In this document: positions 1 through 64,000 of the stretch, one piece after another
How the letters are laid out: each line of letters begins with the position of its first letter
Position numbering within the stretch: position 1 is the stretch's first letter
Virus record (IMG/VR): IMGVR_UViG_3300037511_000359
Strand: one strand, 5' to 3'
DNA length: 64,000 nt
From: a virus
Notes under the pieces: generated by a model
Database searches by the model: none
What the model saw: the letters and a program-made list of their open reading frames with translations, nothing else
What the model was told of the DNA's origin: nothing
Position numbers and translations under genes: made by a program

Positions 1-799
1 GTCGCATCGCCTGCGGACGCGGCAGCGCGAGCACCTCCTCGTACGGCATGTACCGGTCGCGGTCGACGCGCTTCGTCGCGAACTGCACGCTACCGAACTG
101 GAACAGCATGTCCGCCGCGTTCGGGTCCGAGGATGCAGCGAGCGACATGAGCACCTGTCCCTCGTGCTTCTGCAGCGCCGTGAGCAGCCGCAGCGCGGCC
201 TTGATCGGCACCACCGCGACGCGTCCGTACTCGCCCTTGTACGGCTCGCGCGCGATCGCCATCGCGCGACCGTCGAGCGCGACGGCACGCGCCTCTCCGT
301 CCCCGATCTCCAGCAGCACCGCGCTCAGTTCCGGCCGCGTGAAGTCGCGTGATGCGCACTTCTCGACGCGCTGGAGCAACGACACGAGCGTCGACGCGTT
401 GATCGATGCAGGCGGGATGTCCTGGTTCGGCTCCGGCATCCGCGGGAAATCGTCGCCCTCCTCGAACGGGATCCGCGCCACGCGCCGACCTGACCGAACC
501 TCGACGCGCGTGCCCTCCTCGCGCAGTTCGACGGGCCCTTCCGGCAGCGTGCTCACGACGTCGTGCGTGGCTTTGGCGGACAGAGCGACAGAGCCGAGTT
601 CCTCCGCGACGCACGACGCGTGCACGGTGAGCGTCTGCAGGAGATCGCTCGCCGTGACGCGCAGCAGTTGATGCTCGCCTGCCTCGACGACAGAAAGGAG
701 CGCGTTGCGGAGGATGGGCTTCGGCGGCTCACGGTCTGAGAATGTGCGCGCGAGGTCGAGAAGGCGCAGCAGGTCGGATTTGACGATGGTGAGGCGCAC
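1..799 (-). CDS. dnaN: DNA polymerase III beta sliding clamp homolog (3' end runs off the window)
   Basis: Hand translation from GTG at 799: MRLTIVKSDLLRLLDLARTFSDREPPKPILRNALL..LRVTASDL..DDFPRMP..RPELSAVLL..AVALDGRAMA, matching the beta-clamp pattern (PIL.N.LL, ATD/ASD, FP.hP, RP.L.GV, ATDG.RLA). GGAG RBS upstream. Missing from the ORF track because it is open to the window edge. Confidence 0.85.
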   Translation of the reverse strand, partial: MRLTIVKSDLLRLLDLARTFSDREPPKPILRNALLSVVEAGEHQLLRVTASDLLQTLTVHASCVAEELGSVALSAKATHDVVSTLPEGPVELREEGTRVEVRSGRRVARIPFEEGDDFPRMPEPNQDIPPASINASTLVSLLQRVEKCASRDFTRPELSAVLLEIGDGEARAVALDGRAMAIAREPYKGEYGRVAVVPIKAALRLLTALQKHEGQVLMSLAASSDPNAADMLFQFGSVQFATKRVDRDRYMPYEEVLALPRPQAMR

Positions 800-803
800 A
801 GGG

Positions 804-1001
804 CTACTCCTCCGCTCGCACAGCCGATGCGACCAGCGCGGACACCAGCAGCACCGCCGACAGCCCGAAGATGCACGACATCGCGACGGTCACGAGCCAC
901 AGCGCGAGATCGTGCGCGTAGTGCGTTGCGAGTCGGATCGAGCCGATGGACAGCCACGCTGCTGCGCAGGTGCCGAGAAATTCGATGGCGTGTCGGATCA
1001 T
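804..1001 (-). CDS. small membrane protein (2 predicted TM helices)
   Basis: Hydrophobic 65-aa ORF with ATGA overlap to the upstream gene. Confidence 0.6.
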   Translation of the reverse strand: MIRHAIEFLGTCAAAWLSIGSIRLATHYAHDLALWLVTVAMSCIFGLSAVLLVSALVASAVRAEE

Positions 1002-1216
1002 GAGTTCACCGCCTGATGGACGCGCAGCGCGAGGCGACCGAGATCGTTTGGATCCCACGACAGGTACCCGTCGCCGTGGTCAACGCACGTTGCAAGTCCC
1101 CGATCCAAGCAAGCCTGCCAAGCGCCAATGATGGGATCATCAGGCTCGACCGTGTAGTCCGGCGCGTGAATCAGATCGACCAGCCCCCGCAACTCCAACT
1201 CCGACAGCCCTCGCAT
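998..1216 (-). CDS. hypothetical protein
   Basis: MRGLSELELRGLVDLIHAP...; operon orientation and RBS. Confidence 0.6.
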   Translation of the reverse strand: MRGLSELELRGLVDLIHAPDYTVEPDDPIIGAWQACLDRGLATCVDHGDGYLSWDPNDLGRLALRVHQAVNS

Positions 1217-1296
1217 CGCCTCGCCCTCCAACGCCGCAAGCCCCGCCCCGCGCGGTTGTCCGGCGGAGACGGGGCGGAGCCTGCGGCTGCGTCAGA

Positions 1297-1950
1297 TCAG
1301 AACGGCGCGCGACGACCGGCGCCGCCCACGGCAGCCTGCGGCGGCGCGTAGCCGTGCTGTGCCTGCGGCGCCTGCGACGACTGGTCGAGGCCGTCGTACG
1401 CACCAGGCTCCGACCACGGTTCAACGTCGGCCGCGGCGCCGTACTGCTGCGGCGCGCTGGGCGGCGCACCCGCACCACGCTGCCACGGCGGCGGCACCGC
1501 GGGGGACGGCGCCTTGCCGCCGCCATTCGCGAGCACCGCGCCGAGCGCGTGCGGCTTCAGGGCGGCCTTGAGCGCCGCGAGCTTGCTGCGGTCGAGTCGC
1601 GTTTCCTCGCTGACCGAGGACCGACCCGGCGGGTTGATGAACTCGACGCGGCGCCCGTACTGCGGGTCGTCGGACACGGCCAGGTTCGCTGTCTTCGAGC
1701 CGAGCCCGTGCAGGTCCTCGAAGTCGCCGCCCTGAATGCGGGCACCGAGCAACTGCAGCTGCTCGACCGTGCGCGCGATAGCGCCCGGCGTCAACCAGCC
1801 CTTCCACGACAGCACCTCGCCATCAGATCCGTCCTGACGGAGCGTCTGGATCATCACCTCGATGAACGGCGTTCCCTTGTCCTTCGACTGCCCGAAGTCC
1901 ACGCGATCCGGGAGCCCGCGACCCGACATGCTGATGAGATTCGATGCCAT
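1297..1950 (-). CDS. putative single-stranded DNA-binding protein (OB-fold-like, low-complexity Q/P/A tail)
   Basis: Directly downstream of the Sak4-like ATPase; FGQSKDKGTPFIEV motif and flexible C-tail ending in PF, as in phage SSBs; AGGAG RBS. Confidence 0.6.
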   Translation of the reverse strand: MASNLISMSGRGLPDRVDFGQSKDKGTPFIEVMIQTLRQDGSDGEVLSWKGWLTPGAIARTVEQLQLLGARIQGGDFEDLHGLGSKTANLAVSDDPQYGRRVEFINPPGRSSVSEETRLDRSKLAALKAALKPHALGAVLANGGGKAPSPAVPPPWQRGAGAPPSAPQQYGAAADVEPWSEPGAYDGLDQSSQAPQAQHGYAPPQAAVGGAGRRAPF

Positions 1951-2000
1951 GTTCTTTGATACTCCTTCTGTCCTACATCACTACCCTACCCAACAAACCT

Positions 2001-2948
2001 TCATGCTGCTTGCTGGAGCCAAGAGGCCCACTTGCACAGCTCTGACGTGTCGCGCCATCCGGGCGTCTTCTTGAACGCCTCGAGCTCGCGCTGCGCGTCC
2101 TCCGGGGCGCGAGCGGCCAGCGCCATGACGTGCGCCTGCATCTTCTCCGGGCTCTCCCCGCGCTCGACCTGCTCCCAGAACGACTTCCAGCTCAGCGGCA
2201 GCGTTTCGTCAACGCCATCGAACCGGCATTTCGCGACGTGGCCCGCAGACAGCCGCGTGTGCATCACGTGCTCGCCGCCGACGCCGTACGCGCGCTTCGT
2301 CTCTTTGTTCAACGCGATCTGGATCTTCTTCTCGCAGTACAGCACGAAGTCGCACCAGTTGAAGTACGATCCGGACACGTCGGCGTTCTTCGCTGTCAGC
2401 AGCCCAGGAACGGTGCGCTTGTACTCAGCGCCGGTCTCGTTGTCGTTGTACTTCGCATCAGCGACCGAGCAGACAAGGCAGATGTTGATGCCCGGCGATG
2501 CGGGGTCATACGACGTCCAGACGCGCTCGATCTTCTGACGGAAGGCGATCATCTCCGCGTGATGCGCGACCTCGCCCTTGCCGTACCCCGCCGCGCTCAG
2601 CGACGGCCATTTGTTCTTCTCGCAGACGTGCTTGATGCAGAGCTGCTCCATCGCGGAGAACCCGTCGAGCACGAGCGTCTTGAACGGCAGCGGCTTCTTC
2701 GACTCCGCTGCAGCTCCGATCTCATCGATGCGACCGCAGAGTTCCTCCCAGGACTTTGGGTAGGCGCGCTCAGTCTTCAGGTCGAAGTAGTTCCGAGCCA
2801 CATCCAGGCGGATCCCGCCGGCCTCCCCTTCGATGAACAGCGGGTCTGGCATCTGACTCGCAAGCGTCGACTTGCCCAGCCCCCCCTCGCCGTAGATCAT
2901 GCTGCGCCACGCGGCGCGGCGTCTGCCTTTTTTAATGAAATCGAACAT
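2001..2948 (-). CDS. Sak4-like AAA ATPase (ssDNA-annealing recombinase, AAA_24-type)
   Basis: MIYGEGGLGKSTLA (Walker A), KTLVLDGFS (Walker B), WCDFVLY and HVAKCRF motifs; start at ATG 2948 with GGAGG RBS. Confidence 0.8.
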   Translation of the reverse strand: MFDFIKKGRRRAAWRSMIYGEGGLGKSTLASQMPDPLFIEGEAGGIRLDVARNYFDLKTERAYPKSWEELCGRIDEIGAAAESKKPLPFKTLVLDGFSAMEQLCIKHVCEKNKWPSLSAAGYGKGEVAHHAEMIAFRQKIERVWTSYDPASPGINICLVCSVADAKYNDNETGAEYKRTVPGLLTAKNADVSGSYFNWCDFVLYCEKKIQIALNKETKRAYGVGGEHVMHTRLSAGHVAKCRFDGVDETLPLSWKSFWEQVERGESPEKMQAHVMALAARAPEDAQRELEAFKKTPGWRDTSELCKWASWLQQAA

Positions 2949-2992
2949 CGATCCTCCTGTACAATCCACCACCACACAACCACTCCCACACA

Positions 2993-3078
2993 AGGCGCAC
3001 GCGTGAGGGTTCGAACCTCTGCAGCCCGGATGCCGCGCGCCACGCTGGAGACCGCCAGCGACGGGCCGCTGATGCGGC
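2993..3078 (-). other. intergenic structured element with a tRNA T-arm-like hairpin
   Basis: Minus strand: GAGG-TTCGAAC-CCTC arm enclosed by a GGCGCGCG/CGTGCGCC stem, plus two more hairpins (3043-3060, 3065-3078). Not a full cloverleaf. Confidence 0.35.
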
Positions 3079-3360
3079 TCAGTCCTCGCCGTTGTCGCTC
3101 TCGCTGGCCGCAGCGTGCGGCACAACAGGCCCGCCGTTTGCCGGCGCGCCCGCGCCCTTCGCGGTCTTCGACAGGCTCACACCGGCCGCCTTCGCGTCCG
3201 CTCGGATCTTCGCGACGTCCGCGCCGGCCTGCGCGGCGTCCGCCTTCAGTCGAGCGATCTGGGCCTGCGTGTCGCGCAACTTCTCACGCGCCGACGTACG
3301 CTTGTCGATGGCATCGTTGAACCGCTGTTCGAAATCCTGCTGAGCACTGCTGGTCGTCAT
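3079..3360 (-). CDS. hypothetical coiled-coil protein
   Basis: MTTSSAQQDFEQRF... with GGAGG RBS. Confidence 0.65.
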   Translation of the reverse strand: MTTSSAQQDFEQRFNDAIDKRTSAREKLRDTQAQIARLKADAAQAGADVAKIRADAKAAGVSLSKTAKGAGAPANGGPVVPHAAASESDNGED

Positions 3361-3379
3361 GTTTGCCTCCTCCGTTCGA

Positions 3380-3685
3380 TCAGACTGCGTGGTCCGCCTT
3401 GAACCCCGCCTTGCGCAGGCCCCACCGCGCGACCTCGGCGGCGTCACCGTCGTACAGGGTCACCCCAGCGTTCTTCGTGTTCACACACAGACGCGCACGT
3501 CCGTTCGCGATCACGAACTTCGCGCCGCGCGGGAGCGCGCCCTTGCTGGCCGCGCGCATCACGTCGCCGATGGTCTCGTACTTGTTGGTCGAGCCATGCG
3601 TCGCCGTGGCTGCCGGAATGCTGCTACCGGTGCGCCCTACCTGAGTCGCCTTCTTCTTCGCTGCCGTCTTTTTCGACGCCATCAC
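3380..3685 (-). CDS. hypothetical basic protein
   Basis: K/A-rich N-terminus; overlaps the exonuclease stop codon. Confidence 0.6.
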   Translation of the reverse strand: MMASKKTAAKKKATQVGRTGSSIPAATATHGSTNKYETIGDVMRAASKGALPRGAKFVIANGRARLCVNTKNAGVTLYDGDAAEVARWGLRKAGFKADHAV

Positions 3686-4704
3686 TGCCTCTCCTTATCC
3701 TGGAATTTCCACTCGTCGTCGATCGTCGCCTGTTTCGTGCAGACCATGAAGTAGTCGCACCACTGCCGGTACTGGTAACAGCTTTTCGTATACTTCGGCC
3801 ACGCGCGATGGTTCGCCGACTCGCGAATCTGCATCGCAGTCGTCCACACGTCGTACGCGGCCTCGTACTCGTCCTCCTGCGACAGCGTGACTTCGAAGCG
3901 CTGGTACGTGCTCTCTTTCTCGTTAGCGCTCGAGAGTTCGTCCGCGATCCGATCTGCGTACTCTTCCGGAGTCTCGTCGCGCTCCCGCTGGTTGGCGTGG
4001 AGACGCGACGGTTCCTTCGCTGAACCCTTCGTGTATTTCCGTTTCTCGACTGGCGTGGCCTTCAGAGGCTCCTTCGAAGGTTTCTTGATCGCGTCGTAGA
4101 TCACGCCGGCCGGATTGTATCCGAGCATGCGCGCGCCGAGCAGGTACGTGCTGACCTGTGGGTCGAGCTCCAGACGCATTCGGTACGGCGTACCCGGACC
4201 GATGTCCTCGGAACTGGTCTTGTGCTCAACCACCCACACTGTACCGTTCGGTCGGCGCACGATGGCGTCCATGCGCCCGCCGATGCGGAACGTACGCGAC
4301 ACGCCGCCCGTCATCGGGTTTCGCAGTTCGCCATCGAACTCCTGTTCGACCGCGAGGACCTCCAGTTCTTCGTTGCCCCAAACAACCTCGTAGCCGCGCA
4401 TCAACACGCCGGCTTTCGCTACGTCGTACGGATCTGCGCCGCGGTGGTCATTCATCGATGCGAGGGAGGCGTCGAGGCGGTCGTCCGGAAGCGACTTCGC
4501 GACGAGCTTGCGCCACCACGTTTCGAGCCCCACGTGAAACAGTGACCCGAACCTGCGCGAGCCGACGACCCTTCTCGGCACTCTCCGCAGCACGTTCGCG
4601 AAGTAATAGCAGCGTGGGCAGCTGCGGTACCTGTTTGCCGACGTGACGGACAGGACCGGCAGGCGGCGCGGCTGCTGCTCGGCTATGGGTGCGACGGAGG
4701 TCAT
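3682..4704 (-). CDS. PD-(D/E)XK exonuclease, RecE/RecB/Cas4-like (probable Fe-S cluster)
   Basis: SANRYRSCPR, FGSLFH, GRMDAIV, VVEHKTS, Q..TY motifs and C-terminal CYQYRQWCDYFMVC; ATGA overlap at 4701-4704. Confidence 0.85.
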   Translation of the reverse strand: MTSVAPIAEQQPRRLPVLSVTSANRYRSCPRCYYFANVLRRVPRRVVGSRRFGSLFHVGLETWWRKLVAKSLPDDRLDASLASMNDHRGADPYDVAKAGVLMRGYEVVWGNEELEVLAVEQEFDGELRNPMTGGVSRTFRIGGRMDAIVRRPNGTVWVVEHKTSSEDIGPGTPYRMRLELDPQVSTYLLGARMLGYNPAGVIYDAIKKPSKEPLKATPVEKRKYTKGSAKEPSRLHANQRERDETPEEYADRIADELSSANEKESTYQRFEVTLSQEDEYEAAYDVWTTAMQIRESANHRAWPKYTKSCYQYRQWCDYFMVCTKQATIDDEWKFQDKERQ

Positions 4705-4916
4705 CGAGCCGACCTCTTCACCCAAGCGTGACCCACGAAGTCCAAGAGCCCATTGCGTACGTCGGACTTCTTTGCAAAGTCCATCCTTTCTGCAGGGCAC
4801 TCGGTTGGCAACGTTGGGCCGTACGCCTTGCAAACTGAGCAGATGAACATGACGCAGGCATCGCAGCCGCCGCAGACGAGTCCTTGATAGCACTTCATTC
4901 TTCTATGCTCAGCCAC
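4701..4916 (-). CDS. small Cys-rich hypothetical protein
   Basis: CGGCDAC and CSVC motifs; coupled to the exonuclease start. Confidence 0.5.
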   Translation of the reverse strand: MAEHRRMKCYQGLVCGGCDACVMFICSVCKAYGPTLPTECPAERMDFAKKSDVRNGLLDFVGHAWVKRSAR

Positions 4917-5106
4917 GGCACGCCTCCATCACCCACGCTCGCCATCTCTCCGCCCACGCCTGCGACTCGACGAACACCGGCGCGCAGCCTTCGAACTCGA
5001 ACCCCGGCGCTCGGCCGCGCACCACGCACGCACCATCCGAGCGCGCTCGAACCGAGAACACGAACTCATCCACAGGAGCCGCCGACGGCTCCGTGTCCAC
5101 CTGCAT
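4909..5106 (-). CDS. hypothetical protein
   Basis: MQVDTEPS... preceded by a GGGAGAG RBS. Confidence 0.5.
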   Translation of the reverse strand: MQVDTEPSAAPVDEFVFSVRARSDGACVVRGRAPGFEFEGCAPVFVESQAWAERWRAWVMEACRG

Positions 5107-5285
5107 CGCTCTCCCTCGCGCTACGGCCCCGCGCGCGGTCTCAGCGCCTGTCCGACGCCGCGCACGGGACCGCGATATCTCGCTCGCGCGCACACGTTCA
5201 GCCAAACGAACCGCGCACCGCGCGGCGACACGCGAGCCTGCCCGCGTGCGTCGTTGCTGGTCGGTCTGCGCCGAGTCACACCGCG

Positions 5286-5314
5286 ATGATGCTTCAGGAG
5301 TGAAGCACTGTCAA
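5286..5314 (-). promoter_or_regulatory. leftward promoter with a palindromic operator-like spacer
   Basis: TTGACA-N17-CATCAT on the minus strand; the spacer holds the inverted repeat TGCTTCA-N4-TGAAGCA (5290-5307). Confidence 0.5.
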
Positions 5315-5324
5315 GGTGAAGCGG

Positions 5325-5801
5325 CTACTTTTTCGAGCGCGTCGATGACGCAGTGCTCACCTGCGACTTCGACGCGTTCGCGCGGTCGTGCAGACGCAGC
5401 GCGATGCTCTCGATGCGATGCAGCCACCAAAGGATCGACGGATCGCGGTCGACGTCGATCTGCTCGGCAAGCACCTCGTTCACAGCCGCCGGGTCGATGC
5501 CGCCATCGAGCGCGATATGCGCGGCCTTCGACCGGTTCGGGTACCGCTCGTCACGAGGAACGGTCTGCGCCGGCTGCCCGCGTCCGTAGGTGAGCCACTC
5601 CACCGAGTAGCCCCAGGCGTCGGCGAGCTTCGCCAGCGTCTCCGGCGACCGGTGCACCTCACCGCTGTCGCGCGACAGACGCGACATCGCGCCGGACTTC
5701 AACCCGGCGCGCTCGCCGAGCTTGTTCAGGCTGACCTTCTCGTGCTCCGCCATGAAGCGGACGCGCTCGCCTAGCGTCGTGCCTGTCCAGTCGCGGCCCA
5801 C
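5325..5801 (-). CDS. XRE-family HTH repressor (cI-like)
   Basis: TTLGERVRFMAEHEKVSLNKLGERAGLKSGAMSRL...TLAKLADAWGYSVEWLTYGRG is a classic XRE pattern; divergent from the Cro-like gene. Start codon uncertain. Confidence 0.8.
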   Translation of the reverse strand: MGRDWTGTTLGERVRFMAEHEKVSLNKLGERAGLKSGAMSRLSRDSGEVHRSPETLAKLADAWGYSVEWLTYGRGQPAQTVPRDERYPNRSKAAHIALDGGIDPAAVNEVLAEQIDVDRDPSILWWLHRIESIALRLHDRANASKSQVSTASSTRSKK

Positions 5802-5895
5802 GTCGGCAGCGTGGACGCGCTGTTTGTCGGGCGCAACACCGTCTACTGCTCCGCCTTGACAGCAGCCGTCCAAGCCGCTACAGATATGAAGCACC

Positions 5896-6138
5896 ATGGG
5901 ACGCAGTCTTTGCCCAGCGGGCCGCGCCCTAGAGGACTGGCTCAGAGCGGCAGATATCTCGTTGTCGGCGTTCGCCGAACTGATCGGCGCTTCGCGGGTG
6001 AGCCTGTGGCGTTGGATGACTGGCGCATATCCGCCCACCATCGATTCTGCAGCGCAGATCGAGCGCTGGACCGGCATCCCTGCGCGGATGTGGGCGTCGA
6101 GCGATTCGCTCCGTGCGGGGTTCACCGCCGCGGCCTGA
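5896..6138 (+). CDS. Cro-like HTH protein
   Basis: 80 aa, ISLSAFAELIGASRVSLWRWMTGAYPP...IERWTG; TTGACA at 5856 upstream. Confidence 0.8.
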   Translation: MGRSLCPAGRALEDWLRAADISLSAFAELIGASRVSLWRWMTGAYPPTIDSAAQIERWTGIPARMWASSDSLRAGFTAAA

Positions 6139-6271
6139 CGTGTCGTGGGTCACGTCGCGAGGAATAACACCACCCGCGCACCTTGCAACAGCGGCGTGCG
6201 CGAATTATTGTTGACGATTTGCTGAGAATTCGCAGCGCGTCGCGGGAACGTGCGCGCGTTTGGAGGGTTCG

Positions 6272-6535
6272 ATGAGCGACGTGGAGCGGGAACTTATCGA
6301 AGCAGTGCGGCGGCTGGACCCGCGCGACGCGCAGGCGCTGGTCTGGATCGCGCAGCGGCGGGCGGCTCCGGTTGCGCTGGAGTTCAACAAGGGCGCACCT
6401 GAGGTCGCGACGGCGCAGGAGTACGCGTCGTCGCTGGCGAACCGCGCGCTGACGCAGGTGGGCGAGTTGCTGCGGCTGGGGGAGCGCGCGTCGCTGAGCC
6501 CGGCGAAGGGGATCGTGGGGAGGGCGGGGAGATGA
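6272..6535 (+). CDS. hypothetical protein
   Basis: GGAGG RBS; coupled to the next gene. Confidence 0.6.
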   Translation: MSDVERELIEAVRRLDPRDAQALVWIAQRRAAPVALEFNKGAPEVATAQEYASSLANRALTQVGELLRLGERASLSPAKGIVGRAGR

Positions 6536-6566
6536 GCGCGGAGGGCGGGGAGATGAGCGCGGAGGG
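6519..6566. repeat. 21-bp tandem duplication spanning an RBS and start codon
   Basis: GGAGGGCGGGGAGATGAGCGC twice plus a partial third copy; yields MSAEGGE-MSAEG. Confidence 0.85.
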
Positions 6567-6750
6567 TGAGCAGCTGGCGTTCTTCGACGCTCTCCAGTCC
6601 GGAACGAGATGCAGGTGTCGGAGGTGCGCCGGGCTCGCCGTCCCGCAGGACGACGAGTGTCGGAAGCGGCGCCTTGCGTGGCTGCATCCGGCGGACGCCT
6701 GGACGATTCGCGAACTTCGGAAGCTGTCGATCGACGGTTCGTTTCGCTGA
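6532..6750 (+). CDS. small Cys-rich hypothetical protein
   Basis: CRCRRC motif; ATGA overlap. Confidence 0.55.
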   Translation: MSAEGGEMSAEGEQLAFFDALQSGTRCRCRRCAGLAVPQDDECRKRRLAWLHPADAWTIRELRKLSIDGSFR

Positions 6751-6766
6751 GCGCTGGAGTGCGGTG

Positions 6767-9394
6767 ATGCTGATCAATCTGCGGCCGTATCAGGAAGAGG
6801 CGATCGAGAGACTGCGCGAGAACATCATGCGCGGCGTGCGAAGGATGGTGCTCGTGATGGCGACAGGTAGCGGAAAGTGCCAAAAGTTCGGCACGCCCGT
6901 CCTTCGGTACGACGGTCGCATCGTGCCTATCGAGTCCGTGCAGGTCGGCGATCTCCTCATGGGTCCGGACAGCAAGCCGCGTCGCGTGCTCTCGACGACG
7001 CGCGGCTTCGGTCCGTTGTACCAGATCACGCCGATCAAGGGTGAGCCGTGGGTCTGCAACGACGTTCATGTGCTCTCCCTGGTGCATACGCAGACGGGAG
7101 AGATCGTCGACGTCGACCTCCAGAAGTACTTGGCCAGCAGCAAGAGTTTTAAGAACCTGTACAAGCAGTTTTCGCCGGAGAAAGGCGTAGATTTCGAGCA
7201 CGGCGCGACCGAGTTCCCGATCGATCCGTACTTTCTCGGAGTTTGGTACGGAGACGGAACGAAGGGCATCAACGGCGGAAGCCACCTCCGCGAGGTGGCC
7301 GTGTCGAAGCCCGATCCTGAGATCAAGGCACTCGCGGAGGAGATCGCGCGCCAGTGGGGACTTCGCGTGCGCACGAACGACAACGGCTGCCCAACGCACC
7401 ACATCGCACGGGAAATGCTCCCAGGGGCTGCGCCACAGCCGAATCCACTGCTCGACGCGCTACGGCTGGTCTACGGCGATGGCACTCACCTGCCGTACCA
7501 GTACATCACCGCTGCGCGTCAGCACCGCCAGGCGTTTCTCGCTGGACTTCTCGACGCTGATGGTTACTTGCACAACAACTGCTTCGAGATCTGCCAGAAG
7601 GTCAGAGGGTTCGCTGACGGGATCTGCTTCCTCGCGCGCTCGCTCGGAAAGCGGGCCCTGATGGTACCCAAGATCGTCAACGGCGAGACGTACTGGCGCG
7701 TGAGCCTGAGCGGCGACTTCACCGACTTGCCGCTCAGAATTCCGCGCAAGATCCCCACGAAGCGCATGCAGGCGAAGTGTGCGACCCGCACCGGCTTCTC
7801 GGTGCAGCAGGTCGAGGACGGGTACTACGCCGGCTTCGAGCTTGACGGCGACGGGCGCTACCTGATGGGCGACTTCACCGTCACGCACAACACGGTCGTC
7901 GCGTCGTCGATCATCGTTTCATCGCTCAACCTGGGGAACCGGTCGCTGTTCGTCGCACATCGCCGCGAGCTCATCAAGCAGTGTTTCTGTAAGCTCGTCC
8001 GTAACGGCGTGCCACCGCACGAGATCGGGATCGTGATGGCTGGTATCCCGGGTTCATCGTCAGGCTCTCTGTTCTCGGCGCTTGACCCGCAACTGTCGGA
8101 CGACAACCTGTGGCGCATGTTCGCGCGCTCACGTCCGAACGCTCCCGTGCAGGTCGGCTCGATTGACTCTCTGCGCGGCCGCGCCAAACCGAAGGCGGAT
8201 CTTGTAATAGCGGACGAAGCGCACAGGAGTTTATCCAAGGGCTGGCTGACGCTGTTCGAGAACTACAGCGATGCCGTAGTACTGGGTCTGACTGCGACGC
8301 CGTTTCGCGCCGACGGGCGCGGACTTGGCGAGTTCTACGGGCATCTCGAAGTCATCGCGACGCCGTCGATGCTCATGCGCGAAGGGCACCTTGTTGAGCC
8401 CATTATCTGGACGGTTCCAGCCGACCGACTGCCAGACCTGTCGAAGGTGAAGGTACGCGACGGGGACTACGACGAGGAGCAACTCGCGGAGGCGATGGAT
8501 CAGACAGCGCTCATCGGCGACATCGTCGATCACTGGGAGCGCCGCTCCGGCGGGATCCGTACGGTCATCTTCGCGGCCGGCGTCGAGCACAGCAAACACA
8601 TCGTGTCCCGCTTCGTGCAACGCGGGGTCCGCGCGGAGCACCTCGATGGCATGACGCCGACAGATCAGCGCGAGGCAATCTTGCGCCGCATCGACACCGG
8701 CGAAACAACGGTGTGTGTAAATGTAGGCGTGCTTACCGACGGCTGGGATCAGCCTTCGGTCAAGTGCGTTGTGCTCGCGCGCCCGACGCAGTCCGAGGGT
8801 CTGCATTTGCAGATGTCGGGTCGTTGCCTCCGTCCGTTCAACAACCAAGACGCCATCATCCTCGATCACGCTGGCAACATGCGTGTTCACGGTCGCCCGC
8901 AAGACGACCGCGAATTCTCGCTCGAAGGCCGCAAAAAGCGCTCTTCGTCGACCTCCGCCCCCTCCTGCAAAACCTGCGAGTGCCTCGCCGTCATCCCGAG
9001 CGCCGCGCGCATCTGCCCGATGTGCGGGCACCAGTTCAGCGCCGCGTCGACGGAGCGCGGCGCGCCTGAGGAAGTCGCCGGCGAGCTCGTCGAGATCCCG
9101 CGTTCGATCGCTGCCGGCCCCGACCTGCGCGAGCAGTGGAACGCGCTGGTCGAGCGCTGGCACAAGGCGAACCGATCGCGCGCCGTGCCGATGAAGCCAG
9201 GCTGGGTCGCGATGGAGTTTCGTCAGCGCACCGGCGCGACGCGGATCCCCGAAGGCTGCGCGCTGCCGACGCTGACCGAAGAGCAGGAGGCGAAGCTCGC
9301 GCGGTTCGGCGAGCTGAACCGGTACGCGCACGCGAACGGATGGTCGAAGGGCCGCTTGCACGCGGTGTTCAACGCGCAGGAGAAGAGCCAGTGA
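6767..9394 (+). CDS. superfamily 2 (DEAD/DEAH-like) helicase with intein and C-terminal Zn ribbon
   Basis: LRPYQ, ATGSGK|T, IADEAH, GLTATP, HLDG, QMSGRCLR, ILDHAGN motifs; C-terminal CxxC...CPMCG. Confidence 0.92.
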   Translation: MLINLRPYQEEAIERLRENIMRGVRRMVLVMATGSGKCQKFGTPVLRYDGRIVPIESVQVGDLLMGPDSKPRRVLSTTRGFGPLYQITPIKGEPWVCNDVHVLSLVHTQTGEIVDVDLQKYLASSKSFKNLYKQFSPEKGVDFEHGATEFPIDPYFLGVWYGDGTKGINGGSHLREVAVSKPDPEIKALAEEIARQWGLRVRTNDNGCPTHHIAREMLPGAAPQPNPLLDALRLVYGDGTHLPYQYITAARQHRQAFLAGLLDADGYLHNNCFEICQKVRGFADGICFLARSLGKRALMVPKIVNGETYWRVSLSGDFTDLPLRIPRKIPTKRMQAKCATRTGFSVQQVEDGYYAGFELDGDGRYLMGDFTVTHNTVVASSIIVSSLNLGNRSLFVAHRRELIKQCFCKLVRNGVPPHEIGIVMAGIPGSSSGSLFSALDPQLSDDNLWRMFARSRPNAPVQVGSIDSLRGRAKPKADLVIADEAHRSLSKGWLTLFENYSDAVVLGLTATPFRADGRGLGEFYGHLEVIATPSMLMREGHLVEPIIWTVPADRLPDLSKVKVRDGDYDEEQLAEAMDQTALIGDIVDHWERRSGGIRTVIFAAGVEHSKHIVSRFVQRGVRAEHLDGMTPTDQREAILRRIDTGETTVCVNVGVLTDGWDQPSVKCVVLARPTQSEGLHLQMSGRCLRPFNNQDAIILDHAGNMRVHGRPQDDREFSLEGRKKRSSSTSAPSCKTCECLAVIPSAARICPMCGHQFSAASTERGAPEEVAGELVEIPRSIAAGPDLREQWNALVERWHKANRSRAVPMKPGWVAMEFRQRTGATRIPEGCALPTLTEEQEAKLARFGELNRYAHANGWSKGRLHAVFNAQEKSQ
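6878..7891 (+). mobile_element. intein with LAGLIDADG homing endonuclease (338 aa) inserted in helicase Walker A
   Basis: Starts with Cys (GSGK|CQKFGTPV), ends THN followed by Thr; internal YFLGVWYGDG and FLAGLLDADG blocks. Removal restores GSGKT. Confidence 0.93.
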
Positions 9395-10230
9395 GCCGCA
9401 GGCGCGCCGCCGCCGCTGACACGTCGTTCGGCCTCGGCCTGACGCCGGTCCGCGTCGCTTCGCCCGCGGTGCGCCCGATGCCCGCGCCGACGCCGCTCGT
9501 CGCCTCCGCGCCCCTCCCGCCGCCCAAGCCGCGCCCGCGCCCCGCGCCGGTCCGCATCGCGCCGCAGCCAGTGCAGCCCGAGGCGCCCGTCGTCTCGCTG
9601 CCTGCTACGCCGTGGGGCCGCATCGCCGCGGAGTGCCCGGACCACCGCAGCGTCGACGCGCATGAGCTCCCCGCGGACCGCTGGACGTGCGCGTGCGGGT
9701 GGATCGGATCTGCGCTGCGTGGGCACCGATGCGGGGGCGTGACCGTGCTGGATCGGCTCGCATGGGTCCACGTCACCACGCACGACGGCGGGCCCGTGCA
9801 GTGCGTTCCTGGCACGCTGGCGCGGGTGCTGCGCTGGACGACGGTCGAGCCGGGGCGCGCGGGCGTGGAGCGGCACGTTCACGAGACGCCGCTCGCGTGC
9901 CCGCGGTTCGAGCCCGTCGACGGACGGGGCGCTGTGACGGCGGCGTACAGCGCCGCGGAGGCGTCCGGGCGGCGCGCGTGTGCCGATGCGCCGACGGTTA
10001 CGGAGCGGCGCGCGTGCGGGTGCTCGCCGGCGGGGCTGTGCGTCGTGGCGCGGGCACTGGTCGAGCGGATCGACGAGCGGCGCAGGCTGCGCGACGCGGG
10101 CGCGGATGCGCCGCGCGCGGTGTGGCGGCACGCGCACGGGCTGACGGAGACGGTGCTGCGAGCGCACCTGCGCGGGGTCGCGCTGACGTGCGTGCGCGGG
10201 ATGTGGCGGGCGGTGGGGATTCGAGGGTGA
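9391..10230 (+). CDS. hypothetical protein (Pro-rich N-terminus, Cys motifs)
   Basis: GTGA overlap with the helicase stop. Confidence 0.55.
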   Translation: MSRRRAAAADTSFGLGLTPVRVASPAVRPMPAPTPLVASAPLPPPKPRPRPAPVRIAPQPVQPEAPVVSLPATPWGRIAAECPDHRSVDAHELPADRWTCACGWIGSALRGHRCGGVTVLDRLAWVHVTTHDGGPVQCVPGTLARVLRWTTVEPGRAGVERHVHETPLACPRFEPVDGRGAVTAAYSAAEASGRRACADAPTVTERRACGCSPAGLCVVARALVERIDERRRLRDAGADAPRAVWRHAHGLTETVLRAHLRGVALTCVRGMWRAVGIRG

Positions 10231-10241
10231 GGAGGCGGAGT

Positions 10242-10478
10242 ATGGCGGAGAATAAGCGAAATCTGGTCGTTCGTTGGCGGCACGATGGCGAGTACTTCGC
10301 TGGCGCTGTAGACGAGTGGGAGGCGAATTGGCAGCCAGCGCAGAAAAGCGCGATGCGGTTTGGTTCTGTCGCAGAGTTTCGCGAATACATTGAACTTTGG
10401 TTCAAAACACCTGTTGAAGATATCTGGCCGCTGTCAGATCTGCGCTTCGTCCGCCTCGTTCCACGGAGGCAGCCGTGA
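10242..10478 (+). CDS. hypothetical protein
   Basis: GGAGG RBS; MAENKRNLVVRW... Confidence 0.6.
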   Translation: MAENKRNLVVRWRHDGEYFAGAVDEWEANWQPAQKSAMRFGSVAEFREYIELWFKTPVEDIWPLSDLRFVRLVPRRQP

Positions 10479-10669
10479 CGCTCAAATGCGGCTGCCGCCC
10501 CGCGGCGCACTTCTGCGCGGACGCTGACGACCTGCAGTTTCGTCTGCAGATGGCGATGGCTAGCCGCGTGCTCGTGTCCGCGCCGGAGCACGTGCGGAAG
10601 GCGCTCGCGGAAATCGGCGAGGCGGAGCGCGCGCTGCGCGACCACCTGCGCGGCGAGGAGGCGGCGTGA
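10475..10669 (+). CDS. hypothetical protein
   Basis: GTGA coupling at both ends. Confidence 0.6.
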   Translation: MTLKCGCRPAAHFCADADDLQFRLQMAMASRVLVSAPEHVRKALAEIGEAERALRDHLRGEEAA

Positions 10670-11121
10670 GCGGGTACGACGGCACAGAGAACGAATTTCG
10701 CCGCCACCTGATCGCGCGGATCGGTGCGCGCCCTGGGTTCCGCGTGTGGATCCAGAACAACGGCATGATTCCGGTCAAGAACGAGCGCGGGCAGACCGTG
10801 AGCTACTTCGACGCCGGCGTGCCCAACGGCGCGTCAGACATCTCCGGGATCGTCGCGCCGGAAGGCTGGCGCATCGAGTTCGAGTTAAAGGGTCACCGCA
10901 CGAAGCACAGTGACGCGCAGAAGAACTGGTCGAAGCAGATGAAGAAGCTCGGCGCCGTCGTCGCGTTCTACCGCATCGACAAGCGGCGCTCGCTGGAGGA
11001 GAACCTCGACCGCGCGGCGTACGTGCTCGACGAGGCGATCGAGGTGCGCCGACGCGGCGGACTCGTGTCGCGCGACTGTCCCTGCGACGGGTGCCGCATC
11101 CCGCGACAGGTACCGGCTTGA
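10666..11121 (+). CDS. VRR-NUC-type PD-(D/E)XK nuclease
   Basis: GVPNGASDISG...IEFELKG....SDAQKNW pattern. Confidence 0.85.
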   Translation: MSGYDGTENEFRRHLIARIGARPGFRVWIQNNGMIPVKNERGQTVSYFDAGVPNGASDISGIVAPEGWRIEFELKGHRTKHSDAQKNWSKQMKKLGAVVAFYRIDKRRSLEENLDRAAYVLDEAIEVRRRGGLVSRDCPCDGCRIPRQVPA

Positions 11122-11303
11122 CCCGCCGCGCGCCGATGCTGTGGCTCGCCGTAGCGCTCGCGCTGATGTGGACGGCGCTCGTGCTGGAGCAGCCATGGTC
11201 GCGCGGAGCGACGCTGTGCGCGGTCGGCGCGCTGGTCGTGTCGATGGAGCGTGAACTGACGAGGCGCGAGAGGATGACGAGGAAGCTGAGGAGGGATCGA
11301 TGA
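11118..11303 (+). CDS. small membrane protein
   Basis: Two hydrophobic segments; TTG start overlapping the previous stop. Confidence 0.5.
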   Translation: MTRRAPMLWLAVALALMWTALVLEQPWSRGATLCAVGALVVSMERELTRRERMTRKLRRDR

Positions 11304-11551
11304 TGAAGGGTATCGACGGCGACAAGTTGCAGGCGCTGAAACGAGCGCTCGCCGACTTCAACAGGTTCGGGCTGGATCATTCCGAGGACTGTCCGCACCG
11401 CACCTACTGCGATGCACCGTGTCCCGGCGGCGACAACTGCGACGAAACCGAGGGTATGTCCCCGTGCGACCCGTACGAGTGCTGGGCTGCCGCAGCGGTG
11501 AACCTGTACGACTCGGCGAGCGAACTTCTGACAGCAATCGAGGCTGCGTGA
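11300..11551 (+). CDS. Cys-rich hypothetical protein
   Basis: ATGA coupling; HSEDC...C...C...C pattern. Confidence 0.6.
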   Translation: MMKGIDGDKLQALKRALADFNRFGLDHSEDCPHRTYCDAPCPGGDNCDETEGMSPCDPYECWAAAAVNLYDSASELLTAIEAA

Positions 11552-12198
11552 TGAGAGCAGTACCCAACAGCCAAGACATCCGAACCACCGACGAAATCGT
11601 CGCGGACGTCTGCGCCGCGCTGAACGTCGATCGCGTCGATATCCGCCGATCGGCGCGCATCGTCGAGTGCGACGTGTGCCAGTCCGAGTTCCTCGACGGT
11701 CGCTGCCCGAACGCGTGCGCGGACGTCGGCGATGACTCGCAACCGACGAAGCAGATCGTGCGCACCGCGCCGTTCGCGTACTACGGCAACGATCGTCTCG
11801 ACGTATCCCCGGGGTCGGCGGACCCGATCGGCGGGTGGTTCGCACCGTCGCGGGAGATCGCGGAGTCGATGCAGTGTGCGCTGCGTACAGGAGTTCCGCG
11901 CCTCGCCCAGAACGTGTGGACCTGTTTCGAGGGTGACTACATCGCCGAGATGCGCGTGCGGTTCGGCGTGCTGCCGACGTCGGAGCACTGGAGCTCGTTC
12001 AGCGATGCTGAGCGGCGCGAGATCCACGCCGCCCTCGCCCGCGGCGTCGAGCCTACGCCATCCGCGTGGGCCGCGCTGCTCGCGATGTGCGAGGTGACGC
12101 TCGTCTGCACCTGCGCGGATGCGTCACGCTGTCACCGCGTGCTGCTGGCGCGGATCCTGGAGAAGCTCGGCGCGACGTACGCGGGAGAGGTGCGCTGA
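11551..12198 (+). CDS. DUF488/YeaO-like protein with N-terminal Zn ribbon
   Basis: FAPSREI...W..F..DYIAEM and VTLVCTC...CHRVLLA motifs; CDVC...CPNAC at the N-terminus. Confidence 0.6.
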   Translation: MRAVPNSQDIRTTDEIVADVCAALNVDRVDIRRSARIVECDVCQSEFLDGRCPNACADVGDDSQPTKQIVRTAPFAYYGNDRLDVSPGSADPIGGWFAPSREIAESMQCALRTGVPRLAQNVWTCFEGDYIAEMRVRFGVLPTSEHWSSFSDAERREIHAALARGVEPTPSAWAALLAMCEVTLVCTCADASRCHRVLLARILEKLGATYAGEVR

Positions 12199-12509
12199 TG
12201 TTCGTCGAATTGCAGCGTGAGATTCTGGAACTGTTCGTTGAGATCCAGGCCGACGTCGCGAACCAGCGCCATGAACTGTACAGTTCGCGTCTCGAGTTCG
12301 CGCGCACTGCTTACATGCGTGTGCAGCGCGCTGGCGCGAAGCGCAGGAACGCGGAACTGCGCACGGCGCGCCTCGCACGGCCGAAATGGGAGCCGCCGAA
12401 GCCTGCGGTGCGTACGACGGCGTGCATGTCGTGCGGTGCGCCGATCGAGTGGCGGCAGGGATGCAAAACGCCGGTGCCGCATCGCTGTCGTCGGCGTGAG
12501 GCTGCGTAG
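12198..12509 (+). CDS. hypothetical protein with C-terminal Zn ribbon
   Basis: CMSCGAPIEW...HRC. Confidence 0.6.
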   Translation: MFVELQREILELFVEIQADVANQRHELYSSRLEFARTAYMRVQRAGAKRRNAELRTARLARPKWEPPKPAVRTTACMSCGAPIEWRQGCKTPVPHRCRRREAA

Positions 12510-12523
12510 CTAGGAGACAAGTA

Positions 12524-12763
12524 ATGCTGTTTCGCGTGGCAATGTACAGGTGGGTGCGACGGATTGCGCGGGCTGTGCTGCCGGCACCCCGCCCAAAGTT
12601 CTCTCGCGAGGCGATGAACCTCGCGATCCGGTACGCAACGACGCCGCTGATCGCGCAGCGGCTCGTCGACGCGCTGGGCGTGGAGCAGGCGGAGGCGTCG
12701 TTGCTCATCGGGCGCACGTTCAATATCGACCCGAAACGGGTCGCGGAGCAGATGAAGTCTTAG
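12524..12763 (+). CDS. hypothetical protein
   Basis: GGAG RBS, 79 aa. Confidence 0.55.
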   Translation: MLFRVAMYRWVRRIARAVLPAPRPKFSREAMNLAIRYATTPLIAQRLVDALGVEQAEASLLIGRTFNIDPKRVAEQMKS

Positions 12764-12794
12764 TTTCTGACACGGTCACGAAGGAGGCACATCG

Positions 12795-13523
12795 ATGATT
12801 CTCAACGACACACAGGTCAAACGCATCGCAGATCTCGGGCGCACGCTGCCGGATTCCCTGCTCGCGCCGCTCGTGCTGGAAATCGTACTCGGTTGCGGGC
12901 TGCCGGTGGCGACGCATGCGGTGGTGGAGGAACCGCAGACGGCTGCGCCCGAGCCGCGTGCGACGTTCGAGAGGTCCGAGCAAGTCAGCGCAGCCATGCG
13001 CCAGGCTGCAGTGGTTCACCATCTGAAGGCGAATCCGGGCGATCGCATCGTCGACATCCAGCGCGCGCTGGGGTGCCACCGCGACATCGTACGCAAGGCG
13101 ATCGAGAAACTGACGCAGGACGGCACCGTGGAGCGCCGCAACGTGAACGGCCGGTGGCGGTATTACCTCCTCGCCGCCATCGCGCCCGCGCTGCAGCCCG
13201 AAGTTCTGCTTACCGAGCAGCGCATCGACGGCGAGAACAAGCAGCGGCTCGTCCGTGTGGAGCGCCGCAAGGGTGTCGCGAAACCGGTGCAGCCCGCGAA
13301 TGCGAAGCAGCGCGCGATCGCACTCGTCGAGTACGTGCGCACGCATCCCGGCGCTGCGTTCGGAGACTTCATGCGCGAATTCGGCTGGGGCATGGGGCAC
13401 CTGCAGTACGCCCTGAAGCTCGCGAAGGAGTCCGGCGAGCTGCTGATGGAGGGTGATCGTGCCAGCGCGGTGTACTACGTGCGCGGGTATGTGAACGGCG
13501 CTGCGCAGGCGGTGACGGCGTGA
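12795..13523 (+). CDS. winged-helix DNA-binding protein (two wHTH-like repeats)
   Basis: VVHHLKANPG..IVDIQRALG...VRKAIEKL...G.V and VEYVRTHPG...LQYALKLAKESGEL. Confidence 0.6.
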   Translation: MILNDTQVKRIADLGRTLPDSLLAPLVLEIVLGCGLPVATHAVVEEPQTAAPEPRATFERSEQVSAAMRQAAVVHHLKANPGDRIVDIQRALGCHRDIVRKAIEKLTQDGTVERRNVNGRWRYYLLAAIAPALQPEVLLTEQRIDGENKQRLVRVERRKGVAKPVQPANAKQRAIALVEYVRTHPGAAFGDFMREFGWGMGHLQYALKLAKESGELLMEGDRASAVYYVRGYVNGAAQAVTA

Positions 13524-14044
13524 GCGACATCGACTTGGGCGGCGCCGTCGCGTCCGGTGCACGAATCAGCGCGTGTCAGCAGTATCGGTACTGGCTCATG
13601 CGGCGGTGGGCCGACGGTCCGCGCGTCGTCTACGTGATGCTGAACCCTAGCACGGCGGACGCGCACGCGGACGACCCGACCATCCGGCGCTGCATCGGGT
13701 TCGCGAAGTCGCTCGGGCACGGCGGGCTGGAGGTCGTGAACCTGTACGCGTATCGGTCGACGAGCCCCGACGCGATGTTCGACGTGTACAGGCGCGGCGT
13801 CGACATCGTCGGTTCGGAGTGTGACACGGAAATCCTGCGCGTCGTGCAGAGCGCTGGGCTCGTCGTGGCTGCGTGGGGTGCAGAGGCTCGTGCTGAGCGA
13901 CGCGCGAACTACGTACTCGACCTCGTGTCGAAGTTCGCCGATGTGCATTGCCTGGCGCGCTCGGGTAAGGGTGCACCGCGGCATCCGCTGTACCTGCCGG
14001 CGGCGTCGAGGCCTGAGATTTATCGCGCTCGCGTCGCTGCTTAA
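13520..14044 (+). CDS. DUF1643-family protein
   Basis: YRYWLMRRW, YVMLNPSTAD, DDPTIRRC, VVNLYAYRST, VVAAWG, PRHPLY. Confidence 0.85.
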   Translation: MSDIDLGGAVASGARISACQQYRYWLMRRWADGPRVVYVMLNPSTADAHADDPTIRRCIGFAKSLGHGGLEVVNLYAYRSTSPDAMFDVYRRGVDIVGSECDTEILRVVQSAGLVVAAWGAEARAERRANYVLDLVSKFADVHCLARSGKGAPRHPLYLPAASRPEIYRARVAA

Positions 14045-14050
14045 CCCCAC

Positions 14051-17000
14051 GTGCAGCCCCTCGTCGCCTTCGCTGAGCACAAAAAACACCGCGCGGTGAA
14101 GGCGCCGGGGACGCTCGATGCCACGTTCGACTGGCGGGAACCGCTGAACTCGCCCGACAACACCGCTGGCATCCAGGACCACTATACCGTCGCGCCGCTC
14201 GCGGAGGTTCTGCAGCGCGTCTACACCACGGAAGCGCACTGCGTAGCCTACGTGCTGTTCCGCGACGGTGTACCGCTGGAACATCAGCCGCGGCTCGCGA
14301 AATCGGGACGCGAGTGGGTGATCGAGCAGGGCTACGAACTCCGCGTCAACACGCTGATCATCGACGTCGACAACCCGGACCATGCGGACAACACGGACCT
14401 CACGATCCAAACGTGGGTCAGTCGCATCCGGAGCACGCTACCGGATTACGGGTTCTACGTCACCCCGCGCGGCATGCGTCTCATCGCGCTACTCGACGAG
14501 TGGGTCGACGCGGACCGCGCTGAGGAGATCCTCGAGACGATCTTCCGGCACATCGAGGCGGTCGGCATCCAGTCGGCGGAGAAGTCCGCACAGTGCCGCG
14601 ATTGGACGCGGCACTTCAAGCTGCCGCATCATCGATCCGAGAAACACCGCACGCAGTACATCTCCCCGGTGGTTGATCTGTCGACGCTGCGTCCGCAGCA
14701 CATCGAGCCGACGCCGCTCGCGCGCAGACGCGCCGAGCGAGCGGGCAGCCGCCGCGGCGTCGGCTCGTTCGTGTCGGCGCCGCCCGCTGCGTGGTCGTCG
14801 CGGATCGAGAAACTCGCAGGGCTCCTGCGTGGACAGTATGACGGCAACAGAAACTTCCTGTCGCTCGCGATCGCTGGCGCGCTGCTGAGCTTTCAGGTCG
14901 TGCCGGAGCAGGTGCCGGCGATCGTTGGTGCCGTCGTCACCCGCGCCGGGTGGAATGACCCACGCCTGCACCAGAACAACGCGATCCTGACCGTCGGTAA
15001 GTGGCAGGACCGACAGCGCGTGCGGGGCATCGAGTTTCTTCGTCATCACGCAGCGCCCGTAGCCGACGCGCTCGAAGCCATCGGCAGCGCGACGGCCGAG
15101 GAGCGCGCCCGTGCGCTGAACGACCTGCCGCCCCCGGCGACGTTGCCGGTCGACGTCGCGGTCGCGCAGATGCAGGCGGAGATGCGAAACGCCTACGGGC
15201 TCGTCGTGCTGCGCGCGCAGTGCGGGCTGGGCAAGTCGCACGCGGCGCGCGCGATCGCCGAGGAACGGGCGCGTGGCGTTCGCGAGGGCGCGAAGCGCGT
15301 TCGGAGCGTTCACAACACGGGGTTCAGCGTGCCGAACCACAAGCTCGCCGTGCAGCACGCGGAGCGCCTGCGCGCGGACGGCGTGTCCGTGCGCCGCGTG
15401 TTCGGGGTGCTCAGCGTCCTGCGCGAGGACGGGACGCCGGAGTGCGCGTACGCGAAGCAGGCGCAGCACATGCGCGGCGGGCAGTCAATACCCAAGGTTT
15501 TCTGCAACGGAAACGGGCGGTTGCCGTGCGAGCACCGCGAGACCTGCAGTGCGTACGGAGGCGCAGAGGGCCCGGAGGATGCGCGTGTCACGGTTGGACC
15601 GCATGCGCTGCTGAGTCAGATCGAGGCGGAGATCGGCGAGAACGGGCTGCTCATCATCGACGAGCCGCCGGACCTGCTCGAGACCGAGGAGTTCACCGTC
15701 GCGGACCTCGAACTCGCGATACAGTGCAAGGGCTACTTCACGCGGCGGTACGCGGGCGCGATGGCGCCGATCCTGGATGTCGTGCACCAGTGGGTCGCGA
15801 ACACGACGCTGCTTGGTGGCATCGAGAAAAACTTCACGACGGCGCTAAAACTGCAGCCCGACGGCGACGCCTGGAACGAAGCGGTGAGCGCGGTCGGCAC
15901 GGGCGATCCGCTTGAAGCCGCGCAGTTGGCGTTTTCGGAAGACCACAAGCCGCGCCTCGGGTTCGCGCCACCGATCGAGCAGCGCCACATCCTGCAGGTG
16001 CGCACATGCCAGAAAACGGCGAAGCTCGTCGGCGACGCATCGCGCGTGCTCTGGATGCTCTGGAACTCGTGTCGCGAGGGCGTCGTGCTGTCAACGCGCG
16101 TGGAGGAGTACCCCGACAAGCGCACGAAGTCGGGCACGCGTCGCGTGTTGCTCGTGACGGGGATGCGCACGGAACTCGCGGATGCGCTGACGTCGCCGAC
16201 GCATCCGACGGTCGTGCTCGATGCGAACGCCGACCTTCAGGTGCCGATCTATCAGCGCGTCGTGACCGCGAAGGAGCGCGGCGGCGTCCCGAAGGAGATC
16301 GACTCGCTCGCTCTGCGGTTCCGGTACCGTGAGTTCTACGCGTGCGACGGTGCGCCCGTCGAGCGCACGATGATGATGTGGGGCGCATCGAGGAAAGCCT
16401 GGCTCGTCGATGGGCAGCTCACCGACGCGTTCGTGAACGCGGTGGATCGTGCGGTGCGCTGGGCGTGCGAGCGACCGGAGCAGGCGGAGCGCGTGTGCAT
16501 GGTCAGCTTCCCGGCCGTCGAGGTCGCGCTGAGCGGCGCGCTGGGGCACCCAGGCGCCGCGGAGGCGTGGATCGCGCGCGGGCAGGAGGCGTCGGCTCTC
16601 GGCCCGCTGGTCGAGCGGTTAAAACCAATCCTAGCGCGGCTGCCGGGCACACTGGAACTCGCGCACTACGGCGACCTTCGCGGACTAGATCAGTGGAAAG
16701 ACGCCGACGCATTGGTTACTCTAGGAGACCCTGTGCAGAACCTCGGCGCGGTCCGTCACGACGCGACGTTCATCGGGCTCCCTGACCCCGACGAGCGCGT
16801 TCACGGACTCACGCGCGCCGAGCTTGAGCAGGCGCACGGTCGGCTGCGCACGGTGCATCGGACGAAGCCGGCGCGGTCGCTGCACATCGGACGCGTGCTG
16901 CCGGGTGGGTGGCATGGAGCGCGGATACTCGGGCGTTCGCGCGCGGAGGACTGGGCGCGCGGTGGTGAGCTGGGCAAGGCGTTCGGGCACCTTGGCGCTG

Positions 17001-17431
17001 AGCACGGGTGGAAGGGAGCGCAGTTCGGACATCTTGGCGCGGAGCACGGGATCAAGGGCAAAGACTTCGGTGCGCTCGGCGCAGAGCACGGCGCGAAGGG
17101 TGCCGGAGCTGGAACGGCTGTCGCGGCGACACGCAAGAACCAGAGCGACATGACGGCCGGCGAGGTGCAGGTGCTGGTGTCGATGATTGGCGGCAACGCG
17201 GTTGCGTGTGAGGTGTTGGGTGTAAGTGTACCTGCGCTGATGAGGTACAAGAACGGCGCACGGGGGATCCCGCAGGACCTCGCTGACCGTCTTCGGGGGC
17301 GGGCGATGGTCCGATTATCCGGACCCCCGGTCGGCCCAGTCCCTAATGAAGATTATTCTTCATTAGATACCCCTCAGCGGGGGGGTCCGGATAATCGAGC
17401 AGCGAACGACAACGAGGACGCAGCGGAGTAG
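14051..17431 (+). CDS. primase-polymerase / helicase fusion replication protein with C-terminal repeats and HTH
   Basis: AEP-like LIIDVDN, YVTPRGMR, DWTRHFKLP; P-loop AQCGLGKS and LLIIDE; C-terminal FGHLGAEHG repeats and an HTH-like segment. Confidence 0.7.
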   Translation: MQPLVAFAEHKKHRAVKAPGTLDATFDWREPLNSPDNTAGIQDHYTVAPLAEVLQRVYTTEAHCVAYVLFRDGVPLEHQPRLAKSGREWVIEQGYELRVNTLIIDVDNPDHADNTDLTIQTWVSRIRSTLPDYGFYVTPRGMRLIALLDEWVDADRAEEILETIFRHIEAVGIQSAEKSAQCRDWTRHFKLPHHRSEKHRTQYISPVVDLSTLRPQHIEPTPLARRRAERAGSRRGVGSFVSAPPAAWSSRIEKLAGLLRGQYDGNRNFLSLAIAGALLSFQVVPEQVPAIVGAVVTRAGWNDPRLHQNNAILTVGKWQDRQRVRGIEFLRHHAAPVADALEAIGSATAEERARALNDLPPPATLPVDVAVAQMQAEMRNAYGLVVLRAQCGLGKSHAARAIAEERARGVREGAKRVRSVHNTGFSVPNHKLAVQHAERLRADGVSVRRVFGVLSVLREDGTPECAYAKQAQHMRGGQSIPKVFCNGNGRLPCEHRETCSAYGGAEGPEDARVTVGPHALLSQIEAEIGENGLLIIDEPPDLLETEEFTVADLELAIQCKGYFTRRYAGAMAPILDVVHQWVANTTLLGGIEKNFTTALKLQPDGDAWNEAVSAVGTGDPLEAAQLAFSEDHKPRLGFAPPIEQRHILQVRTCQKTAKLVGDASRVLWMLWNSCREGVVLSTRVEEYPDKRTKSGTRRVLLVTGMRTELADALTSPTHPTVVLDANADLQVPIYQRVVTAKERGGVPKEIDSLALRFRYREFYACDGAPVERTMMMWGASRKAWLVDGQLTDAFVNAVDRAVRWACERPEQAERVCMVSFPAVEVALSGALGHPGAAEAWIARGQEASALGPLVERLKPILARLPGTLELAHYGDLRGLDQWKDADALVTLGDPVQNLGAVRHDATFIGLPDPDERVHGLTRAELEQAHGRLRTVHRTKPARSLHIGRVLPGGWHGARILGRSRAEDWARGGELGKAFGHLGAEHGWKGAQFGHLGAEHGIKGKDFGALGAEHGAKGAGAGTAVAATRKNQSDMTAGEVQVLVSMIGGNAVACEVLGVSVPALMRYKNGARGIPQDLADRLRGRAMVRLSGPPVGPVPNEDYSSLDTPQRGGPDNRAANDNEDAAE
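16981..17103 (+). repeat. three in-frame 14-aa repeats (FGxLGAEHGxKG)
   Basis: FGHLGAEHGWKGAQ / FGHLGAEHGIKGKD / FGALGAEHGAKG, with diverged codons. Confidence 0.85.
17312..17397. repeat. nested perfect inverted repeats (candidate replication origin / cruciform)
   Basis: 17-bp arms CGATTATCCGGACCCCC (17312-17328, 17381-17397) enclosing an AT-rich 10-bp hairpin CTAATGAAGA-ttat-TCTTCATTAG (17343-17366). Confidence 0.85.
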
Positions 17432-17469
17432 AGCGAGAATACGTAGCAGATACGAGTACTTAGAAACGA

Positions 17470-18129
17470 ATGAGCGAGGAGCGGATGGGAGATCAGAACA
17501 ACGAAGCCGAAGATCAGCACGCGTCGCGTGAGCAGGAACGCGATCGAAAGCAGTGGAACGATGTTGCCGCGCGACTGGAGCGCCTGCGACCGTTGTGTGA
17601 TCAGTTCGCGAGCGAGATTGCGAAGGAGAGCGCAGCGCAAGATCGCATCGTGGAATTTTTTCAGAACGCACAGACCGCCGACGATACGCTTCGCAAGCTG
17701 AGCGAACTCGGCGGATACGCGCAGAGCGATCTGATCGCTGCAGCTATCCGCGTGCAGCGCGTGACCGCGCTCCGCGTCGCGGACCTCGAACGGGCGATTG
17801 CCGACCTGCGCGCCGCGCAGCCTGCGGACCCGACCGGCGCGCACCCGTACCGGTCCGGCCAGCGCACCGCCTCGCGCTGCCCCACTGGGGGGGCGCCAGC
17901 GCGTCCGAGCACCACCGGACGACCTGCGAGCCGTCCGGGTGCCCTACGGCGCGTTTACGGGGCGCTGGCGTTCGTTGGCGCGTGTCTGCCGTCCGCGCGC
18001 ACCATGGTCCGCGGGGTAGCTGGGACCGCCGTCGTGGCGCTGGCGCTCGTGGCGTGGGTGGCGTGTGTCGTCTCAGGCGCAGCTCACGAGATGGAGCGCG
18101 ACCGCGCGTGCGAACGGAGCTTACCGTGA
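17470..18129 (+). CDS. hypothetical protein (coiled coil, C-terminal TM)
   Basis: Long ORF coupled to the next gene by GTGA. Confidence 0.55.
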   Translation: MSEERMGDQNNEAEDQHASREQERDRKQWNDVAARLERLRPLCDQFASEIAKESAAQDRIVEFFQNAQTADDTLRKLSELGGYAQSDLIAAAIRVQRVTALRVADLERAIADLRAAQPADPTGAHPYRSGQRTASRCPTGGAPARPSTTGRPASRPGALRRVYGALAFVGACLPSARTMVRGVAGTAVVALALVAWVACVVSGAAHEMERDRACERSLP

Positions 18130-19346
18130 CCTGCTGCCCCGTCGGAAAACACCCGGAGCACGACGACATCGACCGGCTCATCCGGGCGCAGCAAGCGGCG
18201 TCGCAGTCCGGCCAGTCGACGCTGGCGATGTCGTACAGTCAGATTGCACGGACGTACGACATCCGGAAGGCGACGCTGCTGGCACACCGCGACGTGTGCC
18301 TGGCACAGCGTACCGGTACGGCGCCAGCGGGCGTACCGGTACGGTCGGACGGCGTACCGGGGCGTACCGCTGCGGACGCGTGCGACGAAAACGTGAGTGA
18401 TTCCGCGCGGTCCGACCGGTACGGTGCGGGCGCACCAGCGCTGGGCGCGAAGGGCACTAACGCGGATGGCGGACGAGCGACGGGGCCGCCCGGCGGTGGC
18501 ACATATAGGCACACTTCTGTGCCGCCCTCGGCGCAGAGTGCGCCAAAACGCGTGGCACAGAGCGACGTGCATGTCGTTGTCGATGCTGCGTCTGGCGCGT
18601 CGTCGCTGGGGATGGGTCAGCGCGGACCCGGTGACGCGCGTGCAGCCGCTGCGTCGTCGGTTGAGGGCGTCGTGGAGGGGGTGGGTCAGCCGCGACCCCC
18701 TGAGCGCTCCCGATACCCCGACTTCGCGCGGGCGCGCGCGCGCGAAAACGGTAAGCGCGGGTGGGAGAAGGTAGCCAACGAAGCCGCGGAACAGGCGGTG
18801 CGCACCATCACACACGCGATCGCTGACAGCGAACTCGCCGACCCGAACGCGCGCGCACACGGATCGTACATCCAAGAGATCGTCGAGCTCATCGGCCGCG
18901 ACGCGTGGGAGAACGACGCAACCGTCACGCGTCTCGCGCGCGCGTGGGGCAAGACGAAGATGTTCGTGCTCGGTTGCTACCGTGACGCGTGCGCACTTCG
19001 TCGAATGGCGCGCGGTTCCGCGAACGAAGATCGCGAAGTGTCGCTCGTTCGCTGGGTGAACCTGTACAAGCTTGCGATCGCGAACGGCGACGCGCTCTCC
19101 CTGAAGGTCGCGAGCGATGCGCTGAAGGGCTACGACGCGGCGAGCGGGATCACGGATCGCAGCGCGAAGGTGCAGATCAACATCGCGCAGGATCCACAGG
19201 CGCAGGAGTTCGTGCGGAGAATTCTCGCGACGCTGCAACGATTCCCTGACGCACTCGACGCGGTGCGCCAGGACGTGGCGCAGTTCGCGGCGAGCGACCC
19301 GATGGCGATCTTGACGACGGGCGCGGAGGTCGACGCGGCGGAGTAG
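18126..19346 (+). CDS. Zn/HTH protein, putative terminase small subunit
   Basis: N-terminal CPVGKHPEHDDID...SYSQIARTYDIRKATLLAHRDVC (C-x-x-C/H-P...HTH pattern) and C-terminal VQINIAQDP...LQRFPDA, a pattern I recall from proteins usually encoded before TerL. Confidence 0.5.
   Translation: MTCCPVGKHPEHDDIDRLIRAQQAASQSGQSTLAMSYSQIARTYDIRKATLLAHRDVCLAQRTGTAPAGVPVRSDGVPGRTAADACDENVSDSARSDRYGAGAPALGAKGTNADGGRATGPPGGGTYRHTSVPPSAQSAPKRVAQSDVHVVVDAASGASSLGMGQRGPGDARAAAASSVEGVVEGVGQPRPPERSRYPDFARARARENGKRGWEKVANEAAEQAVRTITHAIADSELADPNARAHGSYIQEIVELIGRDAWENDATVTRLARAWGKTKMFVLGCYRDACALRRMARGSANEDREVSLVRWVNLYKLAIANGDALSLKVASDALKGYDAASGITDRSAKVQINIAQDPQAQEFVRRILATLQRFPDALDAVRQDVAQFAASDPMAILTTGAEVDAAE
18309..18424. 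repeat. cluster of CGTACCGGTACG palindromes (candidate pac / protein-binding site)
   Basis: Perfect 12-bp palindromes at 18309-18320 and 18332-18343; partial copies at 18353, 18363 and 18415. Confidence 0.7.
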
Positions 19347-19385
19347 TGCAGTAGTGCTGTACTTTCAGGAATCGTCATCGGGCAC

Positions 19386-19414
19386 TTGACTGTCATGACA
19401 GTCTGAGCTAGGTT
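19386..19414 (+). promoter_or_regulatory. promoter at the start of the accessory region overlapped by a perfect 16-bp palindrome
   Basis: TTGACT-N17-TAGGTT; GACTGTCATGACAGTC at 19388-19403. Confidence 0.6.
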
Positions 19415-19456
19415 CCTCCTGTCGACGGCGCGGTGCCGTCGTATGAGGGCGACGGG

Positions 19457-20080
19457 ATGAGCAACGAAGCCACGAAACAGTGTCGCCTTTGCCGCGGCAG
19501 CGGGTCCCGCATGACGATGGCAGGGCTGCGTCGCTGCAAGTGCACGCCGGCGCCGGCAAAGGTTCGCGGGCCGAATTCCGCGACGCACGAGGGGGAATGC
19601 GGCGTCTGTGAGCGATGGTTTTCGCTGGGCCTTGAGAATGAGCGACTCGCGCTTCATGGCTTCGCGCGTCCGGGTTATGGATGGCTCGTCGGCAAGTGCC
19701 CCGGCGAGAATCGTCTCCCGGTTGAACGATCGAAAGAAACCATCGAGATCCTCCGCGCGGTCGCCGTCAGGCGCGCCGAGGGTGCCGCCGCGACTCTCGT
19801 CGAACTTCGTGCGCCTGGACTTCAGGAACTGATGTACGAGCACCGCCGCCCAGGCTCCTACAATCTGCCACGGACCGCGAGCTACGCCGATCTCTTCGAG
19901 GTCGTGACAATCGTGCGCGGGAGCGCCGCTGACTTCCAGCGCGGGCTGCCGTCTTTCGACGACCTGCTGGCGCGTAGGATCCGAGAAACGGAGGCCATCG
20001 CAAACCACGCACGCGAATGCGTTCAGCGCGCCGACGATCGGCTTGCTGCGTGGCAGCCGAAGGATTCGCGACCACGATGA
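19457..20080 (+). CDS. hypothetical Cys-motif protein
   Basis: CRLC, CGVC...HG...CPG motifs. Confidence 0.65.
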   Translation: MSNEATKQCRLCRGSGSRMTMAGLRRCKCTPAPAKVRGPNSATHEGECGVCERWFSLGLENERLALHGFARPGYGWLVGKCPGENRLPVERSKETIEILRAVAVRRAEGAAATLVELRAPGLQELMYEHRRPGSYNLPRTASYADLFEVVTIVRGSAADFQRGLPSFDDLLARRIRETEAIANHARECVQRADDRLAAWQPKDSRPR

Positions 20081-20161
20081 GTCGTCTTGTCGACCCGCCT
20101 CCGCGGTCGACACTGCCCGCCCGGTTCGCCGCGGCGGGCTTGAGGCGTCAGGAGGTAGGAG

Positions 20162-20383
20162 ATGGGCAAACCGTTCTACAGCAGACGATACTATCAGCTT
20201 GTGTCGCCGCCGGCGGACACCGCAGATCAGATAGCGTGGCGCATCCGCCGCCGAGCGGCCGGGGAGCAGGCGTGCCGCGAGCGCGAGGCCAAGTTTCCTG
20301 TGCTGACCCAGGAGAACGCCGCCGAAGCCATCGCTTGGCAAGAGGCGCGGATTCAGGAGTTGATGCGCGAGGGCGGCTCGTGA
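20162..20383 (+). CDS. hypothetical protein
   Basis: GGAGG RBS. Confidence 0.6.
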   Translation: MGKPFYSRRYYQLVSPPADTADQIAWRIRRRAAGEQACREREAKFPVLTQENAAEAIAWQEARIQELMREGGS

Positions 20384-20814
20384 GCCCCCGCAACCGCGGC
20401 CCCCGCTGGTCCAGCCCGAAGCAGGCGGACCGCGGGCGGCCGCTGCGCTCGTTCAGCCTGCCGCGCGACCTGCACACGGCGCTCGACTGCCTGCGCGTCG
20501 CCGGCGCGAACGTCTCGGCGATCGCGGAGGAGGCGCTGCGCGCGCACCCGAAGGTGGCGGCGGAGCTCGCGCGCGCGTCGACGGACGACGAGCACGCGGG
20601 ACTGCGTGCCCGCGGGTTGCTGCCGTGCGATGCCTGCGACGGCACCGGTCACGACCAGCGGCGTGCCCGGCTCGGGAGCGGCCTCGTTGACTGCCGCGCG
20701 TGTCACGGGCGCGGCCACGTCTTGCCGTTGGGCGTCGGCTCCGGTCCGTGTCCGTCGAAGAACTGCCCCTTCGCGCGCTGCACGGATCCGGCGCACTGGG
20801 ACACGAGGTCGTGA
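20380..20814 (+). CDS. ribbon-helix-helix-like protein with DnaJ-type Zn-finger repeats
   Basis: RSFSLPRDL...NVSAIAEEAL; CDACDGTG and CRACHGRG. Confidence 0.55.
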   Translation: MSPRNRGPRWSSPKQADRGRPLRSFSLPRDLHTALDCLRVAGANVSAIAEEALRAHPKVAAELARASTDDEHAGLRARGLLPCDACDGTGHDQRRARLGSGLVDCRACHGRGHVLPLGVGSGPCPSKNCPFARCTDPAHWDTRS

Positions 20815-20833
20815 CGACAGACGCACGATGCGC

Positions 20834-20861
20834 TTGACAGCGAAGCGATTCGTGTTATTAT
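20834..20861 (+). promoter_or_regulatory. leaderless promoter, class A
   Basis: TTGACA-N16(ending GTGT)-TATTAT-N6-ATG(20868). Confidence 0.7.
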
Positions 20862-20867
20862 ACTCCT

Positions 20868-21113
20868 ATGAATGACGCGCTCTTTGCAGATTCGGCACTT
20901 GTGGCCGCGAGCTTCCGCAAGTTCACCGGCAAGCGCAAGGGCGAAGCGTTCGTCGAGGCCGGTTCGTGGTGGGTAATTGACGCGGACGGTCATCAGTGGG
21001 GCCACGCCGAGGTTGACGGCGAGGATACCTGGGTCTGTTTTACAGATGACAACGACGAGTACGTGGTGCAGGTGCGGTGCGAGAAGCGCGCTGGGAAGGC
21101 GGCTGGTCGATGA
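20868..21113 (+). CDS. hypothetical protein (leaderless)
   Basis: ATG 6 nt after the -10 element. Confidence 0.65.
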   Translation: MNDALFADSALVAASFRKFTGKRKGEAFVEAGSWWVIDADGHQWGHAEVDGEDTWVCFTDDNDEYVVQVRCEKRAGKAAGR

Positions 21114-21301
21114 AGTATCAGGCTGGACTGAATTCTCACGGGTCCAACGTGCCGTACTTCGACACGAAGGCGGCAGCGCTGAAGGCCGCGAAGGAAGCGG
21201 CGCGCGCGAACCCAGGGAAACTCGCCGCTCTGCATGAGCGCGGCGAGCCGGTGCGTCTGTTCCGCGCCGACGACCGCGGACGGGTGAGTGAAGTTCGATA
21301 G
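21110..21301 (+). CDS. hypothetical protein
   Basis: ATGA overlap; MKYQAGLNSH... Confidence 0.55.
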   Translation: MKYQAGLNSHGSNVPYFDTKAAALKAAKEAARANPGKLAALHERGEPVRLFRADDRGRVSEVR

Positions 21302-21312
21302 GTCTGTCACCC

Positions 21313-21340
21313 TTGACAGCGAGGCGGCGTGTGTTATCGT
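21313..21340 (+). promoter_or_regulatory. leaderless promoter, class A
   Basis: TTGACA-N16(ending GTGTGT)-TATCGT-N6-ATG(21347). Confidence 0.7.
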
Positions 21341-21346
21341 CATGGC

Positions 21347-21547
21347 ATGACATGCGAAGCCAGCCTCGTGATCGTACGACTCGACGACACATCGGTGCCC
21401 GCTGGACCAGCGACGGTGCTGGAGCGCGTCTCCGCCGTCTCCGCGCTGAGTAAGTACAAGGACCGCGACGGATGCCGCGACCCGCGCATCCGCGTATGGT
21501 CGGGCCTGTTCGGGCCAGGCACGCGTGTGTCGCTCAGATTCGTGTGA
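21347..21547 (+). CDS. hypothetical protein (leaderless)
   Basis: ATG at promoter +1. Confidence 0.6.
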   Translation: MTCEASLVIVRLDDTSVPAGPATVLERVSAVSALSKYKDRDGCRDPRIRVWSGLFGPGTRVSLRFV

Positions 21548-21615
21548 CCGCGCTGCAGCATCGAGCGCACGGCCGCTTTCTTTTGTGGAGCGCGGACTTT
21601 GCCGCGTGAGGAGGC

Positions 21616-22041
21616 ATGATGGAAGCGAACGAATTCTGGTGCCGGGCGTTCCTGGCGGCGATGGGAGCGAGCTTCGTGGATGAAACGCGGCGGGGCGTCG
21701 TGCATCCGCAGATGGCGGACTACGCCGGTGCGGCAGCCGACGCCGCGCTCTCCGTGGCCAGCGAGCGGGGGATGGTGACGGGCGAGCCGGCCGGCCGGTC
21801 CGACGTGGAGCCGGCCGAGGCCGAGCGCGTCGAGTTCACCGCGGAGCGTGATGGTCGCGAGCCTGGGTTGTGGGAGATCTGCAGCCCGGGGTGGACGCAG
21901 CCGGTCCAGGTTCGTGCCGGAGGAGAGCGGTACTACTTCGGTCCGCTCGAGACGCTGCGCGTTAAGTGGGCCGAGACGTCGCCGCCGAAGCCGCTCGGTG
22001 TGTGGCTCGAGCGCCGCGACAACTCGGAGGCTTCACGATGA
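21616..22041 (+). CDS. hypothetical protein
   Basis: GAGGAGG RBS. Confidence 0.65.
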   Translation: MMEANEFWCRAFLAAMGASFVDETRRGVVHPQMADYAGAAADAALSVASERGMVTGEPAGRSDVEPAEAERVEFTAERDGREPGLWEICSPGWTQPVQVRAGGERYYFGPLETLRVKWAETSPPKPLGVWLERRDNSEASR

Positions 22042-22267
22042 CCGACGAACTGTACACGCTGTACCTCGACACGTTCACGATGAAGCTCTCCGGCGTAGAC
22101 TGCAGCACGCTCGCGGACCTGCGCGCGAAGCATCCGACGATGCAACAGCGATGCAACAGCGCGCGGTGGTCGCGCTCGCGTTGGCTCACGCGTCGAGCGC
22201 GGACCCGGGTCCCTACGCGCGCAGCGATGTCGCTGAGGCGATCGAGCAGATGCTCGAGGTGAAGTGA
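22038..22267 (+). pseudogene. small gene frameshifted by an 11-bp tandem duplication; paralog of the next gene
   Basis: GATGCAACAGC twice (22139-22160). Removing one copy gives MTDELYTLYLDTF...MQQRAVVALALAH...EQMLEVK, similar to MTDDRYKLYLASF...KLLEAN. Confidence 0.7.
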
Positions 22268-22473
22268 TGACCGACGATCGATACAAGCTGTACCTCGCTT
22301 CGTTCTGCGCGAAGCTGCTCGGACGACCAGTGGTCGAGATGAAGCTCCCAGAGACGGGCGAACTGGAAGACGTCGCGATCTGCGCGATCGGGCTGGCGGA
22401 TGGAAACCTCGGCGTGCCGCGAACGCGTGCTGATCTTGCGAGCAGCGTGGCGAAGCTTCTGGAGGCGAATTGA
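22264..22473 (+). CDS. hypothetical protein (paralog of 22038-22267)
   Basis: Shared MTD..Y.LYL..F..KL.G N-terminus. Confidence 0.65.
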   Translation: MMTDDRYKLYLASFCAKLLGRPVVEMKLPETGELEDVAICAIGLADGNLGVPRTRADLASSVAKLLEAN

Positions 22474-22778
22474 TGTCGTACATTATCGAAACGCGCACGC
22501 CGGAGACCGAGGAGCGCCGCGCTGGAGAGTGGCACAGCGACGGCATGGGCACTACCGAGCCGATCGTGGTCGCGACCGAAGCGGAGGCTGCGGTGGCGAT
22601 CCAGAACCTGCGCCAGGTCGGTCCCGACTGGGCGGCGGCAGAATACCGCGCGCGTGAACTGTCGCCGCGCGAGATGGTTGCGCTCGTACGCGCGAAGGGC
22701 GGCGTGTTCTTAGAACTCGCTGGGCACATGGATGCGTTACTGGATGAGTCGGATCAGCGAGAGCGAGGTGCACGATGA
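22470..22778 (+). CDS. hypothetical protein
   Basis: Coupled ORF with typical codon usage. Confidence 0.65.
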   Translation: MMSYIIETRTPETEERRAGEWHSDGMGTTEPIVVATEAEAAVAIQNLRQVGPDWAAAEYRARELSPREMVALVRAKGGVFLELAGHMDALLDESDQRERGAR

Positions 22779-23038
22779 CCGCCGACGAACGGCTCGCCGA
22801 ACTCGAGCGCCGCGTACTCGCGCTCGAAGGTCGCACGGCGTCTATCGAGCGCGCGGAGCAGCGCGTGCTCGAGGCTGCGAGGCAGTGGGCGCGGGTGAAG
22901 AAACTTGGGCACTATCTCGAGGGCGGATCCATCAACCACATCGCGCAGAGCGATCGCGCCGACGCAGAGGAAATGTTCCTCGGCGAGTTCCGTCGTGCGG
23001 CGCTGGACTTGCTGAACCTGGAGGCGAAACCGAGATGA
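22775..23038 (+). CDS. hypothetical protein
   Basis: ATGA coupling. Confidence 0.65.
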   Translation: MTADERLAELERRVLALEGRTASIERAEQRVLEAARQWARVKKLGHYLEGGSINHIAQSDRADAEEMFLGEFRRAALDLLNLEAKPR

Positions 23039-23301
23039 AACTGTACGCAATACTGCTCGCGCTCTGCGCAACCGCCTGCGGCGCTGTCGTCGACAGCGAC
23101 GACCCGAAGCGTGCCGTTGAGGCGCTGGGGTTCACGGATGTTGTCGTGGCAGACAAGTCCATCGTGACGCACGGGTTCGACGGATGCGGAAGGGACGACG
23201 CCGCGTCGTTTAAGGTGCAGGGGAAGAACCCGCGCGGCGTGCTGACGTTCGTGACGGTGTGCTGCGGGTTCCCGTGCAAGGGCTGCACGGTGAGGCACTG
23301 A
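23035..23301 (+). CDS. putative lipoprotein
   Basis: Signal peptide and lipobox-like ATAC; GCGRDD...GKNPRG...VCCG..KGCTVR pattern. Confidence 0.65.
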   Translation: MKLYAILLALCATACGAVVDSDDPKRAVEALGFTDVVVADKSIVTHGFDGCGRDDAASFKVQGKNPRGVLTFVTVCCGFPCKGCTVRH

Positions 23302-23693
23302 TGGGCGCGCTGAGTGCAGAGAAACTGCGCGCCGCCCGCCTCGCTGCCGCGGGGTGGGTGTCCTCGGCTAGAGGCGGTCGGATGTGCTGGCGCGACCCGC
23401 TTCGGCCGATGGCGAGGCGCGTGCGACTCGACGTTGCCGCCGCCCGGCAGGCTGGCCGCGACGCGGCGAAGGCGATCGTGCAACAGGCCGCAGACGCCGC
23501 GCTGCCGGACCTCACCCTGGCTCAGGAGCGCATCATCCGCGACGCCGTGGCCGCGTGCGTCTACCGCCCGACGGGCGCGCGCATCGCCACCTGCGAGCGG
23601 CTAGAGGCGCTGGAGGCCGCGCTGCGGAAGGCTGGGCTGGATGTGCGCGGTGAGCGGGCGCGGGCGGTTGTGTCAGGCGCTCGGGCGCGGTAG
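23301..23693 (+). CDS. hypothetical protein
   Basis: TGATG coupling. Confidence 0.55.
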   Translation: MGALSAEKLRAARLAAAGWVSSARGGRMCWRDPLRPMARRVRLDVAAARQAGRDAAKAIVQQAADAALPDLTLAQERIIRDAVAACVYRPTGARIATCERLEALEAALRKAGLDVRGERARAVVSGARAR

Positions 23694-23699
23694 AGTCTC

Positions 23700-24185
23700 G
23701 TGTCCGGACACGTCCGGATACCAGGAGGACAGGTGCAGAAGATCGACATTACGCCCGCGTGGTACAAGAGCATGAGCGGAGAGGGCGCGAAGGCGAGGAG
23801 CGGATTCGTTCACGACTTCTTTCGCAAGTGGTCGAAGGAGGATAGCAAGTTCGGTCGTAACCTGGCTGCAATGTGGGCCGCTGGCATGCACATCGAACCG
23901 TCGGACGATTGCGTTTGCCTGACCGCGTCGGTCAGACTGACGGGTGTCGGCGTCATCGCTGGTGCGCTTCGTGATCGACTGGCTGCTCCCGATGTGGAGC
24001 GTCGCGCACTTGCGCGTGCTGCGCTCGCGATCGGCGACGGGAAGCGTACGCCGCACACCGTCGCGGATGCGCCGGACCACACGGCGCTCTACGTCGAGCG
24101 CGAGGACACCGACGAGAGCGTCATGATCGTCTCAGCGCCAACGGGCGAGTCGCGTCGGTTCTTTGTGACGCCGTCCTTCCGGTAG
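23700..24185 (+). CDS. hypothetical protein
   Basis: 161-aa ORF with typical codon usage. Confidence 0.6.
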   Translation: MSGHVRIPGGQVQKIDITPAWYKSMSGEGAKARSGFVHDFFRKWSKEDSKFGRNLAAMWAAGMHIEPSDDCVCLTASVRLTGVGVIAGALRDRLAAPDVERRALARAALAIGDGKRTPHTVADAPDHTALYVEREDTDESVMIVSAPTGESRRFFVTPSFR

Positions 24186-24250
24186 CACCGATGCACGTAC
24201 CGGCGCATCGCCACTAGCCCTCCGCCCCAACGCCGTGTAAGACTCGGCGC

Positions 24251-24595
24251 ATGCCGACCCGATCCATCCGCTCGCGCCGCGTCCGTCGCGCCGCGCACCC
24301 GACCACCGACGTCCGTGCGCTCGCCGCGAGCGAACGCATCATCCTTCGCCTGCTGCGCGACCACGGCGACACGTACGGGATGCGGCTCGTGCATCTCAGC
24401 GCGGGCGCGCTGACCGAGCACGGCGTGTACGTGACGCTCGGACGCATGCTGGAGAAGGACTTCGTGGAGAGCTGGCACCGGCGCGACGACGGGGAGATGG
24501 GCGCGGTGCGGCGCGTGTACCGGACGACGGCGCACGGGCTGCGGATGCTGGAGGCGACGGAGGCGTTCGAGCGAACGGTGCGCGGCGGCGCTTGA
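24251..24595 (+). CDS. PadR-family winged-helix regulator
   Basis: IILRLL...TYGMRL....GVYVTLGRMLEKDFVES...RRVYRTTAHG. Confidence 0.75.
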   Translation: MPTRSIRSRRVRRAAHPTTDVRALAASERIILRLLRDHGDTYGMRLVHLSAGALTEHGVYVTLGRMLEKDFVESWHRRDDGEMGAVRRVYRTTAHGLRMLEATEAFERTVRGGA

Positions 24596-24620
24596 CAGGA
24601 GCGGTGCGTGTGTTATAGAT
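24592..24620 (+). promoter_or_regulatory. leaderless promoter, class A (imperfect -10)
   Basis: TTGACA-N16(ending GTGTGT)-TATAGA; ATG at 24627. Confidence 0.6.
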
Positions 24621-24626
24621 GTGGGT

Positions 24627-25048
24627 ATGAGGATCGAGAAAAGAGGGGGCGGCGAGTACCTGATCGGTGCTGGGGCGACGAACTCGTGTCCGAAAATGAT
24701 GCGTGCCGGTGACTACAACACGCTGTGTTGCTACCATCTGCACGAAGAGCACATCTCGACTGATCGTAGGGAGGACGACGGCTCACTGAGGATTTGCTGT
24801 CGCTGGCCCATCGACCCAGAACCCGAGCAATCTGCGACAACCGCGCCGCGCAGGCACCGCGTGTCGCAAGCGAGATCGAGCGCATCAACGCGGCGCTCGT
24901 CGTTGGCGTTCGTGACTTCAGCGTGAACGCGCCGCTGTTCGAGGACATCGGGCGCGCGCTGGAGGCAGCGGGGTGGACCGCGATCGTGTCGACGGCGGAC
25001 GGGCGCACATCGTTCGAGGTGCGAGAGAAGCCGGAGGGGTGGCGATGA
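24627..25048 (+). CDS. hypothetical protein, probably frameshifted near 24830; N-half paralogous to 25045-25245
   Basis: MRIEKRGGGEYLI..RWP frame (stop 24926) overlaps a second coding-like frame ending at 25048. Confidence 0.45.
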
Positions 25049-25245
25049 GAATCGAACAGCGCCACAACGGAGAGTACCTGGTTGACGTCGAAGGCGACAT
25101 GAATGACTGCATGGAGCGTTCGCCACAGCTCGGGCTTCTGTGTACGCGGCACCTGAACGGCGAGCACGTCAGCGGCGGACACATGACGAGCGACGGCGCG
25201 ATCCGCGTCGTGGTGCGCTGGCCGATGGAAAGGAGCGAGGAATGA
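25045..25245 (+). CDS. hypothetical protein
   Basis: MRIEQRHNGEYLV...RWP; ATGA overlap. Confidence 0.6.
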   Translation: MRIEQRHNGEYLVDVEGDMNDCMERSPQLGLLCTRHLNGEHVSGGHMTSDGAIRVVVRWPMERSEE

Positions 25246-25340
25246 CCTGGCAGGAAGCGGTTGTGCAGGTGGCGCCTTACGTGATGTGGACCGGCGTGGC
25301 GTGGGCAGCAGCGTGGGCTGCGAGGGTGTTGTTCCGATGA
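25242..25340 (+). CDS. single-TM microprotein
   Basis: MTWQEAVVQVAPYVMWTGVAWAAAWAARVLFR, coupled at both ends. Confidence 0.5.
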   Translation: MTWQEAVVQVAPYVMWTGVAWAAAWAARVLFR

Positions 25341-25624
25341 TCAGCGTGAACGATCGGAAAGCGATCTGGACCGGCGAGAACCGCGTGCAGTACGAGTGCG
25401 CTGAGGCGCTCATCGATCAAGCGATACGCGACAGCGAGGACGACACCATCCTCGTCGACGTCTCCAGCGCGACGATAAGTAAGCGCGTCATCGAACGACT
25501 GTGCGAGGCGTACCGCGAGGGCGGATGGATCGTGTCGGTGGTGCCGGTCGACGGACGCGAGCCGGGGCTGTTCCTGGAGCTGCGGGCCGCCGGAGTTCCG
25601 CGTTCCGGTCCGGGAGTCGGGTGA
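25337..25624 (+). CDS. hypothetical protein
   Basis: ATGA coupling. Confidence 0.6.
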   Translation: MISVNDRKAIWTGENRVQYECAEALIDQAIRDSEDDTILVDVSSATISKRVIERLCEAYREGGWIVSVVPVDGREPGLFLELRAAGVPRSGPGVG

Positions 25625-26595
25625 TGCAAGAGCGCACGTTGGGTATGCTGCTGGAGATGGGCGAGCGCGTGGAGCGCGCGAAGTCTGAGGAGCGCCGCGC
25701 CGTGGGCGCATCGACGTCGATGCGGTCGGCGGAGGAGATCGCGCGGGATATGGTCGACATCGATATGTCCCTTTGCACAGGGACGTACTTCGCCGTCATC
25801 CGCGACCGAACCGCTGACGTGGACCTGTGCCTGGAGGACTGCTCCACCGAGGCCGGCGCGCGCGACTCTGCCAAGACCGCGGGAGGTATCATCGCCCGCC
25901 TCATCATGCAGCGCGACGCCGAGCACGCAGCCATCGCCGGGGAATCGGCCAGCGGACGCGTGTGGGCCGGTCGCGTGCGCGATGACGGAAGCGTCGTGAT
26001 CTACGCCGGCAACGTGCCGGTCGCAGGGCTCGGCGCCGCCGAGGTGCAGAAACTGGCGGCCGAAGCGCTCGCCGCCCAGCAGCCACGCGACCTTGCCTCT
26101 CCTGAATCTCGCGACCAGGCGCACGTCGAGGCGATTGATCACTACCGCGAGGGACTGTGCCGGATCTGGCAAGGCGAAGCGGATCCGCGCAGCATCGCAG
26201 CCGACTACCTCGGAGAGGATCCGATGCCGCAGTCCCGCGACCTCGTCACCGAGGAGACGCCGACCGAACAGGAGGCGCGGCATCGCCGTGCGCTACGTGC
26301 AGCGCGCGGGGAGGCGCACGAAGCGGCAGCCTGGGCCGACGAGCAGCCCCTCGACCTCGCCGGCCGCATCCGCGTGCTGGTACAGGAGTACGCGGGGCGG
26401 TGGGCGGACGCGGACGATGGCGCCGCCGACGAGCGGCTGCACGACCTCATGGAGCGCCTGGTCCAGGCCGCAGCGTTCGCGCGTCGGGGCGCTTCCCTGG
26501 CGCTGCTGATCGACGACATGCGCGCGGCGCACCCGGCCGCCGCCGCCTACCTCGAGGCCATCGTGCGCGAGTGCGCTGCGCAGGAGCGGCGATGA
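25624..26595 (+). CDS. hypothetical protein
   Basis: MQERTLGMLLEM...; long ORF with TGATG coupling. Confidence 0.6.
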   Translation: MQERTLGMLLEMGERVERAKSEERRAVGASTSMRSAEEIARDMVDIDMSLCTGTYFAVIRDRTADVDLCLEDCSTEAGARDSAKTAGGIIARLIMQRDAEHAAIAGESASGRVWAGRVRDDGSVVIYAGNVPVAGLGAAEVQKLAAEALAAQQPRDLASPESRDQAHVEAIDHYREGLCRIWQGEADPRSIAADYLGEDPMPQSRDLVTEETPTEQEARHRRALRAARGEAHEAAAWADEQPLDLAGRIRVLVQEYAGRWADADDGAADERLHDLMERLVQAAAFARRGASLALLIDDMRAAHPAAAAYLEAIVRECAAQERR

Positions 26596-26744
26596 GCCGC
26601 CGCGCTCGTCGTCAGCGCTGCATCGGCGACCGATCCGCGCGTCGCAGAACAAGCGCGATGGCTCGCGGAGAGGCTGACGGCGCAGGCGAAGGGGTATCTG
26701 TTTCATGCGAAGGACATCGCGTATGAGGCGAACGGAGGACGGAA

Positions 26745-26918
26745 GTGAATCACACGAAGAGGTCCGCGCTGCACGGCTCGATCGCTACGGCGCTCGGTGT
26801 GGCTCTGCTCGTCTTGAACACGAGCAAGTCCAGCGAGGTATGCACCATCGTCTTCATGCTGCTGAACGCGGCGTGCTGCGGATGGTTTGCGCGTGGTCCA
26901 GGCAAGGGTGAGCGATGA
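26745..26918 (+). CDS. small 2-TM protein
   Basis: Hand translation MNHTKRSALHGSIATALGVALLVL...IVFMLLNAACCGWF; coupled at both ends. Confidence 0.5.
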   Translation: MNHTKRSALHGSIATALGVALLVLNTSKSSEVCTIVFMLLNAACCGWFARGPGKGER

Positions 26919-28579
26919 CCAGCCAGCGCATCGAGGTGCATCACGGGCGCGAGTACATCGTCGATGGTGACACGACTCGCGACTGTCGTTGTATGGACTG
27001 CGCTTCATCCTCTGCGCCTTTGCGATCTCCACTGGATCGCGGAGCATGCGAACTCGCATGTCCCGGGTGCGGCGATGTTCTTGTTGAAGGCTCGTCGCCG
27101 TACGTCGCTGGTCAAAGAGAACTTCGATGCTGCACGTGTCGATCGCGCTACGAGATCGGGACGATGCGCGAACTGCGTCTGCCGAGCGATGTAGCGAGAC
27201 CATCCAAGCCCGACTCGGTGCGCACCGGCCAACTCTGGCGCGTCGAGCGCTACAGCGAGCCGTCGATGGAGGTGCGCTACTTCAACCATCGCGGACAGGC
27301 TGAACTGTACGGGTCGGCGCCTGGCTGCGCGCCGTTCCTCGCTGATCCGCGCGAGATGCTGACGAGCAACGAGTGGACGTACCTGGGGGAGAGCGAGGAG
27401 GCGATGATGGGCGACAAGAACGGGTGCGGATATTGGGGCGAGGCGACGTGCAACGAGATGCCGAAGGACTGCGGGTCGACGGAGAGTGGACCCACGGCGC
27501 GCGACGCGGTGGCCGGGATGCTGCTGCGCGCACACTGGGGCGACACGGCGGAGGAACTCGCGCACGGCGAGCTCGAACCGTCTGCCGCCATCAAGCGCAT
27601 CCGGGATTTCTACCCCGGTCAGCCCACCGTGCTCGACGCCGCCTGCATCGCCGCGCTCGAGGCGCTGGACCGGGGCGGGCTCCACGGCGCGCGCGACTAC
27701 AGCGGGATCGCCGCCGTCAACCAACGACTGAGGCGCGAGCGAGACGAGGCGCGCGCGGAGGTCAAGCAACTGCGACAGGAAGTCGAGGAGTGGCGCGGCG
27801 CCGCCGAGATGCTGGCGAACTCGAAGAAGTCGCTCGTTGTCGCGGTGTGCGAAGCGATCGGCGTGAAGGCGTCGCCTTCGGTGGATCTCGTGCGCGAAGT
27901 TGCGCGGGCTCGCGACGCTGCGTACCAGCGAGGTCAGGAGGAGATGCGAGAATGGGCGTCGACGTGGTGCGACAGCGAGGCCAGTCGGATGCAGCACCGA
28001 GGAGAACATCCGCATGCGTCGATGCTATGGCGCGCGTACCAGGAGATACGGGCGATCCCAATCGCAAACGCGCCCACGCAGGACGCGGAGACGGGCAGGC
28101 CCGCAGACCTCGCGTCGCTGTGGGCGCTGTCGGATACGTGGGAGGCCTCGCGTGAGCGACTGCGCGCGGAGGCGTCAGATCCTATGAGACATGAAGCGCT
28201 GCGATGCGCCGACGCGGGCGAGGCTCGTGCATTCGACGTCGCAGTGCGCGAGTTGCGAACTGCGCTGAGCGCGCTGCGCACCGAACCAAACGCGCCGACC
28301 GCCTCCGCGAGCGAGGATACCGGGGAGGCAGACCGGCGCGGAACAGCGGAGACGGCCGGCGCGGGAGAGAGCGTAGCACGGGGGAGAGATGATGCGAGTG
28401 CGCGTGTGCCGCAGATGGGTGACATCGTCATCTATCAAGGCGCGCTGCGCGCTGTGCCGGCCGTCGTGCTGAATGTGCGAGAAGATCTCTCGATCGACCT
28501 GCGCGAACTGTCCGACTTCGGTTACCGTGAGCGCGTGCCGCGGGGGATCGCACCGGCGACCTGGCGCTTCCGCGATTGA
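26915..28579 (+). CDS. large mosaic hypothetical protein
   Basis: 554 aa with Zn-ribbon motifs (CPGC, CCTC), coiled coil and a C-terminal SH3-like segment. Confidence 0.6.
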   Translation: MTSQRIEVHHGREYIVDGDTTRDCRCMDCASSSAPLRSPLDRGACELACPGCGDVLVEGSSPYVAGQRELRCCTCRSRYEIGTMRELRLPSDVARPSKPDSVRTGQLWRVERYSEPSMEVRYFNHRGQAELYGSAPGCAPFLADPREMLTSNEWTYLGESEEAMMGDKNGCGYWGEATCNEMPKDCGSTESGPTARDAVAGMLLRAHWGDTAEELAHGELEPSAAIKRIRDFYPGQPTVLDAACIAALEALDRGGLHGARDYSGIAAVNQRLRRERDEARAEVKQLRQEVEEWRGAAEMLANSKKSLVVAVCEAIGVKASPSVDLVREVARARDAAYQRGQEEMREWASTWCDSEASRMQHRGEHPHASMLWRAYQEIRAIPIANAPTQDAETGRPADLASLWALSDTWEASRERLRAEASDPMRHEALRCADAGEARAFDVAVRELRTALSALRTEPNAPTASASEDTGEADRRGTAETAGAGESVARGRDDASARVPQMGDIVIYQGALRAVPAVVLNVREDLSIDLRELSDFGYRERVPRGIAPATWRFRD

Positions 28580-28678
28580 CACATGCTCGACTTCATCCTC
28601 TGCGCCGCGCTCATCGTCGCGACTGCGGCGCTCGACAACTGGTATCGGATCCATGGGCGATGATGTGCTACGGTACGA

Positions 28679-28930
28679 ATGTGTGATGCGCGGGCGAGCG
28701 CGATGAGGTGCGGTATGAAGGCCGAGGGTATTACAAGAGACGAAGTCCTGCATGCGGTCGCAGACGACGGGCGGTTCTTCGTGGTGGTGTCGAAGATTCG
28801 GATCATAAAGGGCAACCCGCTGCTTGATGAGCGCATCATCGATCGCGCGCTCCAGCGCGAGCGGCGCGCGGGCGTTATCGAATCTGTGGCGCGACGATGG
28901 CGCGCGGTGGAGGGTCGCAGTGATGGGTGA
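28679..28930 (+). CDS. hypothetical protein
   Basis: Coding-like frame overlapping the next start; start uncertain. Confidence 0.45.
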   Translation: MCDARASAMRCGMKAEGITRDEVLHAVADDGRFFVVVSKIRIIKGNPLLDERIIDRALQRERRAGVIESVARRWRAVEGRSDG

Positions 28931-30533
28931 GCAGGTGAAGTTCGAAGCGGGGCAGGTGGTGCGGTACGGCGGGCGCTCGGCGAGCTACGTCCCGATGCTC
29001 GTCCTCGGGCACGAGGACGACGGTAGGCCGCGCTTTGAGGCGCTGGGGTTCGGGATGGTCTGCATCAGCAATGCGGAGCCGCCGGAGATCCTCTCCCCCG
29101 CTCCGTGCATGGGCGACTCGTGGACGAGCGGCGAGTCCGTCGTGTGCGTCGAACTCGACGACTCCGGCGTGTCCTCGTACGCGCGCCTGCGCATCGTCAG
29201 CCAGGGCGAGCCGTTCGTCGGCGACGTCGTCGCGGTTGCGCGACGGCTGTGGGAGGGCGGGTATCGTCGGGTGGAGCGCGAGTCGGTGCAGGTGAATACC
29301 GACGAAACGAAGCGTCTGCGTGCAGAGTACGAGCGGCGCGGATACGTCACGCTGAACGACCTGAAGGCGCGCGGGCTGTCGTACGACGAGAAGCAGATCC
29401 GACACTTCGGCCAGCAGATTGAGTCGATCGTGAAGCTTGCCGCCGCGACCGGCCTCTCCACGCAGGATGTTGCCGACGCTGTTGCGCGCGTCATGGACAC
29501 CGAACTGACAAATCATGTCCGCGAGCAAGCGCAGAAGTGGATCGGGAGCAGCTTGCTCTGTTTTCGCGCATTGGACTCGTTCGTGGCGGCGCAGGCGCGC
29601 ATTGATTCTACGTTGTCGGAGGCCGTGGCGCTGATCGCCGATGCGCAATTGCCTCGCGCTGGCGAGGTCTGGAACAACAGTACAACAGCGATTGAGTTAC
29701 AGGAATGCTCTCAAGGCCTGAGTACGCGGGTTCTTGTATCCGCTGAGCATTCGCCATTGCTTCACGTCGGAGAAGCTCGCTGCGCTGCGGAGTTCCTGGT
29801 CCAGCAGGGCTACAAGCGATCGACTGCCGACGTAGCGCAGGCGGCTCGGCGATGTGCGCAAAAGAACGAGCAAACCGCAGTGGAAAGCATCCAGCGAATA
29901 CTCGACACCGCGCGCGCCGAGCGCGCGACCGGCGACGGCTTGCGCAAACTCGTCGAGCCGCACGGCGTCGTGCCGGAACTGCGTGCGGGGATGGTGGTGC
30001 GTCGGTCGAAGGAGCGCGACATTCGATTCGGCCGCGTCACCTGCGTTGACGCTCAGTACGTCGTCGTCCGATGGACAGGCATAGACGAGCCCGCAGTGCA
30101 TTCCATAAGCCACGCCCAGCGGTGTATCGCCGACGGCCGCTGGCGCATCGTCACGACCGACGTCGCTCCACTCGCCTCCATCGCCTACGCCGTCGCTGCG
30201 ATCTTCACGCAGCCCGACCGCGCGACGTCGCGCCGGTACGTCGACATCGCGTGCGCGCAGCTGCGCGGCGAGCCGTTCGCGGAGGCGGTGCGTGCCGTGT
30301 TGGTCGCGGCGTCGGAGTCGAAGCCGTCGATGAGCCCGCATGACATCGCATCGATCATCCAGTGCTGTCGCGCTCACGAGCGCCGACGCGAGACGATCGC
30401 ACCGGGTCGCCGCGTGCTCACCGACGAGCAGCTCGACCGCTGCGTCGACACGGTCTGGAACGCGAACCCGACCGGCTGGTGCACTGCCTACGCGCGCGTC
30501 TACGAGCGCGCGCGTCCGTCCTGCCGAACCTGA
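28923..30533 (+). CDS. large mosaic hypothetical protein
   Basis: Long ORF with several short beta-rich modules. Confidence 0.6.
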   Translation: MGEQVKFEAGQVVRYGGRSASYVPMLVLGHEDDGRPRFEALGFGMVCISNAEPPEILSPAPCMGDSWTSGESVVCVELDDSGVSSYARLRIVSQGEPFVGDVVAVARRLWEGGYRRVERESVQVNTDETKRLRAEYERRGYVTLNDLKARGLSYDEKQIRHFGQQIESIVKLAAATGLSTQDVADAVARVMDTELTNHVREQAQKWIGSSLLCFRALDSFVAAQARIDSTLSEAVALIADAQLPRAGEVWNNSTTAIELQECSQGLSTRVLVSAEHSPLLHVGEARCAAEFLVQQGYKRSTADVAQAARRCAQKNEQTAVESIQRILDTARAERATGDGLRKLVEPHGVVPELRAGMVVRRSKERDIRFGRVTCVDAQYVVVRWTGIDEPAVHSISHAQRCIADGRWRIVTTDVAPLASIAYAVAAIFTQPDRATSRRYVDIACAQLRGEPFAEAVRAVLVAASESKPSMSPHDIASIIQCCRAHERRRETIAPGRRVLTDEQLDRCVDTVWNANPTGWCTAYARVYERARPSCRT

Positions 30534-30768
30534 CTGCGCGGTCAATATCGCTGCGCCGCAGCAGTACAGCCGGAGCATCCGGCAAACACACAGGTCAGTA
30601 ACCGCGCACACGGCGCCGTAGCGAAACGCCACACCGCGCTGCATTCCTGTGAGCGCGCGAACCGTCTCACCTCGTCGTTGAATCTCCACAATCGCGCGTG
30701 CAACGAACCGTCCGCGGACGCATGCTACGACGTCCGTGGGGCGTACGTCCGACGTAGGGGAGGCCACG

Positions 30769-30993
30769 ATGGGCAGCATGGTCGAGGGGACGGGGTGGTC
30801 GATGGAAGAGCACGGCGCGTCGAGCGACGCGGAGTGCGTGTGGCTGTACGCGCTGGGGCCGCGTGCGGTGCGCATCGCGCTGACGTACGATGGCCGGAGC
30901 GTGCTGCGCACGGTGCCGTGCGAGGTACTGGCGCACGTGCTGCGGGTGCAGGGGTATGAGGTCGTGGAGAGAGCGGCGGAGGCGGCGGAGTGA
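30769..30993 (+). CDS. hypothetical protein
   Basis: GGAGG RBS. Confidence 0.55.
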   Translation: MGSMVEGTGWSMEEHGASSDAECVWLYALGPRAVRIALTYDGRSVLRTVPCEVLAHVLRVQGYEVVERAAEAAE

Positions 30994-31006
30994 GCGAGGA
31001 GAGGTG

Positions 31007-31378
31007 ATGAACGAGATCGTGATCCACATTCACGCCAACACGGACGCCGAACTCCGCGAGCAGATCGACGCAGCGCGAGCGCGTGGGAAGCTGGTACAGC
31101 TCGACATCAAGCGCAATGTGCAGCGTCAGTACTTCCTCAGGCGAGGCTCGCGTCTCGTTGGCGAAGGCGGCAGCGCGACCGTGATCGTCGAAGTCGACGG
31201 TGTGGCGCCGCCTCTGTCGCCGCGCGATCGACTGTATGTCGATATGGTGCGCGGTCGCGCGCTGACATCTGCGCACGCGGAGGCGGTCGCGGATGTCGTG
31301 CATCGGCTGGAGTCGAGCGACAACGAGCAGGCCTCTGCGGTGATGCGGCAGTTGGCGAAGCAGGCGGGTGTGCTGTGA
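31007..31378 (+). CDS. hypothetical protein
   Basis: GAGG RBS; MNEIVIHIH... Confidence 0.6.
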   Translation: MNEIVIHIHANTDAELREQIDAARARGKLVQLDIKRNVQRQYFLRRGSRLVGEGGSATVIVEVDGVAPPLSPRDRLYVDMVRGRALTSAHAEAVADVVHRLESSDNEQASAVMRQLAKQAGVL

Positions 31379-31623
31379 TGCGCTGGCTCATCAACCGCAT
31401 CGAGCGATACGCGGCGCGCCGCGACCTGAAGTTTCGCCTCAGTGTTCTCGGCGTACCGTACTGGCCGTGGGACAGCGATGCGGACCTTCGGCGTCGTCTC
31501 GACTGCGCAATGATGTACGGGTATCCGAGCGAGCGCGCCGATTCGCGCTGGCTCGCGACGGTCGAGGGGCACATGATGATGGCGGAGGTGCGGCTGATGC
31601 GCGCGCTGGGGATGGTGAAGTGA
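31378..31623 (+). CDS. hypothetical protein
   Basis: TGATG coupling. Confidence 0.55.
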   Translation: MRWLINRIERYAARRDLKFRLSVLGVPYWPWDSDADLRRRLDCAMMYGYPSERADSRWLATVEGHMMMAEVRLMRALGMVK

Positions 31624-31741
31624 TGCGCGAAGGACGCGTGGCGAACGTGGCGCTGTCGCGCGAACTGGGCGGCGCGGTGCCCGCCCCATGGCGTATGTGG
31701 ACCGCGAACGGAGGACCGTTGCACATCAAGGATCCGCGTCG

Positions 31742-31984
31742 ATGATCTACGCCGACGGCCACGACCCGATCGCCGATCTGATGCGCGCGTTCACCAGCGT
31801 CGCGCAGCCCACGCAATTCGTCGTCGCAGGCGGCTACTGCTACGTGCCCGACGATGGAGAGGAGCACTACCTCGCGCACGAGGCCGCAGCGGAGGGCTTC
31901 CACGTCGTGCGCTACCCGGTCGCGCCGACGCATGCGAGCGTGCGCGTAGCGCGTACTGCACTTGGTGCGGGGTTGCTGAGATGA
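31742..31984 (+). CDS. hypothetical protein
   Basis: ATGA coupling. Confidence 0.55.
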   Translation: MIYADGHDPIADLMRAFTSVAQPTQFVVAGGYCYVPDDGEEHYLAHEAAAEGFHVVRYPVAPTHASVRVARTALGAGLLR

Positions 31985-32337
31985 GCGCCGACACACCTGC
32001 CGTGATGCTGACCGGACCCGCCGACGTCGACATCACGTACGACGCGATCTGCATGCTTGCGGTCAGCGCTGCACTGCAGCTGGAGCGAGCGACGTCCGAC
32101 GTCGCTCGCGGTCCGCTGAGGCTTCGGTGTGCGGCGCTCGGAGCCCTGCTGCTCGCGGAACTTGGGGCGCGGTCGCTGAGTTCGTACGTCGGCGGCGACC
32201 ACTTCGCTGGCGTCATGATCCGGGGCGACGAGAACGATGCGGAACTGCGTCGGCACGCGCCCCTGCTGCGACGCCTGGGATGGCGCGTGCCCGACGAACG
32301 GCGGCACTGGTTGCTTGTGAGGTACGCTGAGCCATGA
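31981..32337 (+). CDS. hypothetical protein
   Basis: ATGA coupling at both ends. Confidence 0.6.
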   Translation: MSADTPAVMLTGPADVDITYDAICMLAVSAALQLERATSDVARGPLRLRCAALGALLLAELGARSLSSYVGGDHFAGVMIRGDENDAELRRHAPLLRRLGWRVPDERRHWLLVRYAEP

Positions 32338-32615
32338 TCGACCCCTACGAACGCCACATCCTCGCCCTCTCCGCCGCGCTCCTCGCCGAGCGCGCCGTAT
32401 CCGCCGTGCGCACGCCGCCCGTGTGCGCGTTCCTGCGCAGCTTTCGCGAGTCCGTCGGGCGCGCGAACATCAGCGTCGGCGGCGTGTCGGTGAGCCTTGG
32501 GCAGGAGCGCGAGCGTTCACCGGCACGGATCCGCGAGGGGTGGATCTCGACGGAGAGGTTGACGGATGCGCGCGATGTGTTACGATGCGGGAATGAGCGA
32601 GGCGAAGAGCGGTGA
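32334..32615 (+). CDS. hypothetical protein
   Basis: ATGA coupling. Confidence 0.55.
   Translation: MIDPYERHILALSAALLAERAVSAVRTPPVCAFLRSFRESVGRANISVGGVSVSLGQERERSPARIREGWISTERLTDARDVLRCGNERGEER
32559..32586 (+). promoter_or_regulatory. leaderless promoter, class A
   Basis: TTGACG-N16(ending TGTGT)-TACGAT-N6-ATG(32593). Confidence 0.65.
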
Positions 32616-32895
32616 AAATGGCGTGGACATGGCGTCGATGCTCGCTGCGTCTGCGTTCAAGGTGGGTGATGTTGTCGAGGTGACGCACCCGATTTACTCA
32701 GGGCTGGCAGAGATCGTGTCCGCGGGCTGGCTGGAGAACCGCCGATGGCGCAGCGGAGGGCCGTCGCACTACCTCGTGTGGCTCGTGAGCCCGCAGTCGG
32801 AGAACTGGCCTGGCATCGTCGACATCATCGACCCGATGTACGTCATCGTCGGGCGAGGCCGGAGCATGCGCGCGGCGCGGGAGAGCGAGCGATGA
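32593..32895 (+). CDS. hypothetical protein (SH3-like FKVGDVV motif)
   Basis: Leaderless ATG. Confidence 0.6.
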   Translation: MSEAKSGENGVDMASMLAASAFKVGDVVEVTHPIYSGLAEIVSAGWLENRRWRSGGPSHYLVWLVSPQSENWPGIVDIIDPMYVIVGRGRSMRAARESER

Positions 32896-33371
32896 CCGAC
32901 CGTAAGACCAGCGAAAAGTGGGTCGCGATCGACGCGCACACGCGGTCGATTGTCGTCGACGGCGTGCGCTCGGTCATGGACAGCGAGTTCGTGTCCAGTT
33001 CCGCCGCGAGGAGGCATGTCGCTGCGGCGTACAGCGCCGCCGCAGACGCGCTTGAAGACATGTCGCGCATGAACGACATGGACGCGGAGCGCACGCGCAT
33101 ACGTCGCGAACTCGCGATTGGGTCGGCCGCACGCTGCTACCATCGCTGCCTGAGCCGCGTCGCGCAGGCGAAGATCGACCCGGATGCGCGCGAGTGGCTC
33201 ACTAGCCTCGCGACCGAGGGGCGCGCCGCTGGGGACGACATCATAAAGGAGGCCGGCATGGACCCGAGCGAGCATCCGATGGCCGAAAGCGTGCGAGCGC
33301 ACGGCGTGTTGTTCGATCTGGTGCGGTGGCCTGAGTGGGAAGTCGAGCAGTCGACAACTGAGGAGCTATGA
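32892..33371 (+). CDS. hypothetical protein
   Basis: ATGA coupling. Confidence 0.6.
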   Translation: MTDRKTSEKWVAIDAHTRSIVVDGVRSVMDSEFVSSSAARRHVAAAYSAAADALEDMSRMNDMDAERTRIRRELAIGSAARCYHRCLSRVAQAKIDPDAREWLTSLATEGRAAGDDIIKEAGMDPSEHPMAESVRAHGVLFDLVRWPEWEVEQSTTEEL

Positions 33372-33604
33372 GACGCCGCTACCAAGCGCCGAGGAACGGG
33401 TGGGGTCGTGCCGTGAGCGCCCTCGGCATCGAGTGTTACGTGCTGATCGTTGGCGGTCATCTGAGGGGCCGCATTGAGCGTCGCTCGCAGTACGAGCCGT
33501 GGAGCATCGACGCGATGACGATGGTCGATCGGAAGCGCGTGCGGGCGCAGATCTGGCGACGCTGCGACGCGAAGCGCTGGGTGGAAGCGAGGAGGGCAAG
33601 ATGA
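33368..33604 (+). CDS. hypothetical protein
   Basis: C-terminal RRCDAKRWVE motif shared with 36331-36705. Confidence 0.55.
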   Translation: MRRRYQAPRNGWGRAVSALGIECYVLIVGGHLRGRIERRSQYEPWSIDAMTMVDRKRVRAQIWRRCDAKRWVEARRAR

Positions 33605-33915
33605 CCACCGCCACAGCCGTCTACTACCAGCCCGCCGGTCGTCTGATCTTATACGTCGCCGACCGTCTGCCTGGCACCGAGGTGAGCCTGCGCGAGGTCC
33701 ACGGATGGCGCGGCATGCGCATCGACGAGGCAGCCGTGCCGGAGTGGCTCGAGGAACTCGGCGCGGTCGACAGTGACATCGGACCTGAGGGCTGGATGGC
33801 GCTCCGCGACGGCGTGCACGCGGCGCAGGACCACGACGGGCGCGTGGAGGCGGTGCGCACTGCGAAGGAGCGCGCGAGCGTGTACGGACCGGCGGGCAGT
33901 CGCTCCGCATCGTGA
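33601..33915 (+). CDS. hypothetical protein
   Basis: ATGA coupling. Confidence 0.6.
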   Translation: MTTATAVYYQPAGRLILYVADRLPGTEVSLREVHGWRGMRIDEAAVPEWLEELGAVDSDIGPEGWMALRDGVHAAQDHDGRVEAVRTAKERASVYGPAGSRSAS

Positions 33916-34436
33916 TCCTCCTCCTCCGCGGCGCGCCCGGCGCCGGCAAATCGACGACCGCAGCCGCGCTCTCCGCGTGCCTCGGCGCCCCTCCGCGGAT
34001 CGCTGTCGTCGAGGTCGACGACCTGCGCGGCGACCTGTGGCACGTGCCGTCCGCGTTGCGTCTCGACGACGGCGAGCGCCACCACCTGGCGCTCGCGCAG
34101 GCGGCGCGCATCGCTCTGGCGCTGCTCGGCGCTGGCGTGCGCAGCGTCGTTGTGGTCGACACGTTCAGCGCGCGCGGCGTCGAGGCGTTCCGTGCCGCGC
34201 TGCGGTGCTCGACCGAGGTACGCGAGGTCGTACTGCACGCGGAGCCGGAGGAGCACGCGCGCCGGCTGGAGACGCGGGAGGGTGCGCACGCGTTCCGCGA
34301 TGCGCGGGTCGCGCTGGCGATGGCGCGTGAGCTGCTGAGCGACGGGCTGGCGCGCGAGCATCGCGCGGTGCGGACGACGGGCGCGAGCGCTGTGGATGTG
34401 GCGTCGCAGATCGCGGCGATGCTGGATGCCGGTTGA
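33912..34436 (+). CDS. P-loop kinase (AAA_33 / nucleotide-kinase-like)
   Basis: LLLRGAPGAGKSTTA, VEVDDLR, VVVVDT, HARRLETRE. Confidence 0.75.
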   Translation: MILLLRGAPGAGKSTTAAALSACLGAPPRIAVVEVDDLRGDLWHVPSALRLDDGERHHLALAQAARIALALLGAGVRSVVVVDTFSARGVEAFRAALRCSTEVREVVLHAEPEEHARRLETREGAHAFRDARVALAMARELLSDGLAREHRAVRTTGASAVDVASQIAAMLDAG

Positions 34437-34460
34437 CATGCGCGTCGGATGAGTTAATGT
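34433..34460 (+). promoter_or_regulatory. leaderless promoter
   Basis: TTGACA-N16-TAATGT-N7-ATG(34468). Confidence 0.65.
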
Positions 34461-34467
34461 GTTACGT

Positions 34468-34740
34468 ATGAGAAACGTAGAGGTGAAGCGCGAGTCCGAC
34501 TTGGAGATCCTGACCTACGGGTTCGCTTACGACGACCGCAAGCACGTTCTCTACCTGACGGAGCTCACGCGCGAGATCAGACCGTCCAAGAGGCACAAGT
34601 TTCGGGTGGTGAGCAAGTGGAACAGTTGGGGAACCTACCGCGGCACCGACACGAAGACAGCGTCGAAAGATGTGTGCGAAGAAGCGCTGCGCATGTTCGT
34701 CGAGTCGCTGAAGGTCGATGGAGAGGGGCCGGCGCGATGA
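34468..34740 (+). CDS. hypothetical protein (leaderless)
   Basis: ATG at promoter +1. Confidence 0.65.
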   Translation: MRNVEVKRESDLEILTYGFAYDDRKHVLYLTELTREIRPSKRHKFRVVSKWNSWGTYRGTDTKTASKDVCEEALRMFVESLKVDGEGPAR

Positions 34741-34949
34741 CCCGCCGCGGCGAGCAGACGCGTATCCGAGACTGGACGCTCAACCTGTACTACGTCGAGC
34801 GCTGCCCGCGCGATCAGGCCGACCGTTCCGGATGGGTCGCGTACGCAGAGCACGCGATCGGCGCGATGGTGTCGCCGCGTCCGCTGCCGGAACAGCGGTA
34901 CGACGCGGCGCGCGCGGATTACGACAGACTGATGGAGTTGGTGAGATGA
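34737..34949 (+). CDS. hypothetical protein
   Basis: ATGA coupling. Confidence 0.6.
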   Translation: MTRRGEQTRIRDWTLNLYYVERCPRDQADRSGWVAYAEHAIGAMVSPRPLPEQRYDAARADYDRLMELVR

Positions 34950-35161
34950 CACCCGAACAGCAAGAGATGCTTCGCGAAGCGATCATTGCGCTCGACGAGG
35001 AGTACACGACCATGCTCGTCGACCCCGATGACGTGATCGCGCTCCTGCGTCGCGTGGAGGAGCTCGAGGCGCGCGTCGAGGAACTGCGACGCAGGTACGA
35101 GCCGACGATGGCAGAGCAGGTCGAGGACATGGACGCGCAGGCGGGCGCCTGCTGGGGATAG
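34946..35161 (+). CDS. hypothetical coiled-coil protein
   Basis: ATGA coupling. Confidence 0.6.
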   Translation: MTPEQQEMLREAIIALDEEYTTMLVDPDDVIALLRRVEELEARVEELRRRYEPTMAEQVEDMDAQAGACWG

Positions 35162-35171
35162 GAGCGAGGCG

Positions 35172-35413
35172 ATGAACAAGGATAACGACATCGAGTGGCG
35201 CTCAGGCAACTCGTCGCGGTCGAAAAGATCGACCATGTTCGAAGACCGAGCGACGGGTGCGACGTGTACCGCGCGAAGCGACCGCCGAACAACCCGGACA
35301 TGTGGCAGCGCGTGCTCGTACTCGAAGCCGAGATGCAGAAACTAGTCGAGCGCGTTGCCGAACTGACGCGGACGGTCGACGACCGCACCGGCCCGCGTAG
35401 CAACCGCGAGTAG
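35172..35413 (+). CDS. hypothetical protein, possible frameshift near 35193
   Basis: RBS+ATG at 35172 is out of frame with the coding-like ORF 35195-35413. Confidence 0.4.
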
Positions 35414-35441
35414 TTGACACACACGCCAGACGTGTTACTAT
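35414..35441 (+). promoter_or_regulatory. leaderless promoter, class A
   Basis: TTGACA-N16(ending CGTGT)-TACTAT-N7-ATG(35449). Confidence 0.7.
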
Positions 35442-35448
35442 ACTGCTC

Positions 35449-35595
35449 ATGAACGACACCAACGACACCAGCAACATCGAGCACCTCCTCATCCTCGCCC
35501 TGCGCGAGGCAGCCTTCCGCGCGTTCATCGACGACCCGCAGCGCTACGGCGCGCCAGCCGTGCGGTTCCTACGCGCGTCGCAGCGGTACGTGTGA
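35449..35595 (+). CDS. 48-aa microprotein (leaderless)
   Basis: Hand translation MNDTNDTSNIEHLLILALREAAFRAF...; below the ORF-track cutoff. Confidence 0.6.
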   Translation: MNDTNDTSNIEHLLILALREAAFRAFIDDPQRYGAPAVRFLRASQRYV

Positions 35596-36068
35596 GCGCG
35601 GAGCGGAGGGGGATCATGAACGCGAACGACCGAGCTGCGCAGGCGCTTCTCGTCCTGCGCGCGGACATCGACGCCGGAGCGCCCGGCGATCATCGCACGG
35701 CGGCGCTCGGCGCGCTGCTGGAGTTGTGGGCAGCGAGCGAGCCGGAGGACTGGCTGCGCGTCGCGGTCGCCGAGCTGTGGCGCTGGCGCGGCGACAGCGC
35801 CGCGCTTCGTGTGCTCGTCGACGACTGCCTGCGGAGCGTGTCGCTGGCGCTCGTCGCGGAGGCTGCTCCGCGACGCACGACGATCTTGCCGCCTGCGTCG
35901 GGCGACGAGGAGCGCGAGGAGCGAGCCGCTGCGCGTGCGACGCTGGAGAGCATCGAGGTGCGCGGCGAGGACTGGGGCGCGGTCGCGGCGTGCAGTACGA
36001 TGCCGGCGAGCGCGGAGTGGTTCGAGGCGGAGCGGAGGTTGGCGATGGGAGGAGGGCTTCGGCTGTGA
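35592..36068 (+). CDS. hypothetical protein
   Basis: Coupled ORF; start may be 35616. Confidence 0.55.
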   Translation: MSAERRGIMNANDRAAQALLVLRADIDAGAPGDHRTAALGALLELWAASEPEDWLRVAVAELWRWRGDSAALRVLVDDCLRSVSLALVAEAAPRRTTILPPASGDEEREERAAARATLESIEVRGEDWGAVAACSTMPASAEWFEAERRLAMGGGLRL

Positions 36069-36334
36069 AGCGGAATGATCAGGACGAACCGTCACTGCGG
36101 CGTATTCTAGCGACGAACGTCGTGCGCTGGGGCGGCGAGACAACGGCATGGGATCTGGCTCGCACCGATGGGTGGCGGATGCGCGGTCCGTCGCATCACG
36201 ACCGCGGCTTATGCGCCGGAGACATTGAGCACGATACGTGTACGATGTGGTGGTTGTGCAAGGGCTGCGGGCTGGTCGGTCCGTACTCGATTGTCGACCA
36301 CCGTCCGCGCGTCGGACCGGAAGGCGACCGATGA
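36065..36334 (+). CDS. hypothetical protein with Cys/His motif
   Basis: GTGA/ATGA coupling; CKGCG. Confidence 0.5.
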   Translation: MKRNDQDEPSLRRILATNVVRWGGETTAWDLARTDGWRMRGPSHHDRGLCAGDIEHDTCTMWWLCKGCGLVGPYSIVDHRPRVGPEGDR

Positions 36335-36705
36335 AGCGAACGAAGCGCAGTGTGTGGCACGACCGCGACGTCGTGGTGCTCGCGTCGCAGCGCGGTAGAC
36401 CGAGGTCGTGTCCGCAGTGGCTTTGGCACTGGACGACGCCGAAGCGCGAAGACGGCTCCGTGCGCACCAGGGCGAACGGGTGGAGCGGCGGAAGAGACCG
36501 CGACAAGCCTCGGAAGTCCTGGTACCGGCTTCACGCACGAGCTCGATCGCTTGGAGGCATCGCGCAGTACGATCTGCGCGGGCCGTGGACCGCGTACGTG
36601 GTCGAGGATGGGCTCGTTACGACGGTCATGCCGCGCGCGTTCGTGCGGCGATGCGCGGCGAAGCGATGGGTCGAGGTCGAGTCAGCGAGGAGGAGCGCGC
36701 GATGA
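36331..36705 (+). CDS. hypothetical protein
   Basis: C-terminal RRCAAKRWVE motif. Confidence 0.55.
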   Translation: MKRTKRSVWHDRDVVVLASQRGRPRSCPQWLWHWTTPKREDGSVRTRANGWSGGRDRDKPRKSWYRLHARARSLGGIAQYDLRGPWTAYVVEDGLVTTVMPRAFVRRCAAKRWVEVESARRSAR

Positions 36706-36992
36706 ACACGGCGAAAGAGTGGGCGGAGAGCGTGGTTACCGAAAGCGCGTGGATCGGGGATAGCGAGGCGGCCGTGGCGATGTGTCAAGCGTCGCAGGTG
36801 GAGAAGGCTCGCGCCATCATCGAGCGCCTCGTCGAGCGCGTGCAGGCGGATGCGCGTGCGCCGCTGGAAGAGGAGATCACGCGACTGCGCGCTGAGAACG
36901 AGCGACTCAGCGCGGAACTCCGCGAGTTCGTCGCCGTCGAGAACAACATACGCGCGGAGGAACACGAGCAGATCAGGAAGGCGAACCAGTGA
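36702..36992 (+). CDS. hypothetical coiled-coil protein
   Basis: ATGA coupling. Confidence 0.6.
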   Translation: MNTAKEWAESVVTESAWIGDSEAAVAMCQASQVEKARAIIERLVERVQADARAPLEEEITRLRAENERLSAELREFVAVENNIRAEEHEQIRKANQ

Positions 36993-37240
36993 GCGTAGAA
37001 AAGCACAAGGTGACGGTGTACGCGCCGGTGACGTTCGAGATCACTTTCGAGCAGGTAGAGGCTTACATGATTCGCCTTGGGTGGTTCAAGGCCGACTACC
37101 GATGCCGCATCTACGAGCACCCGAACTGCGGCAAGTTGCGTGTCTACGTACCACTAAGCAACGCCGTGATGAGACTTGCCGCGTTTGAGGATCGTGAGGC
37201 TGCCGATGTGCTCGCGGACATCGCGCAGGGGCAGCCGTGA
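36989..37240 (+). CDS. hypothetical protein
   Basis: GTGA coupling. Confidence 0.6.
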   Translation: MSVEKHKVTVYAPVTFEITFEQVEAYMIRLGWFKADYRCRIYEHPNCGKLRVYVPLSNAVMRLAAFEDREAADVLADIAQGQP

Positions 37241-37499
37241 CGCCCCTCGCCCTCTTCCGCGTCGAACCAACATCGCACCGCGACGTGCTCGCATTACGCG
37301 ACTACGCCGACGGCACCGGAGACTTCGGACCCGTGCGAATCCCGGTGCGCTCGACATGCGCGCGGGCGAACTCGGGCTCATACTTGGGGTGAGCAGCGTC
37401 GACGTGATGTACCTGGAGCAGGGGTCGATGACGCTGAGCGAAAAGGACTGGGCGCGCGTTTTCGAGGCGGTGCGCGCGGTGAGGAAGGGGCGAGGATGA
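37237..37499 (+). pseudogene. probable frameshifted HTH protein
   Basis: GTG-started frame (MTPLALFRVEP...) stops early; an HTH-like C-half (ALDMRAGELGLILGVSSVDVMYLEQG) lies in another frame. Confidence 0.4.
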
Positions 37500-37819
37500 T
37501 GATGGACAGCGGCGAGATACGAATCACGGTCAACGAGGATGCGCAAATCGTTATCAGGCACGACATCAAGGGCTCGCACATCGATCCGGTCGTGTGCTCG
37601 CGGTCGAATAGCCTGGAGATCGCCAAGGCGGTGCTTCACAACAGGAGGATCGACGAAGCGAAGTCGGTTCCGACATGTCCACTGACTTCGGCGGAGTACG
37701 AGTACATGCTGAATGCGCTGCGACTCGCAAAGGAAGGCGCTCCGTTCCCCTTCGGCGGATGGTTGCCCGTTGCCGACTCGCTGATGAGCAAACTTGCGTC
37801 GCTCCGAGGTGCGCCATGA
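37496..37819 (+). CDS. hypothetical protein
   Basis: ATGA coupling. Confidence 0.6.
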   Translation: MMMDSGEIRITVNEDAQIVIRHDIKGSHIDPVVCSRSNSLEIAKAVLHNRRIDEAKSVPTCPLTSAEYEYMLNALRLAKEGAPFPFGGWLPVADSLMSKLASLRGAP

Positions 37820-37971
37820 TCCGCGACTTCATCGACCGAAACCTCGGCGACGTCGTCGGCGCGCTCTGCGTGACCGGCATCGGCGCACTGTTCCTGCTGT
37901 GCTGCATCGGTCGTGTCGTCGTCGCGGTAGCGCAGGACATCGCTGGGTCGGCGAGGAGGATGTGGGAGTGA
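37816..37971 (+). CDS. single-TM microprotein
   Basis: MIRDFIDRNLGDVVGALCVTGIGALFLLCCIG... Confidence 0.5.
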   Translation: MIRDFIDRNLGDVVGALCVTGIGALFLLCCIGRVVVAVAQDIAGSARRMWE

Positions 37972-38216
37972 GACGGACAACGGATCTGGAGTGCTTGGCC
38001 GAGGTCGCGAAGTGCTGGTCGAGACCTGCGGTCTTGCACGCTGGAAGAGCCCAGCGCGGACTCGCGCTCATCGACACCGCGCTTGTGCGCGGGCTGCGTG
38101 AGTGGTCGAAGGCCAAGGCAGACGGGAGCGACCATCTCATGCCCGCGCTCGGATTGGTCGCCGAGGCCATGCTACCGAGCGTCGCGCGCAGAGCGCGAAG
38201 GAGGCTGGGACTGTGA
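37968..38216 (+). CDS. hypothetical protein
   Basis: GTGA coupling at both ends. Confidence 0.5.
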   Translation: MRRTTDLECLAEVAKCWSRPAVLHAGRAQRGLALIDTALVRGLREWSKAKADGSDHLMPALGLVAEAMLPSVARRARRRLGL

Positions 38217-38473
38217 CAGAAGCAGAAGAGCAGATCTACATCGACGGCCAGCGTCAGGCGCTGCTTAGCATCATGAAGCGGTGCGCGGCGGAACTCGGCG
38301 TCAAGGACGCGCTGTCTGAACTGGCGTGCCTACTCGACGAGCGAGAGCGTACTCGTGCGAGATTGCGTGAGGTGTGCGAGTTGCTGGAGTCGAACGACTG
38401 GCCGGACAACGCCGACCTGGCTAACGTCGTCGAGAAGCACGTCCTGCCGCACGTGGAGGACGCGGTTTCGTGA
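38213..38473 (+). CDS. hypothetical protein
   Basis: GTGA coupling. Confidence 0.6.
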   Translation: MTEAEEQIYIDGQRQALLSIMKRCAAELGVKDALSELACLLDERERTRARLREVCELLESNDWPDNADLANVVEKHVLPHVEDAVS

Positions 38474-39132
38474 GCCCCGACGCCGCCCCCTGGCACGCGC
38501 ACACGCCGAACCCGACCGGCCCCGTGCGCTGTCCTGCGTGCCGTCGTCTCGCAGCGCACACTGCGCAGGGCTACCTCTGCGTCTGCGGTGCGAAGGAGCA
38601 CGCGGGCGAGCCCATCGCGCCGCTCATCGGCGAGCTCGCTGCGGCGCAGGCCGATGCGGCGCACGCGCACGACGCGCTCCGGTCTCTGCCGCGCATCGGC
38701 GTCGCGGTGCTGCTGCGCGCGGGCCCGCGGCTGCTCGTCGGGCTGCGGCGCGGCGAGTACGGCGGCGGGTCGTGGAGCGTCCCCGGCGGGAAGCTCGAGC
38801 GCGGAGAGACGCCGCTCGCGTGCGCGGTGCGCGAGCTCGCGGAGGAGACGGGGATCGAGGGCGTCGAGCTGCGGATGCTGGCGCTGTCGGACGCAGCGGA
38901 GCGCGGCGTCGCGCTCGTGTCGACGTACGATGGTGGTCACGCGACGTGGCCGGACTACGTCACGCTGTGGGCCGTCGGCGAGGTCGACGAGCTTGTCCAC
39001 GCGCGCGTGCTCGAACCGGAGAAGTGCGCCGAGTGGCGCTGGGTCACGCGCGAGGAGATGCCTACGCCGCTGTTCAGGTGCTGCGCGACGTTGCTGGCGA
39101 GCGGCGTGGATCCATGGGGCGTCGATCTGTAG
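38470..39132 (+). CDS. Nudix hydrolase with N-terminal Zn ribbon
   Basis: Complete Nudix box GGKLERGETPLACAVRELAEETGI; N-terminal CPAC...CVCG. Confidence 0.88.
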   Translation: MSPDAAPWHAHTPNPTGPVRCPACRRLAAHTAQGYLCVCGAKEHAGEPIAPLIGELAAAQADAAHAHDALRSLPRIGVAVLLRAGPRLLVGLRRGEYGGGSWSVPGGKLERGETPLACAVRELAEETGIEGVELRMLALSDAAERGVALVSTYDGGHATWPDYVTLWAVGEVDELVHARVLEPEKCAEWRWVTREEMPTPLFRCCATLLASGVDPWGVDL

Positions 39133-39160
39133 TTGACACGCGAGGCGAACGTGTTACTTT
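39133..39160 (+). promoter_or_regulatory. leaderless promoter, class A
   Basis: TTGACA-N16(ending CGTGT)-TACTTT-N6-ATG(39167). Confidence 0.7.
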
Positions 39161-39166
39161 AGCTTC

Positions 39167-39370
39167 ATGAACAGCGAGCGACCCGCCAGCGGAGACACTG
39201 TGAAGTACGACGGAGTGCCTGATCTTACGGGCGTCGTTCTCGAGACGTTCTACAGGAACGGAAACGGGATGCATGTGTACTGGACCCAGAGCGGGCGTTC
39301 GTGGCCCAGTTGGGCGCCCTGTAACCGCGTGACCGTGGTGAAGCGCGCCGCGCAGACGGAGGCGACGTGA
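39167..39370 (+). CDS. small SH3-like hypothetical protein (leaderless)
   Basis: GDTVKY...TGVVLE...VYW pattern. Confidence 0.6.
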   Translation: MNSERPASGDTVKYDGVPDLTGVVLETFYRNGNGMHVYWTQSGRSWPSWAPCNRVTVVKRAAQTEAT

Positions 39371-39600
39371 CCGACCAACAGATGCGCGACGACATCCTGC
39401 GCGACCACCTCCGTCGCATCGACGAGTGCATCAACGCAGCGCGCGAGCACGAGTACTTTGCCTGCGTGGAGCGAGACGCGACGCTGTCGCAGGAGCACGT
39501 CGTGTTGGCGACGCAATGCCGCAGGCGAGCGGCACACTACGAGCAGGCGATCGCGCTGATCGTGGCTGCGCCGATGCCGCCGACCGAGGTGCCGCGATGA
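39367..39600 (+). CDS. hypothetical protein
   Basis: GTGA coupling. Confidence 0.6.
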   Translation: MTDQQMRDDILRDHLRRIDECINAAREHEYFACVERDATLSQEHVVLATQCRRRAAHYEQAIALIVAAPMPPTEVPR

Positions 39601-39899
39601 CCAGCGCTGAACTACTGCGGCGCGCCGCGGAACTCGTGATTGCGTTCGGCCTGGAGGTCGCCGACACGACCGCGCAGGAACTTCGCGACATGACGACGCG
39701 CGGCGAGTCGTTCCTCGTGCTGTGGCCGCTACCGTCTCGACGCGACGCGATCGAGCTGTCCGTCGTTCGCCGAACGGACGGGCTGCGCACGTCGGTGAAG
39801 CCGATGGTGGGTCGACTCGATGTGACCGACGCGCGCCGCGCTCACCTGCTGTACGGCCGCGTGATCGACCTGGCGGAACAGATCGAGGCCATGCGATGA
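39597..39899 (+). CDS. hypothetical protein
   Basis: ATGA coupling. Confidence 0.55.
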   Translation: MTSAELLRRAAELVIAFGLEVADTTAQELRDMTTRGESFLVLWPLPSRRDAIELSVVRRTDGLRTSVKPMVGRLDVTDARRAHLLYGRVIDLAEQIEAMR

Positions 39900-40165
39900 T
39901 CCTCGCCGCCGAGATCTGCCTGTGCTGCGTACGCGCACGATGGACGGGAACGTGCGCGCGTGATCGCAAACTCCCGAATGATGCGCCCATGACCACGATG
40001 ACCGACGACGAGTGGCAGCGCACGCGCTCGCTGCGTCGTGACCTAGTGCGCATGGTTGGTCTGCTGCGTTGGTGGGAGATGACGATCGAGGCGTGCGACG
40101 CAGCAGTGCGTGACGCGGAGGTGCGCGGTACGGAGACAGTAGCGCGGGAGGTGATGGGGCGATGA
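39896..40165 (+). CDS. hypothetical protein
   Basis: ATGA coupling. Confidence 0.5.
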   Translation: MILAAEICLCCVRARWTGTCARDRKLPNDAPMTTMTDDEWQRTRSLRRDLVRMVGLLRWWEMTIEACDAAVRDAEVRGTETVAREVMGR

Positions 40166-40404
40166 CTGCTGTCGAGGCATTGGAGCAGATGGCGACCGAC
40201 TTCGAGCGCGACGCGAAGGGGCTCCTGACGCTGGCCGCTCAGGAGTCGAAGGCGCGGCGCGGGTTGTACAACGCATCGGCGGTGGCTGCGTCGGCGTCGT
40301 TCGAGAACGACCTGCGCGTGAAGGCGGCGAGCATCGAAGGATGCGCGCGGCGGCTGCGGGATCGGGCGAGTGCGATGCGCAGCGGCGCGACGGAGGCGGC
40401 GTAG
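40162..40404 (+). CDS. hypothetical protein
   Basis: ATGA coupling. Confidence 0.6.
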   Translation: MTAVEALEQMATDFERDAKGLLTLAAQESKARRGLYNASAVAASASFENDLRVKAASIEGCARRLRDRASAMRSGATEAA

Positions 40405-40770
40405 ATGGGAAGGCCTATCATCAAGCTAAACGACGGCGAATGTGACTGGTACATGGAGTGGAGTACCTTCAGCGACGGTCCAGCGTCGTGGGGTATGACA
40501 CTGGACGAGTTCAAGAAGTACTACCGTAAGCGTATCGTCGAAGAAGGGATGCGCGAACTCGACAAGCGACTGAAGCGGGTCGAGGCCATCGGGACGAGTT
40601 CGATGGTCGACGGCAACGCAGACGACACGATCATGCCGAACCGCGCCGGCAAGAACGAGACCGAGCTGACGAAAGATCAGATCGTCGAGTACTATTGTCG
40701 CAGCAGACCGAAGAAGGGCGAAGCCGTCGCGGAGCCCCCGATGGGCAAGCGGCGCAGGCGAGACGGGTAG
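40405..40770 (+). CDS. hypothetical protein
   Basis: YMEWSTFSDGP...RLKRVEAIGTSS...NRAG; charged 121-aa ORF. Confidence 0.7.
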   Translation: MGRPIIKLNDGECDWYMEWSTFSDGPASWGMTLDEFKKYYRKRIVEEGMRELDKRLKRVEAIGTSSMVDGNADDTIMPNRAGKNETELTKDQIVEYYCRSRPKKGEAVAEPPMGKRRRRDG

Positions 40771-40823
40771 ACGCGGAGGCTCTGGTGATTGCCCCGCCGC
40801 GCGCCGCGTACCATACTTTGCCA

Positions 40824-41213
40824 ATGTCCAGCATCAGAAACGCCATTGCCAGCGCGCGCACCGCGACCCGAAAAGCCACGCGCCACACGTCGTGGCGGTC
40901 GACCGCGGGCGCGGCGTCGACGGCCGCAATCGTCCTGTTCGGATTCTTCTACGAACGCATTTTCAAGGACCCGCTGCCGGCGGACGTGCGCGACGCGCTT
41001 GTGCTGCTGTTCGCGACCGCGGTCACGTGGTGGGGCGCATCGACGCGCGACAACCGCGTGAGCAGCGAGGACGTCGGCATCAAGGGCCGCGTCGTCGGCG
41101 AGATCGTCGAGGGTAGCGCGATCAAGCTTGCCGAGCCTGTCGAGGTCGTCGAGCCCGAACCGCAGACGACGCCGGATCCGGCGGTCGCCGCGAAACCGAC
41201 GGAGCCCGCGTGA
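40824..41213 (+). CDS. holin-like 2-TM membrane protein
   Basis: Basic N-terminus, two TM helices, acidic Pro-rich tail; CATACT -10-like element 6 nt upstream. Confidence 0.5.
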   Translation: MSSIRNAIASARTATRKATRHTSWRSTAGAASTAAIVLFGFFYERIFKDPLPADVRDALVLLFATAVTWWGASTRDNRVSSEDVGIKGRVVGEIVEGSAIKLAEPVEVVEPEPQTTPDPAVAAKPTEPA

Positions 41214-41638
41214 CCCGCGTCGCGCTCGCTGTCGTCTGCGCGTTCGCGCTCCTCGCAGGCTGCGCGCACCCGCTGACGCCAGCGATCACCGTGCTGAACA
41301 CGTCCGGCGCGTTTCTGACGACCGCGCACGGCGCGATGGTCGCCGCGCAGGATGCGGAGGCTGCGCGCGCGAGCGCTGCTGCGCCGGATGAGGCGAGCGC
41401 CGAGCGAGCCGAGGACGCGACGGAGGCGCGCTACGCGCCTTGGTGGGACGCGTACCGCGGCGCGTGGCTCGTCTGGGTTGCGGGGCGCGCGAGCGTCGAG
41501 GCTGCGTCGGCGGCGCGTGCTGCGGGGCAGGATCCGAAGCTCGAGAAGGTGCGAGCGGTGGTGCTGCGTCTGGTCGCGGCGCAGGAGCGGCTGAGAGATG
41601 CGACGGAGGCGCTGATCGGCGCGAGGGAGGGGCGATGA
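41210..41638 (+). CDS. lipoprotein
   Basis: Signal peptide with LAGC lipobox; Ala-rich helical body. Confidence 0.65.
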   Translation: MTRVALAVVCAFALLAGCAHPLTPAITVLNTSGAFLTTAHGAMVAAQDAEAARASAAAPDEASAERAEDATEARYAPWWDAYRGAWLVWVAGRASVEAASAARAAGQDPKLEKVRAVVLRLVAAQERLRDATEALIGAREGR

Positions 41639-41814
41639 GCGCGTATCGGACGGCGGCAGTTCGCGAGGCAGAGCCAACGCGATCGCTGTGGTGTAGGCTC
41701 GGGCGGCATCGCATGCAGTATGCGCATCCGGTGATCTTGATGGGCGGGTACATCGGGTATCGGTACGAGTGCAATCGCGCTGGGTGCTGCGCGTTCGAGG
41801 AGCGATGGTCATGA
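41635..41814 (+). CDS. small Cys/His protein
   Basis: LWCRLGRH...YECNRAGC pattern. Confidence 0.5.
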   Translation: MSAYRTAAVREAEPTRSLWCRLGRHRMQYAHPVILMGGYIGYRYECNRAGCCAFEERWS

Positions 41815-41917
41815 AGGTCAAGTGCTGGGTGTGCTGGGGCGATGGATTCGTTGTAGGTCCGTTGTGGACATCGCCGTGTCCGAATCCTCGATGCGTTCAC
41901 AGAGTGAGGCGCTCTAG

Positions 41918-42172
41918 ATGAGCACCGACCGCGACACCCGCGCCGACGCGCTGCGCCTCGCGATCGAAGCCGCCTCGATCCTGGGTCCGCCCGCGGTCGC
42001 GGCGATCGCCCGCACCGTGCGCGCTGAGTGGCCCGAGCTCATCGCGGACCTCGAGCGTGCGCTGGAGAGCGAGCCGCCACCGATCGGACCGACGCCGCCG
42101 AGCGCGGAGGCAGCGCGCGAGTTCTTGCGGTCGCAGCGCGTGGCGCGTCGTCGCGATAGGTTCAGGCGCTGA
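41918..42172 (+). CDS. hypothetical protein
   Basis: Coupled ORF. Confidence 0.55.
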   Translation: MSTDRDTRADALRLAIEAASILGPPAVAAIARTVRAEWPELIADLERALESEPPPIGPTPPSAEAAREFLRSQRVARRRDRFRR

Positions 42173-42314
42173 TGCGCTGGGCATGGATCTGCATGGCCGT
42201 CATCGTCGCGCCGGGTGTCGTCGCTGCGGTCGCGCTGGCGTTGCGATGGTGCGGGTGAGCGCTTCGCGACGGATAGGACTTTGTTAAGTCTGTTGGTTAA
42301 GTACATGTAGGTAA

Positions 42315-42947
42315 GTGAGCGAGGAGACGAGGATGAGCAGGCGAACCGAGCGGATGAGCATCGCGATGGACGGGCGCGGCATGGTCGTGCCGTGGCACGA
42401 GGCGGAATCTCACTTGCGCGCGCGTCGCGTCGTTGCGCATCCAATGGCTGAGGTTCTGCGATGCGATGTCGGACGTGACGAAGCGCGCGGACCGTTCGGC
42501 TCGACCGTCGTCAGCCTCACCGTCGAACTCGGCGACGAGCACCTTCCGGACGTCGACCGAGGAGTCGGCGATGCGGGCGGCGCACGCGATCGAGCAATCG
42601 CGTATGCGGCGCGCGAGCTGACGAAGCAAGGCGACCCGCAGGCCGTTATCGAAGCGCTGCTTCGGCACTACGTTGCGTGTCCTGAGGACCTCGGTCGCGC
42701 GCTGCGGCACGACCCGGGCAGCGTGATCTCGACCGAGTTGCGCGACCGCATCGCGCGTTCGTTCGGTCTGGTCGAGCCGGCGTTGCCGAAGTGGGTCGTC
42801 GAGGGCGCGCTGGTGAAGTGCGATGCGTGGGGGCGCGAGGAGCACGCGACGGTCGCGCGCGTCGATGCGCACGGCGTGTCGTTCGTCGGTGAGAACGCGC
42901 CGCTGCCGGCGGGTGTGTTCCTGGTAATGGGCTGGGGCCCGGCGTGA
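42315..42947 (+). CDS. hypothetical protein
   Basis: 210-aa ORF after an AT-rich intergenic patch. Confidence 0.6.
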   Translation: MSEETRMSRRTERMSIAMDGRGMVVPWHEAESHLRARRVVAHPMAEVLRCDVGRDEARGPFGSTVVSLTVELGDEHLPDVDRGVGDAGGARDRAIAYAARELTKQGDPQAVIEALLRHYVACPEDLGRALRHDPGSVISTELRDRIARSFGLVEPALPKWVVEGALVKCDAWGREEHATVARVDAHGVSFVGENAPLPAGVFLVMGWGPA

Positions 42948-43504
42948 CCACCGCGCCCTGGCACGCCCCACCGCACGCGTACGCGGGCGTCGGCTCGCGC
43001 GACTGCCCCACCGACATCCTCGACATCATGCGCCGCATCGCAGCCGCGCTCGCGCGTCTCGGTTGGGCGATGCGGTCAGGTGGCGCTCCGGGCGCCGACA
43101 GCGCGTTCGAGGCGGGCGCACGCGAGGCCGGCGGTCGCATCGGGCTGTACCTGCCGTGGCGCGGATTCGAGGGGCGCACGCGCGACGTCGTACTGCACGA
43201 GGCGACGGCGCGCGCGTGGGAGATGGCGCCGCGGTTCCACCCGGGCTGGGACCGCCTCGGTCGCGGCGCGCGGGCGCTGTACGCGCGGAACGTGCATCAG
43301 GTACTTGGGGCGACGTGCGACAACCCCGTGTCGTTCGTCGTGTGCTGGACACGCGAGGGCGCGGCGACCGCGGCAGAGACCGTCGGGCATCGAGGCGGGA
43401 CGCTGACCGCGATCCGTGTCGCCGACTGGGCCAGCGTCGCTGTGTACAATCTGCGGCGCGACAACCATCGCGCGATGTGGACTTCGATGCTTGACGCCGC
43501 TTGA
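42944..43504 (+). CDS. SLOG-superfamily (DprA/Smf/YspA-like) protein
   Basis: YAGVGSRDCP, RSGGAPGADSAFEAGA, LYLPW, ARNVHQVLG, GGTLTAIRVA motifs. Confidence 0.8.
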   Translation: MTTAPWHAPPHAYAGVGSRDCPTDILDIMRRIAAALARLGWAMRSGGAPGADSAFEAGAREAGGRIGLYLPWRGFEGRTRDVVLHEATARAWEMAPRFHPGWDRLGRGARALYARNVHQVLGATCDNPVSFVVCWTREGAATAAETVGHRGGTLTAIRVADWASVAVYNLRRDNHRAMWTSMLDAA

Positions 43505-43518
43505 TGTGCGGCTATCGT
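43491..43518 (+). promoter_or_regulatory. promoter with no downstream start codon
   Basis: TTGACG-N16-TATCGT, same geometry as the other accessory-region promoters. Confidence 0.6.
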
Positions 43519-43524
43519 TACAGC

Positions 43525-43772
43525 ATAAGCTCGGCGTACACCGAGCGGCCGGCTCTGTACGGAGCGCGCGCCAGACCTGGGCCAGAAGCTTGGGCATGCC
43601 GGTGGAAGTCCGGCGCTCTTGAATGTGGCCGGTTCGAGTCCGGCAGTCGCGAGTACCGGTGGCAGGCTCGTTTCCTGCCGATGGCGAGAGGGGCGTGGGC
43701 CCAGTCACTTGGAGGCCGGGAAGAGTGATCAGCGTAGGGCTCGGCGGGCGACCTCCGGGCCCTACGTTTTTT
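43525..43772 (+). ncRNA. candidate structured non-coding RNA with two tandem T-loop-like hairpins
   Basis: Own promoter; hairpins at 43529-46, 43552-65, GCCGG-TGGAAGT-CCGGC (43598-614), GCCGG-TTCGAGT-CCGGC (43628-644), 43661-79; ends in an intrinsic terminator; no convincing ORF. Confidence 0.5.
43732..43772 (+). terminator. Rho-independent terminator
   Basis: CGTAGGGC...GCCCTACG stem followed by TTTTTT; lies between convergent units. Confidence 0.8.
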
Positions 43773-43781
43773 CTTACCCCA

Positions 43782-44030
43782 CTACAGTTCCTCGTCCGGC
43801 GTGTTGTTGACGCGCCGCGCGCGCTCCGCGTCCTCGAGCTCCTCGTCCGCGATGTGTCCTGCGACGAGCCGGCTGTACACATTGCCGTCGCGCGTGTACC
43901 CGCAGCGCGCTTCGACACGCTCGCGTGTCTCCGCGCACCATCCTGCACGGTCGTTTCGCAGGAACCCGCGGCGGCGCATGTGCGCGAGGAGGTCGGCGTC
44001 CTTCACTGCGTCGAGTTTGGTGTCGATCAT
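43782..44030 (-). CDS. hypothetical protein
   Basis: GGAG RBS; only clear minus-strand gene of the accessory region; has its own promoter. Confidence 0.65.
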   Translation of the reverse strand: MIDTKLDAVKDADLLAHMRRRGFLRNDRAGWCAETRERVEARCGYTRDGNVYSRLVAGHIADEELEDAERARRVNNTPDEEL

Positions 44031-44086
44031 GGTTCTCCGTAGCGGCTCGTCGCGGCGCGCGACGGCGAACGCTCTCCCACGCTAGC

Positions 44087-44114
44087 ACAGTAACACATGG
44101 CGAGCGCAGGTCAA
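44087..44114 (-). promoter_or_regulatory. promoter, class C leader
   Basis: TTGACC-N16(ending TGTGT)-TACTGT followed by GCTAGCGTGGGAGAGCG. Confidence 0.65.
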
Positions 44115-44185
44115 GTAAGAATCGTGCGGTGCTGCGCGTAGGATACGGTGCGCAGAAGAATCGACAGAAGGTCTGCGATGAACGC

Positions 44186-44213
44186 TTGACTCTGTTATAC
44201 TCATGCATATAAT
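44186..44213 (+). promoter_or_regulatory. cassette promoter, class B
   Basis: TTGACT-CTGTTATACTCATGCA-TATAAT; AATCGAC upstream. Confidence 0.8.
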
Positions 44214-44255
44214 AGTTCTCAGATGCAGCGCGGTGCTGCGGAGGAGGATGCGGAG

Positions 44256-44576
44256 ATGAGCGAGATCAAGGTTGCTCGTAACCAGGTTGTATCGACTGTC
44301 GTGGCCACGTGGGACGCGGCGCTCGAGGCGATTGATGGGCGCGAGATCACGCTCGACGGCATCCACGGCACGCTCAAGGTCGATCGTTCTCGTCGGTTCG
44401 ATACCCGGGTGATGCACATGAAGTCCCCGAAGGGGCGGCGTACGGAGTCGTACCAGGAGACGCGTCGCCGTCTTCGCGACGACTGGGACAGCGACCTGAC
44501 TCAGGATGCTGAGACGTGCTGCGCCATTGTGCAGGCGCTTGGCGTAACTTTGGCCGTGAAGACGAGCGCGTCGTGA
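44256..44576 (+). CDS. hypothetical protein
   Basis: GGAG RBS; alternative start at 44223. Confidence 0.65.
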   Translation: MSEIKVARNQVVSTVVATWDAALEAIDGREITLDGIHGTLKVDRSRRFDTRVMHMKSPKGRRTESYQETRRRLRDDWDSDLTQDAETCCAIVQALGVTLAVKTSAS

Positions 44577-44842
44577 AAGACCCCGCGTCGATGACGCCTG
44601 GCGAGATCAACCGCGAGCTGGACCGCCTCGACGCGCGACGCTCGCGCAACACGGACGCGTTCATTGCGGCCGGGCGCGGCGAGGAGCGCCCGAGCGAGTA
44701 TCTGCGCAAGGACGATCCGCTGTCGCTCGAGGCGCGGGCGATCCACGACCGATCTAGCGCACTGCGTCGCGAGATCGATCGCCGCTACGGGCCGGGTGCA
44801 CCGAGCCGGCTGCCGCGTGGGTTCCGTGCGGTGCACGTGTAG
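44573..44842 (+). CDS. hypothetical protein
   Basis: GTGA coupling. Confidence 0.6.
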   Translation: MKDPASMTPGEINRELDRLDARRSRNTDAFIAAGRGEERPSEYLRKDDPLSLEARAIHDRSSALRREIDRRYGPGAPSRLPRGFRAVHV

Positions 44843-44888
44843 GCGATCGTGGTCGAGCGAGAATCGACCGACCAGTCGCAACGAGCTC

Positions 44889-44916
44889 TTGACGTTCGTC
44901 TACGTATGCATATACT
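44889..44916 (+). promoter_or_regulatory. cassette promoter, class B (leaderless)
   Basis: TTGACG-TTCGTCTACGTATGCA-TATACT-N7-ATG(44924). Confidence 0.85.
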
Positions 44917-44923
44917 AGTATCT

Positions 44924-45106
44924 ATGAACAGCGAGACGCAGACGGTGACCCTGACCAACGGACGCAAGACGATCGCCTTCGACATCGTGAAGGGCAGCGA
45001 CAAGGCGACGAAGCGCTGGAGCATCGTGAAGGAAGAGATGCACATCGACGCCGCGCGCGCTGAGATGCGCCGACTGATGCGCAAGGGCTACACGGTCGCG
45101 ACGTGA
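44924..45106 (+). CDS. small protein, paralog family member 1 (WGR-like C-terminus)
   Basis: ...IDAARAEMRRLMRKGY; hairpin at 45114-45138 follows. Confidence 0.7.
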   Translation: MNSETQTVTLTNGRKTIAFDIVKGSDKATKRWSIVKEEMHIDAARAEMRRLMRKGYTVAT

Positions 45107-45151
45107 GGCAATAGTGGGCCCGCGGAGAGCGGGCCCGCTGTGAGGCAAGCC

Positions 45152-45292
45152 ATGTTCCTCGACATGCTGGACGATGCAGAGCCGTGCGACCTCACGGCGC
45201 TCGCGGTGATGGGCAGCGCGCCGGAGCGAGCCGCGGCGCTCGATGAGTTGGCACGAAGGCTGCTGGACTGCGACACTGAGCCGGTTCCGTAG
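45152..45292 (+). CDS. 46-aa protein ending in DCDTEPVP (repeat-encoded)
   Basis: Hand translation; C-terminus lies inside the 124-bp repeat. Confidence 0.5.
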   Translation: MFLDMLDDAEPCDLTALAVMGSAPERAAALDELARRLLDCDTEPVP

Positions 45293-45388
45293 CGGCGCCA
45301 CGCGCGAGTACGAAAATCGACCGAGCGAAGCGAGATAGTTGTTGACGTCGGTCTACGGATGCATATAATCGTCAGTATGAAGACGACG
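45265..45388 (+). repeat. 124-bp perfect direct repeat, copy 1 (contains a class B promoter)
   Basis: Identical base by base to 47101-47224; promoter TTGACG(45342)-N16-TATAAT(45364)-N7-ATG(45377). Confidence 0.95.
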
Positions 45389-45601
45389 GCGAGCAAGATG
45401 ATCAGCGGGGCGGCGTACGTGGCAGTGCAGGCGGACCTCGCCTCGCGAGAGGGCGCGGTGAGCGCGCGGCTGGCGCACCTGTTCTTCCAGTGCGCCTGCA
45501 TCGAGGGGCAGAGGACGTTCGAGGAGTGGGAAGCGCTGGTCGTGAAGGCGATGGATGCCGAGGTCAGCGTGGCGGAAGTCCTGAAATACGACGAGGGGTG
45601 A
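45377..45601 (+). CDS. hypothetical protein (leaderless)
   Basis: ATG at +1; hairpin at 45620-45653 follows. Confidence 0.7.
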   Translation: MKTTASKMISGAAYVAVQADLASREGAVSARLAHLFFQCACIEGQRTFEEWEALVVKAMDAEVSVAEVLKYDEG

Positions 45602-45671
45602 GAGGAAGCAAGGGCGCGGCAAGGCCGCCCACCCGAGAGGGTGAGGCGGCTTGGGCCGTTGGGAGGATTCG

Positions 45672-46166
45672 ATGACGACGACCGATACGATCCTGATCAA
45701 GAAGGTCCATGGGCGCATGTTCGGCGTGGAGGTGTCGGAGCCTAGGCGCGTTGGCGAACTCGCCAACGGAGCAGCCGGCTACGAGGCGGAGGTTGCTTTC
45801 TACCGCGAGGGGGCGCGCGTGGGCTCCGGCCGGTGGGATGTGGAGGGGTTCGAGGGCTGCGTAGGCCTCGATGGGCGCCCGTTGGATCTGTTCCCCAGCG
45901 GCGACGAGGGCGATGTGTACTACGCCTTGGCCACCGAGGTGCGTGGCTACCTCTCCAGGCTCGCGAAGCCGGAGCGCGTGGAGCCGGATCAACCCTGGCG
46001 CGTCAACGGCGAGGTCAGGAGCCTCGAGGTGATGAGCGTGGACGGCGATGAGGCGACCCTTCGGGTCCGAGCACTCGGCACGGGCAAGTGGGCAATGTGG
46101 GGCCGAGCGCCCGTAAGCAGTATGCTCACTTGCCGGTCCTGGACATCCATTGGCAAACGGAGCTAA
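45672..46166 (+). CDS. hypothetical protein
   Basis: GGAGG RBS; hairpin at 46175-46192 follows. Confidence 0.65.
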   Translation: MTTTDTILIKKVHGRMFGVEVSEPRRVGELANGAAGYEAEVAFYREGARVGSGRWDVEGFEGCVGLDGRPLDLFPSGDEGDVYYALATEVRGYLSRLAKPERVEPDQPWRVNGEVRSLEVMSVDGDEATLRVRALGTGKWAMWGRAPVSSMLTCRSWTSIGKRS

Positions 46167-46274
46167 TTGTACTCGGCGGGCTTGCGCCCGCCAGGCTATC
46201 GCGTTACATGAGAAGCGCTGCCGGGGGATGACCGGAGCGCGAACGCTGCGGCGTTGCCGCACAGGAGTCCCCGC

Positions 46275-46547
46275 ATGATGCCTAACATCAAGGTTGGTCG
46301 CTACGAGTCTACCGAGGTCGTGGCCCTTGGATGGGTTGGATGGCTGGAACCAGCCGACAAGGGCTGGATCGTGTTTGTAGACACGCAGCACAGACCGCAC
46401 GTTTACCTTAACCGCGATACGGTAACAGGCGCAGTATTGCCGGACGATCCCGTCGCGCGCGATGAGGACCGTCGCGCACTGGCCGTATCGCCGCATCTCG
46501 CCGATTCATGGCCCGGTGGCCCGAGCAGGAAGCCGCCGACATGGTGA
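46275..46547 (+). CDS. hypothetical protein
   Basis: AGGAG RBS; GWVGWLEP.DKGWIVFVD. Confidence 0.6.
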   Translation: MMPNIKVGRYESTEVVALGWVGWLEPADKGWIVFVDTQHRPHVYLNRDTVTGAVLPDDPVARDEDRRALAVSPHLADSWPGGPSRKPPTW

Positions 46548-47128
46548 AGTGTATGATCGTATCGATTGCGCGGTGCGCCACGTTTGCATGCGCGGGTGCG
46601 GCGCTGGGCGGGTGCGGCTTACTGCATCCCGACTACGACCCGTGTCCGAGCGACGGCACAGGCACACCGACGCCAGGACCCATCATAGAACCCGCGAGCG
46701 TCGGCGCTGGCGATAACGGCGTCGCCGAGCGCTACAGGAAGCTGCCAAACGGCACCGTGTGCGTCTGCGGCGAGTACGAGATCGGGTGCCACGAGACGCC
46801 GGAGGGCGCTGAGTCGTCAATGTCCTGCGGCTACGACGCCCAGGGACAGCCGGATTGCATTCCCGTAGTCAGGCCGCCGGACCCAAGTGTCCGGTGGGAC
46901 AACGAGAAGGGGGAGTGGGTGGATGACGCGGCGGGGCCCATGTCCAAGTGGTCGTGTTCATTCTCGGTAGTTCTTCGCCGGGACGGTTCGTCTAGAGACG
47001 ATGTGCGCATCCGGCAGGCGCAGTCATACACAAGGGCCAACCTGGCTCACTTCGCATGGTGCGCGAGGAAGACCGACCAATGGTTCGAGTACAAGTGCAA
47101 GGACTGCGACACTGAGCCGGTTCCGTAG
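46541..47128 (+). CDS. Cys-rich lipoprotein
   Basis: Signal peptide with LGGC lipobox; multiple Cys; ends in DCDTEPVP inside repeat copy 2. Confidence 0.65.
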   Translation: MVKCMIVSIARCATFACAGAALGGCGLLHPDYDPCPSDGTGTPTPGPIIEPASVGAGDNGVAERYRKLPNGTVCVCGEYEIGCHETPEGAESSMSCGYDAQGQPDCIPVVRPPDPSVRWDNEKGEWVDDAAGPMSKWSCSFSVVLRRDGSSRDDVRIRQAQSYTRANLAHFAWCARKTDQWFEYKCKDCDTEPVP

Positions 47129-47224
47129 CGGCGCCACGCGCGAGTACGAAAATCGACCGAGCGAAGCGAGATAGTTGTTGACGTCGGTCTACGGATGCAT
47201 ATAATCGTCAGTATGAAGACGACG
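47101..47224 (+). repeat. 124-bp perfect direct repeat, copy 2 (contains a class B promoter)
   Basis: Identical to 45265-45388; TTGACG(47178)-N16-TATAAT(47200)-N7-ATG(47213). Confidence 0.95.
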
Positions 47225-47422
47225 CGCAAGACGAACCGCCCCGCGAACCTGAACGTTGTAAAACTGGTCGACGGCGACCGCTGGGTCCAGTTCGAGACCA
47301 GCAAGGGTCGCCTGACCGCGTGGATGACGAACAGCGCGGGCGAGGAGTGCGCGGTCGCGCTGGACGTGGCGCGCGAGCGGATGGCGACGCTGACGGGCGC
47401 GGGGTGGAGCGTGGCGGCGTGA
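47213..47422 (+). CDS. small protein, paralog family member 2
   Basis: ...LDVARERMATLTGAGW; hairpin at 47432-47459 follows. Confidence 0.7.
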   Translation: MKTTRKTNRPANLNVVKLVDGDRWVQFETSKGRLTAWMTNSAGEECAVALDVARERMATLTGAGWSVAA

Positions 47423-47483
47423 GGAGGGCACGGGCCTGCGTCGGTGACGACGCGGGCCCTGCGCGGCAAGCGAGGAGGCGACC

Positions 47484-47789
47484 ATGCGGAAGTTCAACAG
47501 CGGAAACGGGGCGGATGTGTGCGACTGGTGCGCAGCGATGCTGCGGGACGGCGGTCGCGTGGTGAAGGCGCACCGCGAGCTGCGCTCGCCTGGAGCGACG
47601 CTGCGCTACTGCGGCTGGCGCTGCATGGAGGAGCACGTCGACAGCGACGCTGGCATGCATCGTGCGTGGGCTCTAATGCTGGCACGGGAGGCGGAGCGGC
47701 TGCATCTGATCGCGGTGGCGCATCCGGAAGGTGACACGCTGACGCGTATGCAGAACCGGCTGTACAGCGTCGAGGTGAAGCCCGGCTGA
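47484..47789 (+). CDS. Zn-finger-like hypothetical protein
   Basis: CDWC...YCGWRC; GGAGG RBS. Confidence 0.65.
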   Translation: MRKFNSGNGADVCDWCAAMLRDGGRVVKAHRELRSPGATLRYCGWRCMEEHVDSDAGMHRAWALMLAREAERLHLIAVAHPEGDTLTRMQNRLYSVEVKPG

Positions 47790-47818
47790 TGAATCGACAT
47801 CGCCCGTGTCGATTCATC

Positions 47819-47846
47819 TTGCGTCAGTTCTACGTATGCATATACT
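47819..47846 (+). promoter_or_regulatory. cassette promoter, class B (leaderless)
   Basis: TTGCGT-CAGTTCTACGTATGCA-TATACT-N7-ATG(47854); preceded by an 11-bp inverted repeat ATGAATCGACA (47789-47817). Confidence 0.8.
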
Positions 47847-47853
47847 GGTCTCT

Positions 47854-48051
47854 ATGAACGACGCGACGATGCAGATGGTTCGGATGATCAGCGGCAAGAC
47901 GGTGCGCACCTACACCATCACGAAGGGCATGCCGGTTGCCACGATGTGGAGCCGAGCCACCGGCGACGTGGTGATGGCGCTCGATGCGGCGCGTGAGGAG
48001 AGCGCGTCGCTCCTCGGCAGCGGGTGGTCGATGCTGCCGAGCGCGCTGTGA
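47854..48051 (+). CDS. small protein, paralog family member 3
   Basis: ...LDAAREESASLLGSGW; perfect 11-bp hairpin at 48063-48088 follows. Confidence 0.7.
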   Translation: MNDATMQMVRMISGKTVRTYTITKGMPVATMWSRATGDVVMALDAAREESASLLGSGWSMLPSAL

Positions 48052-48098
48052 GATGAGGCGGGACAGCCGGCGCTGAGGCGCCGGCTGTGGAGGCGAGG

Positions 48099-48341
48099 AT
48101 GAAGATTGAGAGAAGTGATGTGAGCGACATGAGCCGGGTGACCGCGAAGGTCATTGCGGAGCGCGTGCCGGATCCCAACGGCTGGAACCTGGCGGTGCGC
48201 GGCATCGCCGATCGGCTCCGCCTCGACGTGACGCGCATCGCCTTCGGTTCGGTGTTACGTGACACATGCTACGCGGTGACGGAAGAGGCCTACAAGCAGG
48301 GACGCACGGTCGACCAGTTCTGGCAGGCGGTGAACGCGTGA
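48099..48341 (+). CDS. hypothetical protein
   Basis: GGAGG RBS. Confidence 0.6.
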   Translation: MKIERSDVSDMSRVTAKVIAERVPDPNGWNLAVRGIADRLRLDVTRIAFGSVLRDTCYAVTEEAYKQGRTVDQFWQAVNA

Positions 48342-49036
48342 CTACCTCCCGAACTCAACGCCCGCGCGGCGACACGTCCACCGCGCGCGTCTTCGACGCG
48401 CTGCAGGCGCTCGCCGTGAAGCACGGCAGCATGGCCGCGGCGGCGCGTATTGTCGGGTGCTCGCGCGAGACGGCGCGCCGGATCCTCACCGAGGACGCAG
48501 GCGCGTCGCCGGACCTCGCGCAGCGCATCCTGGAGGCCGCAGCGGACATGCCGCTGGCGGAGCCAGCGCCGTCCGATGGATCCACGCTCGACCGCATCGA
48601 GCGAGCCGCGGAGGAGCGCCGCGCCGCCGCGGACGCGCTGCGCTACGAACCGCGACCTGCGACGGACGCGCACACGGCGAGCGCATCGCCGCTCGACACG
48701 CTCGCAGCTGTCGTCGCAACGCTGCTTGTGCGCCATACGACTGACCCCATCGCGGAGATCGACCCGAAGCGCGTCGGCTGTTTTGCGCTCCGCGTGGAGC
48801 GTCACGCGCTGTCGCTGCTGCTCCAGCGGTACGGCAACTGGAACCAGGTCGCGCTGGCGACGCGTGGCCGATCGGTGGGTAGTTCGATCCAGCGCAACGT
48901 TGAGCGGCATGCGTACCCGCATGAGCCGATGTCGCCGGAGCTGGCACGCGCGGTGCACGAGCTGCTGAACGAGGACACGGGCGCGTGGGCTGCGCTGCTC
49001 GACGCATTCGGAGAGGACGAGCACGCGGCGGAGTAG
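48338..49036 (+). CDS. protein with two HTH-like segments
   Basis: ALAVKHGSMAAAARIVGCSRETARRIL and LLLQRYGNWNQVALATRG...SIQRNV. Confidence 0.6.
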   Translation: MTTSRTQRPRGDTSTARVFDALQALAVKHGSMAAAARIVGCSRETARRILTEDAGASPDLAQRILEAAADMPLAEPAPSDGSTLDRIERAAEERRAAADALRYEPRPATDAHTASASPLDTLAAVVATLLVRHTTDPIAEIDPKRVGCFALRVERHALSLLLQRYGNWNQVALATRGRSVGSSIQRNVERHAYPHEPMSPELARAVHELLNEDTGAWAALLDAFGEDEHAAE

Positions 49037-49080
49037 GACACGGTGCGCTAAAGAATCGACGCCGTGGCTTCGACGAGAAC

Positions 49081-49108
49081 TTGACTCTGTTATACGTATG
49101 CATATAAT
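49081..49108 (+). promoter_or_regulatory. cassette promoter, class B (leaderless)
   Basis: TTGACT-CTGTTATACGTATGCA-TATAAT-N7-ATG(49116); near-identical to 44186. Confidence 0.85.
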
Positions 49109-49115
49109 CCTGAGT

Positions 49116-49436
49116 ATGCAGACGACGACGGAGCAGGGGCAGGCGGTTGCGAAGACGATCCTTGAGCAGCTTGGCGCAGCGGTCCGCATGGAGCTCGCGG
49201 TCAAGCAGTCGCTCTCGCTGACGGAGCAGCGTGGCGGCATCGTGATGCACCTCGTGGGGTGCCGTGCCACGTCGGGCAAGCGCGTGAAGATCGTGCTGAC
49301 GGACGAGGACCTGTACGACATCGAGGTGTCGAAACTGAACAAACGCACCTTTGATCTGAAGGTCCTCGGCGAGGCGCGCGGAGTCGGCTGCGAGCAACTC
49401 CGCGAGACGGCGCTGCGCCTCGCGTTCGGCGAGTGA
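49116..49436 (+). CDS. hypothetical phage protein
   Basis: AKTILEQLG...DLYDIEV...VGCEQL pattern; leaderless. Confidence 0.7.
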   Translation: MQTTTEQGQAVAKTILEQLGAAVRMELAVKQSLSLTEQRGGIVMHLVGCRATSGKRVKIVLTDEDLYDIEVSKLNKRTFDLKVLGEARGVGCEQLRETALRLAFGE

Positions 49437-49493
49437 GCGGAGGTGTACGCGTCGGTCCGTCAAAAAAACACTACGAGCCGTCGCAGCGAGCTC

Positions 49494-49521
49494 TTGACGT
49501 CGTTCTACGAATGCATATACT
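49494..49521 (+). promoter_or_regulatory. cassette promoter, class B (leaderless)
   Basis: TTGACG-TCGTTCTACGAATGCA-TATACT-N7-ATG(49529); upstream flank near-identical to 44889. Confidence 0.85.
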
Positions 49522-49528
49522 CATCTCT

Positions 49529-49735
49529 ATGAACAACGTCGCCGCCAACAAGACCAGCAAGATCAACGTACGCCGCTTCGAGAAGGGTGATAGCTACGTG
49601 CAGTTCACGTTCGAGGGCGCGTACGCGAAGATGCGCAGCACGCTGCTGGAGCGTGCGGAGATGACCCGCACGGTGGCGCTCGACAGCATCGCGCGCCTCG
49701 AGGCGGACGGGTGGGTCGAGACGGACGCGTGCTGA
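49529..49735 (+). CDS. small protein, paralog family member 4
   Basis: ...VALDSIARLEADGW; hairpin at 49751-49775 follows. Confidence 0.7.
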   Translation: MNNVAANKTSKINVRRFEKGDSYVQFTFEGAYAKMRSTLLERAEMTRTVALDSIARLEADGWVETDAC

Positions 49736-49793
49736 GGTAGCGCGGCGTAGGCCGGCACCCGCGAGGGTCGCCGGCTTGCGTCGGTAGGAGGGT

Positions 49794-50030
49794 GTGGAGA
49801 TGACTAGCCATAGAGCGAAGATGAGCGACGCGGCGCTTGCCGAGATGAGAGAACTGGCAATCACAGATGGACAAAGGCTTGCTCAGAAGATGTTTGACAA
49901 GCGAGGAAAGGGTCAGACGCGAACCGAGATCCATGTCGATCAGGCTACGCTGGCCGCAATGCTTGCGATTGCCTTCGAGCGCGGGTACGAAGCGAGGGAC
50001 GCCAAGCCGTCCGATGGCGGACAGCAATGA
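49794..50030 (+). CDS. hypothetical protein
   Basis: GGAGG RBS. Confidence 0.6.
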   Translation: MEMTSHRAKMSDAALAEMRELAITDGQRLAQKMFDKRGKGQTRTEIHVDQATLAAMLAIAFERGYEARDAKPSDGGQQ

Positions 50031-50263
50031 CCCGCCTCGACATCGCCCGCCTCCTCGCCACCGCGGAGCGCGCAGCAGCGCTGGCGCTCGCCAGCGCCGA
50101 CGCTGCAGAGTGCTGCGCGTACACCGCGGCCGGGACCGACGCGCTGGAGAGCGCGGTGCTCAGCGCGACCGACGACCTGGCACAGCGCGTGCAGGAGATC
50201 GCGGCGAGCATCGGCGATCGGCTGATCCGCGCGGCCGGTCGATTTTGTTGCGCGCACAGTTGA
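50027..50263 (+). CDS. Ala-rich hypothetical protein
   Basis: ATGA coupling. Confidence 0.5.
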   Translation: MTRLDIARLLATAERAAALALASADAAECCAYTAAGTDALESAVLSATDDLAQRVQEIAASIGDRLIRAAGRFCCAHS

Positions 50264-50287
50264 CACCTGAGAGCTAGGTGATATTGT
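50260..50287 (+). promoter_or_regulatory. promoter, class C leader
   Basis: TTGACA-N16-TATTGT followed by ACTAGCGTGGTAGAGCGCGTCCGCGATG. Confidence 0.65.
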
Positions 50288-50312
50288 ACTAGCGTGGTAG
50301 AGCGCGTCCGCG

Positions 50313-50543
50313 ATGGCGCGCGGAGGGAGTAAGGGTGTCGTAGTGGGTACGATGTACAACACCGAGACCAACAGGACTTGTCCGCTGCGCGATGTGCTCG
50401 GCGTCGCGTCCGGTGACGGGCTGACTCCGCCGCTCTTCATCTACCTGCGGCTTTCTTGCGGTCACTGGGATAGCCGATACGCGTGCAGGCCGATCCGGAA
50501 GAAGGCGCGCTGCCTCTCGTGTCGCGACGAGAGGCGTCCGTGA
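50313..50543 (+). CDS. small Cys/His protein
   Basis: LRLSCGH...ARCLSC; start uncertain. Confidence 0.55.
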   Translation: MARGGSKGVVVGTMYNTETNRTCPLRDVLGVASGDGLTPPLFIYLRLSCGHWDSRYACRPIRKKARCLSCRDERRP

Positions 50544-50746
50544 CCCCTCCCCGCCGCCGTCCCCTCCCCTGCATGCTCGCAGAGGCGTCCTCGCGCCTCG
50601 CTGAGATCGCGCCTAGGCTCGGGCGCACCGATGGCCCGCCGCTCGTACCGACGCCGTACGAGCGCGCCCTGCGCCGGCGCGATCGGCTCGTGCCCGCCGC
50701 GGTGCGCGAGCGGCTGGAACTCGCGCGCATCGACCGCGCGTGGTGA
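50540..50746 (+). CDS. hypothetical protein
   Basis: GTGA coupling. Confidence 0.45.
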   Translation: MTPPRRRPLPCMLAEASSRLAEIAPRLGRTDGPPLVPTPYERALRRRDRLVPAAVRERLELARIDRAW

Positions 50747-50792
50747 GTCGACGTCGTGTAGGCGGCTGCGCGACCGATCTGCGAGATAGTGC

Positions 50793-50820
50793 TTGACTCC
50801 GGTCTACGGATGCATATGCT
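50793..50820 (+). promoter_or_regulatory. cassette promoter, class B (leaderless)
   Basis: TTGACT-CCGGTCTACGGATGCA-TATGCT-N7-ATG(50828). Confidence 0.85.
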
Positions 50821-50827
50821 AGTCTGT

Positions 50828-51304
50828 ATGAACAACGAGACGACGACCACCGATAGCAGCAAGGTTCATCCGTTCGAGCGCGCCGGCCTGGGCGTGGCGC
50901 CGTTCCGATTCGTCGGTTACTACGAGAGCAAGTTCCAGGCGATCCCAGGCGACCCCTCCTGCCCCGTTCTCCCTGGCTTGTCGTGCGACTTCTGCGGACA
51001 AGGCATCATGATCGTCTGCCAGATCCAGGATGCGCGCGGCGCACGCTTCAAGGTCGGGCAGGACTGCTGCCGCAGAACGAACGACGGGCGGCTCGTCGCG
51101 GCGGTCGAGAAGGTTCTCACCGATCGCGAGCGCGAGATCCGCAAGGCGCGTAGCGCGAAGCGCCGGACGCAGCGCCGCGCCAAGCCTGCGAGCAAGGCGC
51201 AGATCGAGTACGCGCGGAAGCTCGGCGCGAGCGACGCGGACCTGGACGGCGCAACAATCGACACCTGCTCCGCGCTGATCGAGCGTCTCCGATTCGTGCG
51301 ATGA
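50828..51304 (+). CDS. Zn-binding hypothetical phage protein
   Basis: HPFERAGLG.APF...CDFCGQGI...FKVGQDCC. Confidence 0.75.
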   Translation: MNNETTTTDSSKVHPFERAGLGVAPFRFVGYYESKFQAIPGDPSCPVLPGLSCDFCGQGIMIVCQIQDARGARFKVGQDCCRRTNDGRLVAAVEKVLTDREREIRKARSAKRRTQRRAKPASKAQIEYARKLGASDADLDGATIDTCSALIERLRFVR

Positions 51305-51315
51305 GCGCAGCCCGC

Positions 51316-51350
51316 CACCTACGTCCAGCGTGCGATACTGGACGTAGGTG
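51316..51350. terminator. perfect 13-bp hairpin (terminator / processing site candidate)
   Basis: CACCTACGTCCAG-N9-CTGGACGTAGGTG between a stop codon and the next promoter; no U-tract. Confidence 0.55.
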
Positions 51351-51378
51351 CGCCTGCGACCGATTCACGAAATGGTGC

Positions 51379-51406
51379 TTGACGATGGTCTACGAGTGTA
51401 TATACT
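51379..51406 (+). promoter_or_regulatory. cassette promoter, class B variant (leaderless)
   Basis: TTGACG-ATGGTCTACGAGTGTA-TATACT-N7-ATG(51414). Confidence 0.8.
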
Positions 51407-51413
51407 AACTCAT

Positions 51414-51695
51414 ATGAACAACGCGACGACGGTTGAGGCGATGCGGGCGGCTATGGCGAGCGGCGACTGCAAGGCGATCATCAAGCTGAGCTCGGGCACC
51501 GGCTGGTCGATCTGGAATGAGGCGATGAACGCGTACTACGCCCCGACGGGCACGCACCCGAGCTACTGCGACGCGAACGATCGCCCGTTGCCGGATACCC
51601 TGGTCCGGTTCCCCGACATCGCGCGTCGGATGCAGGAGGCGCGCGATCGGCTGCCGCACCTCGTCGATCGGCTGGAGCGCGACGGATGGTGCTGA
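51414..51695 (+). CDS. hypothetical protein (leaderless)
   Basis: ATG at +1. Confidence 0.7.
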   Translation: MNNATTVEAMRAAMASGDCKAIIKLSSGTGWSIWNEAMNAYYAPTGTHPSYCDANDRPLPDTLVRFPDIARRMQEARDRLPHLVDRLERDGWC

Positions 51696-52033
51696 AGCCT
51701 ACGAACGCAGCAGATCGGCTTCGCGCCCAGCGCGCGGAGCGTGCCGCGCAGATCGCCCGCGAGGACAGCGGCGAGGCGCGCGGCTTCCGGTACGCGATCG
51801 AGTGCGGGGTGGGATGGGTCGGTCCGTGGCATCTGCCCGGACCGCACGTGCACGACGACAGCTGCACGCATCGCGATCCGGTGATCTACGAGGGCGATCG
51901 CGAGAGCGCGCGGGCGCGAGCGCAGCGACACGCAGAGCGCAACCGGCTCGGCGGCGCGATCCATCACTCGCCGATGATCGTGCCGGAGTCGGAGATACAG
52001 CGGCGTGTCGCTGCGCGGAGGTGGGGACGATGA
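51686..52033 (+). CDS. hypothetical protein
   Basis: Overlaps the upstream stop; coupled to the next gene. Confidence 0.55.
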   Translation: MVLKPTNAADRLRAQRAERAAQIAREDSGEARGFRYAIECGVGWVGPWHLPGPHVHDDSCTHRDPVIYEGDRESARARAQRHAERNRLGGAIHHSPMIVPESEIQRRVAARRWGR

Positions 52034-52248
52034 AGACGATGCTGATGCTTGCCGCGCTCCTCGCGAGCGCGTTGCTGCTGACCGCGTGCCCGTTCACGGC
52101 GCGCGGTCGCGCACCGTGTCCAGCGTGCGATGAGGAGTGCGACGACCACGGCTGCAACGAGTGCCGAGCGAAGCACTGCCCGGACGCTGGCCCGGACGCC
52201 AGCGACGCGGTCGCACATGCTGCGACCGATCTGCGTGATCGTTGTTGA
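52030..52248 (+). CDS. putative Cys-rich lipoprotein
   Basis: MKTMLMLAALLASALLLTAC lipobox; CPAC...C..HGC..C. Confidence 0.6.
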   Translation: MKTMLMLAALLASALLLTACPFTARGRAPCPACDEECDDHGCNECRAKHCPDAGPDASDAVAHAATDLRDRC

Positions 52249-52272
52249 CAGGTTCGCGTAGTGTTGTATAAT
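52245..52272 (+). promoter_or_regulatory. promoter, class C leader
   Basis: TTGACA-N16-TATAAT followed by CTTAGCGTGGAAGAGCGTGTCCGCGATG. Confidence 0.8.
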
Positions 52273-52278
52273 CTTAGC

Positions 52279-52641
52279 GTGGAAGAGCGTGTCCGCGATG
52301 TGCGGCGCAAGACGGAGGCGAGAATGAGCGACGAGACGACGATGCGGTCGGCGATTGATGTGGCACAGGAGATAGCGGATCGCTTAGTTCGCGACGAGCC
52401 AGTGGACATCAGGCCCGTACTGCTAGATGCGATCAAGCAGGCTCGACATGATGGCGCCGTCGAAGCGCTGCGCGAGGTCGCGCGACGTGTCCAGCTGCAG
52501 GCGAAAGCATGCGAGGCGACTGCAACGCGGTATCATAAGCATGGCGACGTCGAGGGCTGCGCGCTGGAGACCGGTAAGTTGCAGGCGTACGAGGGCGTTG
52601 TGCGGACGGTGGATGAACTGGCGTCTCGGCCTCGCTCCTGA
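52279..52641 (+). CDS. hypothetical protein
   Basis: Leaderless GTG at 52279 or ATG at 52324 with RBS. Confidence 0.6.
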   Translation: MEERVRDVRRKTEARMSDETTMRSAIDVAQEIADRLVRDEPVDIRPVLLDAIKQARHDGAVEALREVARRVQLQAKACEATATRYHKHGDVEGCALETGKLQAYEGVVRTVDELASRPRS

Positions 52642-52680
52642 CTTGCATTCTTCTACGCATCCTTCATCCTAGGTACACCC

Positions 52681-53616
52681 ATGCTCGACATCGACTACCT
52701 GCTCCGAGTCCGGACGCTCGTCACGCACGAAGGATGCGCCGACGGCATCGCGTCGGCGATCATCCTGCACGACGCGCTCCCTAGCGCACGAATCGAGTTC
52801 GTGCAGTACAACACCGCGGCGCACCGCGATCTGCGCGCCGAGCCTGGCATGCTGTTCTGCGACATGATGCCGCCCGAGGCGCGTGTGAAGGAGTTCGTCG
52901 GCGCGGGCGCGATCGTACTGGATCACCATCGCGGCGCGCGCGAGATCGTCGAGGCGTTCGGAGAACGCGGCGTGTTTGCGGACGAGGAGCGCGAGCCGAG
53001 CGTGAGCGGTGCGACTCTGGCGTTTCGCGAGGTGTGGTATCGCGTCGCGGCGACGCAGCGCCAGCCGAGCGACTACTACGCGCTGTTCGACTTCGCCAAG
53101 CTCGCTGGCATCCGCGACACGTGGCAGCGCAACGATCCGCGCTGGCGCGAAGCGTGCGCACAGGCTGCGGCGCTGCGCTTCTGGCCGCCCGAGATGCTGA
53201 TCGGCGCACCCATCGACGCGCTCGCTGCGCGCCTAGAGATCGGCGACGTCCTGCTCCAGCGCGACGCGGAGCGTGACGAGCGATCGATCGCGGAGGCGTA
53301 CCGGTTCGAGGCCGGCGGGCTGCGCGTCGTAGTGTTCGAGGGGCTGCACACGAGCGACATCGCGGAGCGTCTGTCGAGCGAAGCGGATCTCGTGCTCGGC
53401 TGGCACTACGCGATGGAGGACGGTCGCGCGCGGATGGTCGTGTCGTGCCGGTCGCGCGGCGCGGTGTCGTCGCTCGCGCTGGCGAAGGCCAACGGCGGGG
53501 GCGGGCACACGCAGGCGGCTGGGTTCCGCATCGATGCGCGGGCGGACGCGAGCCCGTATGTTACGCTGCGGCAACTCGTCGAGGAGTACGCCGGAGTGAT
53601 GCGCATCGCCGCATGA
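52681..53616 (+). CDS. DHH/DHHA1-family phosphoesterase
   Basis: THEGCADG, FCD, VLDHH, IRDTW and GGGHTQAAG motifs. Confidence 0.88.
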   Translation: MLDIDYLLRVRTLVTHEGCADGIASAIILHDALPSARIEFVQYNTAAHRDLRAEPGMLFCDMMPPEARVKEFVGAGAIVLDHHRGAREIVEAFGERGVFADEEREPSVSGATLAFREVWYRVAATQRQPSDYYALFDFAKLAGIRDTWQRNDPRWREACAQAAALRFWPPEMLIGAPIDALAARLEIGDVLLQRDAERDERSIAEAYRFEAGGLRVVVFEGLHTSDIAERLSSEADLVLGWHYAMEDGRARMVVSCRSRGAVSSLALAKANGGGGHTQAAGFRIDARADASPYVTLRQLVEEYAGVMRIAA

Positions 53617-53630
53617 GGTGCTCGCTGTAG

Positions 53631-55259
53631 ATGCACGCGAACCCGTACGCCGCGTTGTTCCTCGAGATGAGCGACCCGGAGAAGAACCGGGAGCTTCCGC
53701 GCGATCTCTCGTTTCGCGACATGGTCTGCCGCGGCGACATGGGCGACCTACCAGCGTCGGACACGCAGATCGCTCTCCTGTCCGCGGTCGACGGACGATC
53801 GATCGAAGACATCCTTCCGCGCGACCGGATGTTGTTCCACTTCAACACGGAGCGGCTGCCGTCGGGTCGACCTAGCCTCGTCATCCTGCGGACCGGTGTC
53901 CGCGCCGCGAAGTCCCTGATCGCTGCGCTCTCGCTCCTCTACAACGCGCTATTTTGCCAGTTTCGACGGCCACCGGACCCGAAGCAGGGCGAACGTCCTC
54001 AGGCGGACGGCATGATCGGCGTGCGCTCCGGCGAGGAGGTGCGCGCGCTCATCGTCGGCCCGAAGCTGCATCACGGTGCAGCGCCGCTGGAACACATCCG
54101 CGGCACGATGAAGAAGAGCCCGGTCCTCAGCAAGTTGATCGAGGAGGACAAAGCGGAGTCGATCACGGTGCGACGTCCCGACGGCGCGCTCGTGAAGATC
54201 ATGCGCATCGCCGCGGACAAGGGCGGCGGCAACCTGCGCGGCACGTGGCTCGCTGGCATCCTGTTTGACGAGGCCGCGTTCCACGACGACGACGAGGCCG
54301 CGGTGAACCTCGGCGACAACATCGATGCCGTGCTCGGTCGCCTTCTGCCGGGCGCACAAGCGTGGGTTGTGTCGTCACCGTGGTCCGAAGACGACTCGTT
54401 CAATCGGCTGTTCCTGCGCTTCTTCGGGCGCCCCGCCGACGCGCTCGCGTTCCACTCGGACACGCGCAGCATGAACCCGGCCTACCCGCAGGCGGACATC
54501 GATCGCGTGCGCCGGTACGATCCTGACAAGGCACAACGCGAGTTCGACGCGCTACCGCTTGCTGCTGGGAACAAGGCGTTCTTTCCGCTCGACGCGATCG
54601 AGAAGAGCATCAACGAGAAGCGCGACATGTACCTCGCGCCGGAACTTGGCGTGCCGCACAGCGCAGGGTCCGACTGGGGCTTCACGAAGAACAGCAGCGC
54701 GCTCGCGATCGCGCGTCCGATGCGCGCGACGCTCGACGGTCGCGAGGTCGTCAAGGCTGCGCTCGCGTACCACGAAGAGAAGCGCCCAGACAAGGGCGTG
54801 TCGCTGAAGCCGTCCGAGGTGGTGCGCGACTTCGCGCAGAAGTGCCGCAGGTACAGGGCGCGCAAGATCCAGGGCGACTACCACAGCCGCGAGACGACGG
54901 ACGAAGAACTGTCGAAACTGCGCGAGCAGGACCGCACGTTCGACATCATCTACGAGCCCGTGAGCCAGCAGCCGGACGAGATCGGCGAGCGCTTTGCGGA
55001 GATGCGTCGCAGGATGCAGGAGGGCTTGATCGACCTGCCTGATGACCCGGTGCTGCGGAAGCAGCTGGAGGATACGCGCAGTCGCGTGCTCCCGGGCGGA
55101 CGCATCGGGATCGTGGTACCGAAGCACGGCGCTCGCCACGGCGACGTGATGCAGGCGGCGATCTTGGCGCTCGTACAGGTAGACTTGACGGTGCGCCCGA
55201 CGGAGCGCAAGCCTATGACGCGGGGACGACGCGAGATGAACGACACAGGAGGGTTTTGA
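53631..55259 (+). CDS. terL: terminase large subunit
   Basis: Walker A variant LRTGVRAAKS, Walker B ILFDEAAF, coupling motif VVSSPW, RNase-H-like nuclease GSDWG...HGD; directly upstream of the portal module. Confidence 0.85.
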   Translation: MHANPYAALFLEMSDPEKNRELPRDLSFRDMVCRGDMGDLPASDTQIALLSAVDGRSIEDILPRDRMLFHFNTERLPSGRPSLVILRTGVRAAKSLIAALSLLYNALFCQFRRPPDPKQGERPQADGMIGVRSGEEVRALIVGPKLHHGAAPLEHIRGTMKKSPVLSKLIEEDKAESITVRRPDGALVKIMRIAADKGGGNLRGTWLAGILFDEAAFHDDDEAAVNLGDNIDAVLGRLLPGAQAWVVSSPWSEDDSFNRLFLRFFGRPADALAFHSDTRSMNPAYPQADIDRVRRYDPDKAQREFDALPLAAGNKAFFPLDAIEKSINEKRDMYLAPELGVPHSAGSDWGFTKNSSALAIARPMRATLDGREVVKAALAYHEEKRPDKGVSLKPSEVVRDFAQKCRRYRARKIQGDYHSRETTDEELSKLREQDRTFDIIYEPVSQQPDEIGERFAEMRRRMQEGLIDLPDDPVLRKQLEDTRSRVLPGGRIGIVVPKHGARHGDVMQAAILALVQVDLTVRPTERKPMTRGRREMNDTGGF

Positions 55260-55810
55260 TGGAGAGTCTCACGATCGAGTGTTCGGAGGAGAGCGTAATG
55301 CAGACGGCGATGCGGCGACTGTTCGAGCAACGCGGTGCACCGAGCGATGTAGCGGTGCCGGCGGTTCTGTTCGGCGCACTCTTCTGTCAGGTGCGCAGGC
55401 CTGCGATTCTGTCGGATGGAGAGAAGCCAGGGCTTGACGGTATGGTCGGCGTGCGCCCGGGCGAACTCGTGCGCGTTGCGATGGTGTTGCCATACTCCGG
55501 CCGTTGCGATCCGTATTTCAGCCGGATGCGCGCAGCGATCGGAGCGTCGCCCATCCTGTCCAAGCTGCTGGTGCGGTCATCTCCAGACGAGATGACGATT
55601 CGGCGTCCTGACGGACTGGACGTGCGGGTCGATCCGGTGAGCCCGTCGATGAGCGGCAGTAACCTGCGCTCGACGTGGCTCGCCGGCGCACTGTTCGACG
55701 ATGATCTGTGCAGCGATGCGGGGCTTGTTGGAGCGCTGGACGATGCGCTCCGCGCTGCATGGTCGCGTCTTCTGCCGGGCGCGATCTGGGCGGTCGTGTC
55801 GCACAAGTAG
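55259..55810 (+). CDS. truncated, degenerate paralog of the TerL ATPase domain
   Basis: ALFCQVRRP..DGMVGVRPGE..SPILSKL..RRPDG..NLRSTWLAGALFDD..RLLPGAIWAVVS aligns with the adjacent TerL; no Walker A, DEA changed to DDD, no nuclease domain. Confidence 0.85.
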   Translation: MESLTIECSEESVMQTAMRRLFEQRGAPSDVAVPAVLFGALFCQVRRPAILSDGEKPGLDGMVGVRPGELVRVAMVLPYSGRCDPYFSRMRAAIGASPILSKLLVRSSPDEMTIRRPDGLDVRVDPVSPSMSGSNLRSTWLAGALFDDDLCSDAGLVGALDDALRAAWSRLLPGAIWAVVSHK

Positions 55811-55923
55811 AAACCCCCTCCTCCGAGTCGCCATCGGAGAAGGGGGGCACCGTCCGCCGGCCGCCACAGCCTTGGACACCGATCATTCTACTCGACGCGC
55901 GGGTCGCGTCCAGGAGAAGCCGC

Positions 55924-56859
55924 ATGCTCCGGTGTCCGTTCTGTCGATCTGCCGAGACGCGCTGGGACGTGTCCGGCGACCACCTGTCCTGCGACGACTG
56001 CGATCGCCGCATCACCATCCACCGCGAGCCGCCGACGTCGTACGACACGTACGTCGATGCGCCGAGCGCTGGCCGGCTCGAGCGCTGGATCGATGGCGCA
56101 GACGCGTCGCTCGCCGCGGACCGCACGTGGCTCTTCGCGGAGATCACGCGCCTCGACAACTACCGCGTGCGCGTGCTCGGTTCCGCGGGCAAGGCGACCC
56201 GCTGCACGGTGACGCGCACCATCCTCGGCTGGTTCGCCACGATGCTCTGGAACATCGCGCGGGCGCGCTCGAGCGAAGCGGACCTCGTCGTGCGCCCATC
56301 GCGCCAGCGCGCTACGGCGTTCGCTGGGTACCGTCACGCTGCTGCGGCAGCGCTCTCCCCTGCCCCGCTGCTCGGCCTCGGCGCTGGCCTACGTCTCGGC
56401 GGCGCACGCGCGACGCATGGGCTGCGCGGCGGGCTGCAGTTCGGTCGCATCGCGTGCTCGCCGGACGCGAACCGGTCGGGAGCAGCGTGCGGCGAAGACG
56501 AACTGCTCGACCGGATCGACCTCGACGCTGCGGTGCGCGCGGCCGGTATCAGCGACACGGACCTACGCTTGCTGGAGCTGACCGACGTGGGCGTCCTGCG
56601 CTCGCGAGCGCGCCGGACGAAGCGCGGCATCGCGCTGGCACTGGAGCCGCTCAGCGTGCCCGATGCGTTGGAGCGACTGCGGGGGCTGCCCGACGTACCG
56701 AGGACGCCGCACGAGGCGCGTAAGCGCATTCAGCGAGCGCGGGATGCGATGCGGGACGCGCTGCGTGAGCGGGGGCTCATCCCGCCGCGCCAGCGCCGCG
56801 CTGCACCCGCAGCGACGACGGCCGCAGCGGTGCGGCCGCCGATGCAGGAGTGGGTATGA
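55924..56859 (+). CDS. Zn-ribbon + sigma-70 region-4-like transcription regulator
   Basis: CPFC...CDDC N-terminus; C-terminal DTDLRLLEL...ARKRIQRARDAMRDAL resembles ECF sigma region 4. Confidence 0.5.
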   Translation: MLRCPFCRSAETRWDVSGDHLSCDDCDRRITIHREPPTSYDTYVDAPSAGRLERWIDGADASLAADRTWLFAEITRLDNYRVRVLGSAGKATRCTVTRTILGWFATMLWNIARARSSEADLVVRPSRQRATAFAGYRHAAAAALSPAPLLGLGAGLRLGGARATHGLRGGLQFGRIACSPDANRSGAACGEDELLDRIDLDAAVRAAGISDTDLRLLELTDVGVLRSRARRTKRGIALALEPLSVPDALERLRGLPDVPRTPHEARKRIQRARDAMRDALRERGLIPPRQRRAAPAATTAAAVRPPMQEWV

Positions 56860-57155
56860 GCGACGAGCCGATCCTTCGAGGGTGGAAGGAGATCGCGCAG
56901 GCCTGCGAGGTGTCCGAGGACACCGTGCAGCGTGCCTCGAAGCGGAACCGCGACCCGCTGCCTGTGGACTACAACGCGTTTCACAAGCCGTGGATCTACC
57001 GCGCGGCGCTCGCGGCGTGGTTGCGACGGAACAACATGGCGGCGCCCGTGTACCATGCACTGATCAAGGCTGGCCTGCACCCGTCGCAGGAGCCAGCGAA
57101 ACCGATCGCGAAGGCGACGGTCACGCCCATCGTGCGGCGTCGTGCGGCTGGCTGA
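56856..57155 (+). CDS. excisionase/AlpA-like winged HTH protein
   Basis: LRGWKEIAQACEVSEDTVQR...DPLPV...W.YRAALAAW. Confidence 0.7.
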   Translation: MSDEPILRGWKEIAQACEVSEDTVQRASKRNRDPLPVDYNAFHKPWIYRAALAAWLRRNNMAAPVYHALIKAGLHPSQEPAKPIAKATVTPIVRRRAAG

Positions 57156-57307
57156 TCGAAAGCGCCTTGTTTCTGGCTCGAAAAATCTGCGCCGCTGCGG
57201 CAACGTGCGGCTAGCAGGCCGCCTGTAACGATGTACGTTTTGGCTAGGCTCGGGCCGCGTTGTGGCTTCTCCTGGTCGGTCGTCGGCGCGCGACGCTGAG
57301 CCGCCCT

Positions 57308-57523
57308 CTACATCGAGCGCCGCTCCCACGCGCGCAGCGCCTCGTCGCCCTGTAGCGCCACCATGGCGCCGCGAATCGTCGCGATTACGACGACGCCGAT
57401 CGTCGTGCTGCGCCGCAGTCGTTCCAGCCGGCGCCCATCCGGCCAGACGATGCGCATCCAGCGTCGGCGGTAGTCGATCAGTCGGATCAGGCGCAGCCGT
57501 TCGCCGTCTTGTTCGTCTTGCAT
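57308..57523 (-). CDS. possible small antisense-oriented protein
   Basis: ATG with GAGGGA upstream; fills the gap before the portal; weak support. Confidence 0.3.
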   Translation of the reverse strand: MQDEQDGERLRLIRLIDYRRRWMRIVWPDGRRLERLRRSTTIGVVVIATIRGAMVALQGDEALRAWERRSM

Positions 57524-57571
57524 TCCCTCGCGACCGTCCTCTTTCTCACGCTGCTCCGCTGAAACCACCGC

Positions 57572-60517
57572 TTGAACGCCCCGCTCTGGAACGTCGACCC
57601 CGCGTCTCTGGCGCGGGCCTTCGTCAGCAAGCGTGTACCGCGTTCGGAGCAGTGGCGCACGCACTTCGGTCGCAGCCTGACCCCGGCGCGCATCGAGAGC
57701 GCGATCCGTGACGCTGCGGACGGGTCGCTCCAGGACCTGACCGACGCGGGCGCGGAGACGATCCTTGTCGACCCGCACCTTGCGAGCGTTCTGCGCAAGC
57801 GCTTCGGTGCGATCTCCCAGGTCGACTACGACCTCACGCCCGCGCAGGGCGACGACCTCGACAAGCAGACCGCCGCGGACATCGCATCGATGGTCCGTTC
57901 GCAGCTCGACGCGATCCCCGCATTCCGTCAGGCGATCGAAGATCTCGCGTGGGGGCACTGGCACGGGCGCGCTGCGCTGGAGATCCACTGGGATCGCCGG
58001 TTCGCGAGTCGCGCGCGCTATCAGGTCGCTGAGCTCGGATGGATCCACCCGCGCCGGCTGACGCTCGGACCAGAGCGGGAACTGCGTGTGATCGACCCTG
58101 CGCAGTACGCCGGGCAGTTCCAGCCGGTGGGACTCGACACGCGCATCGCGTGCAAGTTCATCCGGTTCGTTCCGCGGCTGTTCAGCGACTACCCGGAGCG
58201 CGACGGTCTGAACCCGCGCTGCCTGTACTGGTCGAACTTCAAGCGGTTCGCGGCGCGCGACCGCATGATCTTGATCGAGCTTTACGCGAAGCCGTGGAGG
58301 ATCATCGAGGAAGACGGGACAGCGCCCGCTGACCCGGGCTCGTTCGATGAGGCGCTCGATCAGGCCGATGCGCTTGGCGGTGTCACCGTCGCGAAGATGC
58401 CCAAGGGGATGAAACTTCGCGTCGAAGGGCTCGACCCGAAGTCTGGCGACTTGCACAACCACACGATCGAGGACTGCGACAAGCAGATCAGCAAGCTCGT
58501 GCTCGGCTCGACCGGTACGATGGATGCTCAGCCGCAGGGCATCGGCGGTCAGCAGGCGCGCGTCAACCAGGACGACCAGTACCTGATCTTCGCGTCCGAC
58601 GGCGAGCGCATCGGCGGCGTCCTGCAGCGCGACCTCGTCAACGCGATCGTGCTTCTGAACGCGCCGTTTTACGGGTTATCGACATTCGACGCGCTCCGCT
58701 ACGCGCCGAAGTTCACGCTGCGCACCGCGCCGGAGAAGGACCGCAAGGCAGAGCTCGCGAACATCCGCTCGATCGTCGATCTCGGTCTCGCGGTCGCCGT
58801 CGACGAGATCCGCGAGCGCACCGGGTTCAGGAAGCCGAACAACGATGAAGCGATCGTTCAGATCGTCGAGTCGCCGCAGGACGACGTCAGCGCTCGCTAC
58901 ATCCCGCCGCGCGCGATGGTCATCGACCCGACCGAAACGGAGCCCGGAATCGGCGAACACGGCGGACCGGGCGCGCAGCCGTCCAGCGCGCCAGCGAAGC
59001 CCGACGGCGCGCCGACTGCGCCAGCGAACGGCGCCTCGCCCGCCGCTGCGACGCTCGAGCCAGCCTCGCCCGATGAGGACTTCGATCTGTTCAGCGGACC
59101 GCTCGGACCAACGCTCTCGGAGATCGCCGATCTTGCGACGCCGGAGCCCTCTGACGGGCTAACGAACTTCCCCGCGCTCGGTGACAACCGGCGCGTCTCG
59201 CTGGTCAACAGCCGGTTCAAGGTGTTTCCCGTCAGCGTCGCTCGACAGCTGCGCGACGAGTACCCGCAGATCTGGTCGAAGGGCGGCACACCGCTTGCGA
59301 ACCTGCAGTTCCGCAAACTTGCGCCCATCGTCGACCGCCGCGGTGTCGTCGAGACGGACGCGGAAGAGGAGGCGGTCAGACTGCGCGAGGCGTGGGCCGC
59401 ACGGCACGTCGTCGACTCGGACGTCGCGGGCGTCGTCGCTCAGATCAAGTGGCTCGTCATCGGCTCGCAGGGCTTCGATCGTATGCTCCGTGTGATCGGC
59501 GTCGAGAAGGCGCGCCTGCGCGAGGTCGCGCCGCAGCCTCGCGAGGTCGCGCCACCAGCGCAGGCGCCCGCTGCCGCAGCGACCGCGCGTCGTCTCACGA
59601 CGGAGCCCGGCTACGTCAATGGCACGACCGAGGACATCTCCGATGCGCGCACGCGCCGCGGCGCCACCATCACGACGCGCTGGGCGCGCGCGCTGAGCCG
59701 CGCCGTCGTTGGACATGCGACGGCGGCGGACATCCGCACAGCGCTTCGCGCTGCCGCGAAGGCGCTGGACGTTCGTGCGCTGGCGACCGAGGTCGAGCGC
59801 TGCATGCTGCACAGCGCGGCACTCGGCGTGATGGATGCGGACTGGGAAGCGGCGAACGAGGAGCCGATTGCTCCGTCGACGTTCACGCTCGAAGGCGGTC
59901 AGCGCGGGTTCGCAACGAAACCGTTTTTCGAGGCGATCAACGCGTTTCTGAGCCGCGAGATTGTCGAGCGCTCGGTCTGGGATCGACTCGTCGGCAACGC
60001 GAAAAAAGCCGCGTTCAGCATCGCAAAGCTGCAGACGAAGCGGATGCTTCAGGTCGCGTTCGACGAACTAGGCAAGAGCATCACGGCGGGCAAGTCGCTC
60101 GCGAACTTCTCGAAGGCGCTCGATGCGCGCTTCACGGAAGCAGGCTGGAAGAAGCTGAAGCCGTCGCACGTCGAGACGGTGTTCCGCAACGCGACGATGG
60201 GCGCGTACAGCAGCGGTCGCGAAGTGCAGATGACGCAGCCCGCCGTGCTGAAGGCGCGCCCGTACTGGCAGATCCGCGTGGTGAAAGACGACCGATGCCG
60301 CGCGACACACGCGAAGGTGCGCGGATTCGTGCTGCGCGCGGACGATCCATTCTGGAAGAGCGTCGGTAGGCCACCGTGGGGACATGCGTGCAGATGCGTT
60401 CTGTCTTCACGCAGCGAGCGCGAGATCAAGCGACTCGGTCTCACCGTGCGCAGTGGTTCGGAGATTTCCGGTCTGCCCGATCCGGGCTGGTCGTCGTCGA
60501 AATCCGCTCTGATCTAG
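57572..60517 (+). CDS. portal protein (Mu gp29/DUF935-like) fused to an unknown domain and a MuF head-morphogenesis domain
   Basis: DPHLASVLRKR, AWGHWHGRAALEI, ELYAKPW, IEDCDKQISKLVLG portal motifs; C-terminal ETVFRNA..AYSSGR..PYWQ..DDRCRATH..DDPFW..PPWGHACRC is MuF; one 981-aa frame. Confidence 0.85.
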   Translation: MNAPLWNVDPASLARAFVSKRVPRSEQWRTHFGRSLTPARIESAIRDAADGSLQDLTDAGAETILVDPHLASVLRKRFGAISQVDYDLTPAQGDDLDKQTAADIASMVRSQLDAIPAFRQAIEDLAWGHWHGRAALEIHWDRRFASRARYQVAELGWIHPRRLTLGPERELRVIDPAQYAGQFQPVGLDTRIACKFIRFVPRLFSDYPERDGLNPRCLYWSNFKRFAARDRMILIELYAKPWRIIEEDGTAPADPGSFDEALDQADALGGVTVAKMPKGMKLRVEGLDPKSGDLHNHTIEDCDKQISKLVLGSTGTMDAQPQGIGGQQARVNQDDQYLIFASDGERIGGVLQRDLVNAIVLLNAPFYGLSTFDALRYAPKFTLRTAPEKDRKAELANIRSIVDLGLAVAVDEIRERTGFRKPNNDEAIVQIVESPQDDVSARYIPPRAMVIDPTETEPGIGEHGGPGAQPSSAPAKPDGAPTAPANGASPAAATLEPASPDEDFDLFSGPLGPTLSEIADLATPEPSDGLTNFPALGDNRRVSLVNSRFKVFPVSVARQLRDEYPQIWSKGGTPLANLQFRKLAPIVDRRGVVETDAEEEAVRLREAWAARHVVDSDVAGVVAQIKWLVIGSQGFDRMLRVIGVEKARLREVAPQPREVAPPAQAPAAAATARRLTTEPGYVNGTTEDISDARTRRGATITTRWARALSRAVVGHATAADIRTALRAAAKALDVRALATEVERCMLHSAALGVMDADWEAANEEPIAPSTFTLEGGQRGFATKPFFEAINAFLSREIVERSVWDRLVGNAKKAAFSIAKLQTKRMLQVAFDELGKSITAGKSLANFSKALDARFTEAGWKKLKPSHVETVFRNATMGAYSSGREVQMTQPAVLKARPYWQIRVVKDDRCRATHAKVRGFVLRADDPFWKSVGRPPWGHACRCVLSSRSEREIKRLGLTVRSGSEISGLPDPGWSSSKSALI

Positions 60518-60527
60518 GGGACATACC

Positions 60528-61175
60528 ATGGCTGATATCTCTGTTACGTCGCTGACACGCATCGGCATGTCGAGCGCGCAGGCCCGCGCGATCGTCGCTG
60601 CGTCGGGCGCGCGCTCTCCGATTTACGTCGAGGAGTTCACGGACCCCGCCGCTGCGTCCGGTACCGCGCTGCGCGCCGCGACCGCAAGCGTCACGACCGA
60701 GCGTACGACCACGTCGTTCTCGGCCGGAGGCGTCGCTGCGCTCGCTGCGTACCCGCGGCAGATCGTGTTCACGACCGCCGGTGGCACGGCGGCGGACGCG
60801 CCCGCGACGGCAACCATCACGGGCACCGACGTGAACGGCGACGCCATCACGGAAACGGTTACCCTCGCGCAGACGGCGACTACGGCGACGAGCGCGAAGT
60901 TCTTTGCGACGATCACGAGCATCGTCGAGGCGGCGGGCGATGGCACCGGAGCGACAATTGCGATCGGTATCGGCGCAGCGCTCGGTCTGCGACGCAAGGC
61001 GAAGGTCCGTGCGGGCGCGCTCATGGTGGTGCGCGAGATCTCCGCGGGCTCATTCGTGACGAACGGCACCTTCGCGCTTCCGAGTGCGGCTGCGCCGAAC
61101 GGCAGCTACACGCCGAACACCGCGGCCAACGGCACGAACGACTACGCGATCGCGTACGAAGTGGATTTGACGTGA
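60528..61175 (+). CDS. Ala/Thr-rich putative structural (head decoration) protein
   Basis: Located in the head module; beta-rich A/T/G composition. Confidence 0.55.
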   Translation: MADISVTSLTRIGMSSAQARAIVAASGARSPIYVEEFTDPAAASGTALRAATASVTTERTTTSFSAGGVAALAAYPRQIVFTTAGGTAADAPATATITGTDVNGDAITETVTLAQTATTATSAKFFATITSIVEAAGDGTGATIAIGIGAALGLRRKAKVRAGALMVVREISAGSFVTNGTFALPSAAAPNGSYTPNTAANGTNDYAIAYEVDLT

Positions 61176-62902
61176 AGCGCCGGAAGAAGGAAGCGGTCGC
61201 CGCGGTGCGCGGCGCGCCCGGCGTGTTGCTTGACGCCGCCGCAGCCGACGCTGCCGCGAACGACAACGCGGGCGCGGTGTGGCTCGAGGTCGCTTACGAG
61301 GGCTCGTTCAAGGGCCATTGGATGGGCGAATTCGAGTTCACCGAGGCGACGTTCGACCAGATCATCTCGAACTTCCACGAACACCCTGCGTACAAGCCTG
61401 TGCCGGAAGGTATCACGGCCGAGCAGATCAAGTCGGGCAAGTTCGGCGTCGTGCAGTGGGACATGCATCACGCGTCCGAGGCGCCAGCGACCAGCGGAGA
61501 AATCGCTGTCAACGGCGCCCCGGCGCAGGGATGGGTCCTCGACGTCCGCAAGGGGCGACGCGCCGACGGCAAGGTGAAGCTCGAGGCGCAGACGTGGTGG
61601 TTCGACAGAGCGCGCACGTACGTCCGAAACGATCAGTACCGCTGGGCGTCTGTATCCGTCGTGTTCAACGCGCGGCATCCGGTCACGAACGAGCCGATCG
61701 GCGCGGTACTCACGTCGATCGCGCTGACGAATCAGCCGTTTTTGCAAGGGCTGCCGCCGCTCGCGGCGTCGATTTACAGGAATGAGTGGCCTTCGAACGA
61801 AGGTCCGAAAACGATCGTTCAGCGGCTGCGCAACGAGTTCGAACTCGCGCCCACGGATCCAGACAGCGCCCTTCGCCCCAAGCTGGACGAACTGCGTCGA
61901 TGGTCCGATCCGGCGACCATTCTGCCCGATGGCGTTGACATCGAGTACGCGCTCCAGACGCTGCGCTGCATCTTCAACCTTCCGTACCTCACCACCGCGG
62001 ATGAGATTTTCGCCGAGGTGGACAAGCTGTTTCAGCAGATCGAAGTGCCTGCCGGCACCAACGTAAAGGGACCCATCATGAACACGACCGCATCTCCGGC
62101 GCCGGCGGCGAAGTCTCCCGCCGACGACCTCCGCGACTCGCTCGCGATCACGCTCGCCAAGCACCGTAAGTGCAGCGCTGGCGAGGTGACGAACACGCAG
62201 ATCCTGATGGCCGTCGAGTCGGGCGCCAACGCGACCACCGATCTCGCGGCGCTCCTGCAGGCGCTCGACGTCTCGAACCTCGCCGCTGCGCTCGGCCAGA
62301 TCGACACCCTGAAGAAGATCAAGGTCGAACTCGACAAACTGCTCCCGCAGTACGAGGCGGCGCAGAAGGAGATCGCCAAGATCGACGAGGAGTCCGCGCT
62401 CGAGGACGTCGGCATGGCACTCGCGACGCTCGGGATCGACCCGAACGACAAGACCAAGGCAGCGATCCACGCGTCGCTCCTGCGCGACCGCAAGGCGAAC
62501 AAGGCGAAGTTCGTCGAGGACTACAAGATCGTCGAGGCGCGCCAGCTCTCGCGCGCTCGCAACGCGACCACGGTCACCACGACCGGCGGCATTGACCCCA
62601 CCGTCGCGCTCGCGACGCAGCGGCAGCACGCGACTCAGACGACCGCATCGGCGGACCCGTTCGCTGGCATGCGCCTCGGCGCCGGTGGTCGTCTCCAGGT
62701 CGTGCCGGTCGTGCAGGACAAGCCCGGCGCTGGCGCTGCGCCGCAGGTGAACCTGTCGCAGTTCCAGGGTCGGAACGACGTGGAGCGGGCGATCAACTAC
62801 CTGCGCACGCAGGAGGGGACCAAGCACCTCTCGATCGACGACCTCAACGCGCAGGCCTCGCTGCTCGTCCGCAACCTCCGCGCTTCCGGCCGCGCGGCCT
62901 GA
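61172..62902 (+). CDS. prohead protease / scaffold (Mu gpI-like)
   Basis: DMHH, PAQGW, YRWASVSV, LTSIALTNQPF motifs; helical scaffold-like C-half. Confidence 0.8.
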   Translation: MKRRKKEAVAAVRGAPGVLLDAAAADAAANDNAGAVWLEVAYEGSFKGHWMGEFEFTEATFDQIISNFHEHPAYKPVPEGITAEQIKSGKFGVVQWDMHHASEAPATSGEIAVNGAPAQGWVLDVRKGRRADGKVKLEAQTWWFDRARTYVRNDQYRWASVSVVFNARHPVTNEPIGAVLTSIALTNQPFLQGLPPLAASIYRNEWPSNEGPKTIVQRLRNEFELAPTDPDSALRPKLDELRRWSDPATILPDGVDIEYALQTLRCIFNLPYLTTADEIFAEVDKLFQQIEVPAGTNVKGPIMNTTASPAPAAKSPADDLRDSLAITLAKHRKCSAGEVTNTQILMAVESGANATTDLAALLQALDVSNLAAALGQIDTLKKIKVELDKLLPQYEAAQKEIAKIDEESALEDVGMALATLGIDPNDKTKAAIHASLLRDRKANKAKFVEDYKIVEARQLSRARNATTVTTTGGIDPTVALATQRQHATQTTASADPFAGMRLGAGGRLQVVPVVQDKPGAGAAPQVNLSQFQGRNDVERAINYLRTQEGTKHLSIDDLNAQASLLVRNLRASGRAA

Positions 62903-62985
62903 CCCGCGCGAGCGGACCGAACCACACCGACAACTCAGTTCGCCGATGCGCTGCGCGTGACGCGGCGTAGGCGCGGAGATCTACC

Positions 62986-63408
62986 ATGTCTGTTTTTGCA
63001 CCTAACCTGCGACGTCACGTCGCTCCGCACGAGATCCGGAGCGTCTTCAACAACACCGGCTCGACCATTAGCGGCGGGCTGTTCGTCAAACTGACCACGA
63101 CGGGAGACCGTCACGTGCGCCTGCCGGAGGCCGTCACCGACGACCTCTACGGCGTCACGATGGCGGATATCGCTGATCAGGAGTGGGGCGACTGCCAGAT
63201 CGACGGCGTCGCGCGGTGCACCGCGGGCGCGGCCATCGCGAACCCCGGCACGCGCCTCATGCCCACGACCGCGGGCAAGGTCATCGCGTGGACCGCCGCG
63301 GGCGGCTCCAACGCGGCGCTCGCGGGCAGCAACATCACGACGGCGACCGCCGACAACGATCCGATCGAGGTCCAGCTCGCTGGACCGGGCGTCTCCCGAC
63401 AGGGCTGA
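62986..63408 (+). CDS. capsid cement / decoration protein (DUF2190-like)
   Basis: GVTMADIAD...CQIDGVARCTAGAAI...LMPTTAGKVI; between scaffold and capsid. Confidence 0.7.
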   Translation: MSVFAPNLRRHVAPHEIRSVFNNTGSTISGGLFVKLTTTGDRHVRLPEAVTDDLYGVTMADIADQEWGDCQIDGVARCTAGAAIANPGTRLMPTTAGKVIAWTAAGGSNAALAGSNITTATADNDPIEVQLAGPGVSRQG

Positions 63409-63443
63409 TCGCTCCAACATCACACCAGAGGGACAGAGACATC

Positions 63444-64000
63444 ATGGAGCAGATCATCACGCTGTCGGAGAACTCTCCGCTCGGCGCCGAGGGAACGAAG
63501 GTCGTTCTCGACGACCGCACTGGCCAGGTGCGGGACATGTCCGGCAAGGTCGTGAGGCAACTCGCGCTCCTGCCCGACGACGTGCACGTGCCGGAGGAGA
63601 TCCCCACGTTCCTCGCGACGCGGCGCCTGCCGGCGTTCCGCGCTGACGACGTGGCACCCGTCGTTCCGGTGAACCATCGCCGCTTCAATCTGCGGTCCGA
63701 GAGCGCCGAGGACGCGTTTATCGAGATCAACCCCGAGGGGTCTATCCAGGGGTCGATCCCGCAGGTCGATCCGTCGACCAGCCTCGACGAGCACAGCACC
63801 GTCGAGCAGTACGTCGGGAGCTACATCCCGAAGGCGACGGAGGACGAGGAGACGCTCGCGAACTTCAAGGTGCGCCAGGCGGCAGCGATCAAATGCCAGC
63901 GAGTGCTCTCGATCTGGCGCGAGCGCAAGGTCTGGACGACGTTGACCACGGCGGCGAACTGGAACTCAGGTGTCGTGACCACCATCGGCGCTGGTGCCGA
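63444..64000 (+). CDS. major capsid protein (5' part; runs off the window)
   Basis: Hand translation MEQIITLSENSPLG...ADDVAPVVPVNHRRF...RERKVWTTLTTAANW; position and F.AD.vaP.VPV pattern of HK97-fold capsids. Confidence 0.7.
   Translation, partial: MEQIITLSENSPLGAEGTKVVLDDRTGQVRDMSGKVVRQLALLPDDVHVPEEIPTFLATRRLPAFRADDVAPVVPVNHRRFNLRSESAEDAFIEINPEGSIQGSIPQVDPSTSLDEHSTVEQYVGSYIPKATEDEETLANFKVRQAAAIKCQRVLSIWRERKVWTTLTTAANWNSGVVTTIGAGA

Follow-up and report, generated by a model that had tools for sequence, protein, structure and literature searches.

The evidence supports positions 43491-43772 of the window (the whole 64,000-nucleotide stretch analysed, a portion of a tailed-phage genome with about 67% G+C) as the stand-alone gene of an uncatalogued non-coding phage RNA, distinct from a canonical tRNA. 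By sequence comparison, its segment 43529-43614 is homologous to an uncatalogued phage RNA motif composed of complementary loops and a T-loop hairpin. Rfam 15 and the papers open to search contain no description of either the RNA or the motif. We consider this structural account probably correct.

The gene is bounded by a promoter and a terminator:
43491-43518, plus strand: sigma-70-type phage promoter (-35 at 43491-43496, 16-nt spacer, -10 at 43513-43518)
43732-43772, plus strand: intrinsic terminator (z -5.4 against shuffles, pair probability about 1.0, six T)

Seventeen sites on the plus strand of the window have this promoter geometry, against 0.14 expected per strand, and the RNA promoter is the only one of the 17 without an ATG or GTG in the following 12 nt. 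The first-pass annotation, made from the letters of the DNA, had described a promoter of standard geometry with no start codon and an intrinsic terminator, and both were borne out. The sister promoters drive leaderless ATGs, with the start codon mostly 6-7 nt past the -10 element, and therefore transcription of the RNA probably starts at about 43525-43527. Host RNA polymerase would then make an RNA of 248 nt. The terminator is absent from the list of a simple terminator scan and is the only part that folds far better than its shuffles. Its 5' strand (43737-43746) contains 8 nt that also occur in the 5' strand of the first hairpin, P1 (43527-43536), and given this repeat the 3' strand of P1 might in principle pair with the terminator.

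A 75-codon open reading frame (43501-43728) overlaps the RNA and starts upstream of the predicted transcription start. Its codon score is -0.10 per codon versus +0.13 to +0.28 in trusted genes, its GC3 is 0.69 versus 0.80-0.90, and a Pfam search of it gave no match. Coding by this frame was rejected on its non-genic codon use.

Between the promoter and the terminator, the following elements were recognized:
43529-43546, plus strand: hairpin P1, 6 bp, pair probability 0.83-0.94; its loop 43535-43540 is kissing loop 1
43547-43572, plus strand: arm P2, closed by GGC/GCC, probability 0.8-1.0; its loop 43556-43561 is kissing loop 2
43573-43597, plus strand: junction AGA, stem P3 (43576-43594, CC...GG with several G-U pairs) and junction CAU
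43598-43614, plus strand: arm 1 (P4), the T-loop hairpin of the shared domain, matched by the model of the relatives and showing a compensatory stem change in Jeremy
43628-43644, plus strand: arm 2, a canonical tRNA T-arm that lacks an acceptor, a D arm and an anticodon arm
43655-43730, plus strand: two more hairpins (core 43661-43679 and about 43704-43729), from folding only

The four 5' hairpins prevail over the first 96 nt (P 0.94-1.0). In the equilibrium ensemble of the full-length RNA, the two arms pair mainly with each other (hairpin P=0.15 for arm 1 and 0.0 for arm 2), and forcing both to form costs 3 kcal/mol. The folding of the body (43525-43730) equals that of shuffles (z -0.22), and the hairpins at 43655-43730, for which no homologs were found, have a z of +0.34 against shuffles.

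The sole outside match to the window RNA lay in a spacer without annotation in Pseudomonas phage Dolphis (E 0.09), which led to phage Jeremy (E 1e-25); a pattern led to the IMG/VR phage L133. The three relatives have in common a motif of about 150 nt, whose counterpart in the window is a domain of about 90 nt:
L089:1905-2056 (Dolphis), L130:682-835 (Jeremy) and L133:690-842: full-length motif, with a covarying 7-bp loop-loop pairing and long invariant unpaired stretches

The domain opens with a 5' hairpin and another arm, whose loops are complementary to each other, and continues through AGA, a stem and CAU to the T-loop hairpin. The GCC-AGA-CC...GG-CAW-T-loop hairpin of the relatives is present in the window; the GGC/GCC helix of P2 is invariant in the three relatives, and the junction letters correspond to invariant columns of Dolphis, Jeremy and L133, with CAA for CAU in L133. 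A covariance model built from the three relatives alone, whose E-values are rough, placed 43572-43614 at the top of the 64 kb with 24.5 bits, the next match having 14.3. The match is partly selected, because Dolphis was found with the window as query and L133 with a window-derived pattern, and three relatives are all that carry the domain. The letters common to the window and the relatives are also invariant in Jeremy. An invariant A-rich internal loop in the P2 arm of the relatives is absent from the window, and the window RNA is therefore a shortened variant rather than a full member. The relatives' motif had no match in Rfam, and the full-length form appears to be a better candidate for a ribozyme or a ligand-binding RNA than the window RNA.

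The homolog collection and covariation test proposed in the first-pass annotation thus gave partial relatives of the 5' domain, among which P3 and P4 covary, and no full-length homolog, so that the comparative evidence is confined to the 5' domain. Double-T-loop patterns returned 88 IMG/VR stretches and 5 JGI metagenome stretches, none resembling an RNA with both arms. The core pattern had 14 matches in GTDB genomes, mostly coding and read as chance. Searches of 201 genomes of one order and, with the model, of five genomes gave no match, the plasmids and E. coli genomes searched gave nothing significant, and no new member emerged when patterns for the motif's 5' half were used.

Upon folding, the loops of P1 and P2 are predicted to interact. 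In all three relatives, the 5' hairpin loop contains 7 nt that pair with the loop of the GGC/GCC arm, and Dolphis shows a compensatory change. At the identical topological position, the P1 loop of the window is the exact reverse complement of the P2 loop, a feature missing from the first-pass annotation. Of 5,000 shuffles of the first 96 nt, one reproduced such complementarity between hairpin loops, as did one of 2,500 shuffles of the body; the kissing duplex has 6 bp and -5.6 kcal/mol. The loop sequences are unlike those of the relatives yet remain complementary, which argues for selection on pairing. P1 and P2 also share four letters at their start and end, which leaves an inverted duplication as a possible origin of the complementarity. 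The extended hairpin (-35.0 kcal/mol) is less stable by 5.8 kcal/mol than the two open hairpins (-40.8 kcal/mol).

Pairing of the loops between molecules, to form dimers or rings, would make the RNA comparable to phi29 pRNA, ROOL and GOLLD, which are likewise phage-associated structured RNAs using kissing loops (10.1101/2024.12.08.627333). P1 abuts P2 without a linker and the lengths differ, which may strain an intramolecular kiss, and it is intermolecular kissing loops that build the ROOL and GOLLD cages (10.1101/2024.12.08.627333). However, the complementarity fits intra- and intermolecular pairing alike, with a duplex of just the 6 bp given above, and GOLLD and ROOL are far larger than the window RNA and have no sequence or model match to it. 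We regard oligomerization as very improbable.

The two near-identical T-loop arms noticed in the first-pass annotation were located at 43598-43614 and 43628-43644, spaced by 13 nt. None of 20,000 dinucleotide shuffles of the RNA contained two such hairpins, and 0.9% contained one; the presence of both arms is not due to chance. Comparison with the relatives indicates that they are not a conserved pair, and that arm 1 belongs to the larger shared domain and is not a tRNA T-arm. Dolphis has no T-arm before its terminator, and Jeremy and L133 have one about 130 nt downstream, within a separate tRNA-shaped RNA with an aberrant anticodon arm. On the simplest reading, arm 2 would be a remnant of the tRNA-shaped module that follows the motif in the relatives. 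Jeremy (L130:640-1160) and Dolphis (L089:1690-2100) share a promoter and a terminator and hold different RNA modules; the tRNA-shaped module is missing in Dolphis, and the break lies at a short direct repeat.

The proposed checks with ARAGORN and Rfam found no tRNA or tmRNA in the element and no Rfam (15) match at the gathering score; the tRNA model (RF00005) was not listed at E up to 10. The likeness to tRNA lies in arm 2. In the search for its acceptor strand, the best partner inside the transcript paired at 5 of 7 positions and the sole 7/7 partner was in the promoter spacer, and no CCA, D arm or anticodon arm for it occurs within the transcript. The lack of these parts and of an acceptor stem ruled out tRNA identity, as the first-pass annotation had concluded for a canonical tRNA. 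Pairing of the flanks of arm 2 is at chance level versus shuffles (51%). A 12-bp acceptor-T minihelix around arm 2 was rejected, since shuffled flanks pair equally well, and so were cloverleafs folded around either of the two arms or the third hairpin.

It had also been proposed that the two arms jointly bind tRNA elbows, or mimic tRNA and decoy tRNA-targeting defences. The interdigitated T-loops of RNase P, T-box RNAs and the L1 stalk are built from internal or junction loops rather than from two short hairpins side by side. A pair of T-loops 13 nt apart that exceeds chance, a perfect T-arm in arm 2 and the tRNA-shaped RNAs without a normal anticodon arm in the relatives are consistent with such a role. 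However, the arm pair is not conserved in Dolphis, Jeremy and L133, and arm 1 sits in a larger domain, which removes the main support for a tandem-T-loop tRNA binder. In the published cases, phages escape tRNA nucleases by means of complete tRNAs (PMC11555353, PMC12409363), in which anticodon and stems are both required (PMC11555353), and AriB is reported to contact the anticodon or D arm of tRNA (PMC12409363), neither of which is present here. A tRNA decoy is therefore improbable: of the earlier suggestion of a novel phage non-coding RNA or tRNA mimic, the stand-alone uncatalogued RNA stands and the mimic or decoy is unsupported.

Among the other loci collected, many phage tRNA-like genes have an anticodon-arm insert ending in a T-loop hairpin (L005, L009, L011, L017, L018, L019, L020, L022, L033, L035, L039, L041); some resemble tRNA introns and others have no anticodon. 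Further hairpin-rich intergenic RNAs, several with T-loop hairpins, were seen in L157, L164, L119:1000-1100, L188, L201 and L203, with no Rfam match where tested.

The best weak Rfam match of the window RNA was twister-sister (RF02681), with 16.3 bits and an E of 1.6 against a gathering cut-off of 34. The twister-sister fold is organized by a T-loop that holds an intercalated A (10.1101/2020.11.26.399451). Both RNAs have a multi-helix junction and a 5-bp hairpin with a near-identical 7-nt T-loop preceded by a short variable stem; the T-loop hairpin P4 was aligned, and the order of P2, junction, P3, junction and T-loop hairpin is similar. Taken with the long invariant unpaired stretches retained by the relatives, this likeness could point to a ribozyme akin to twister-sister that separates RNA cassettes by self-cleavage. 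However, the score is half of the cut-off, and the catalytic internal loop L1 of twister-sister (between its P1 and P2) is unmatched on either side; the window RNA also differs in having a kissing-loop pair. In addition, the RNA has a promoter and a terminator to itself, so cutting would be superfluous. Self-cleavage accordingly has a slim chance of being the function. The permuted tmRNA, cobalamin riboswitch and FMN riboswitch were also rejected, as they share only the T-loop hairpin and had no Rfam match.

The T-loop core itself is portable. A 20-nt pattern (junction and T-loop hairpin) that did not ask for the stem pulled 28 distinct contexts among the collected loci, 22 of which contain the GA-CC/GG-CAW-T-loop core. 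The partner strand lies downstream (GUGA then CC, 4-7 bp) in 15 of the 28 contexts and upstream in 7, the window included. As read from these arrangements, one T-loop core occurs in two circular permutations, and the window form is permuted relative to the following leaders:
L178, L180-L186, L190-L192, L194, L195, L197-L200, L202 and L204: phage leader RNAs with the unpermuted core

An alignment of 12 leaders shows 94% pairing in the closing helix and double changes at 5 of 7 pairs. The variable arm of the leaders has a complementary site of 9-15 nt upstream, at the next start codon or in both places, a layout like that of C4 of phage P1 (PMC5320573). One further core, at L189:5050-5110, lies between what a frame reading suggests are hicA and hicB genes, and this match may be partly coding.

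C4 of phage P1 is a small phage RNA with three stem-loops and variable pairing loops, which RNase P cuts from longer transcripts (PMC5320573). The window RNA resembles C4 (P1/P7, RF01695) and c4-2 (RF02944) in being a small phage RNA whose core recurs in leaders of c4 logic. By analogy with these leaders and with the RNase P cutting of C4 RNAs (PMC5320573), the T-loop core could offer a variable arm for pairing with an mRNA from the phage itself, its host or a competing element. However, the longest complement of the RNA in the window is 12 nt, equal to the shuffle median, so that no external target appears there, and the matching loop is within the RNA itself. No gene lies downstream in the transcription unit, and the core is circularly permuted relative to the leaders. 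The C4 and c4-2 models had no match in the window or five related records, the c4-2 search having been run without a positive control. An antisense regulator is thus another improbable reading, about on a par with the tRNA decoy.

YrlA (RF02553) is also carried by phages and likewise has a T-arm that is not part of a canonical cloverleaf. Its stem-loops follow the order T, acceptor-like (AS) and D (PMC4201824), whereas the window RNA has no acceptor-like stem-loop and no D-arm after its T-arm. The YrlA model found no match in the window at E up to 10, with phiCbK as positive control at 29.7 bits, and no Ro60/TROVE gene, expected within 4 kb of a YrlA RNA, is present among the predicted proteins of the window; the longest contig recorded for a neighbouring protein measures 81.6 kb, and the 17.5 kb of it outside the window lie far from the RNA. 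The control match is in itself an unannotated YrlA-like RNA between two tRNA-Met genes of Caulobacter phage phiCbK (L131:398-465).

The RNA gene sits in a variable region of a high-GC tailed phage, and the surrounding features are as follows:
42944-43504, plus strand: SLOG/DprA-like gene upstream of the RNA (Pfam DNA_processg_A, E 2.9e-6, under the curated cut-off)
43481-44040, no strand: 560-bp lineage-specific insertion in the last codons of the SLOG/DprA-like gene, carrying the RNA gene and an inverted 82-aa open reading frame
43782-44030, minus strand: 82-aa gene with genic codon use, convergent with the RNA

Identity to the relatives ends at 43480 and restarts at 44041-44052 in four loci (L093, L097, L123, L124). 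The RNA is absent from nine loci of related phages, and nhmmer found no match to it across 86 kb of relatives; the flanking DNA is 65-91% identical in the eight aligned loci and the Sorangium locus, and L205 was added to the set. The final codons of the SLOG/DprA-like gene are now supplied by the inserted promoter region: the ancestral C-terminus is kept in 16 of the 16 closest homologs, and the window differs from every one. These comparisons indicate that the RNA gene arrived by recent insertion. Homologs of the 82-aa gene (60-66%) occur in L123-L126, which do not have the RNA, and therefore the 82-aa gene is not an obligate partner of it. The orientation of the 82-aa gene is reversed in L123 and L124. 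A leftward promoter-like site at 44087-44114 on the minus strand aims into the 3' end of the SLOG gene in the relatives and drives the inserted 82-aa gene in the window.

The window also contains genes for a helicase, the terminase large subunit, the portal and a head protease, and the terminase matches only an enrichment-culture virus, at 32%. A Logan contig has gene spacing identical to the window, which is a weak argument against misassembly because it possibly comes from the same sample. The nearest named relative of the upstream SLOG protein is on a contig of Sorangium sp. So ce118 (L098, 56%), a faint hint that the host might be a myxobacterium.

An RNA in a single lineage may also be a decaying or neutral passenger, that is, a scrambled remnant of a larger RNA array (a shortened motif plus half a tRNA) that arrived together with a promoter and terminator and has no present function. 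The loss of the relatives' invariant internal loop, the several G-U pairs of P3, the missing tRNA body around arm 2 and the body z of -0.22 agree with this, and decay of the RNA is possible. However, promoter, terminator, both kissing loops, junctions and T-loops are all intact, and the shortened P1 and P2 loops differ from those of the relatives but remain complementary. We consider a passenger unlikely, though it carries more weight than the other alternatives.

As decoding, cis antisense pairing and twister-sister chemistry failed their tests, we rank first a self-contained, swappable RNA cassette that would act in trans through its compact fold, by shape, on a host protein. We favour this reading tentatively, at somewhat less than even confidence. 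In the proposed mechanism, host RNA polymerase would transcribe the RNA early, and the 5' domain would fold first, as it is made. The P1 and P2 loops would kiss and the T-loop would capture a junction adenosine as in twister-sister, resulting in a compact, nuclease-resistant body. The lone T-arm, as a piece of the tRNA-shaped RNA of the relatives, may serve as a trimming or stability handle or be a relic, and host tRNA-processing enzymes might trim the RNA beside arm 2. The folded RNA would then bind a host protein in phage-host conflict, rather than act by decoding, antisense pairing or self-cleavage; this protein-binding role is plausible but doubtful. The singleton lineage, the restriction of the domain to three partial relatives, the missing A-rich internal loop, the possible origin of the loop complementarity by inverted duplication and the predicted mispairing of the arms at full length speak against the trans-acting cassette. 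There is also a small chance that the RNA is the minimal form of a new phage RNA class, in which a portable T-loop core serves as antisense scaffold in certain phages and as kissing-loop-locked particle in others; here it would self-assemble or fold compactly and present T-arms that neutralize a host protein recognizing tRNA.

Phage RNA arrays hold many folded RNAs without a known job. The RNA described here is small, has its own promoter and terminator and occupies a clean presence/absence site, so it can be tested alone, and at 96 nt its natural minimal version lends itself to probing and structural studies. One T-loop core links three uncatalogued groups, namely the kissing-loop motif of Pseudomonas phages, the c4-like leaders and the window RNA. 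If the window RNA proves to be a relic, the motif of its relatives would still be a covariation-supported, uncatalogued RNA.

Follow-up and report, generated by a model that had tools for sequence, protein, structure and literature searches.

Operator-bearing early promoters and stoperators of temperate phages, for example the gp71 sites of mycobacteriophage L5, place a short conserved site in many copies within one genome. A second precedent is provided by promoter-early stem-loops (PeSLs; Arbiol et al. 2010, PMC2839356; Comeau et al. 2014, PMC4122927), mobile regulatory cassettes found where T4-type phage genomes are hyperplastic, which show a topology of two flanking motifs in one genome and one chimeric motif in the other (Fig. 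3; PMC2839356; PMC4122927). The present study describes a promoter array in a 64,000-nucleotide stretch of viral DNA (IMG/VR record IMGVR_UViG_3300037511_000359; hereafter the window, W), which was compared with R, its closest relative, and with L247, L248, L249, L251, L253, and L256, making about seven metagenomic relatives that are mostly short contigs.

A first-pass annotation had proposed that the array is analogous to PeSLs but sequence-distinct and leaderless, and the analogy holds in how the array works, although it is not a member of the PeSL family. As in PeSLs, the variable region contains many copies of a strong sigma-70-type early promoter of about 100 bp with an A/T-rich upstream part, placed before small ORFans and accompanied by stable stem-loops that lack an obvious U-tract; insertion, deletion, or replacement of ORFs distinguishes close relatives; and two motifs in one genome (here the window) face one chimeric motif in another (here L253). 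The differences are that the uncultured phage studied here, with a Mu-like portal and protease among its head genes and 67% G+C, is not T4-type; that the start and first codons lie inside the block without a Shine-Dalgarno site, which would give leaderless mRNAs; that the stem-loop is neither within the promoter nor next to it, except at P5 and at the type-B promoter at 50260; that the order within a cassette is promoter, small ORF, hairpin, and Shine-Dalgarno-led cargo; and that the spacer bears a genome-specific conserved core. This core resembles the L5 gp71-type sites in recurring in one orientation relative to transcription, in overlapping or adjoining promoters, and in varying between related phages; it differs from them in that no repressor has been linked to it and in that it is confined to the spacers of all array promoters, occurring nowhere else in the window and missing from promoter 6183 beside a repressor-like gene.

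The host is probably a Polyangia myxobacterium, as hinted by TerL homologues in the genomes of Sorangium, Byssovorax, and Polyangiaceae (44–48% identity); array promoters of this kind are absent from 21.6 kb of a Sorangium prophage whose TerL is related. The temperate lifestyle assigned earlier is at most tentative, with a weak Xre-like repressor match in its favor, and no integrase was seen among the approximately 50 ORFs of the window that were scanned. Recombination genes in the window encode a Sak4-like annealase, a PD-(D/E)XK exonuclease, and a DprA-like protein.

Promoter architecture

All nine promoters of the first-pass annotation are present at the coordinates given there, on the + strand (as are all features below), and share TTGACN, a spacer of exactly 16 bp with TACGnATGCA at its end, and TATAMT (n = 9). 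The sequence TACGNATGCATATRMT, with up to three mismatches, has nine matches vs 1.0 ± 0.9 in shuffled sequences (none of 100 shuffles reached nine), and a sigma-70 scan of positions 43400–53000 returned 11 sites vs 1.1 ± 1.0 expected, every one of them on the + strand with a 16-bp spacer. The AATCGAC box, reported earlier to lie about 25–30 bp upstream, begins exactly 27 nt 5′ of the −35 in P1–P6 but is missing from P7–P9. The ATG was correctly placed exactly 7 nt past the −10 in eight of the nine, with P1 (9 nt) as the exception; all eight leaderless promoters of the window have T at −1 and A at +1, and a 7-nt gap leaves no space for a Shine-Dalgarno site. Since the blocks (about 80–90 bp long) are conserved from roughly −65 through +15, they take in the first four to six codons (ATGAAsrACG..., giving MNNATT or MKTT). 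About 25 array-type promoters in W, R, L248, L249, L253, L251, L256, and L247 keep the leaderless plan, with the ATG 6–7 nt past the −10 across the window and its relatives; a tally of 32 such first ORFs counts four further promoters with a 16-bp spacer elsewhere in the window.

The P1 block (44159..44258; AATCGAC 44159, −35 44186, −10 44208–44213) has its ATG at 44223, with a second ATG at 44256 in the same frame that is led by a Shine-Dalgarno site, and forms one subtype with P6 (49054..49131; −35 49081, ATG 49116; 79% identity over 76 nt). P2 (44862..44940) has AATCGAC at 44862, −35 at 44889, −10 at 44911–44916, and a leaderless ATG at 44924. P3 (45315..45392; −35 45342, ATG 45377) and P4 (47151..47228; −35 47178, ATG 47213) are identical, and the orthologue of P4 is the R promoter at 5575. 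P5 (47788..47870; ATG 47854) has a weak −35, TTGCGT, at 47819, directly 3′ of an inverted repeat with a 13-bp stem (47788–47818) that holds the AATCGAC box and constitutes a seventh hairpin. The remaining blocks are P7 (49474..49545; −35 49494, ATG 49529), P8 (50770..50846; upstream half GCGACCGATCTGCGAGATAGTGC, −35 50793, ATG 50828), and P9 (51356..51431; −35 51379, variant core TACGAGTGTA, ATG 51414). A second promoter type, type B, occurs at 50260–50287 with a conserved leader, behind a U-tract terminator at 50215–50250 (whole element 50215..50351), and again at 52245..52323, where a perfect TTGACA-16-TATAAT with conserved leader TAGCGTGGAAGAGCGTGTCCGCGATG precedes the packaging genes and forms the right end of the array.

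First ORFs and hairpins

The leaderless first ORFs are those of P2 (44924..45106, 60 aa), P3 (45377..45601, 74 aa, family B, with two orthologues in R and one in L251), P4 (47213..47422, 69 aa), P5 (47854..48051, 65 aa), P6 (49116..49436, 106 aa, with no hairpin behind it), P7 (49529..49735, 68 aa), P8 (50828..51304, 158 aa), and P9 (51414..51695, 93 aa). The P4, P5, and P7 products belong to small-protein family A, of which the P2 product is a probable distant member; an AlphaFold2 model of the P5 product (pLDDT 82) predicts four strands, a helix, and then a strand. The cassettes are multi-gene and split by hairpins, and GGAGG-type Shine-Dalgarno sites precede the ORFs behind the hairpins. 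Within the array, a helix-turn-helix protein of 232 aa (48338..49036) is, we infer, a candidate regulator.

The five hairpins named earlier all fold stably without a U-tract (z −3.8 to −5.9; none of 200 shuffles folded equally well), but the true count behind first ORFs is six. They follow the ORFs of P2 (45111..45141; 13-bp stem, GGAGA loop, z −5.6), P3 (45609..45661; z −4.1), P4 (47432..47459; 12-bp stem, GTGA loop, z −5.9), P5 (48063..48088; 11-bp stem, TGAG loop, z −5.6), P7 (49740..49785; GCGA loop, z −3.8), and, newly found, P8 (51316..51350; 13-bp stem, z −5.2), the last directly before P9. Those of P3 and P7 are of one repeated family, GGCCGCC-CACCC-GNRA-GGGTG-AGGCGGC. Given the canonical U-tract terminator at 50215–50250, the U-less hairpins may not terminate. 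The stem-loop does not form part of the promoter unit, unlike in PeSLs, and instead lies 200–480 bp downstream, behind the first ORF. In orthologous cassettes its position is kept and its sequence replaced (ORF4a, ORF5a, ORF7a, and ORF8a), and the homology between W and R stops inside the left arm of the hairpin at 47432..47459.

Recombination joints and the spacer core

Comparison with the relatives, the check proposed at the outset, revealed cassettes that are present in some genomes and absent from others, with L253 showing joints within the promoter block. At the P8/P9 locus, cassette contents differ among W, R, L253, L249, and L248: the P8 first ORF is found in R, L249, and L256 and not in L253, and the P9 first ORF in L253 and not in R or L249. 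The L253 promoter P1759 is chimeric, joining the upstream half of P8 to the core of P9, so that one promoter replaces a whole cassette, and L253 P500 likewise joins a P5-like upstream half to the core of P7. Furthermore, a P1-type promoter with its leader is inverted in R, which has three leftward promoters and carries the cassette 3 pair twice. Inside the window, a 124-bp perfect direct repeat (45265..45388, carrying P3, and 47101..47224, carrying P4; 100% identical) comprises the last 8 codons of the preceding ORF, the entire promoter block, and ATGAAGACGACG.

The alternative that best survives, although we consider it unlikely, is that these are ordinary early promoters, alike as strong promoters under one regulator, and that gene turnover is mosaicism of the Hendrix type, in which illegitimate recombination strikes anywhere, selection spares only joints at gene boundaries, and the promoter has no special recombination role. 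Promoter and hairpin elements make up 17% of the region and contain 13 of the 27 distinct homology endpoints (p ~2e-4), an enrichment relative to region coverage that does not rank promoters above other boundaries, nearly all 27 being at some gene boundary. Eight of the 27 are plain gene junctions without promoter or hairpin, such as ORF7b/7c at 50027 and ORF9b at about 51700–51722, so the joints track gene boundaries generally. This alternative is also in keeping with the left end of the 124-bp repeat, which falls within unrelated coding sequence; the right end, at +12 where the conserved start region ends, speaks against it, as do both L253 chimeras, which cross over inside shared promoter sequence to leave one intact hybrid promoter. 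The earlier proposal that the promoter block serves as a recombination handle is thus supported in part, by the L253 joints, the duplicate, the concerted evolution of the cores described below, and the presence of annealase and exonuclease genes in the window. The clear cases at blocks number no more than two chimeras and one internal duplicate, and the eight endpoints elsewhere weigh against the proposal.

The likeness of the spacer cores within a genome also speaks against this alternative. Core identity is 0.71–0.74 between paralogues vs 0.43–0.54 between orthologues, and the 45 nt upstream show the reverse pattern (about 0.6 in three of five orthologous pairs vs 0.37 in paralogues). Because the cores are closer to same-genome paralogues than to orthologues, we infer concerted evolution of promoter cores within each genome, a pattern that needs either block-to-block exchange or very strong common selection. 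TACGnATGCA in W and the perfect palindrome TACGATCGTA in R probably mark where a phage-specific regulator acts on an otherwise generic promoter, although gene conversion by itself, with no regulator, could account for the uniformity within genomes. The notion of two discrete core specificities is weakened by intermediates (P9, L249, L253, and L247) that link the W and R types. In L251, about 17 promoters of this kind lack a conserved spacer, so the plan does not require the core, and a regulatory site is a likelier role for it than a recombination signal.

Paralogous first ORFs and other readings

Contrary to the description of the cargo as mostly unrelated, BLASTP identifies the first ORFs at 47213, 47854, and 49529 as paralogues, and that at 44924 is a probable fourth, visible in alignment only; duplication therefore also built the array. 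It is improbable, in our judgment, that tandem duplication of a single unit (promoter, family-A gene, and hairpin) and its later divergence were the main source of the array, with the promoters a by-product of paralogy rather than a platform for foreign genes. Such an origin would fit the one small family that supplies three to four first ORFs in W, two in R, and two probable ones in L251, the cassette 3 pair being present twice in R, and the identity of P3 and P4; against it, no mutual relation could be detected among five of the nine first ORFs of W or among nearly all of the ORFs behind hairpins, the same block fronts unrelated proteins of 55–207 aa, and the variable ORFs differ between orthologous cassettes. 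An integron-like site-specific system, with attC-like hairpins or with a palindromic core acted on by a dedicated recombinase or nuclease, would suit ORFs directly followed by hairpins and the perfect palindrome of R, but is highly improbable given that neither an integrase nor another recombinase turned up in the array or next to it, that orthologous cassettes carry unrelated hairpin sequences with RNA-type, tetraloop-capped stems, and that the joints lie in extended homology instead of at one fixed nucleotide.

A model for the array

The first-pass annotation is thus confirmed in its observation and partly supported in its interpretation. Taken as a whole, the reading that we favor, and hold to be probable, is that the array is an early-gene hyperplastic region made of portable leaderless expression modules that double as recombination patches. 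Each module would run from an A-tract with AATCGAC at a fixed phase through GATAGTT, a TTGACN −35, a strict 16-bp spacer, a TATAMT −10, and 7 nt ending in T to the ATG and conserved A/G-rich first codons. The host's primary-sigma RNA polymerase would start at the A of this ATG, and the first gene would be translated from a leaderless mRNA. The GC-rich, U-less, mostly tetraloop hairpins of six cassettes may act at the RNA level as an attenuator, weak terminator, or 3′ stabilizer, which would part an abundant leaderless first product from the variable cargo downstream. Comparison among the genomes shows that the repeated blocks also act as homology patches, at which cassettes were deleted, inserted, duplicated, and inverted, and that the stretch from spacer core to discriminator is homogenized within each genome. 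The promoter blocks are where the relatives of this phage gained, lost, and duplicated genes, a variant of the shuffling cassettes of T4-type phages.

Genome context and relatives

The window is phage DNA of ~67% G+C, with a leftward block that encodes a Sak4-like annealase, a PD-(D/E)XK exonuclease, and an Xre-like repressor-like protein (PHROG hits, with a weak Pfam HTH match), followed by a long rightward block that includes a superfamily-2 helicase (ResIII, Helicase_C; 6566-9394) bearing an intein (Hint and homing-endonuclease domains, residues about 107-361) and many small genes, among them one for a DprA-like protein. Packaging and head genes extend from 52.3 kb onward and include the terminase large subunit (TerL; 53631-55259), a Mu-type portal fused to Mu F (57572-60517), and a Mu protease I-like protein. 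The sole hint of the host came from TerL homologues in Sorangium, Byssovorax, and Polyangiaceae genomes (44-48% identity), and on these protein matches the high-GC clade with Mu-like head genes probably infects myxobacteria.

Compared with cultured phages by megablast, the region returned nothing; against the same set, TerL had a single match, an uncultured virus at 32% identity, and the primase-helicase had none. A scan of metagenome contigs with a TerL alignment was likewise empty. Metagenomic relatives were instead located by searches with TerL and with the ORF of the eighth array promoter. These comprise IMG/VR UViG_3300049023_000137 (loci L231 and L246, hereafter R; TerL identity 84%), L247 (86%), L248 (68%), L253 (65%), L249 (63%), L251 (60%), and L256, which was recovered through the eighth promoter's ORF.

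Architecture of the promoter blocks

All nine promoters reported in the first-pass annotation are present, with −35 elements at 44186, 44889, 45342, 47178, 47819, 49081, 49494, 50793, and 51379 (P1 to P9), all on the + strand and all within 44.1-51.4 kb, in the 8 kb immediately ahead of the packaging genes. There are 9 copies of the motif TACGNATGCATATRMT, where 1.0 would be expected, and a generic sigma-70 scan returned 11 sites against 1.1 expected, every one with a 16-bp spacer. The hexamers of the array promoters match the consensus at 9-12 of 12 positions, which at the sequence level describes a repeated, strong sigma-70-consensus early promoter. Alignment showed the shared sequence to be much more extensive than had been listed, the order from 5′ to 3′ being an A-tract with AATCGAC, GATAGTT, TTGACN, 16 bp, TATAMT, 7 nt, and ATG. 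The AATCGAC box lies within the A-tract exactly 27 nt 5′ of the −35 in P1 to P6 (−62 to −56), GATAGTT directly abuts the −35, the spacer terminates in tCTACGnATGCA, and the 7 nt between the −10 and the ATG end in T. The codons behind the ATG are of the AAC/AAG-ACG type, and unrelated proteins thus start with MNNATT, MNDAT, or MKTT. An ATG 7 nt after the −10 leaves no room for a Shine-Dalgarno site; P1 is the exception: its ATG stands 9 nt past the −10, and a Shine-Dalgarno-led ATG follows in the same frame 33 nt further downstream. Scans of viral and genome contigs for the exact motif TACGNATGCATATAMT yielded lone chance matches in AT-rich genomes but did not reveal another array.

An in-frame ATG also lies within the ATGCAT of the spacer core, 18 nt 5′ of the leaderless ATG (45359 and 47195 in the window; L256:1839), and at these sites ORF finders and the public gene call add six codons that reach into the promoter.

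Four further promoters in the window (20834, 21313, 32559, and 35414) have the 16-bp spacer and an ATG 6-7 nt past the −10, with a TGTGT-type extended −10 in place of the TACGnATGCA core; since they share the plan, leaderless starts appear to be general in this phage. Just upstream of the array, a promoter-like site (43491-43518; TTGACG, 16 bp, TATCGT) is not followed by a start codon at the distance seen in the leaderless promoters. A second type of promoter, termed type B here, consists of TTGACA, 16 bp, and a TATAAT-like −10, followed by the conserved leader TAGCGTGGnAGAGCGyGTCCGCGATG. It was found at 50260-50351 and 52245-52323 and, in the relatives, at L247:1109, L248:3473, L249:2667, L253:1225 and 2624, L256:2913, and L251:9710, and is thus conserved in six relatives; it stands immediately ahead of the packaging genes. 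Possible roles for the conserved leader are late-operon control, for example as a pause or antitermination site, or that of a leader RNA. An Rfam search of 43400-53000 gave no credible match.

Cassette anatomy, hairpins, and cargo

A cassette consists of a promoter, a predicted leaderless small ORF (the first ORF, 60-158 aa), a hairpin, and one to three further ORFs led by GGAGG-type ribosome-binding sites. Hairpins without a U-tract had been noted behind five first ORFs; the lack of U-tracts holds, and the count rises to six with an overlooked hairpin at 51316-51350. They begin 5-12 nt past the stop codon, are GC-rich, very stable (z from −3.8 to −5.9, with 0 of 200 shuffles as stable), and mostly tetralooped, and they lie 200-480 bp downstream of the promoter as separate elements. 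An extra hairpin (47788-47818) stands directly 5′ of the P5 −35, with the AATCGAC box inside it. In contrast to the hairpins after first ORFs, a canonical hairpin with a U-tract at 50215-50250, directly 5′ of the type-B promoter at 50260 and conserved in L249 and L253, indicates that the phage does use U-tract terminators; the U-less hairpins are therefore more likely to work as attenuators, or as 3′ structures that stabilise the RNA, than to terminate transcription fully.

The cargo had been described as mostly unrelated, and in Pfam searches 19 of 20 cargo ORFs were without a match, apart from a weak, sub-threshold SinI match on 45377-45601 and weak HTH matches on 48338-49036. The description does not extend to all of the first ORFs: those at 47213, 47854, and 49529 are paralogues by BLASTP (family A, ~65 aa), and 44924 is a probable fourth member visible only in alignment. 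The predicted structure of one member (47854-48051; pLDDT 82) has four strands, a helix, and a strand, and fold searches gave weak but recurrent matches to WGR-like domains (E 0.1-3), which we take as a lead toward a WGR-like fold and not as an assignment. The protein encoded at 48338-49036 has an N-terminal HTH, with weak Pfam matches and nothing in PHROGs (it was the sole array ORF run there). Its R orthologue (reverse complement of L246, ~6850-7400) lacks this HTH and carries a CxxC...HxxC tail instead, and only a middle domain is common to the two (residues 108-198, 47% identity).

Recombination at the promoter blocks

The promoter plan recurs in R, L247, L248, L249, L251, L253, and L256, with spacers of 16 bp (L247 has 17 bp) and the ATG 6-7 nt past the −10. 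In R, nine to ten such promoters face rightward and three leftward; L251 has ~17 in both orientations, with A/T tracts at the position of the upstream A-tract. In the stretches fetched from more distant TerL relatives (L232-L234, L254, L255, which is a Sorangium prophage, and L257), no such promoters were present. The contigs of L248, L249, L253, and L246 break off within the promoter array or at its margin, and the repeated blocks may be breaking the assemblies of the relatives.

Comparison of the relatives for cassette presence and absence, a check proposed at first pass, showed that the gene content of the array differs in every one and located breakpoints at promoter blocks in L253. At the P8/P9 locus, where cassette contents differ among the window, R, L253, L249, and L248, L253 has a single promoter (P1759) in place of P8, its first ORF, the hairpin, and P9. 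This promoter is a chimera, with an upstream half that corresponds to the sequence before P8 and, from the −35 on, P9 and its first ORF. In a second L253 chimera (P500), a P5-like upstream half is fused to the core and first ORF of P7. When the window is compared with R, conservation starts at the AATCGAC box, spans the promoter and first ORF, and reaches the left arm of the hairpin, and the ORF behind the hairpin is replaced. Within the window, a perfect 124-bp duplicate (45265-45388 and 47101-47224) has its right end at the end of the shared ATGAAGACGACG and gives the same last eight codons to two unrelated ORFs. In R, the pair from the third cassette is present twice, and a P1-type promoter with its leader is inverted.

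Among 27 distinct homology endpoints, 13 fall within promoter or hairpin elements, which make up 17% of the region (p about 2e-4), and 8 fall at plain gene junctions, almost all being at some gene boundary. Judged by this distribution, the blocks are real crossover sites, though not the sole places where joints survive. The proposal that the promoter block serves as a recombination handle is supported by the two chimeras, and its reach is narrowed by the joints at plain gene junctions.

Evolution of the spacer core

The conserved 10 bp in the promoter spacer vary by genome. TACGnATGCA is found in eight of the nine window promoters, L248, and L256; TACGAGTGCA in L249; TACGAGTGTA in P9 and L253; TACGAGCGTA in L247 and one R copy; and TACGATCGTA, a perfect palindrome, in most of the 13 R promoters, while L251 has no conserved spacer. 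A core that is genome-specific, and absent from L251, is an addition to a generic promoter and not the part that makes it one.

We compared three orthologous promoter pairs between the window and R (P4/R5575, P5/R6161, and P8/R9250). In the 45 nt upstream, identity is ~0.6 between orthologues versus 0.37 between paralogues; from −35 to −1 the relation is reversed, at 0.43-0.54 between orthologues versus 0.71-0.74 between paralogues, and the nearest neighbour of almost every promoter is a paralogue from the same genome. By these identities, the −35 to −1 stretch is under concerted evolution, which here needs block-to-block exchange of sequence, a trans-acting factor that selects on all the promoters in common, or the two combined.

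We favour reading the core as a regulator-binding site held uniform by conversion. The fuller version, tentative and in our judgement rather less than an even bet, is that a phage-encoded regulator governs all leaderless early promoters with the core as its operator, that block-to-block gene conversion keeps the core uniform across 9-13 promoters, and that related phages have thereby come to differ in their "early-regulon specificities". There are two candidate regulators. One is the HTH protein at 48338-49036, which has a different DNA-binding end in the closest relative; the other is the repressor-like protein at 5325-6125. The promoter region adjoining the latter's gene is without the core. 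A role as a repressor operator or stoperator in particular would suit a core that is genome-specific and, in R, palindromic, but intermediates between the types exist and no binding protein was identified. As for ATGCAT and CGATCG as restriction or methylation sites, CGATCG is common throughout, with 98 copies in the window, and no methyltransferase was seen. An extended −10 (TGn) is rejected, since the TG is shifted by one base from where it should lie and the R-type core lacks it.

Comparison with known cassette systems

In integrons, an attC site follows each gene cassette's ORF and a tyrosine integrase (IntI) acts with attI. An integron-like reading of the ORF-hairpin units is set aside, as no integrase was found among ~50 ORFs scanned against Pfam or PHROGs and the hairpin sequences are unrelated between orthologous cassettes.

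The promoter-early stem-loop cassettes (PeSLs) of T4-type phages are closer. PeSL stem-loops, of five subclasses, lie within the promoter motif, overlap it, or directly adjoin it (Arbiol et al., PMC2839356), and the motif carries a Shine-Dalgarno sequence and start codon at its 3′ end (PMC2839356, PMC4122927). Arbiol et al. drew two motifs in one genome against one chimeric motif in the other (PMC2839356), and excised mini-circles carry one motif and its cargo (PMC2839356, PMC4122927). The array resembles PeSLs in its strong early promoters, whose upstream part is A/T-rich (here the A-tract and GATAGTT), in its concentration in a hyperplastic region ahead of ORFans, in its associated stem-loops, and in indels that are bounded by motifs and leave one chimeric motif at the joint (L253 P1759 and P500). 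Unlike PeSLs, its block has no Shine-Dalgarno site, its stem-loop stands apart from the promoter (adjacent only at P5, 47788-47818, and at the type-B promoter at 50260, 50215-50250), and its phage is not T4-type. The array works like PeSLs while falling outside their family. Particular to it are the lineage and base composition, the hairpin-split cassettes, the AATCGAC box in fixed phase, and the concertedly evolving spacer core.

Implications

These results suggest that AT-rich T4-type phages are not alone in shuffling early genes at repeated promoter blocks, and that the process recurs in a high-GC clade that probably infects myxobacteria, a group of which few phages are known to have been studied. 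The module is maximally compact, its promoter, presumed transcription start, start codon, and first codons forming one block, so that any crossover inside it would yield an expressed, in-frame gene, and in high-GC hosts the block is predicted to serve, as it stands, for strong leaderless expression. If the core is an operator, it and the post-ORF hairpins would together make a two-tier early programme composed wholly of leaderless modules that are portable and recombine, and this in a lineage unrelated to T4. Across orthologous promoters, the concerted change of the core across the genomes offers a clean natural system in which to set gene conversion against regulator-operator co-evolution.

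Follow-up and report, generated by a model that had tools for sequence, protein, structure and literature searches.

What is a second, shortened copy of a terminase doing directly behind the terminase gene of a phage? The question is raised by a stretch of 64,000 nucleotides (hereafter the window) from an uncultured phage of 67% G+C, in which a Mu-like head module occupies the region concerned on the + strand. Immediately behind the gene for the large terminase subunit (TerL) lies a 183-aa ORF that an earlier reading of this DNA, made from its letters alone (the sequence-only reading), had taken for a catalytically dead mini-terminase. To our knowledge, terminase motors are thought to comprise TerL, TerS and portal only. 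A dead TerL half-domain, conserved and translated along with TerL, would give genome packaging a further level of regulation or competition; if this is what the ORF encodes, no regulatory dead paralogue of a terminase would have been described before it. A literature search found no paper joining terminase, pseudo-ATPase and phage, and no such viral terminase subunit described.

The ORF behind TerL and its expression signals

The features of the locus are collected in Table 1. The ATG of the mini-terminase ORF and the TGA of TerL overlap by one base, in the arrangement TGATG (TTTTGATGG), which confirms the overlap with the TerL stop that had been noticed at first sight; a ribosome-binding site lies just upstream. 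The C-terminus of TerL, T-G-G-F, spans this ribosome-binding site and is invariant in five TerLs. Residues 1-13 of the mini-terminase are encoded downstream of the TerL stop and correspond to nothing in TerL; eight of these residues do not vary in the family described below (M1, E2, S3, T5, C8, E10, E11 and S12); it is this conservation that supports a coupled start overlapping the TerL stop. Translation of the ORF is probably coupled to that of TerL. A frameshift fusion of the two proteins was considered and dropped, because the site is not a slippery heptamer and T-G-G-F is the conserved natural end of TerL.

Table 1. Features of the mini-terminase locus, in positions of the window.
Feature	Position	Strand	Remarks
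Sigma-70-type promoter	52245-52272	+	Perfect TTGACA, 16 nt, TATAAT; 12/12 matches; shuffles expect 0.3 sites
DHH phosphoesterase	52681-53616	+	
TerL, large terminase, 542 aa	53631-55259	+	PHROG 2, E 9e-16; Walker A R-A-A-K-S, Walker B/catalytic LFDE, motif III SSPW, then C-terminal nuclease part
AGGAGGG ribosome-binding site	55247-55253	+	5 nt 5' of the mini-terminase ATG, within the last TerL codons
Mini-terminase ORF, 183 aa	55259-55810	+	N-terminal helix (residues 1-24), then TerL ATPase core, from degenerate P-loop to the strand preceding motif III
Degenerate P-loop remnant, R25-G-A-P28-S29	55331-55345	+	
R137, invariant Arg	55667-55669	+	Candidate trans-arginine finger (P74-26 R139 position)
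Walker B remnant, L-F-D-D-D	55691-55705	+	Walker B Asp retained
R170, invariant Arg	55766-55768	+	Candidate trans-arginine finger (D6E R158 / phi29 R146 position)
G+C-rich hairpin, 13 bp	55814-55846	.	Closes the slot; 4 nt 3' of the mini-terminase stop
311-aa protein	55924-56859	+	Zinc-ribbon-like start, CxxC...CxxC
101-aa protein	56850-57155	+	Weak helix-turn-helix match
Portal fused to MuF	57572-60517	+	Mu-type protease next

A simple consensus scan found no promoter of the ORF's own between TerL and the ORF, and the sole promoter-like site on the + strand upstream of the run of DHH, TerL and mini-terminase genes is the one listed at 52245. The hairpin 3' of the ORF may mark the end of a unit driven from this promoter. 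Expression of the mini-terminase we infer from these signals, namely the AGGAGGG motif, the overlapping start and the hairpin. No structured RNA of Rfam was matched in the region of the ORF, no direct repeats flank it as the mark of a mobile cassette, and the zinc-ribbon-like 311-aa protein that follows has no family match.

Homology, family and the contents of the slot

Residues 25-181 of the mini-terminase align with residues 91-248 of TerL at 42% identity over 158 residues (BLASTP, E 2e-34), so that the resemblance to the TerL ATPase region claimed for most of the ORF's length is borne out. The two DNA copies are collinear, with two blocks of 80% identity, each displaced by 1430 nt between the copies; their synonymous divergence is saturated (dS 1.13, against a dN of 0.63), and the duplication is therefore old. 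Against 20 other TerLs the mini-terminase shows 42-49% identity, and a recent capture from a sampled phage was rejected, since the donor search found no TerL above 49% identity. The mini-terminase alone reaches the threshold of no Pfam or PHROG model. It had no match by tblastn among 50,697 phage records, where TerL reached only 32% at best, and tblastx at the locus returned noise that is uninformative in G+C-rich DNA.

Homologues of the mini-terminase proper do exist. In a search of 5.8 billion protein clusters we recovered three metagenomic proteins of 182-183 aa (P0004, P0005 and P0006) that are 64-70% identical to it and have the identical start and stop; they occur on at least 8 further contigs and, with the window's own sequence, the family is present on at least 11. 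A profile search of 1.84 billion representatives added a more distant protein of 161 aa (P0037), which is 40% identical both to the mini-terminase and to TerL, begins at the same N-terminal boundary as the minis, shares with them a derived R-x-x-P-x-D at the P-loop and matches them exactly in the number of residues that follow RLLPG. This is a very small family, its close members forming one representative cluster among the 1.84 billion. No carrier of the gene was found in the metagenome contigs (scanned with mini-terminase and TerL alignments), the IMG/VR contigs or the genome contigs. In a tree the four close minis form a clade with 100/100 support, whose crown branches (0.08-0.29) are comparable in length to TerL branches. 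A second tree joins P0037 to them (SH-aLRT 96), within the same TerL subclade as the TerL of the window, a placement to be read with caution as both are long branches.

The losses suffered by these proteins concern the catalytic machinery. The homology had been said to start after Walker A. It begins at the Walker A arginine instead, where R-G-A-P-S of the mini-terminase stands against R-A-A-K-S of TerL; the P-loop lysine has become a proline, and the P-loop strand (beta-1) is absent and has a helix in its place. The lysine position is proline in 4/4 close minis and in P0037. At Walker B the mini-terminase reads GALFDDD against GILFDEA in TerL, as first noticed, with the aspartate kept (D147); the position of the catalytic glutamate is occupied by D, D, H and A in the four close minis, and P0037 has C-E where TerL has D-E. 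The C-terminus (...AVVSHK*) aligns with ...WVVSSPW of TerL, so the ORF does stop at the SSPW coupling motif, with motif III and the lid missing, and the homology ends at TerL residue 248, leaving out the RNase H-like nuclease domain. Since the P-loop strand, the Walker A lysine, the catalytic glutamate, motif III, the lid and the nuclease domain are all missing, the mini-terminase cannot be a packaging enzyme. Comparison of the sequences supports its description as a diverged, truncated and catalytically dead paralogue of TerL, much as the sequence-only reading proposed.

The closest available phage (L001), whose TerL is 84% identical, shares with the window the DHH and zinc-ribbon genes, TerL, the portal and the hairpin, in one pair of which both bases differ (A-T to G-C). 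In L001 the space from the TerL stop to this hairpin is taken not by the mini-terminase but by an unrelated 61-aa ORF, which is likewise coupled to the TerL stop and has the same ribosome-binding site. The 61-aa ORF is not a further-decayed mini-terminase, as the two share no similarity. The mini-terminase, being absent from the closest relative, is therefore dispensable, and the retention of both flanks around a swapped content indicates that the slot exchanges small cargo genes. In this the locus resembles morons, or variable cargo cassettes: the gene lies between the end of a conserved gene and a conserved hairpin, and its place is differently filled in the closest relative. It differs from them in that no promoter was found for it and its translation seems to depend on coupling to TerL, and in that the cargo is a copy of the adjoining essential gene rather than something foreign.

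Selection or decay

The strongest alternative to a functional gene is that the mini-terminase is a slowly decaying, functionless remnant of a partial TerL duplication, or the scar of a gene replacement, whose frame has stayed open by chance because stops are rare at high G+C. The loss of the catalytic residues fits such a remnant, as do the absence of the gene from L001 and the tiny size of the family. In substitution-only neutral simulations of this G+C-rich sequence, moreover, about 20% of frames were still open at 68% identity, the divergence observed. The homologues were drawn from a protein database that lists only open frames, in which disrupted copies would be missed, and such ascertainment favours open copies. 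The codon statistics can be read in the same direction, the mini-terminase having a GC3 of 0.74 and a codon-usage score of 0.16, below the 0.84-0.87 and 0.37-0.46 of the flanking structural genes; other genes of this phage, however, span a range that includes both values.

The pattern of change speaks against decay. Five protein clusters, down to 40% identity, share the same start and stop, and the length differences within the family are all in frame. Differences between the mini-terminase and its homologues are clustered, with a variance over 10-residue windows of 4.6-7.9 against a neutral 2.0 +/- 0.6, and this alternation of conserved and variable blocks was reached in 0 of 626 open neutral simulations. 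The replacements are also milder than neutral ones (the fractions of simulations reaching the observed value were 0.06, 0.02 and 0.002). The stem leading to the close minis measures 2.08 changes per site, a distance not crossable neutrally without a break of the frame. To this may be added the conserved N-terminus that has no origin in TerL, and a confidently predicted fold (see below).

What is conserved follows TerL in part. Columns that are invariant among the minis tend to be the more conserved columns in TerLs (Mann-Whitney p 0.013), and 33 of the 56 TerL columns conserved at 90% or more are unchanged in the four close minis, R25, GVRxGE, RRPDG, NLRSTWLAG-LFD and RLLPGA among them. The conserved TerL positions that have changed in the minis include the Walker A lysine, the catalytic glutamate and motif III. 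A helix that is invariant in close TerLs (APLEHIRGTM) varies among the minis, a point against a functional gene. Gene conversion from the resident TerL was considered for the variable block at residues 79-101 and rejected, because in the alignment, judged by eye, the window's mini-terminase resembles TerL in that block no more than the other minis do.

We put the chance that the ORF is under selection at roughly two in three. The intact same-ended homologues, the clustered differences and the confident prediction of a TerL-core fold argue against fresh debris, and in this respect the earlier suggestion of a maintained frame is supported. Absence or frame disruption of the gene in close relatives, together with neutral evolution, had been named as the observation that would speak for a decaying duplication: the gene is indeed absent from L001, and no frame-disrupted copy was seen in a source that lists open frames only. 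Decay of a remnant strikes us as unlikely, yet far from negligible. If it is a scar, the locus would cleanly illustrate the longevity of a gene-fragment frame in phage DNA of high G+C, and would call for care in annotation. The mini-terminase is probably a rare, lineage-restricted and maintained accessory gene.

Predicted fold and possible functions

An AlphaFold2 model of the mini-terminase, built from 29 sequences in an alignment dominated by TerLs, has a pLDDT of 87.2 and a pTM of 0.82; the Atlas model (pTM 0.72) matches terminase clusters with a TM of 0.71 over residues 21-183. Among solved structures the best match is the D6E TerL (VIA-align, Z 10.9, rmsd 3.4 A over 124 residues, model 24-183 against chain residues 37-172), in a span that runs from the P-loop to the strand preceding motif III. 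The TerLs of Sf6 (Z 8.8), T4 (gp17, 7.7) and P74-26 (6.7) follow. For the part that is present, the fold is thus confidently predicted to be the ASCE ATPase core of the TerL N-terminal domain.

Two arginines of this core deserve attention. In the model, R137 lies between the helix 131-137 and the Walker B strand 140-147, and R170 between the helix 157-170 and the last strand 171-180; both are invariant in 29/29 aligned TerLs and minis. Trans-arginine fingers have been mapped in TerLs to R139 of P74-26 and to R158 of D6E and R146 of phi29 (Xu et al.). R137 and R170 occupy the topological positions of these fingers, an assignment made by topology and spacing rather than from superposed coordinates; a sequence-profile search of solved structures gave no residue mapping onto solved TerLs. 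As judged from the alignment, the cis catalytic set is gone from the minis, which nevertheless retain both candidate trans elements. Together with the freed helix this is suggestive, on few sites, of a change of job rather than of uniform decay.

With this in mind, we favour the view that the ORF is a genuine accessory gene, translated and kept by selection, whose product is a truncated inactive paralogue of the TerL ATPase that acts as a pseudo-subunit; we give this reading a probability of about 45%. It is suggested by the retention of subunit-interface elements, the destruction of the active site and the coupling to TerL. The mini-terminase retains the half of the fold on which the two candidate arginine fingers and the Walker B strand lie; all parts required for binding and splitting ATP are lost. 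Given the loss of its own ATP site and the keeping of the candidate finger face, a protein-protein mode of action would be the most likely one. According to this model, the mini-terminase may dock on the nucleotide face of the TerL ATPase domain in the manner of an adjacent subunit, or on another partner of TerL, and the docked protein may in turn modulate the assembly of the packaging motor, the firing of its ATPase or the licensing of its nuclease. Both the binding to TerL and any effect on packaging we infer purely from these features. The more specific proposal, in which a half-domain carrying only the trans-acting (arginine-finger) face of TerL caps or enters TerL assemblies and so switches motor or nuclease, or poisons rival terminases, we advance tentatively and regard as rather doubtful in its details.

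Ring and clamp-loader ATPases have inactive paralogous subunits, such as delta-prime of the E. coli clamp loader. Like these, the mini-terminase is a degenerate paralogue of an oligomeric ASCE/AAA-type ATPase, which would perform no hydrolysis and keeps a candidate arginine-finger face; unlike them, it is a truncated half-domain and not a full-length paralogue, and its membership of a TerL assembly is conjectural. Compared with TerL itself (of the Mu gp28-like head module, PHROG 2), it shares the sequence, the ATPase-core fold and many TerL-invariant residues, but has one third of the length and a family-specific N-terminus of 24 residues. The keeping of the candidate trans arginines without the cis residues would make the mini-terminase a natural reagent for the model of inter-subunit ATP firing.

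Closely related to the pseudo-subunit idea is the possibility that the mini-terminase poisons rival terminases. Here the dead subunit would be incorporated into the rings that a similar TerL forms in related phages or satellites infecting the same cell, and the TerL of the phage itself would tolerate it, resulting in exclusion of superinfecting phages or satellites. Accessory or competition genes would be expected in just such a variable cargo slot, whose small ORFs differ between relatives; the mini-terminase is about equally distant from all TerLs of the clade rather than co-diverged with its own, and a ring poison is classically built in this way, with trans-acting arginines kept and cis catalytic residues lost. 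The coupling to TerL, on the other hand, gives the protein roughly stoichiometric access to the phage's own motor, and neither a satellite nor a second phage was seen within the window. We hold an aim at competitors to be quite improbable.

It is most improbable, finally, that the mini-terminase serves as an anti-defence decoy or sponge, occupying sensors of the TerL fold (STAND proteins of the Avs1-3 type) and blocking their assembly. Avs1-3 are reported to recognise TerL through direct binding (PMC13581612), the predicted fold of the mini-terminase retains the likeness to the TerL ATPase and has the terminase of an Avs3 complex among its matches (8dgc_E, Z 7.3), and a location in an accessory slot fits. 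Against this, the missing P-loop and nuclease domain mean that the mini-terminase offers a sensor much less to read. The only characterised small phage protein with a weakly TerL-ATPase-like fold, Ksap2 (Bas60_220 of phage Bas60), binds KpAvs2 and activates it instead of blocking it (PMC11564622), so that a TerL look-alike is as likely a liability as a shield. Ksap2 is comparable in being a small protein of a narrow phage group with a resemblance to the ATPase domain of D6E TerL, which is weak and structural in its case; it has no sequence homology to terminases according to its authors (PMC11564622), whereas the mini-terminase is an obvious TerL paralogue adjoining TerL. Of the functions proposed by the sequence-only reading, which also named a dominant-negative or adaptor subunit and the exclusion of competitors, the Avs decoy is thus weakened and the weakest. 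The pseudo-subunit reading remains the one we prefer; the locus also bears on how phages cope with their most conserved protein serving as an immune signature.

Short proteins that resemble part of a terminase are not confined to the family described here. In BFVD, short uncharacterised proteins of the Gordonia phages Hedwig and NancyRae and of the Burkholderia phage BcepSaruman match the model of the mini-terminase, and the Atlas also has clusters of terminase-like proteins of 130-190 aa. Small TerL-like proteins may therefore form a wider, unstudied class.

The slot after TerL and its hairpin

In L001, the closest phage relative available, the slot between the TerL stop and the conserved hairpin holds a 61-aa ORF in place of the truncated TerL ATPase paralogue (mini-terminase) of the window. 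The TerL stop and this ORF are coupled (TGATATG), and the same GGAGGG as in the window precedes the ORF. The hairpin is kept in both phages, with one pair differing and both of its sides changed. Read on the minus strand, the hairpin has a T-rich run after it and gets an intrinsic-terminator score; on the plus strand, a U tract is absent.

Features around the slot (window coordinates unless L001 is named)
Feature	Position	Remarks
Promoter TTGACA-16-TATAAT	52245-52272	perfect match
DHH/DHHA1 phosphoesterase	52681-53616	PHROG 4771, E 3.5e-25
Hairpin, 13 bp, G+C-rich	55814-55846; L001 about 7815-7850	directly after slot
61-aa ORF	L001 7628-7813	in slot; unrelated to mini-terminase
311-aa zinc-ribbon-like protein	55924-56859	N-terminus M-L-R-C-P-F-C ... 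C-D-D-C
101-aa protein	56850-57155	weak helix-turn-helix match
Portal-MuF fusion	57572-60517	single 981-aa frame; Portal_Mu E 6.5e-50; MuF E 3.6e-13

Other proteins resembling the mini-terminase

P0037 (161 aa), encoded on a Logan contig of 1982 bp, forms a second branch, a deep one, within the mini-terminase family. Both of its boundaries are the same as in the mini-terminase, and at its Walker B a Cys replaces the Asp and the Glu is retained. In the profile search, 24 separate stretches of P0057 (4728 aa) matched mini-terminase profile positions 104-157; this is probably a repeat protein whose resemblance arose by chance. Comparison of the predicted mini-terminase structure against BFVD returned short uncharacterised proteins of cultured phages, those of Gordonia phages Hedwig (122 aa) and NancyRae (143 aa) and Burkholderia phage BcepSaruman (130 aa). 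These three may be further small TerL-ATPase-like proteins.

Neighbouring genes

Between TerL and portal lie the 311-aa and 101-aa proteins. The former is 63% identical to its L001 counterpart and had no matches in Pfam or PHROG, and residues 1-940 of the portal-MuF fusion are matched in L001 at 71%. Beside TerL in the window, a small terminase is not recognisable; the gene directly 5' of TerL encodes the phosphoesterase (L001 counterpart, 76%). The promoter lies just upstream of the gene run that ends with the mini-terminase ORF and the hairpin.
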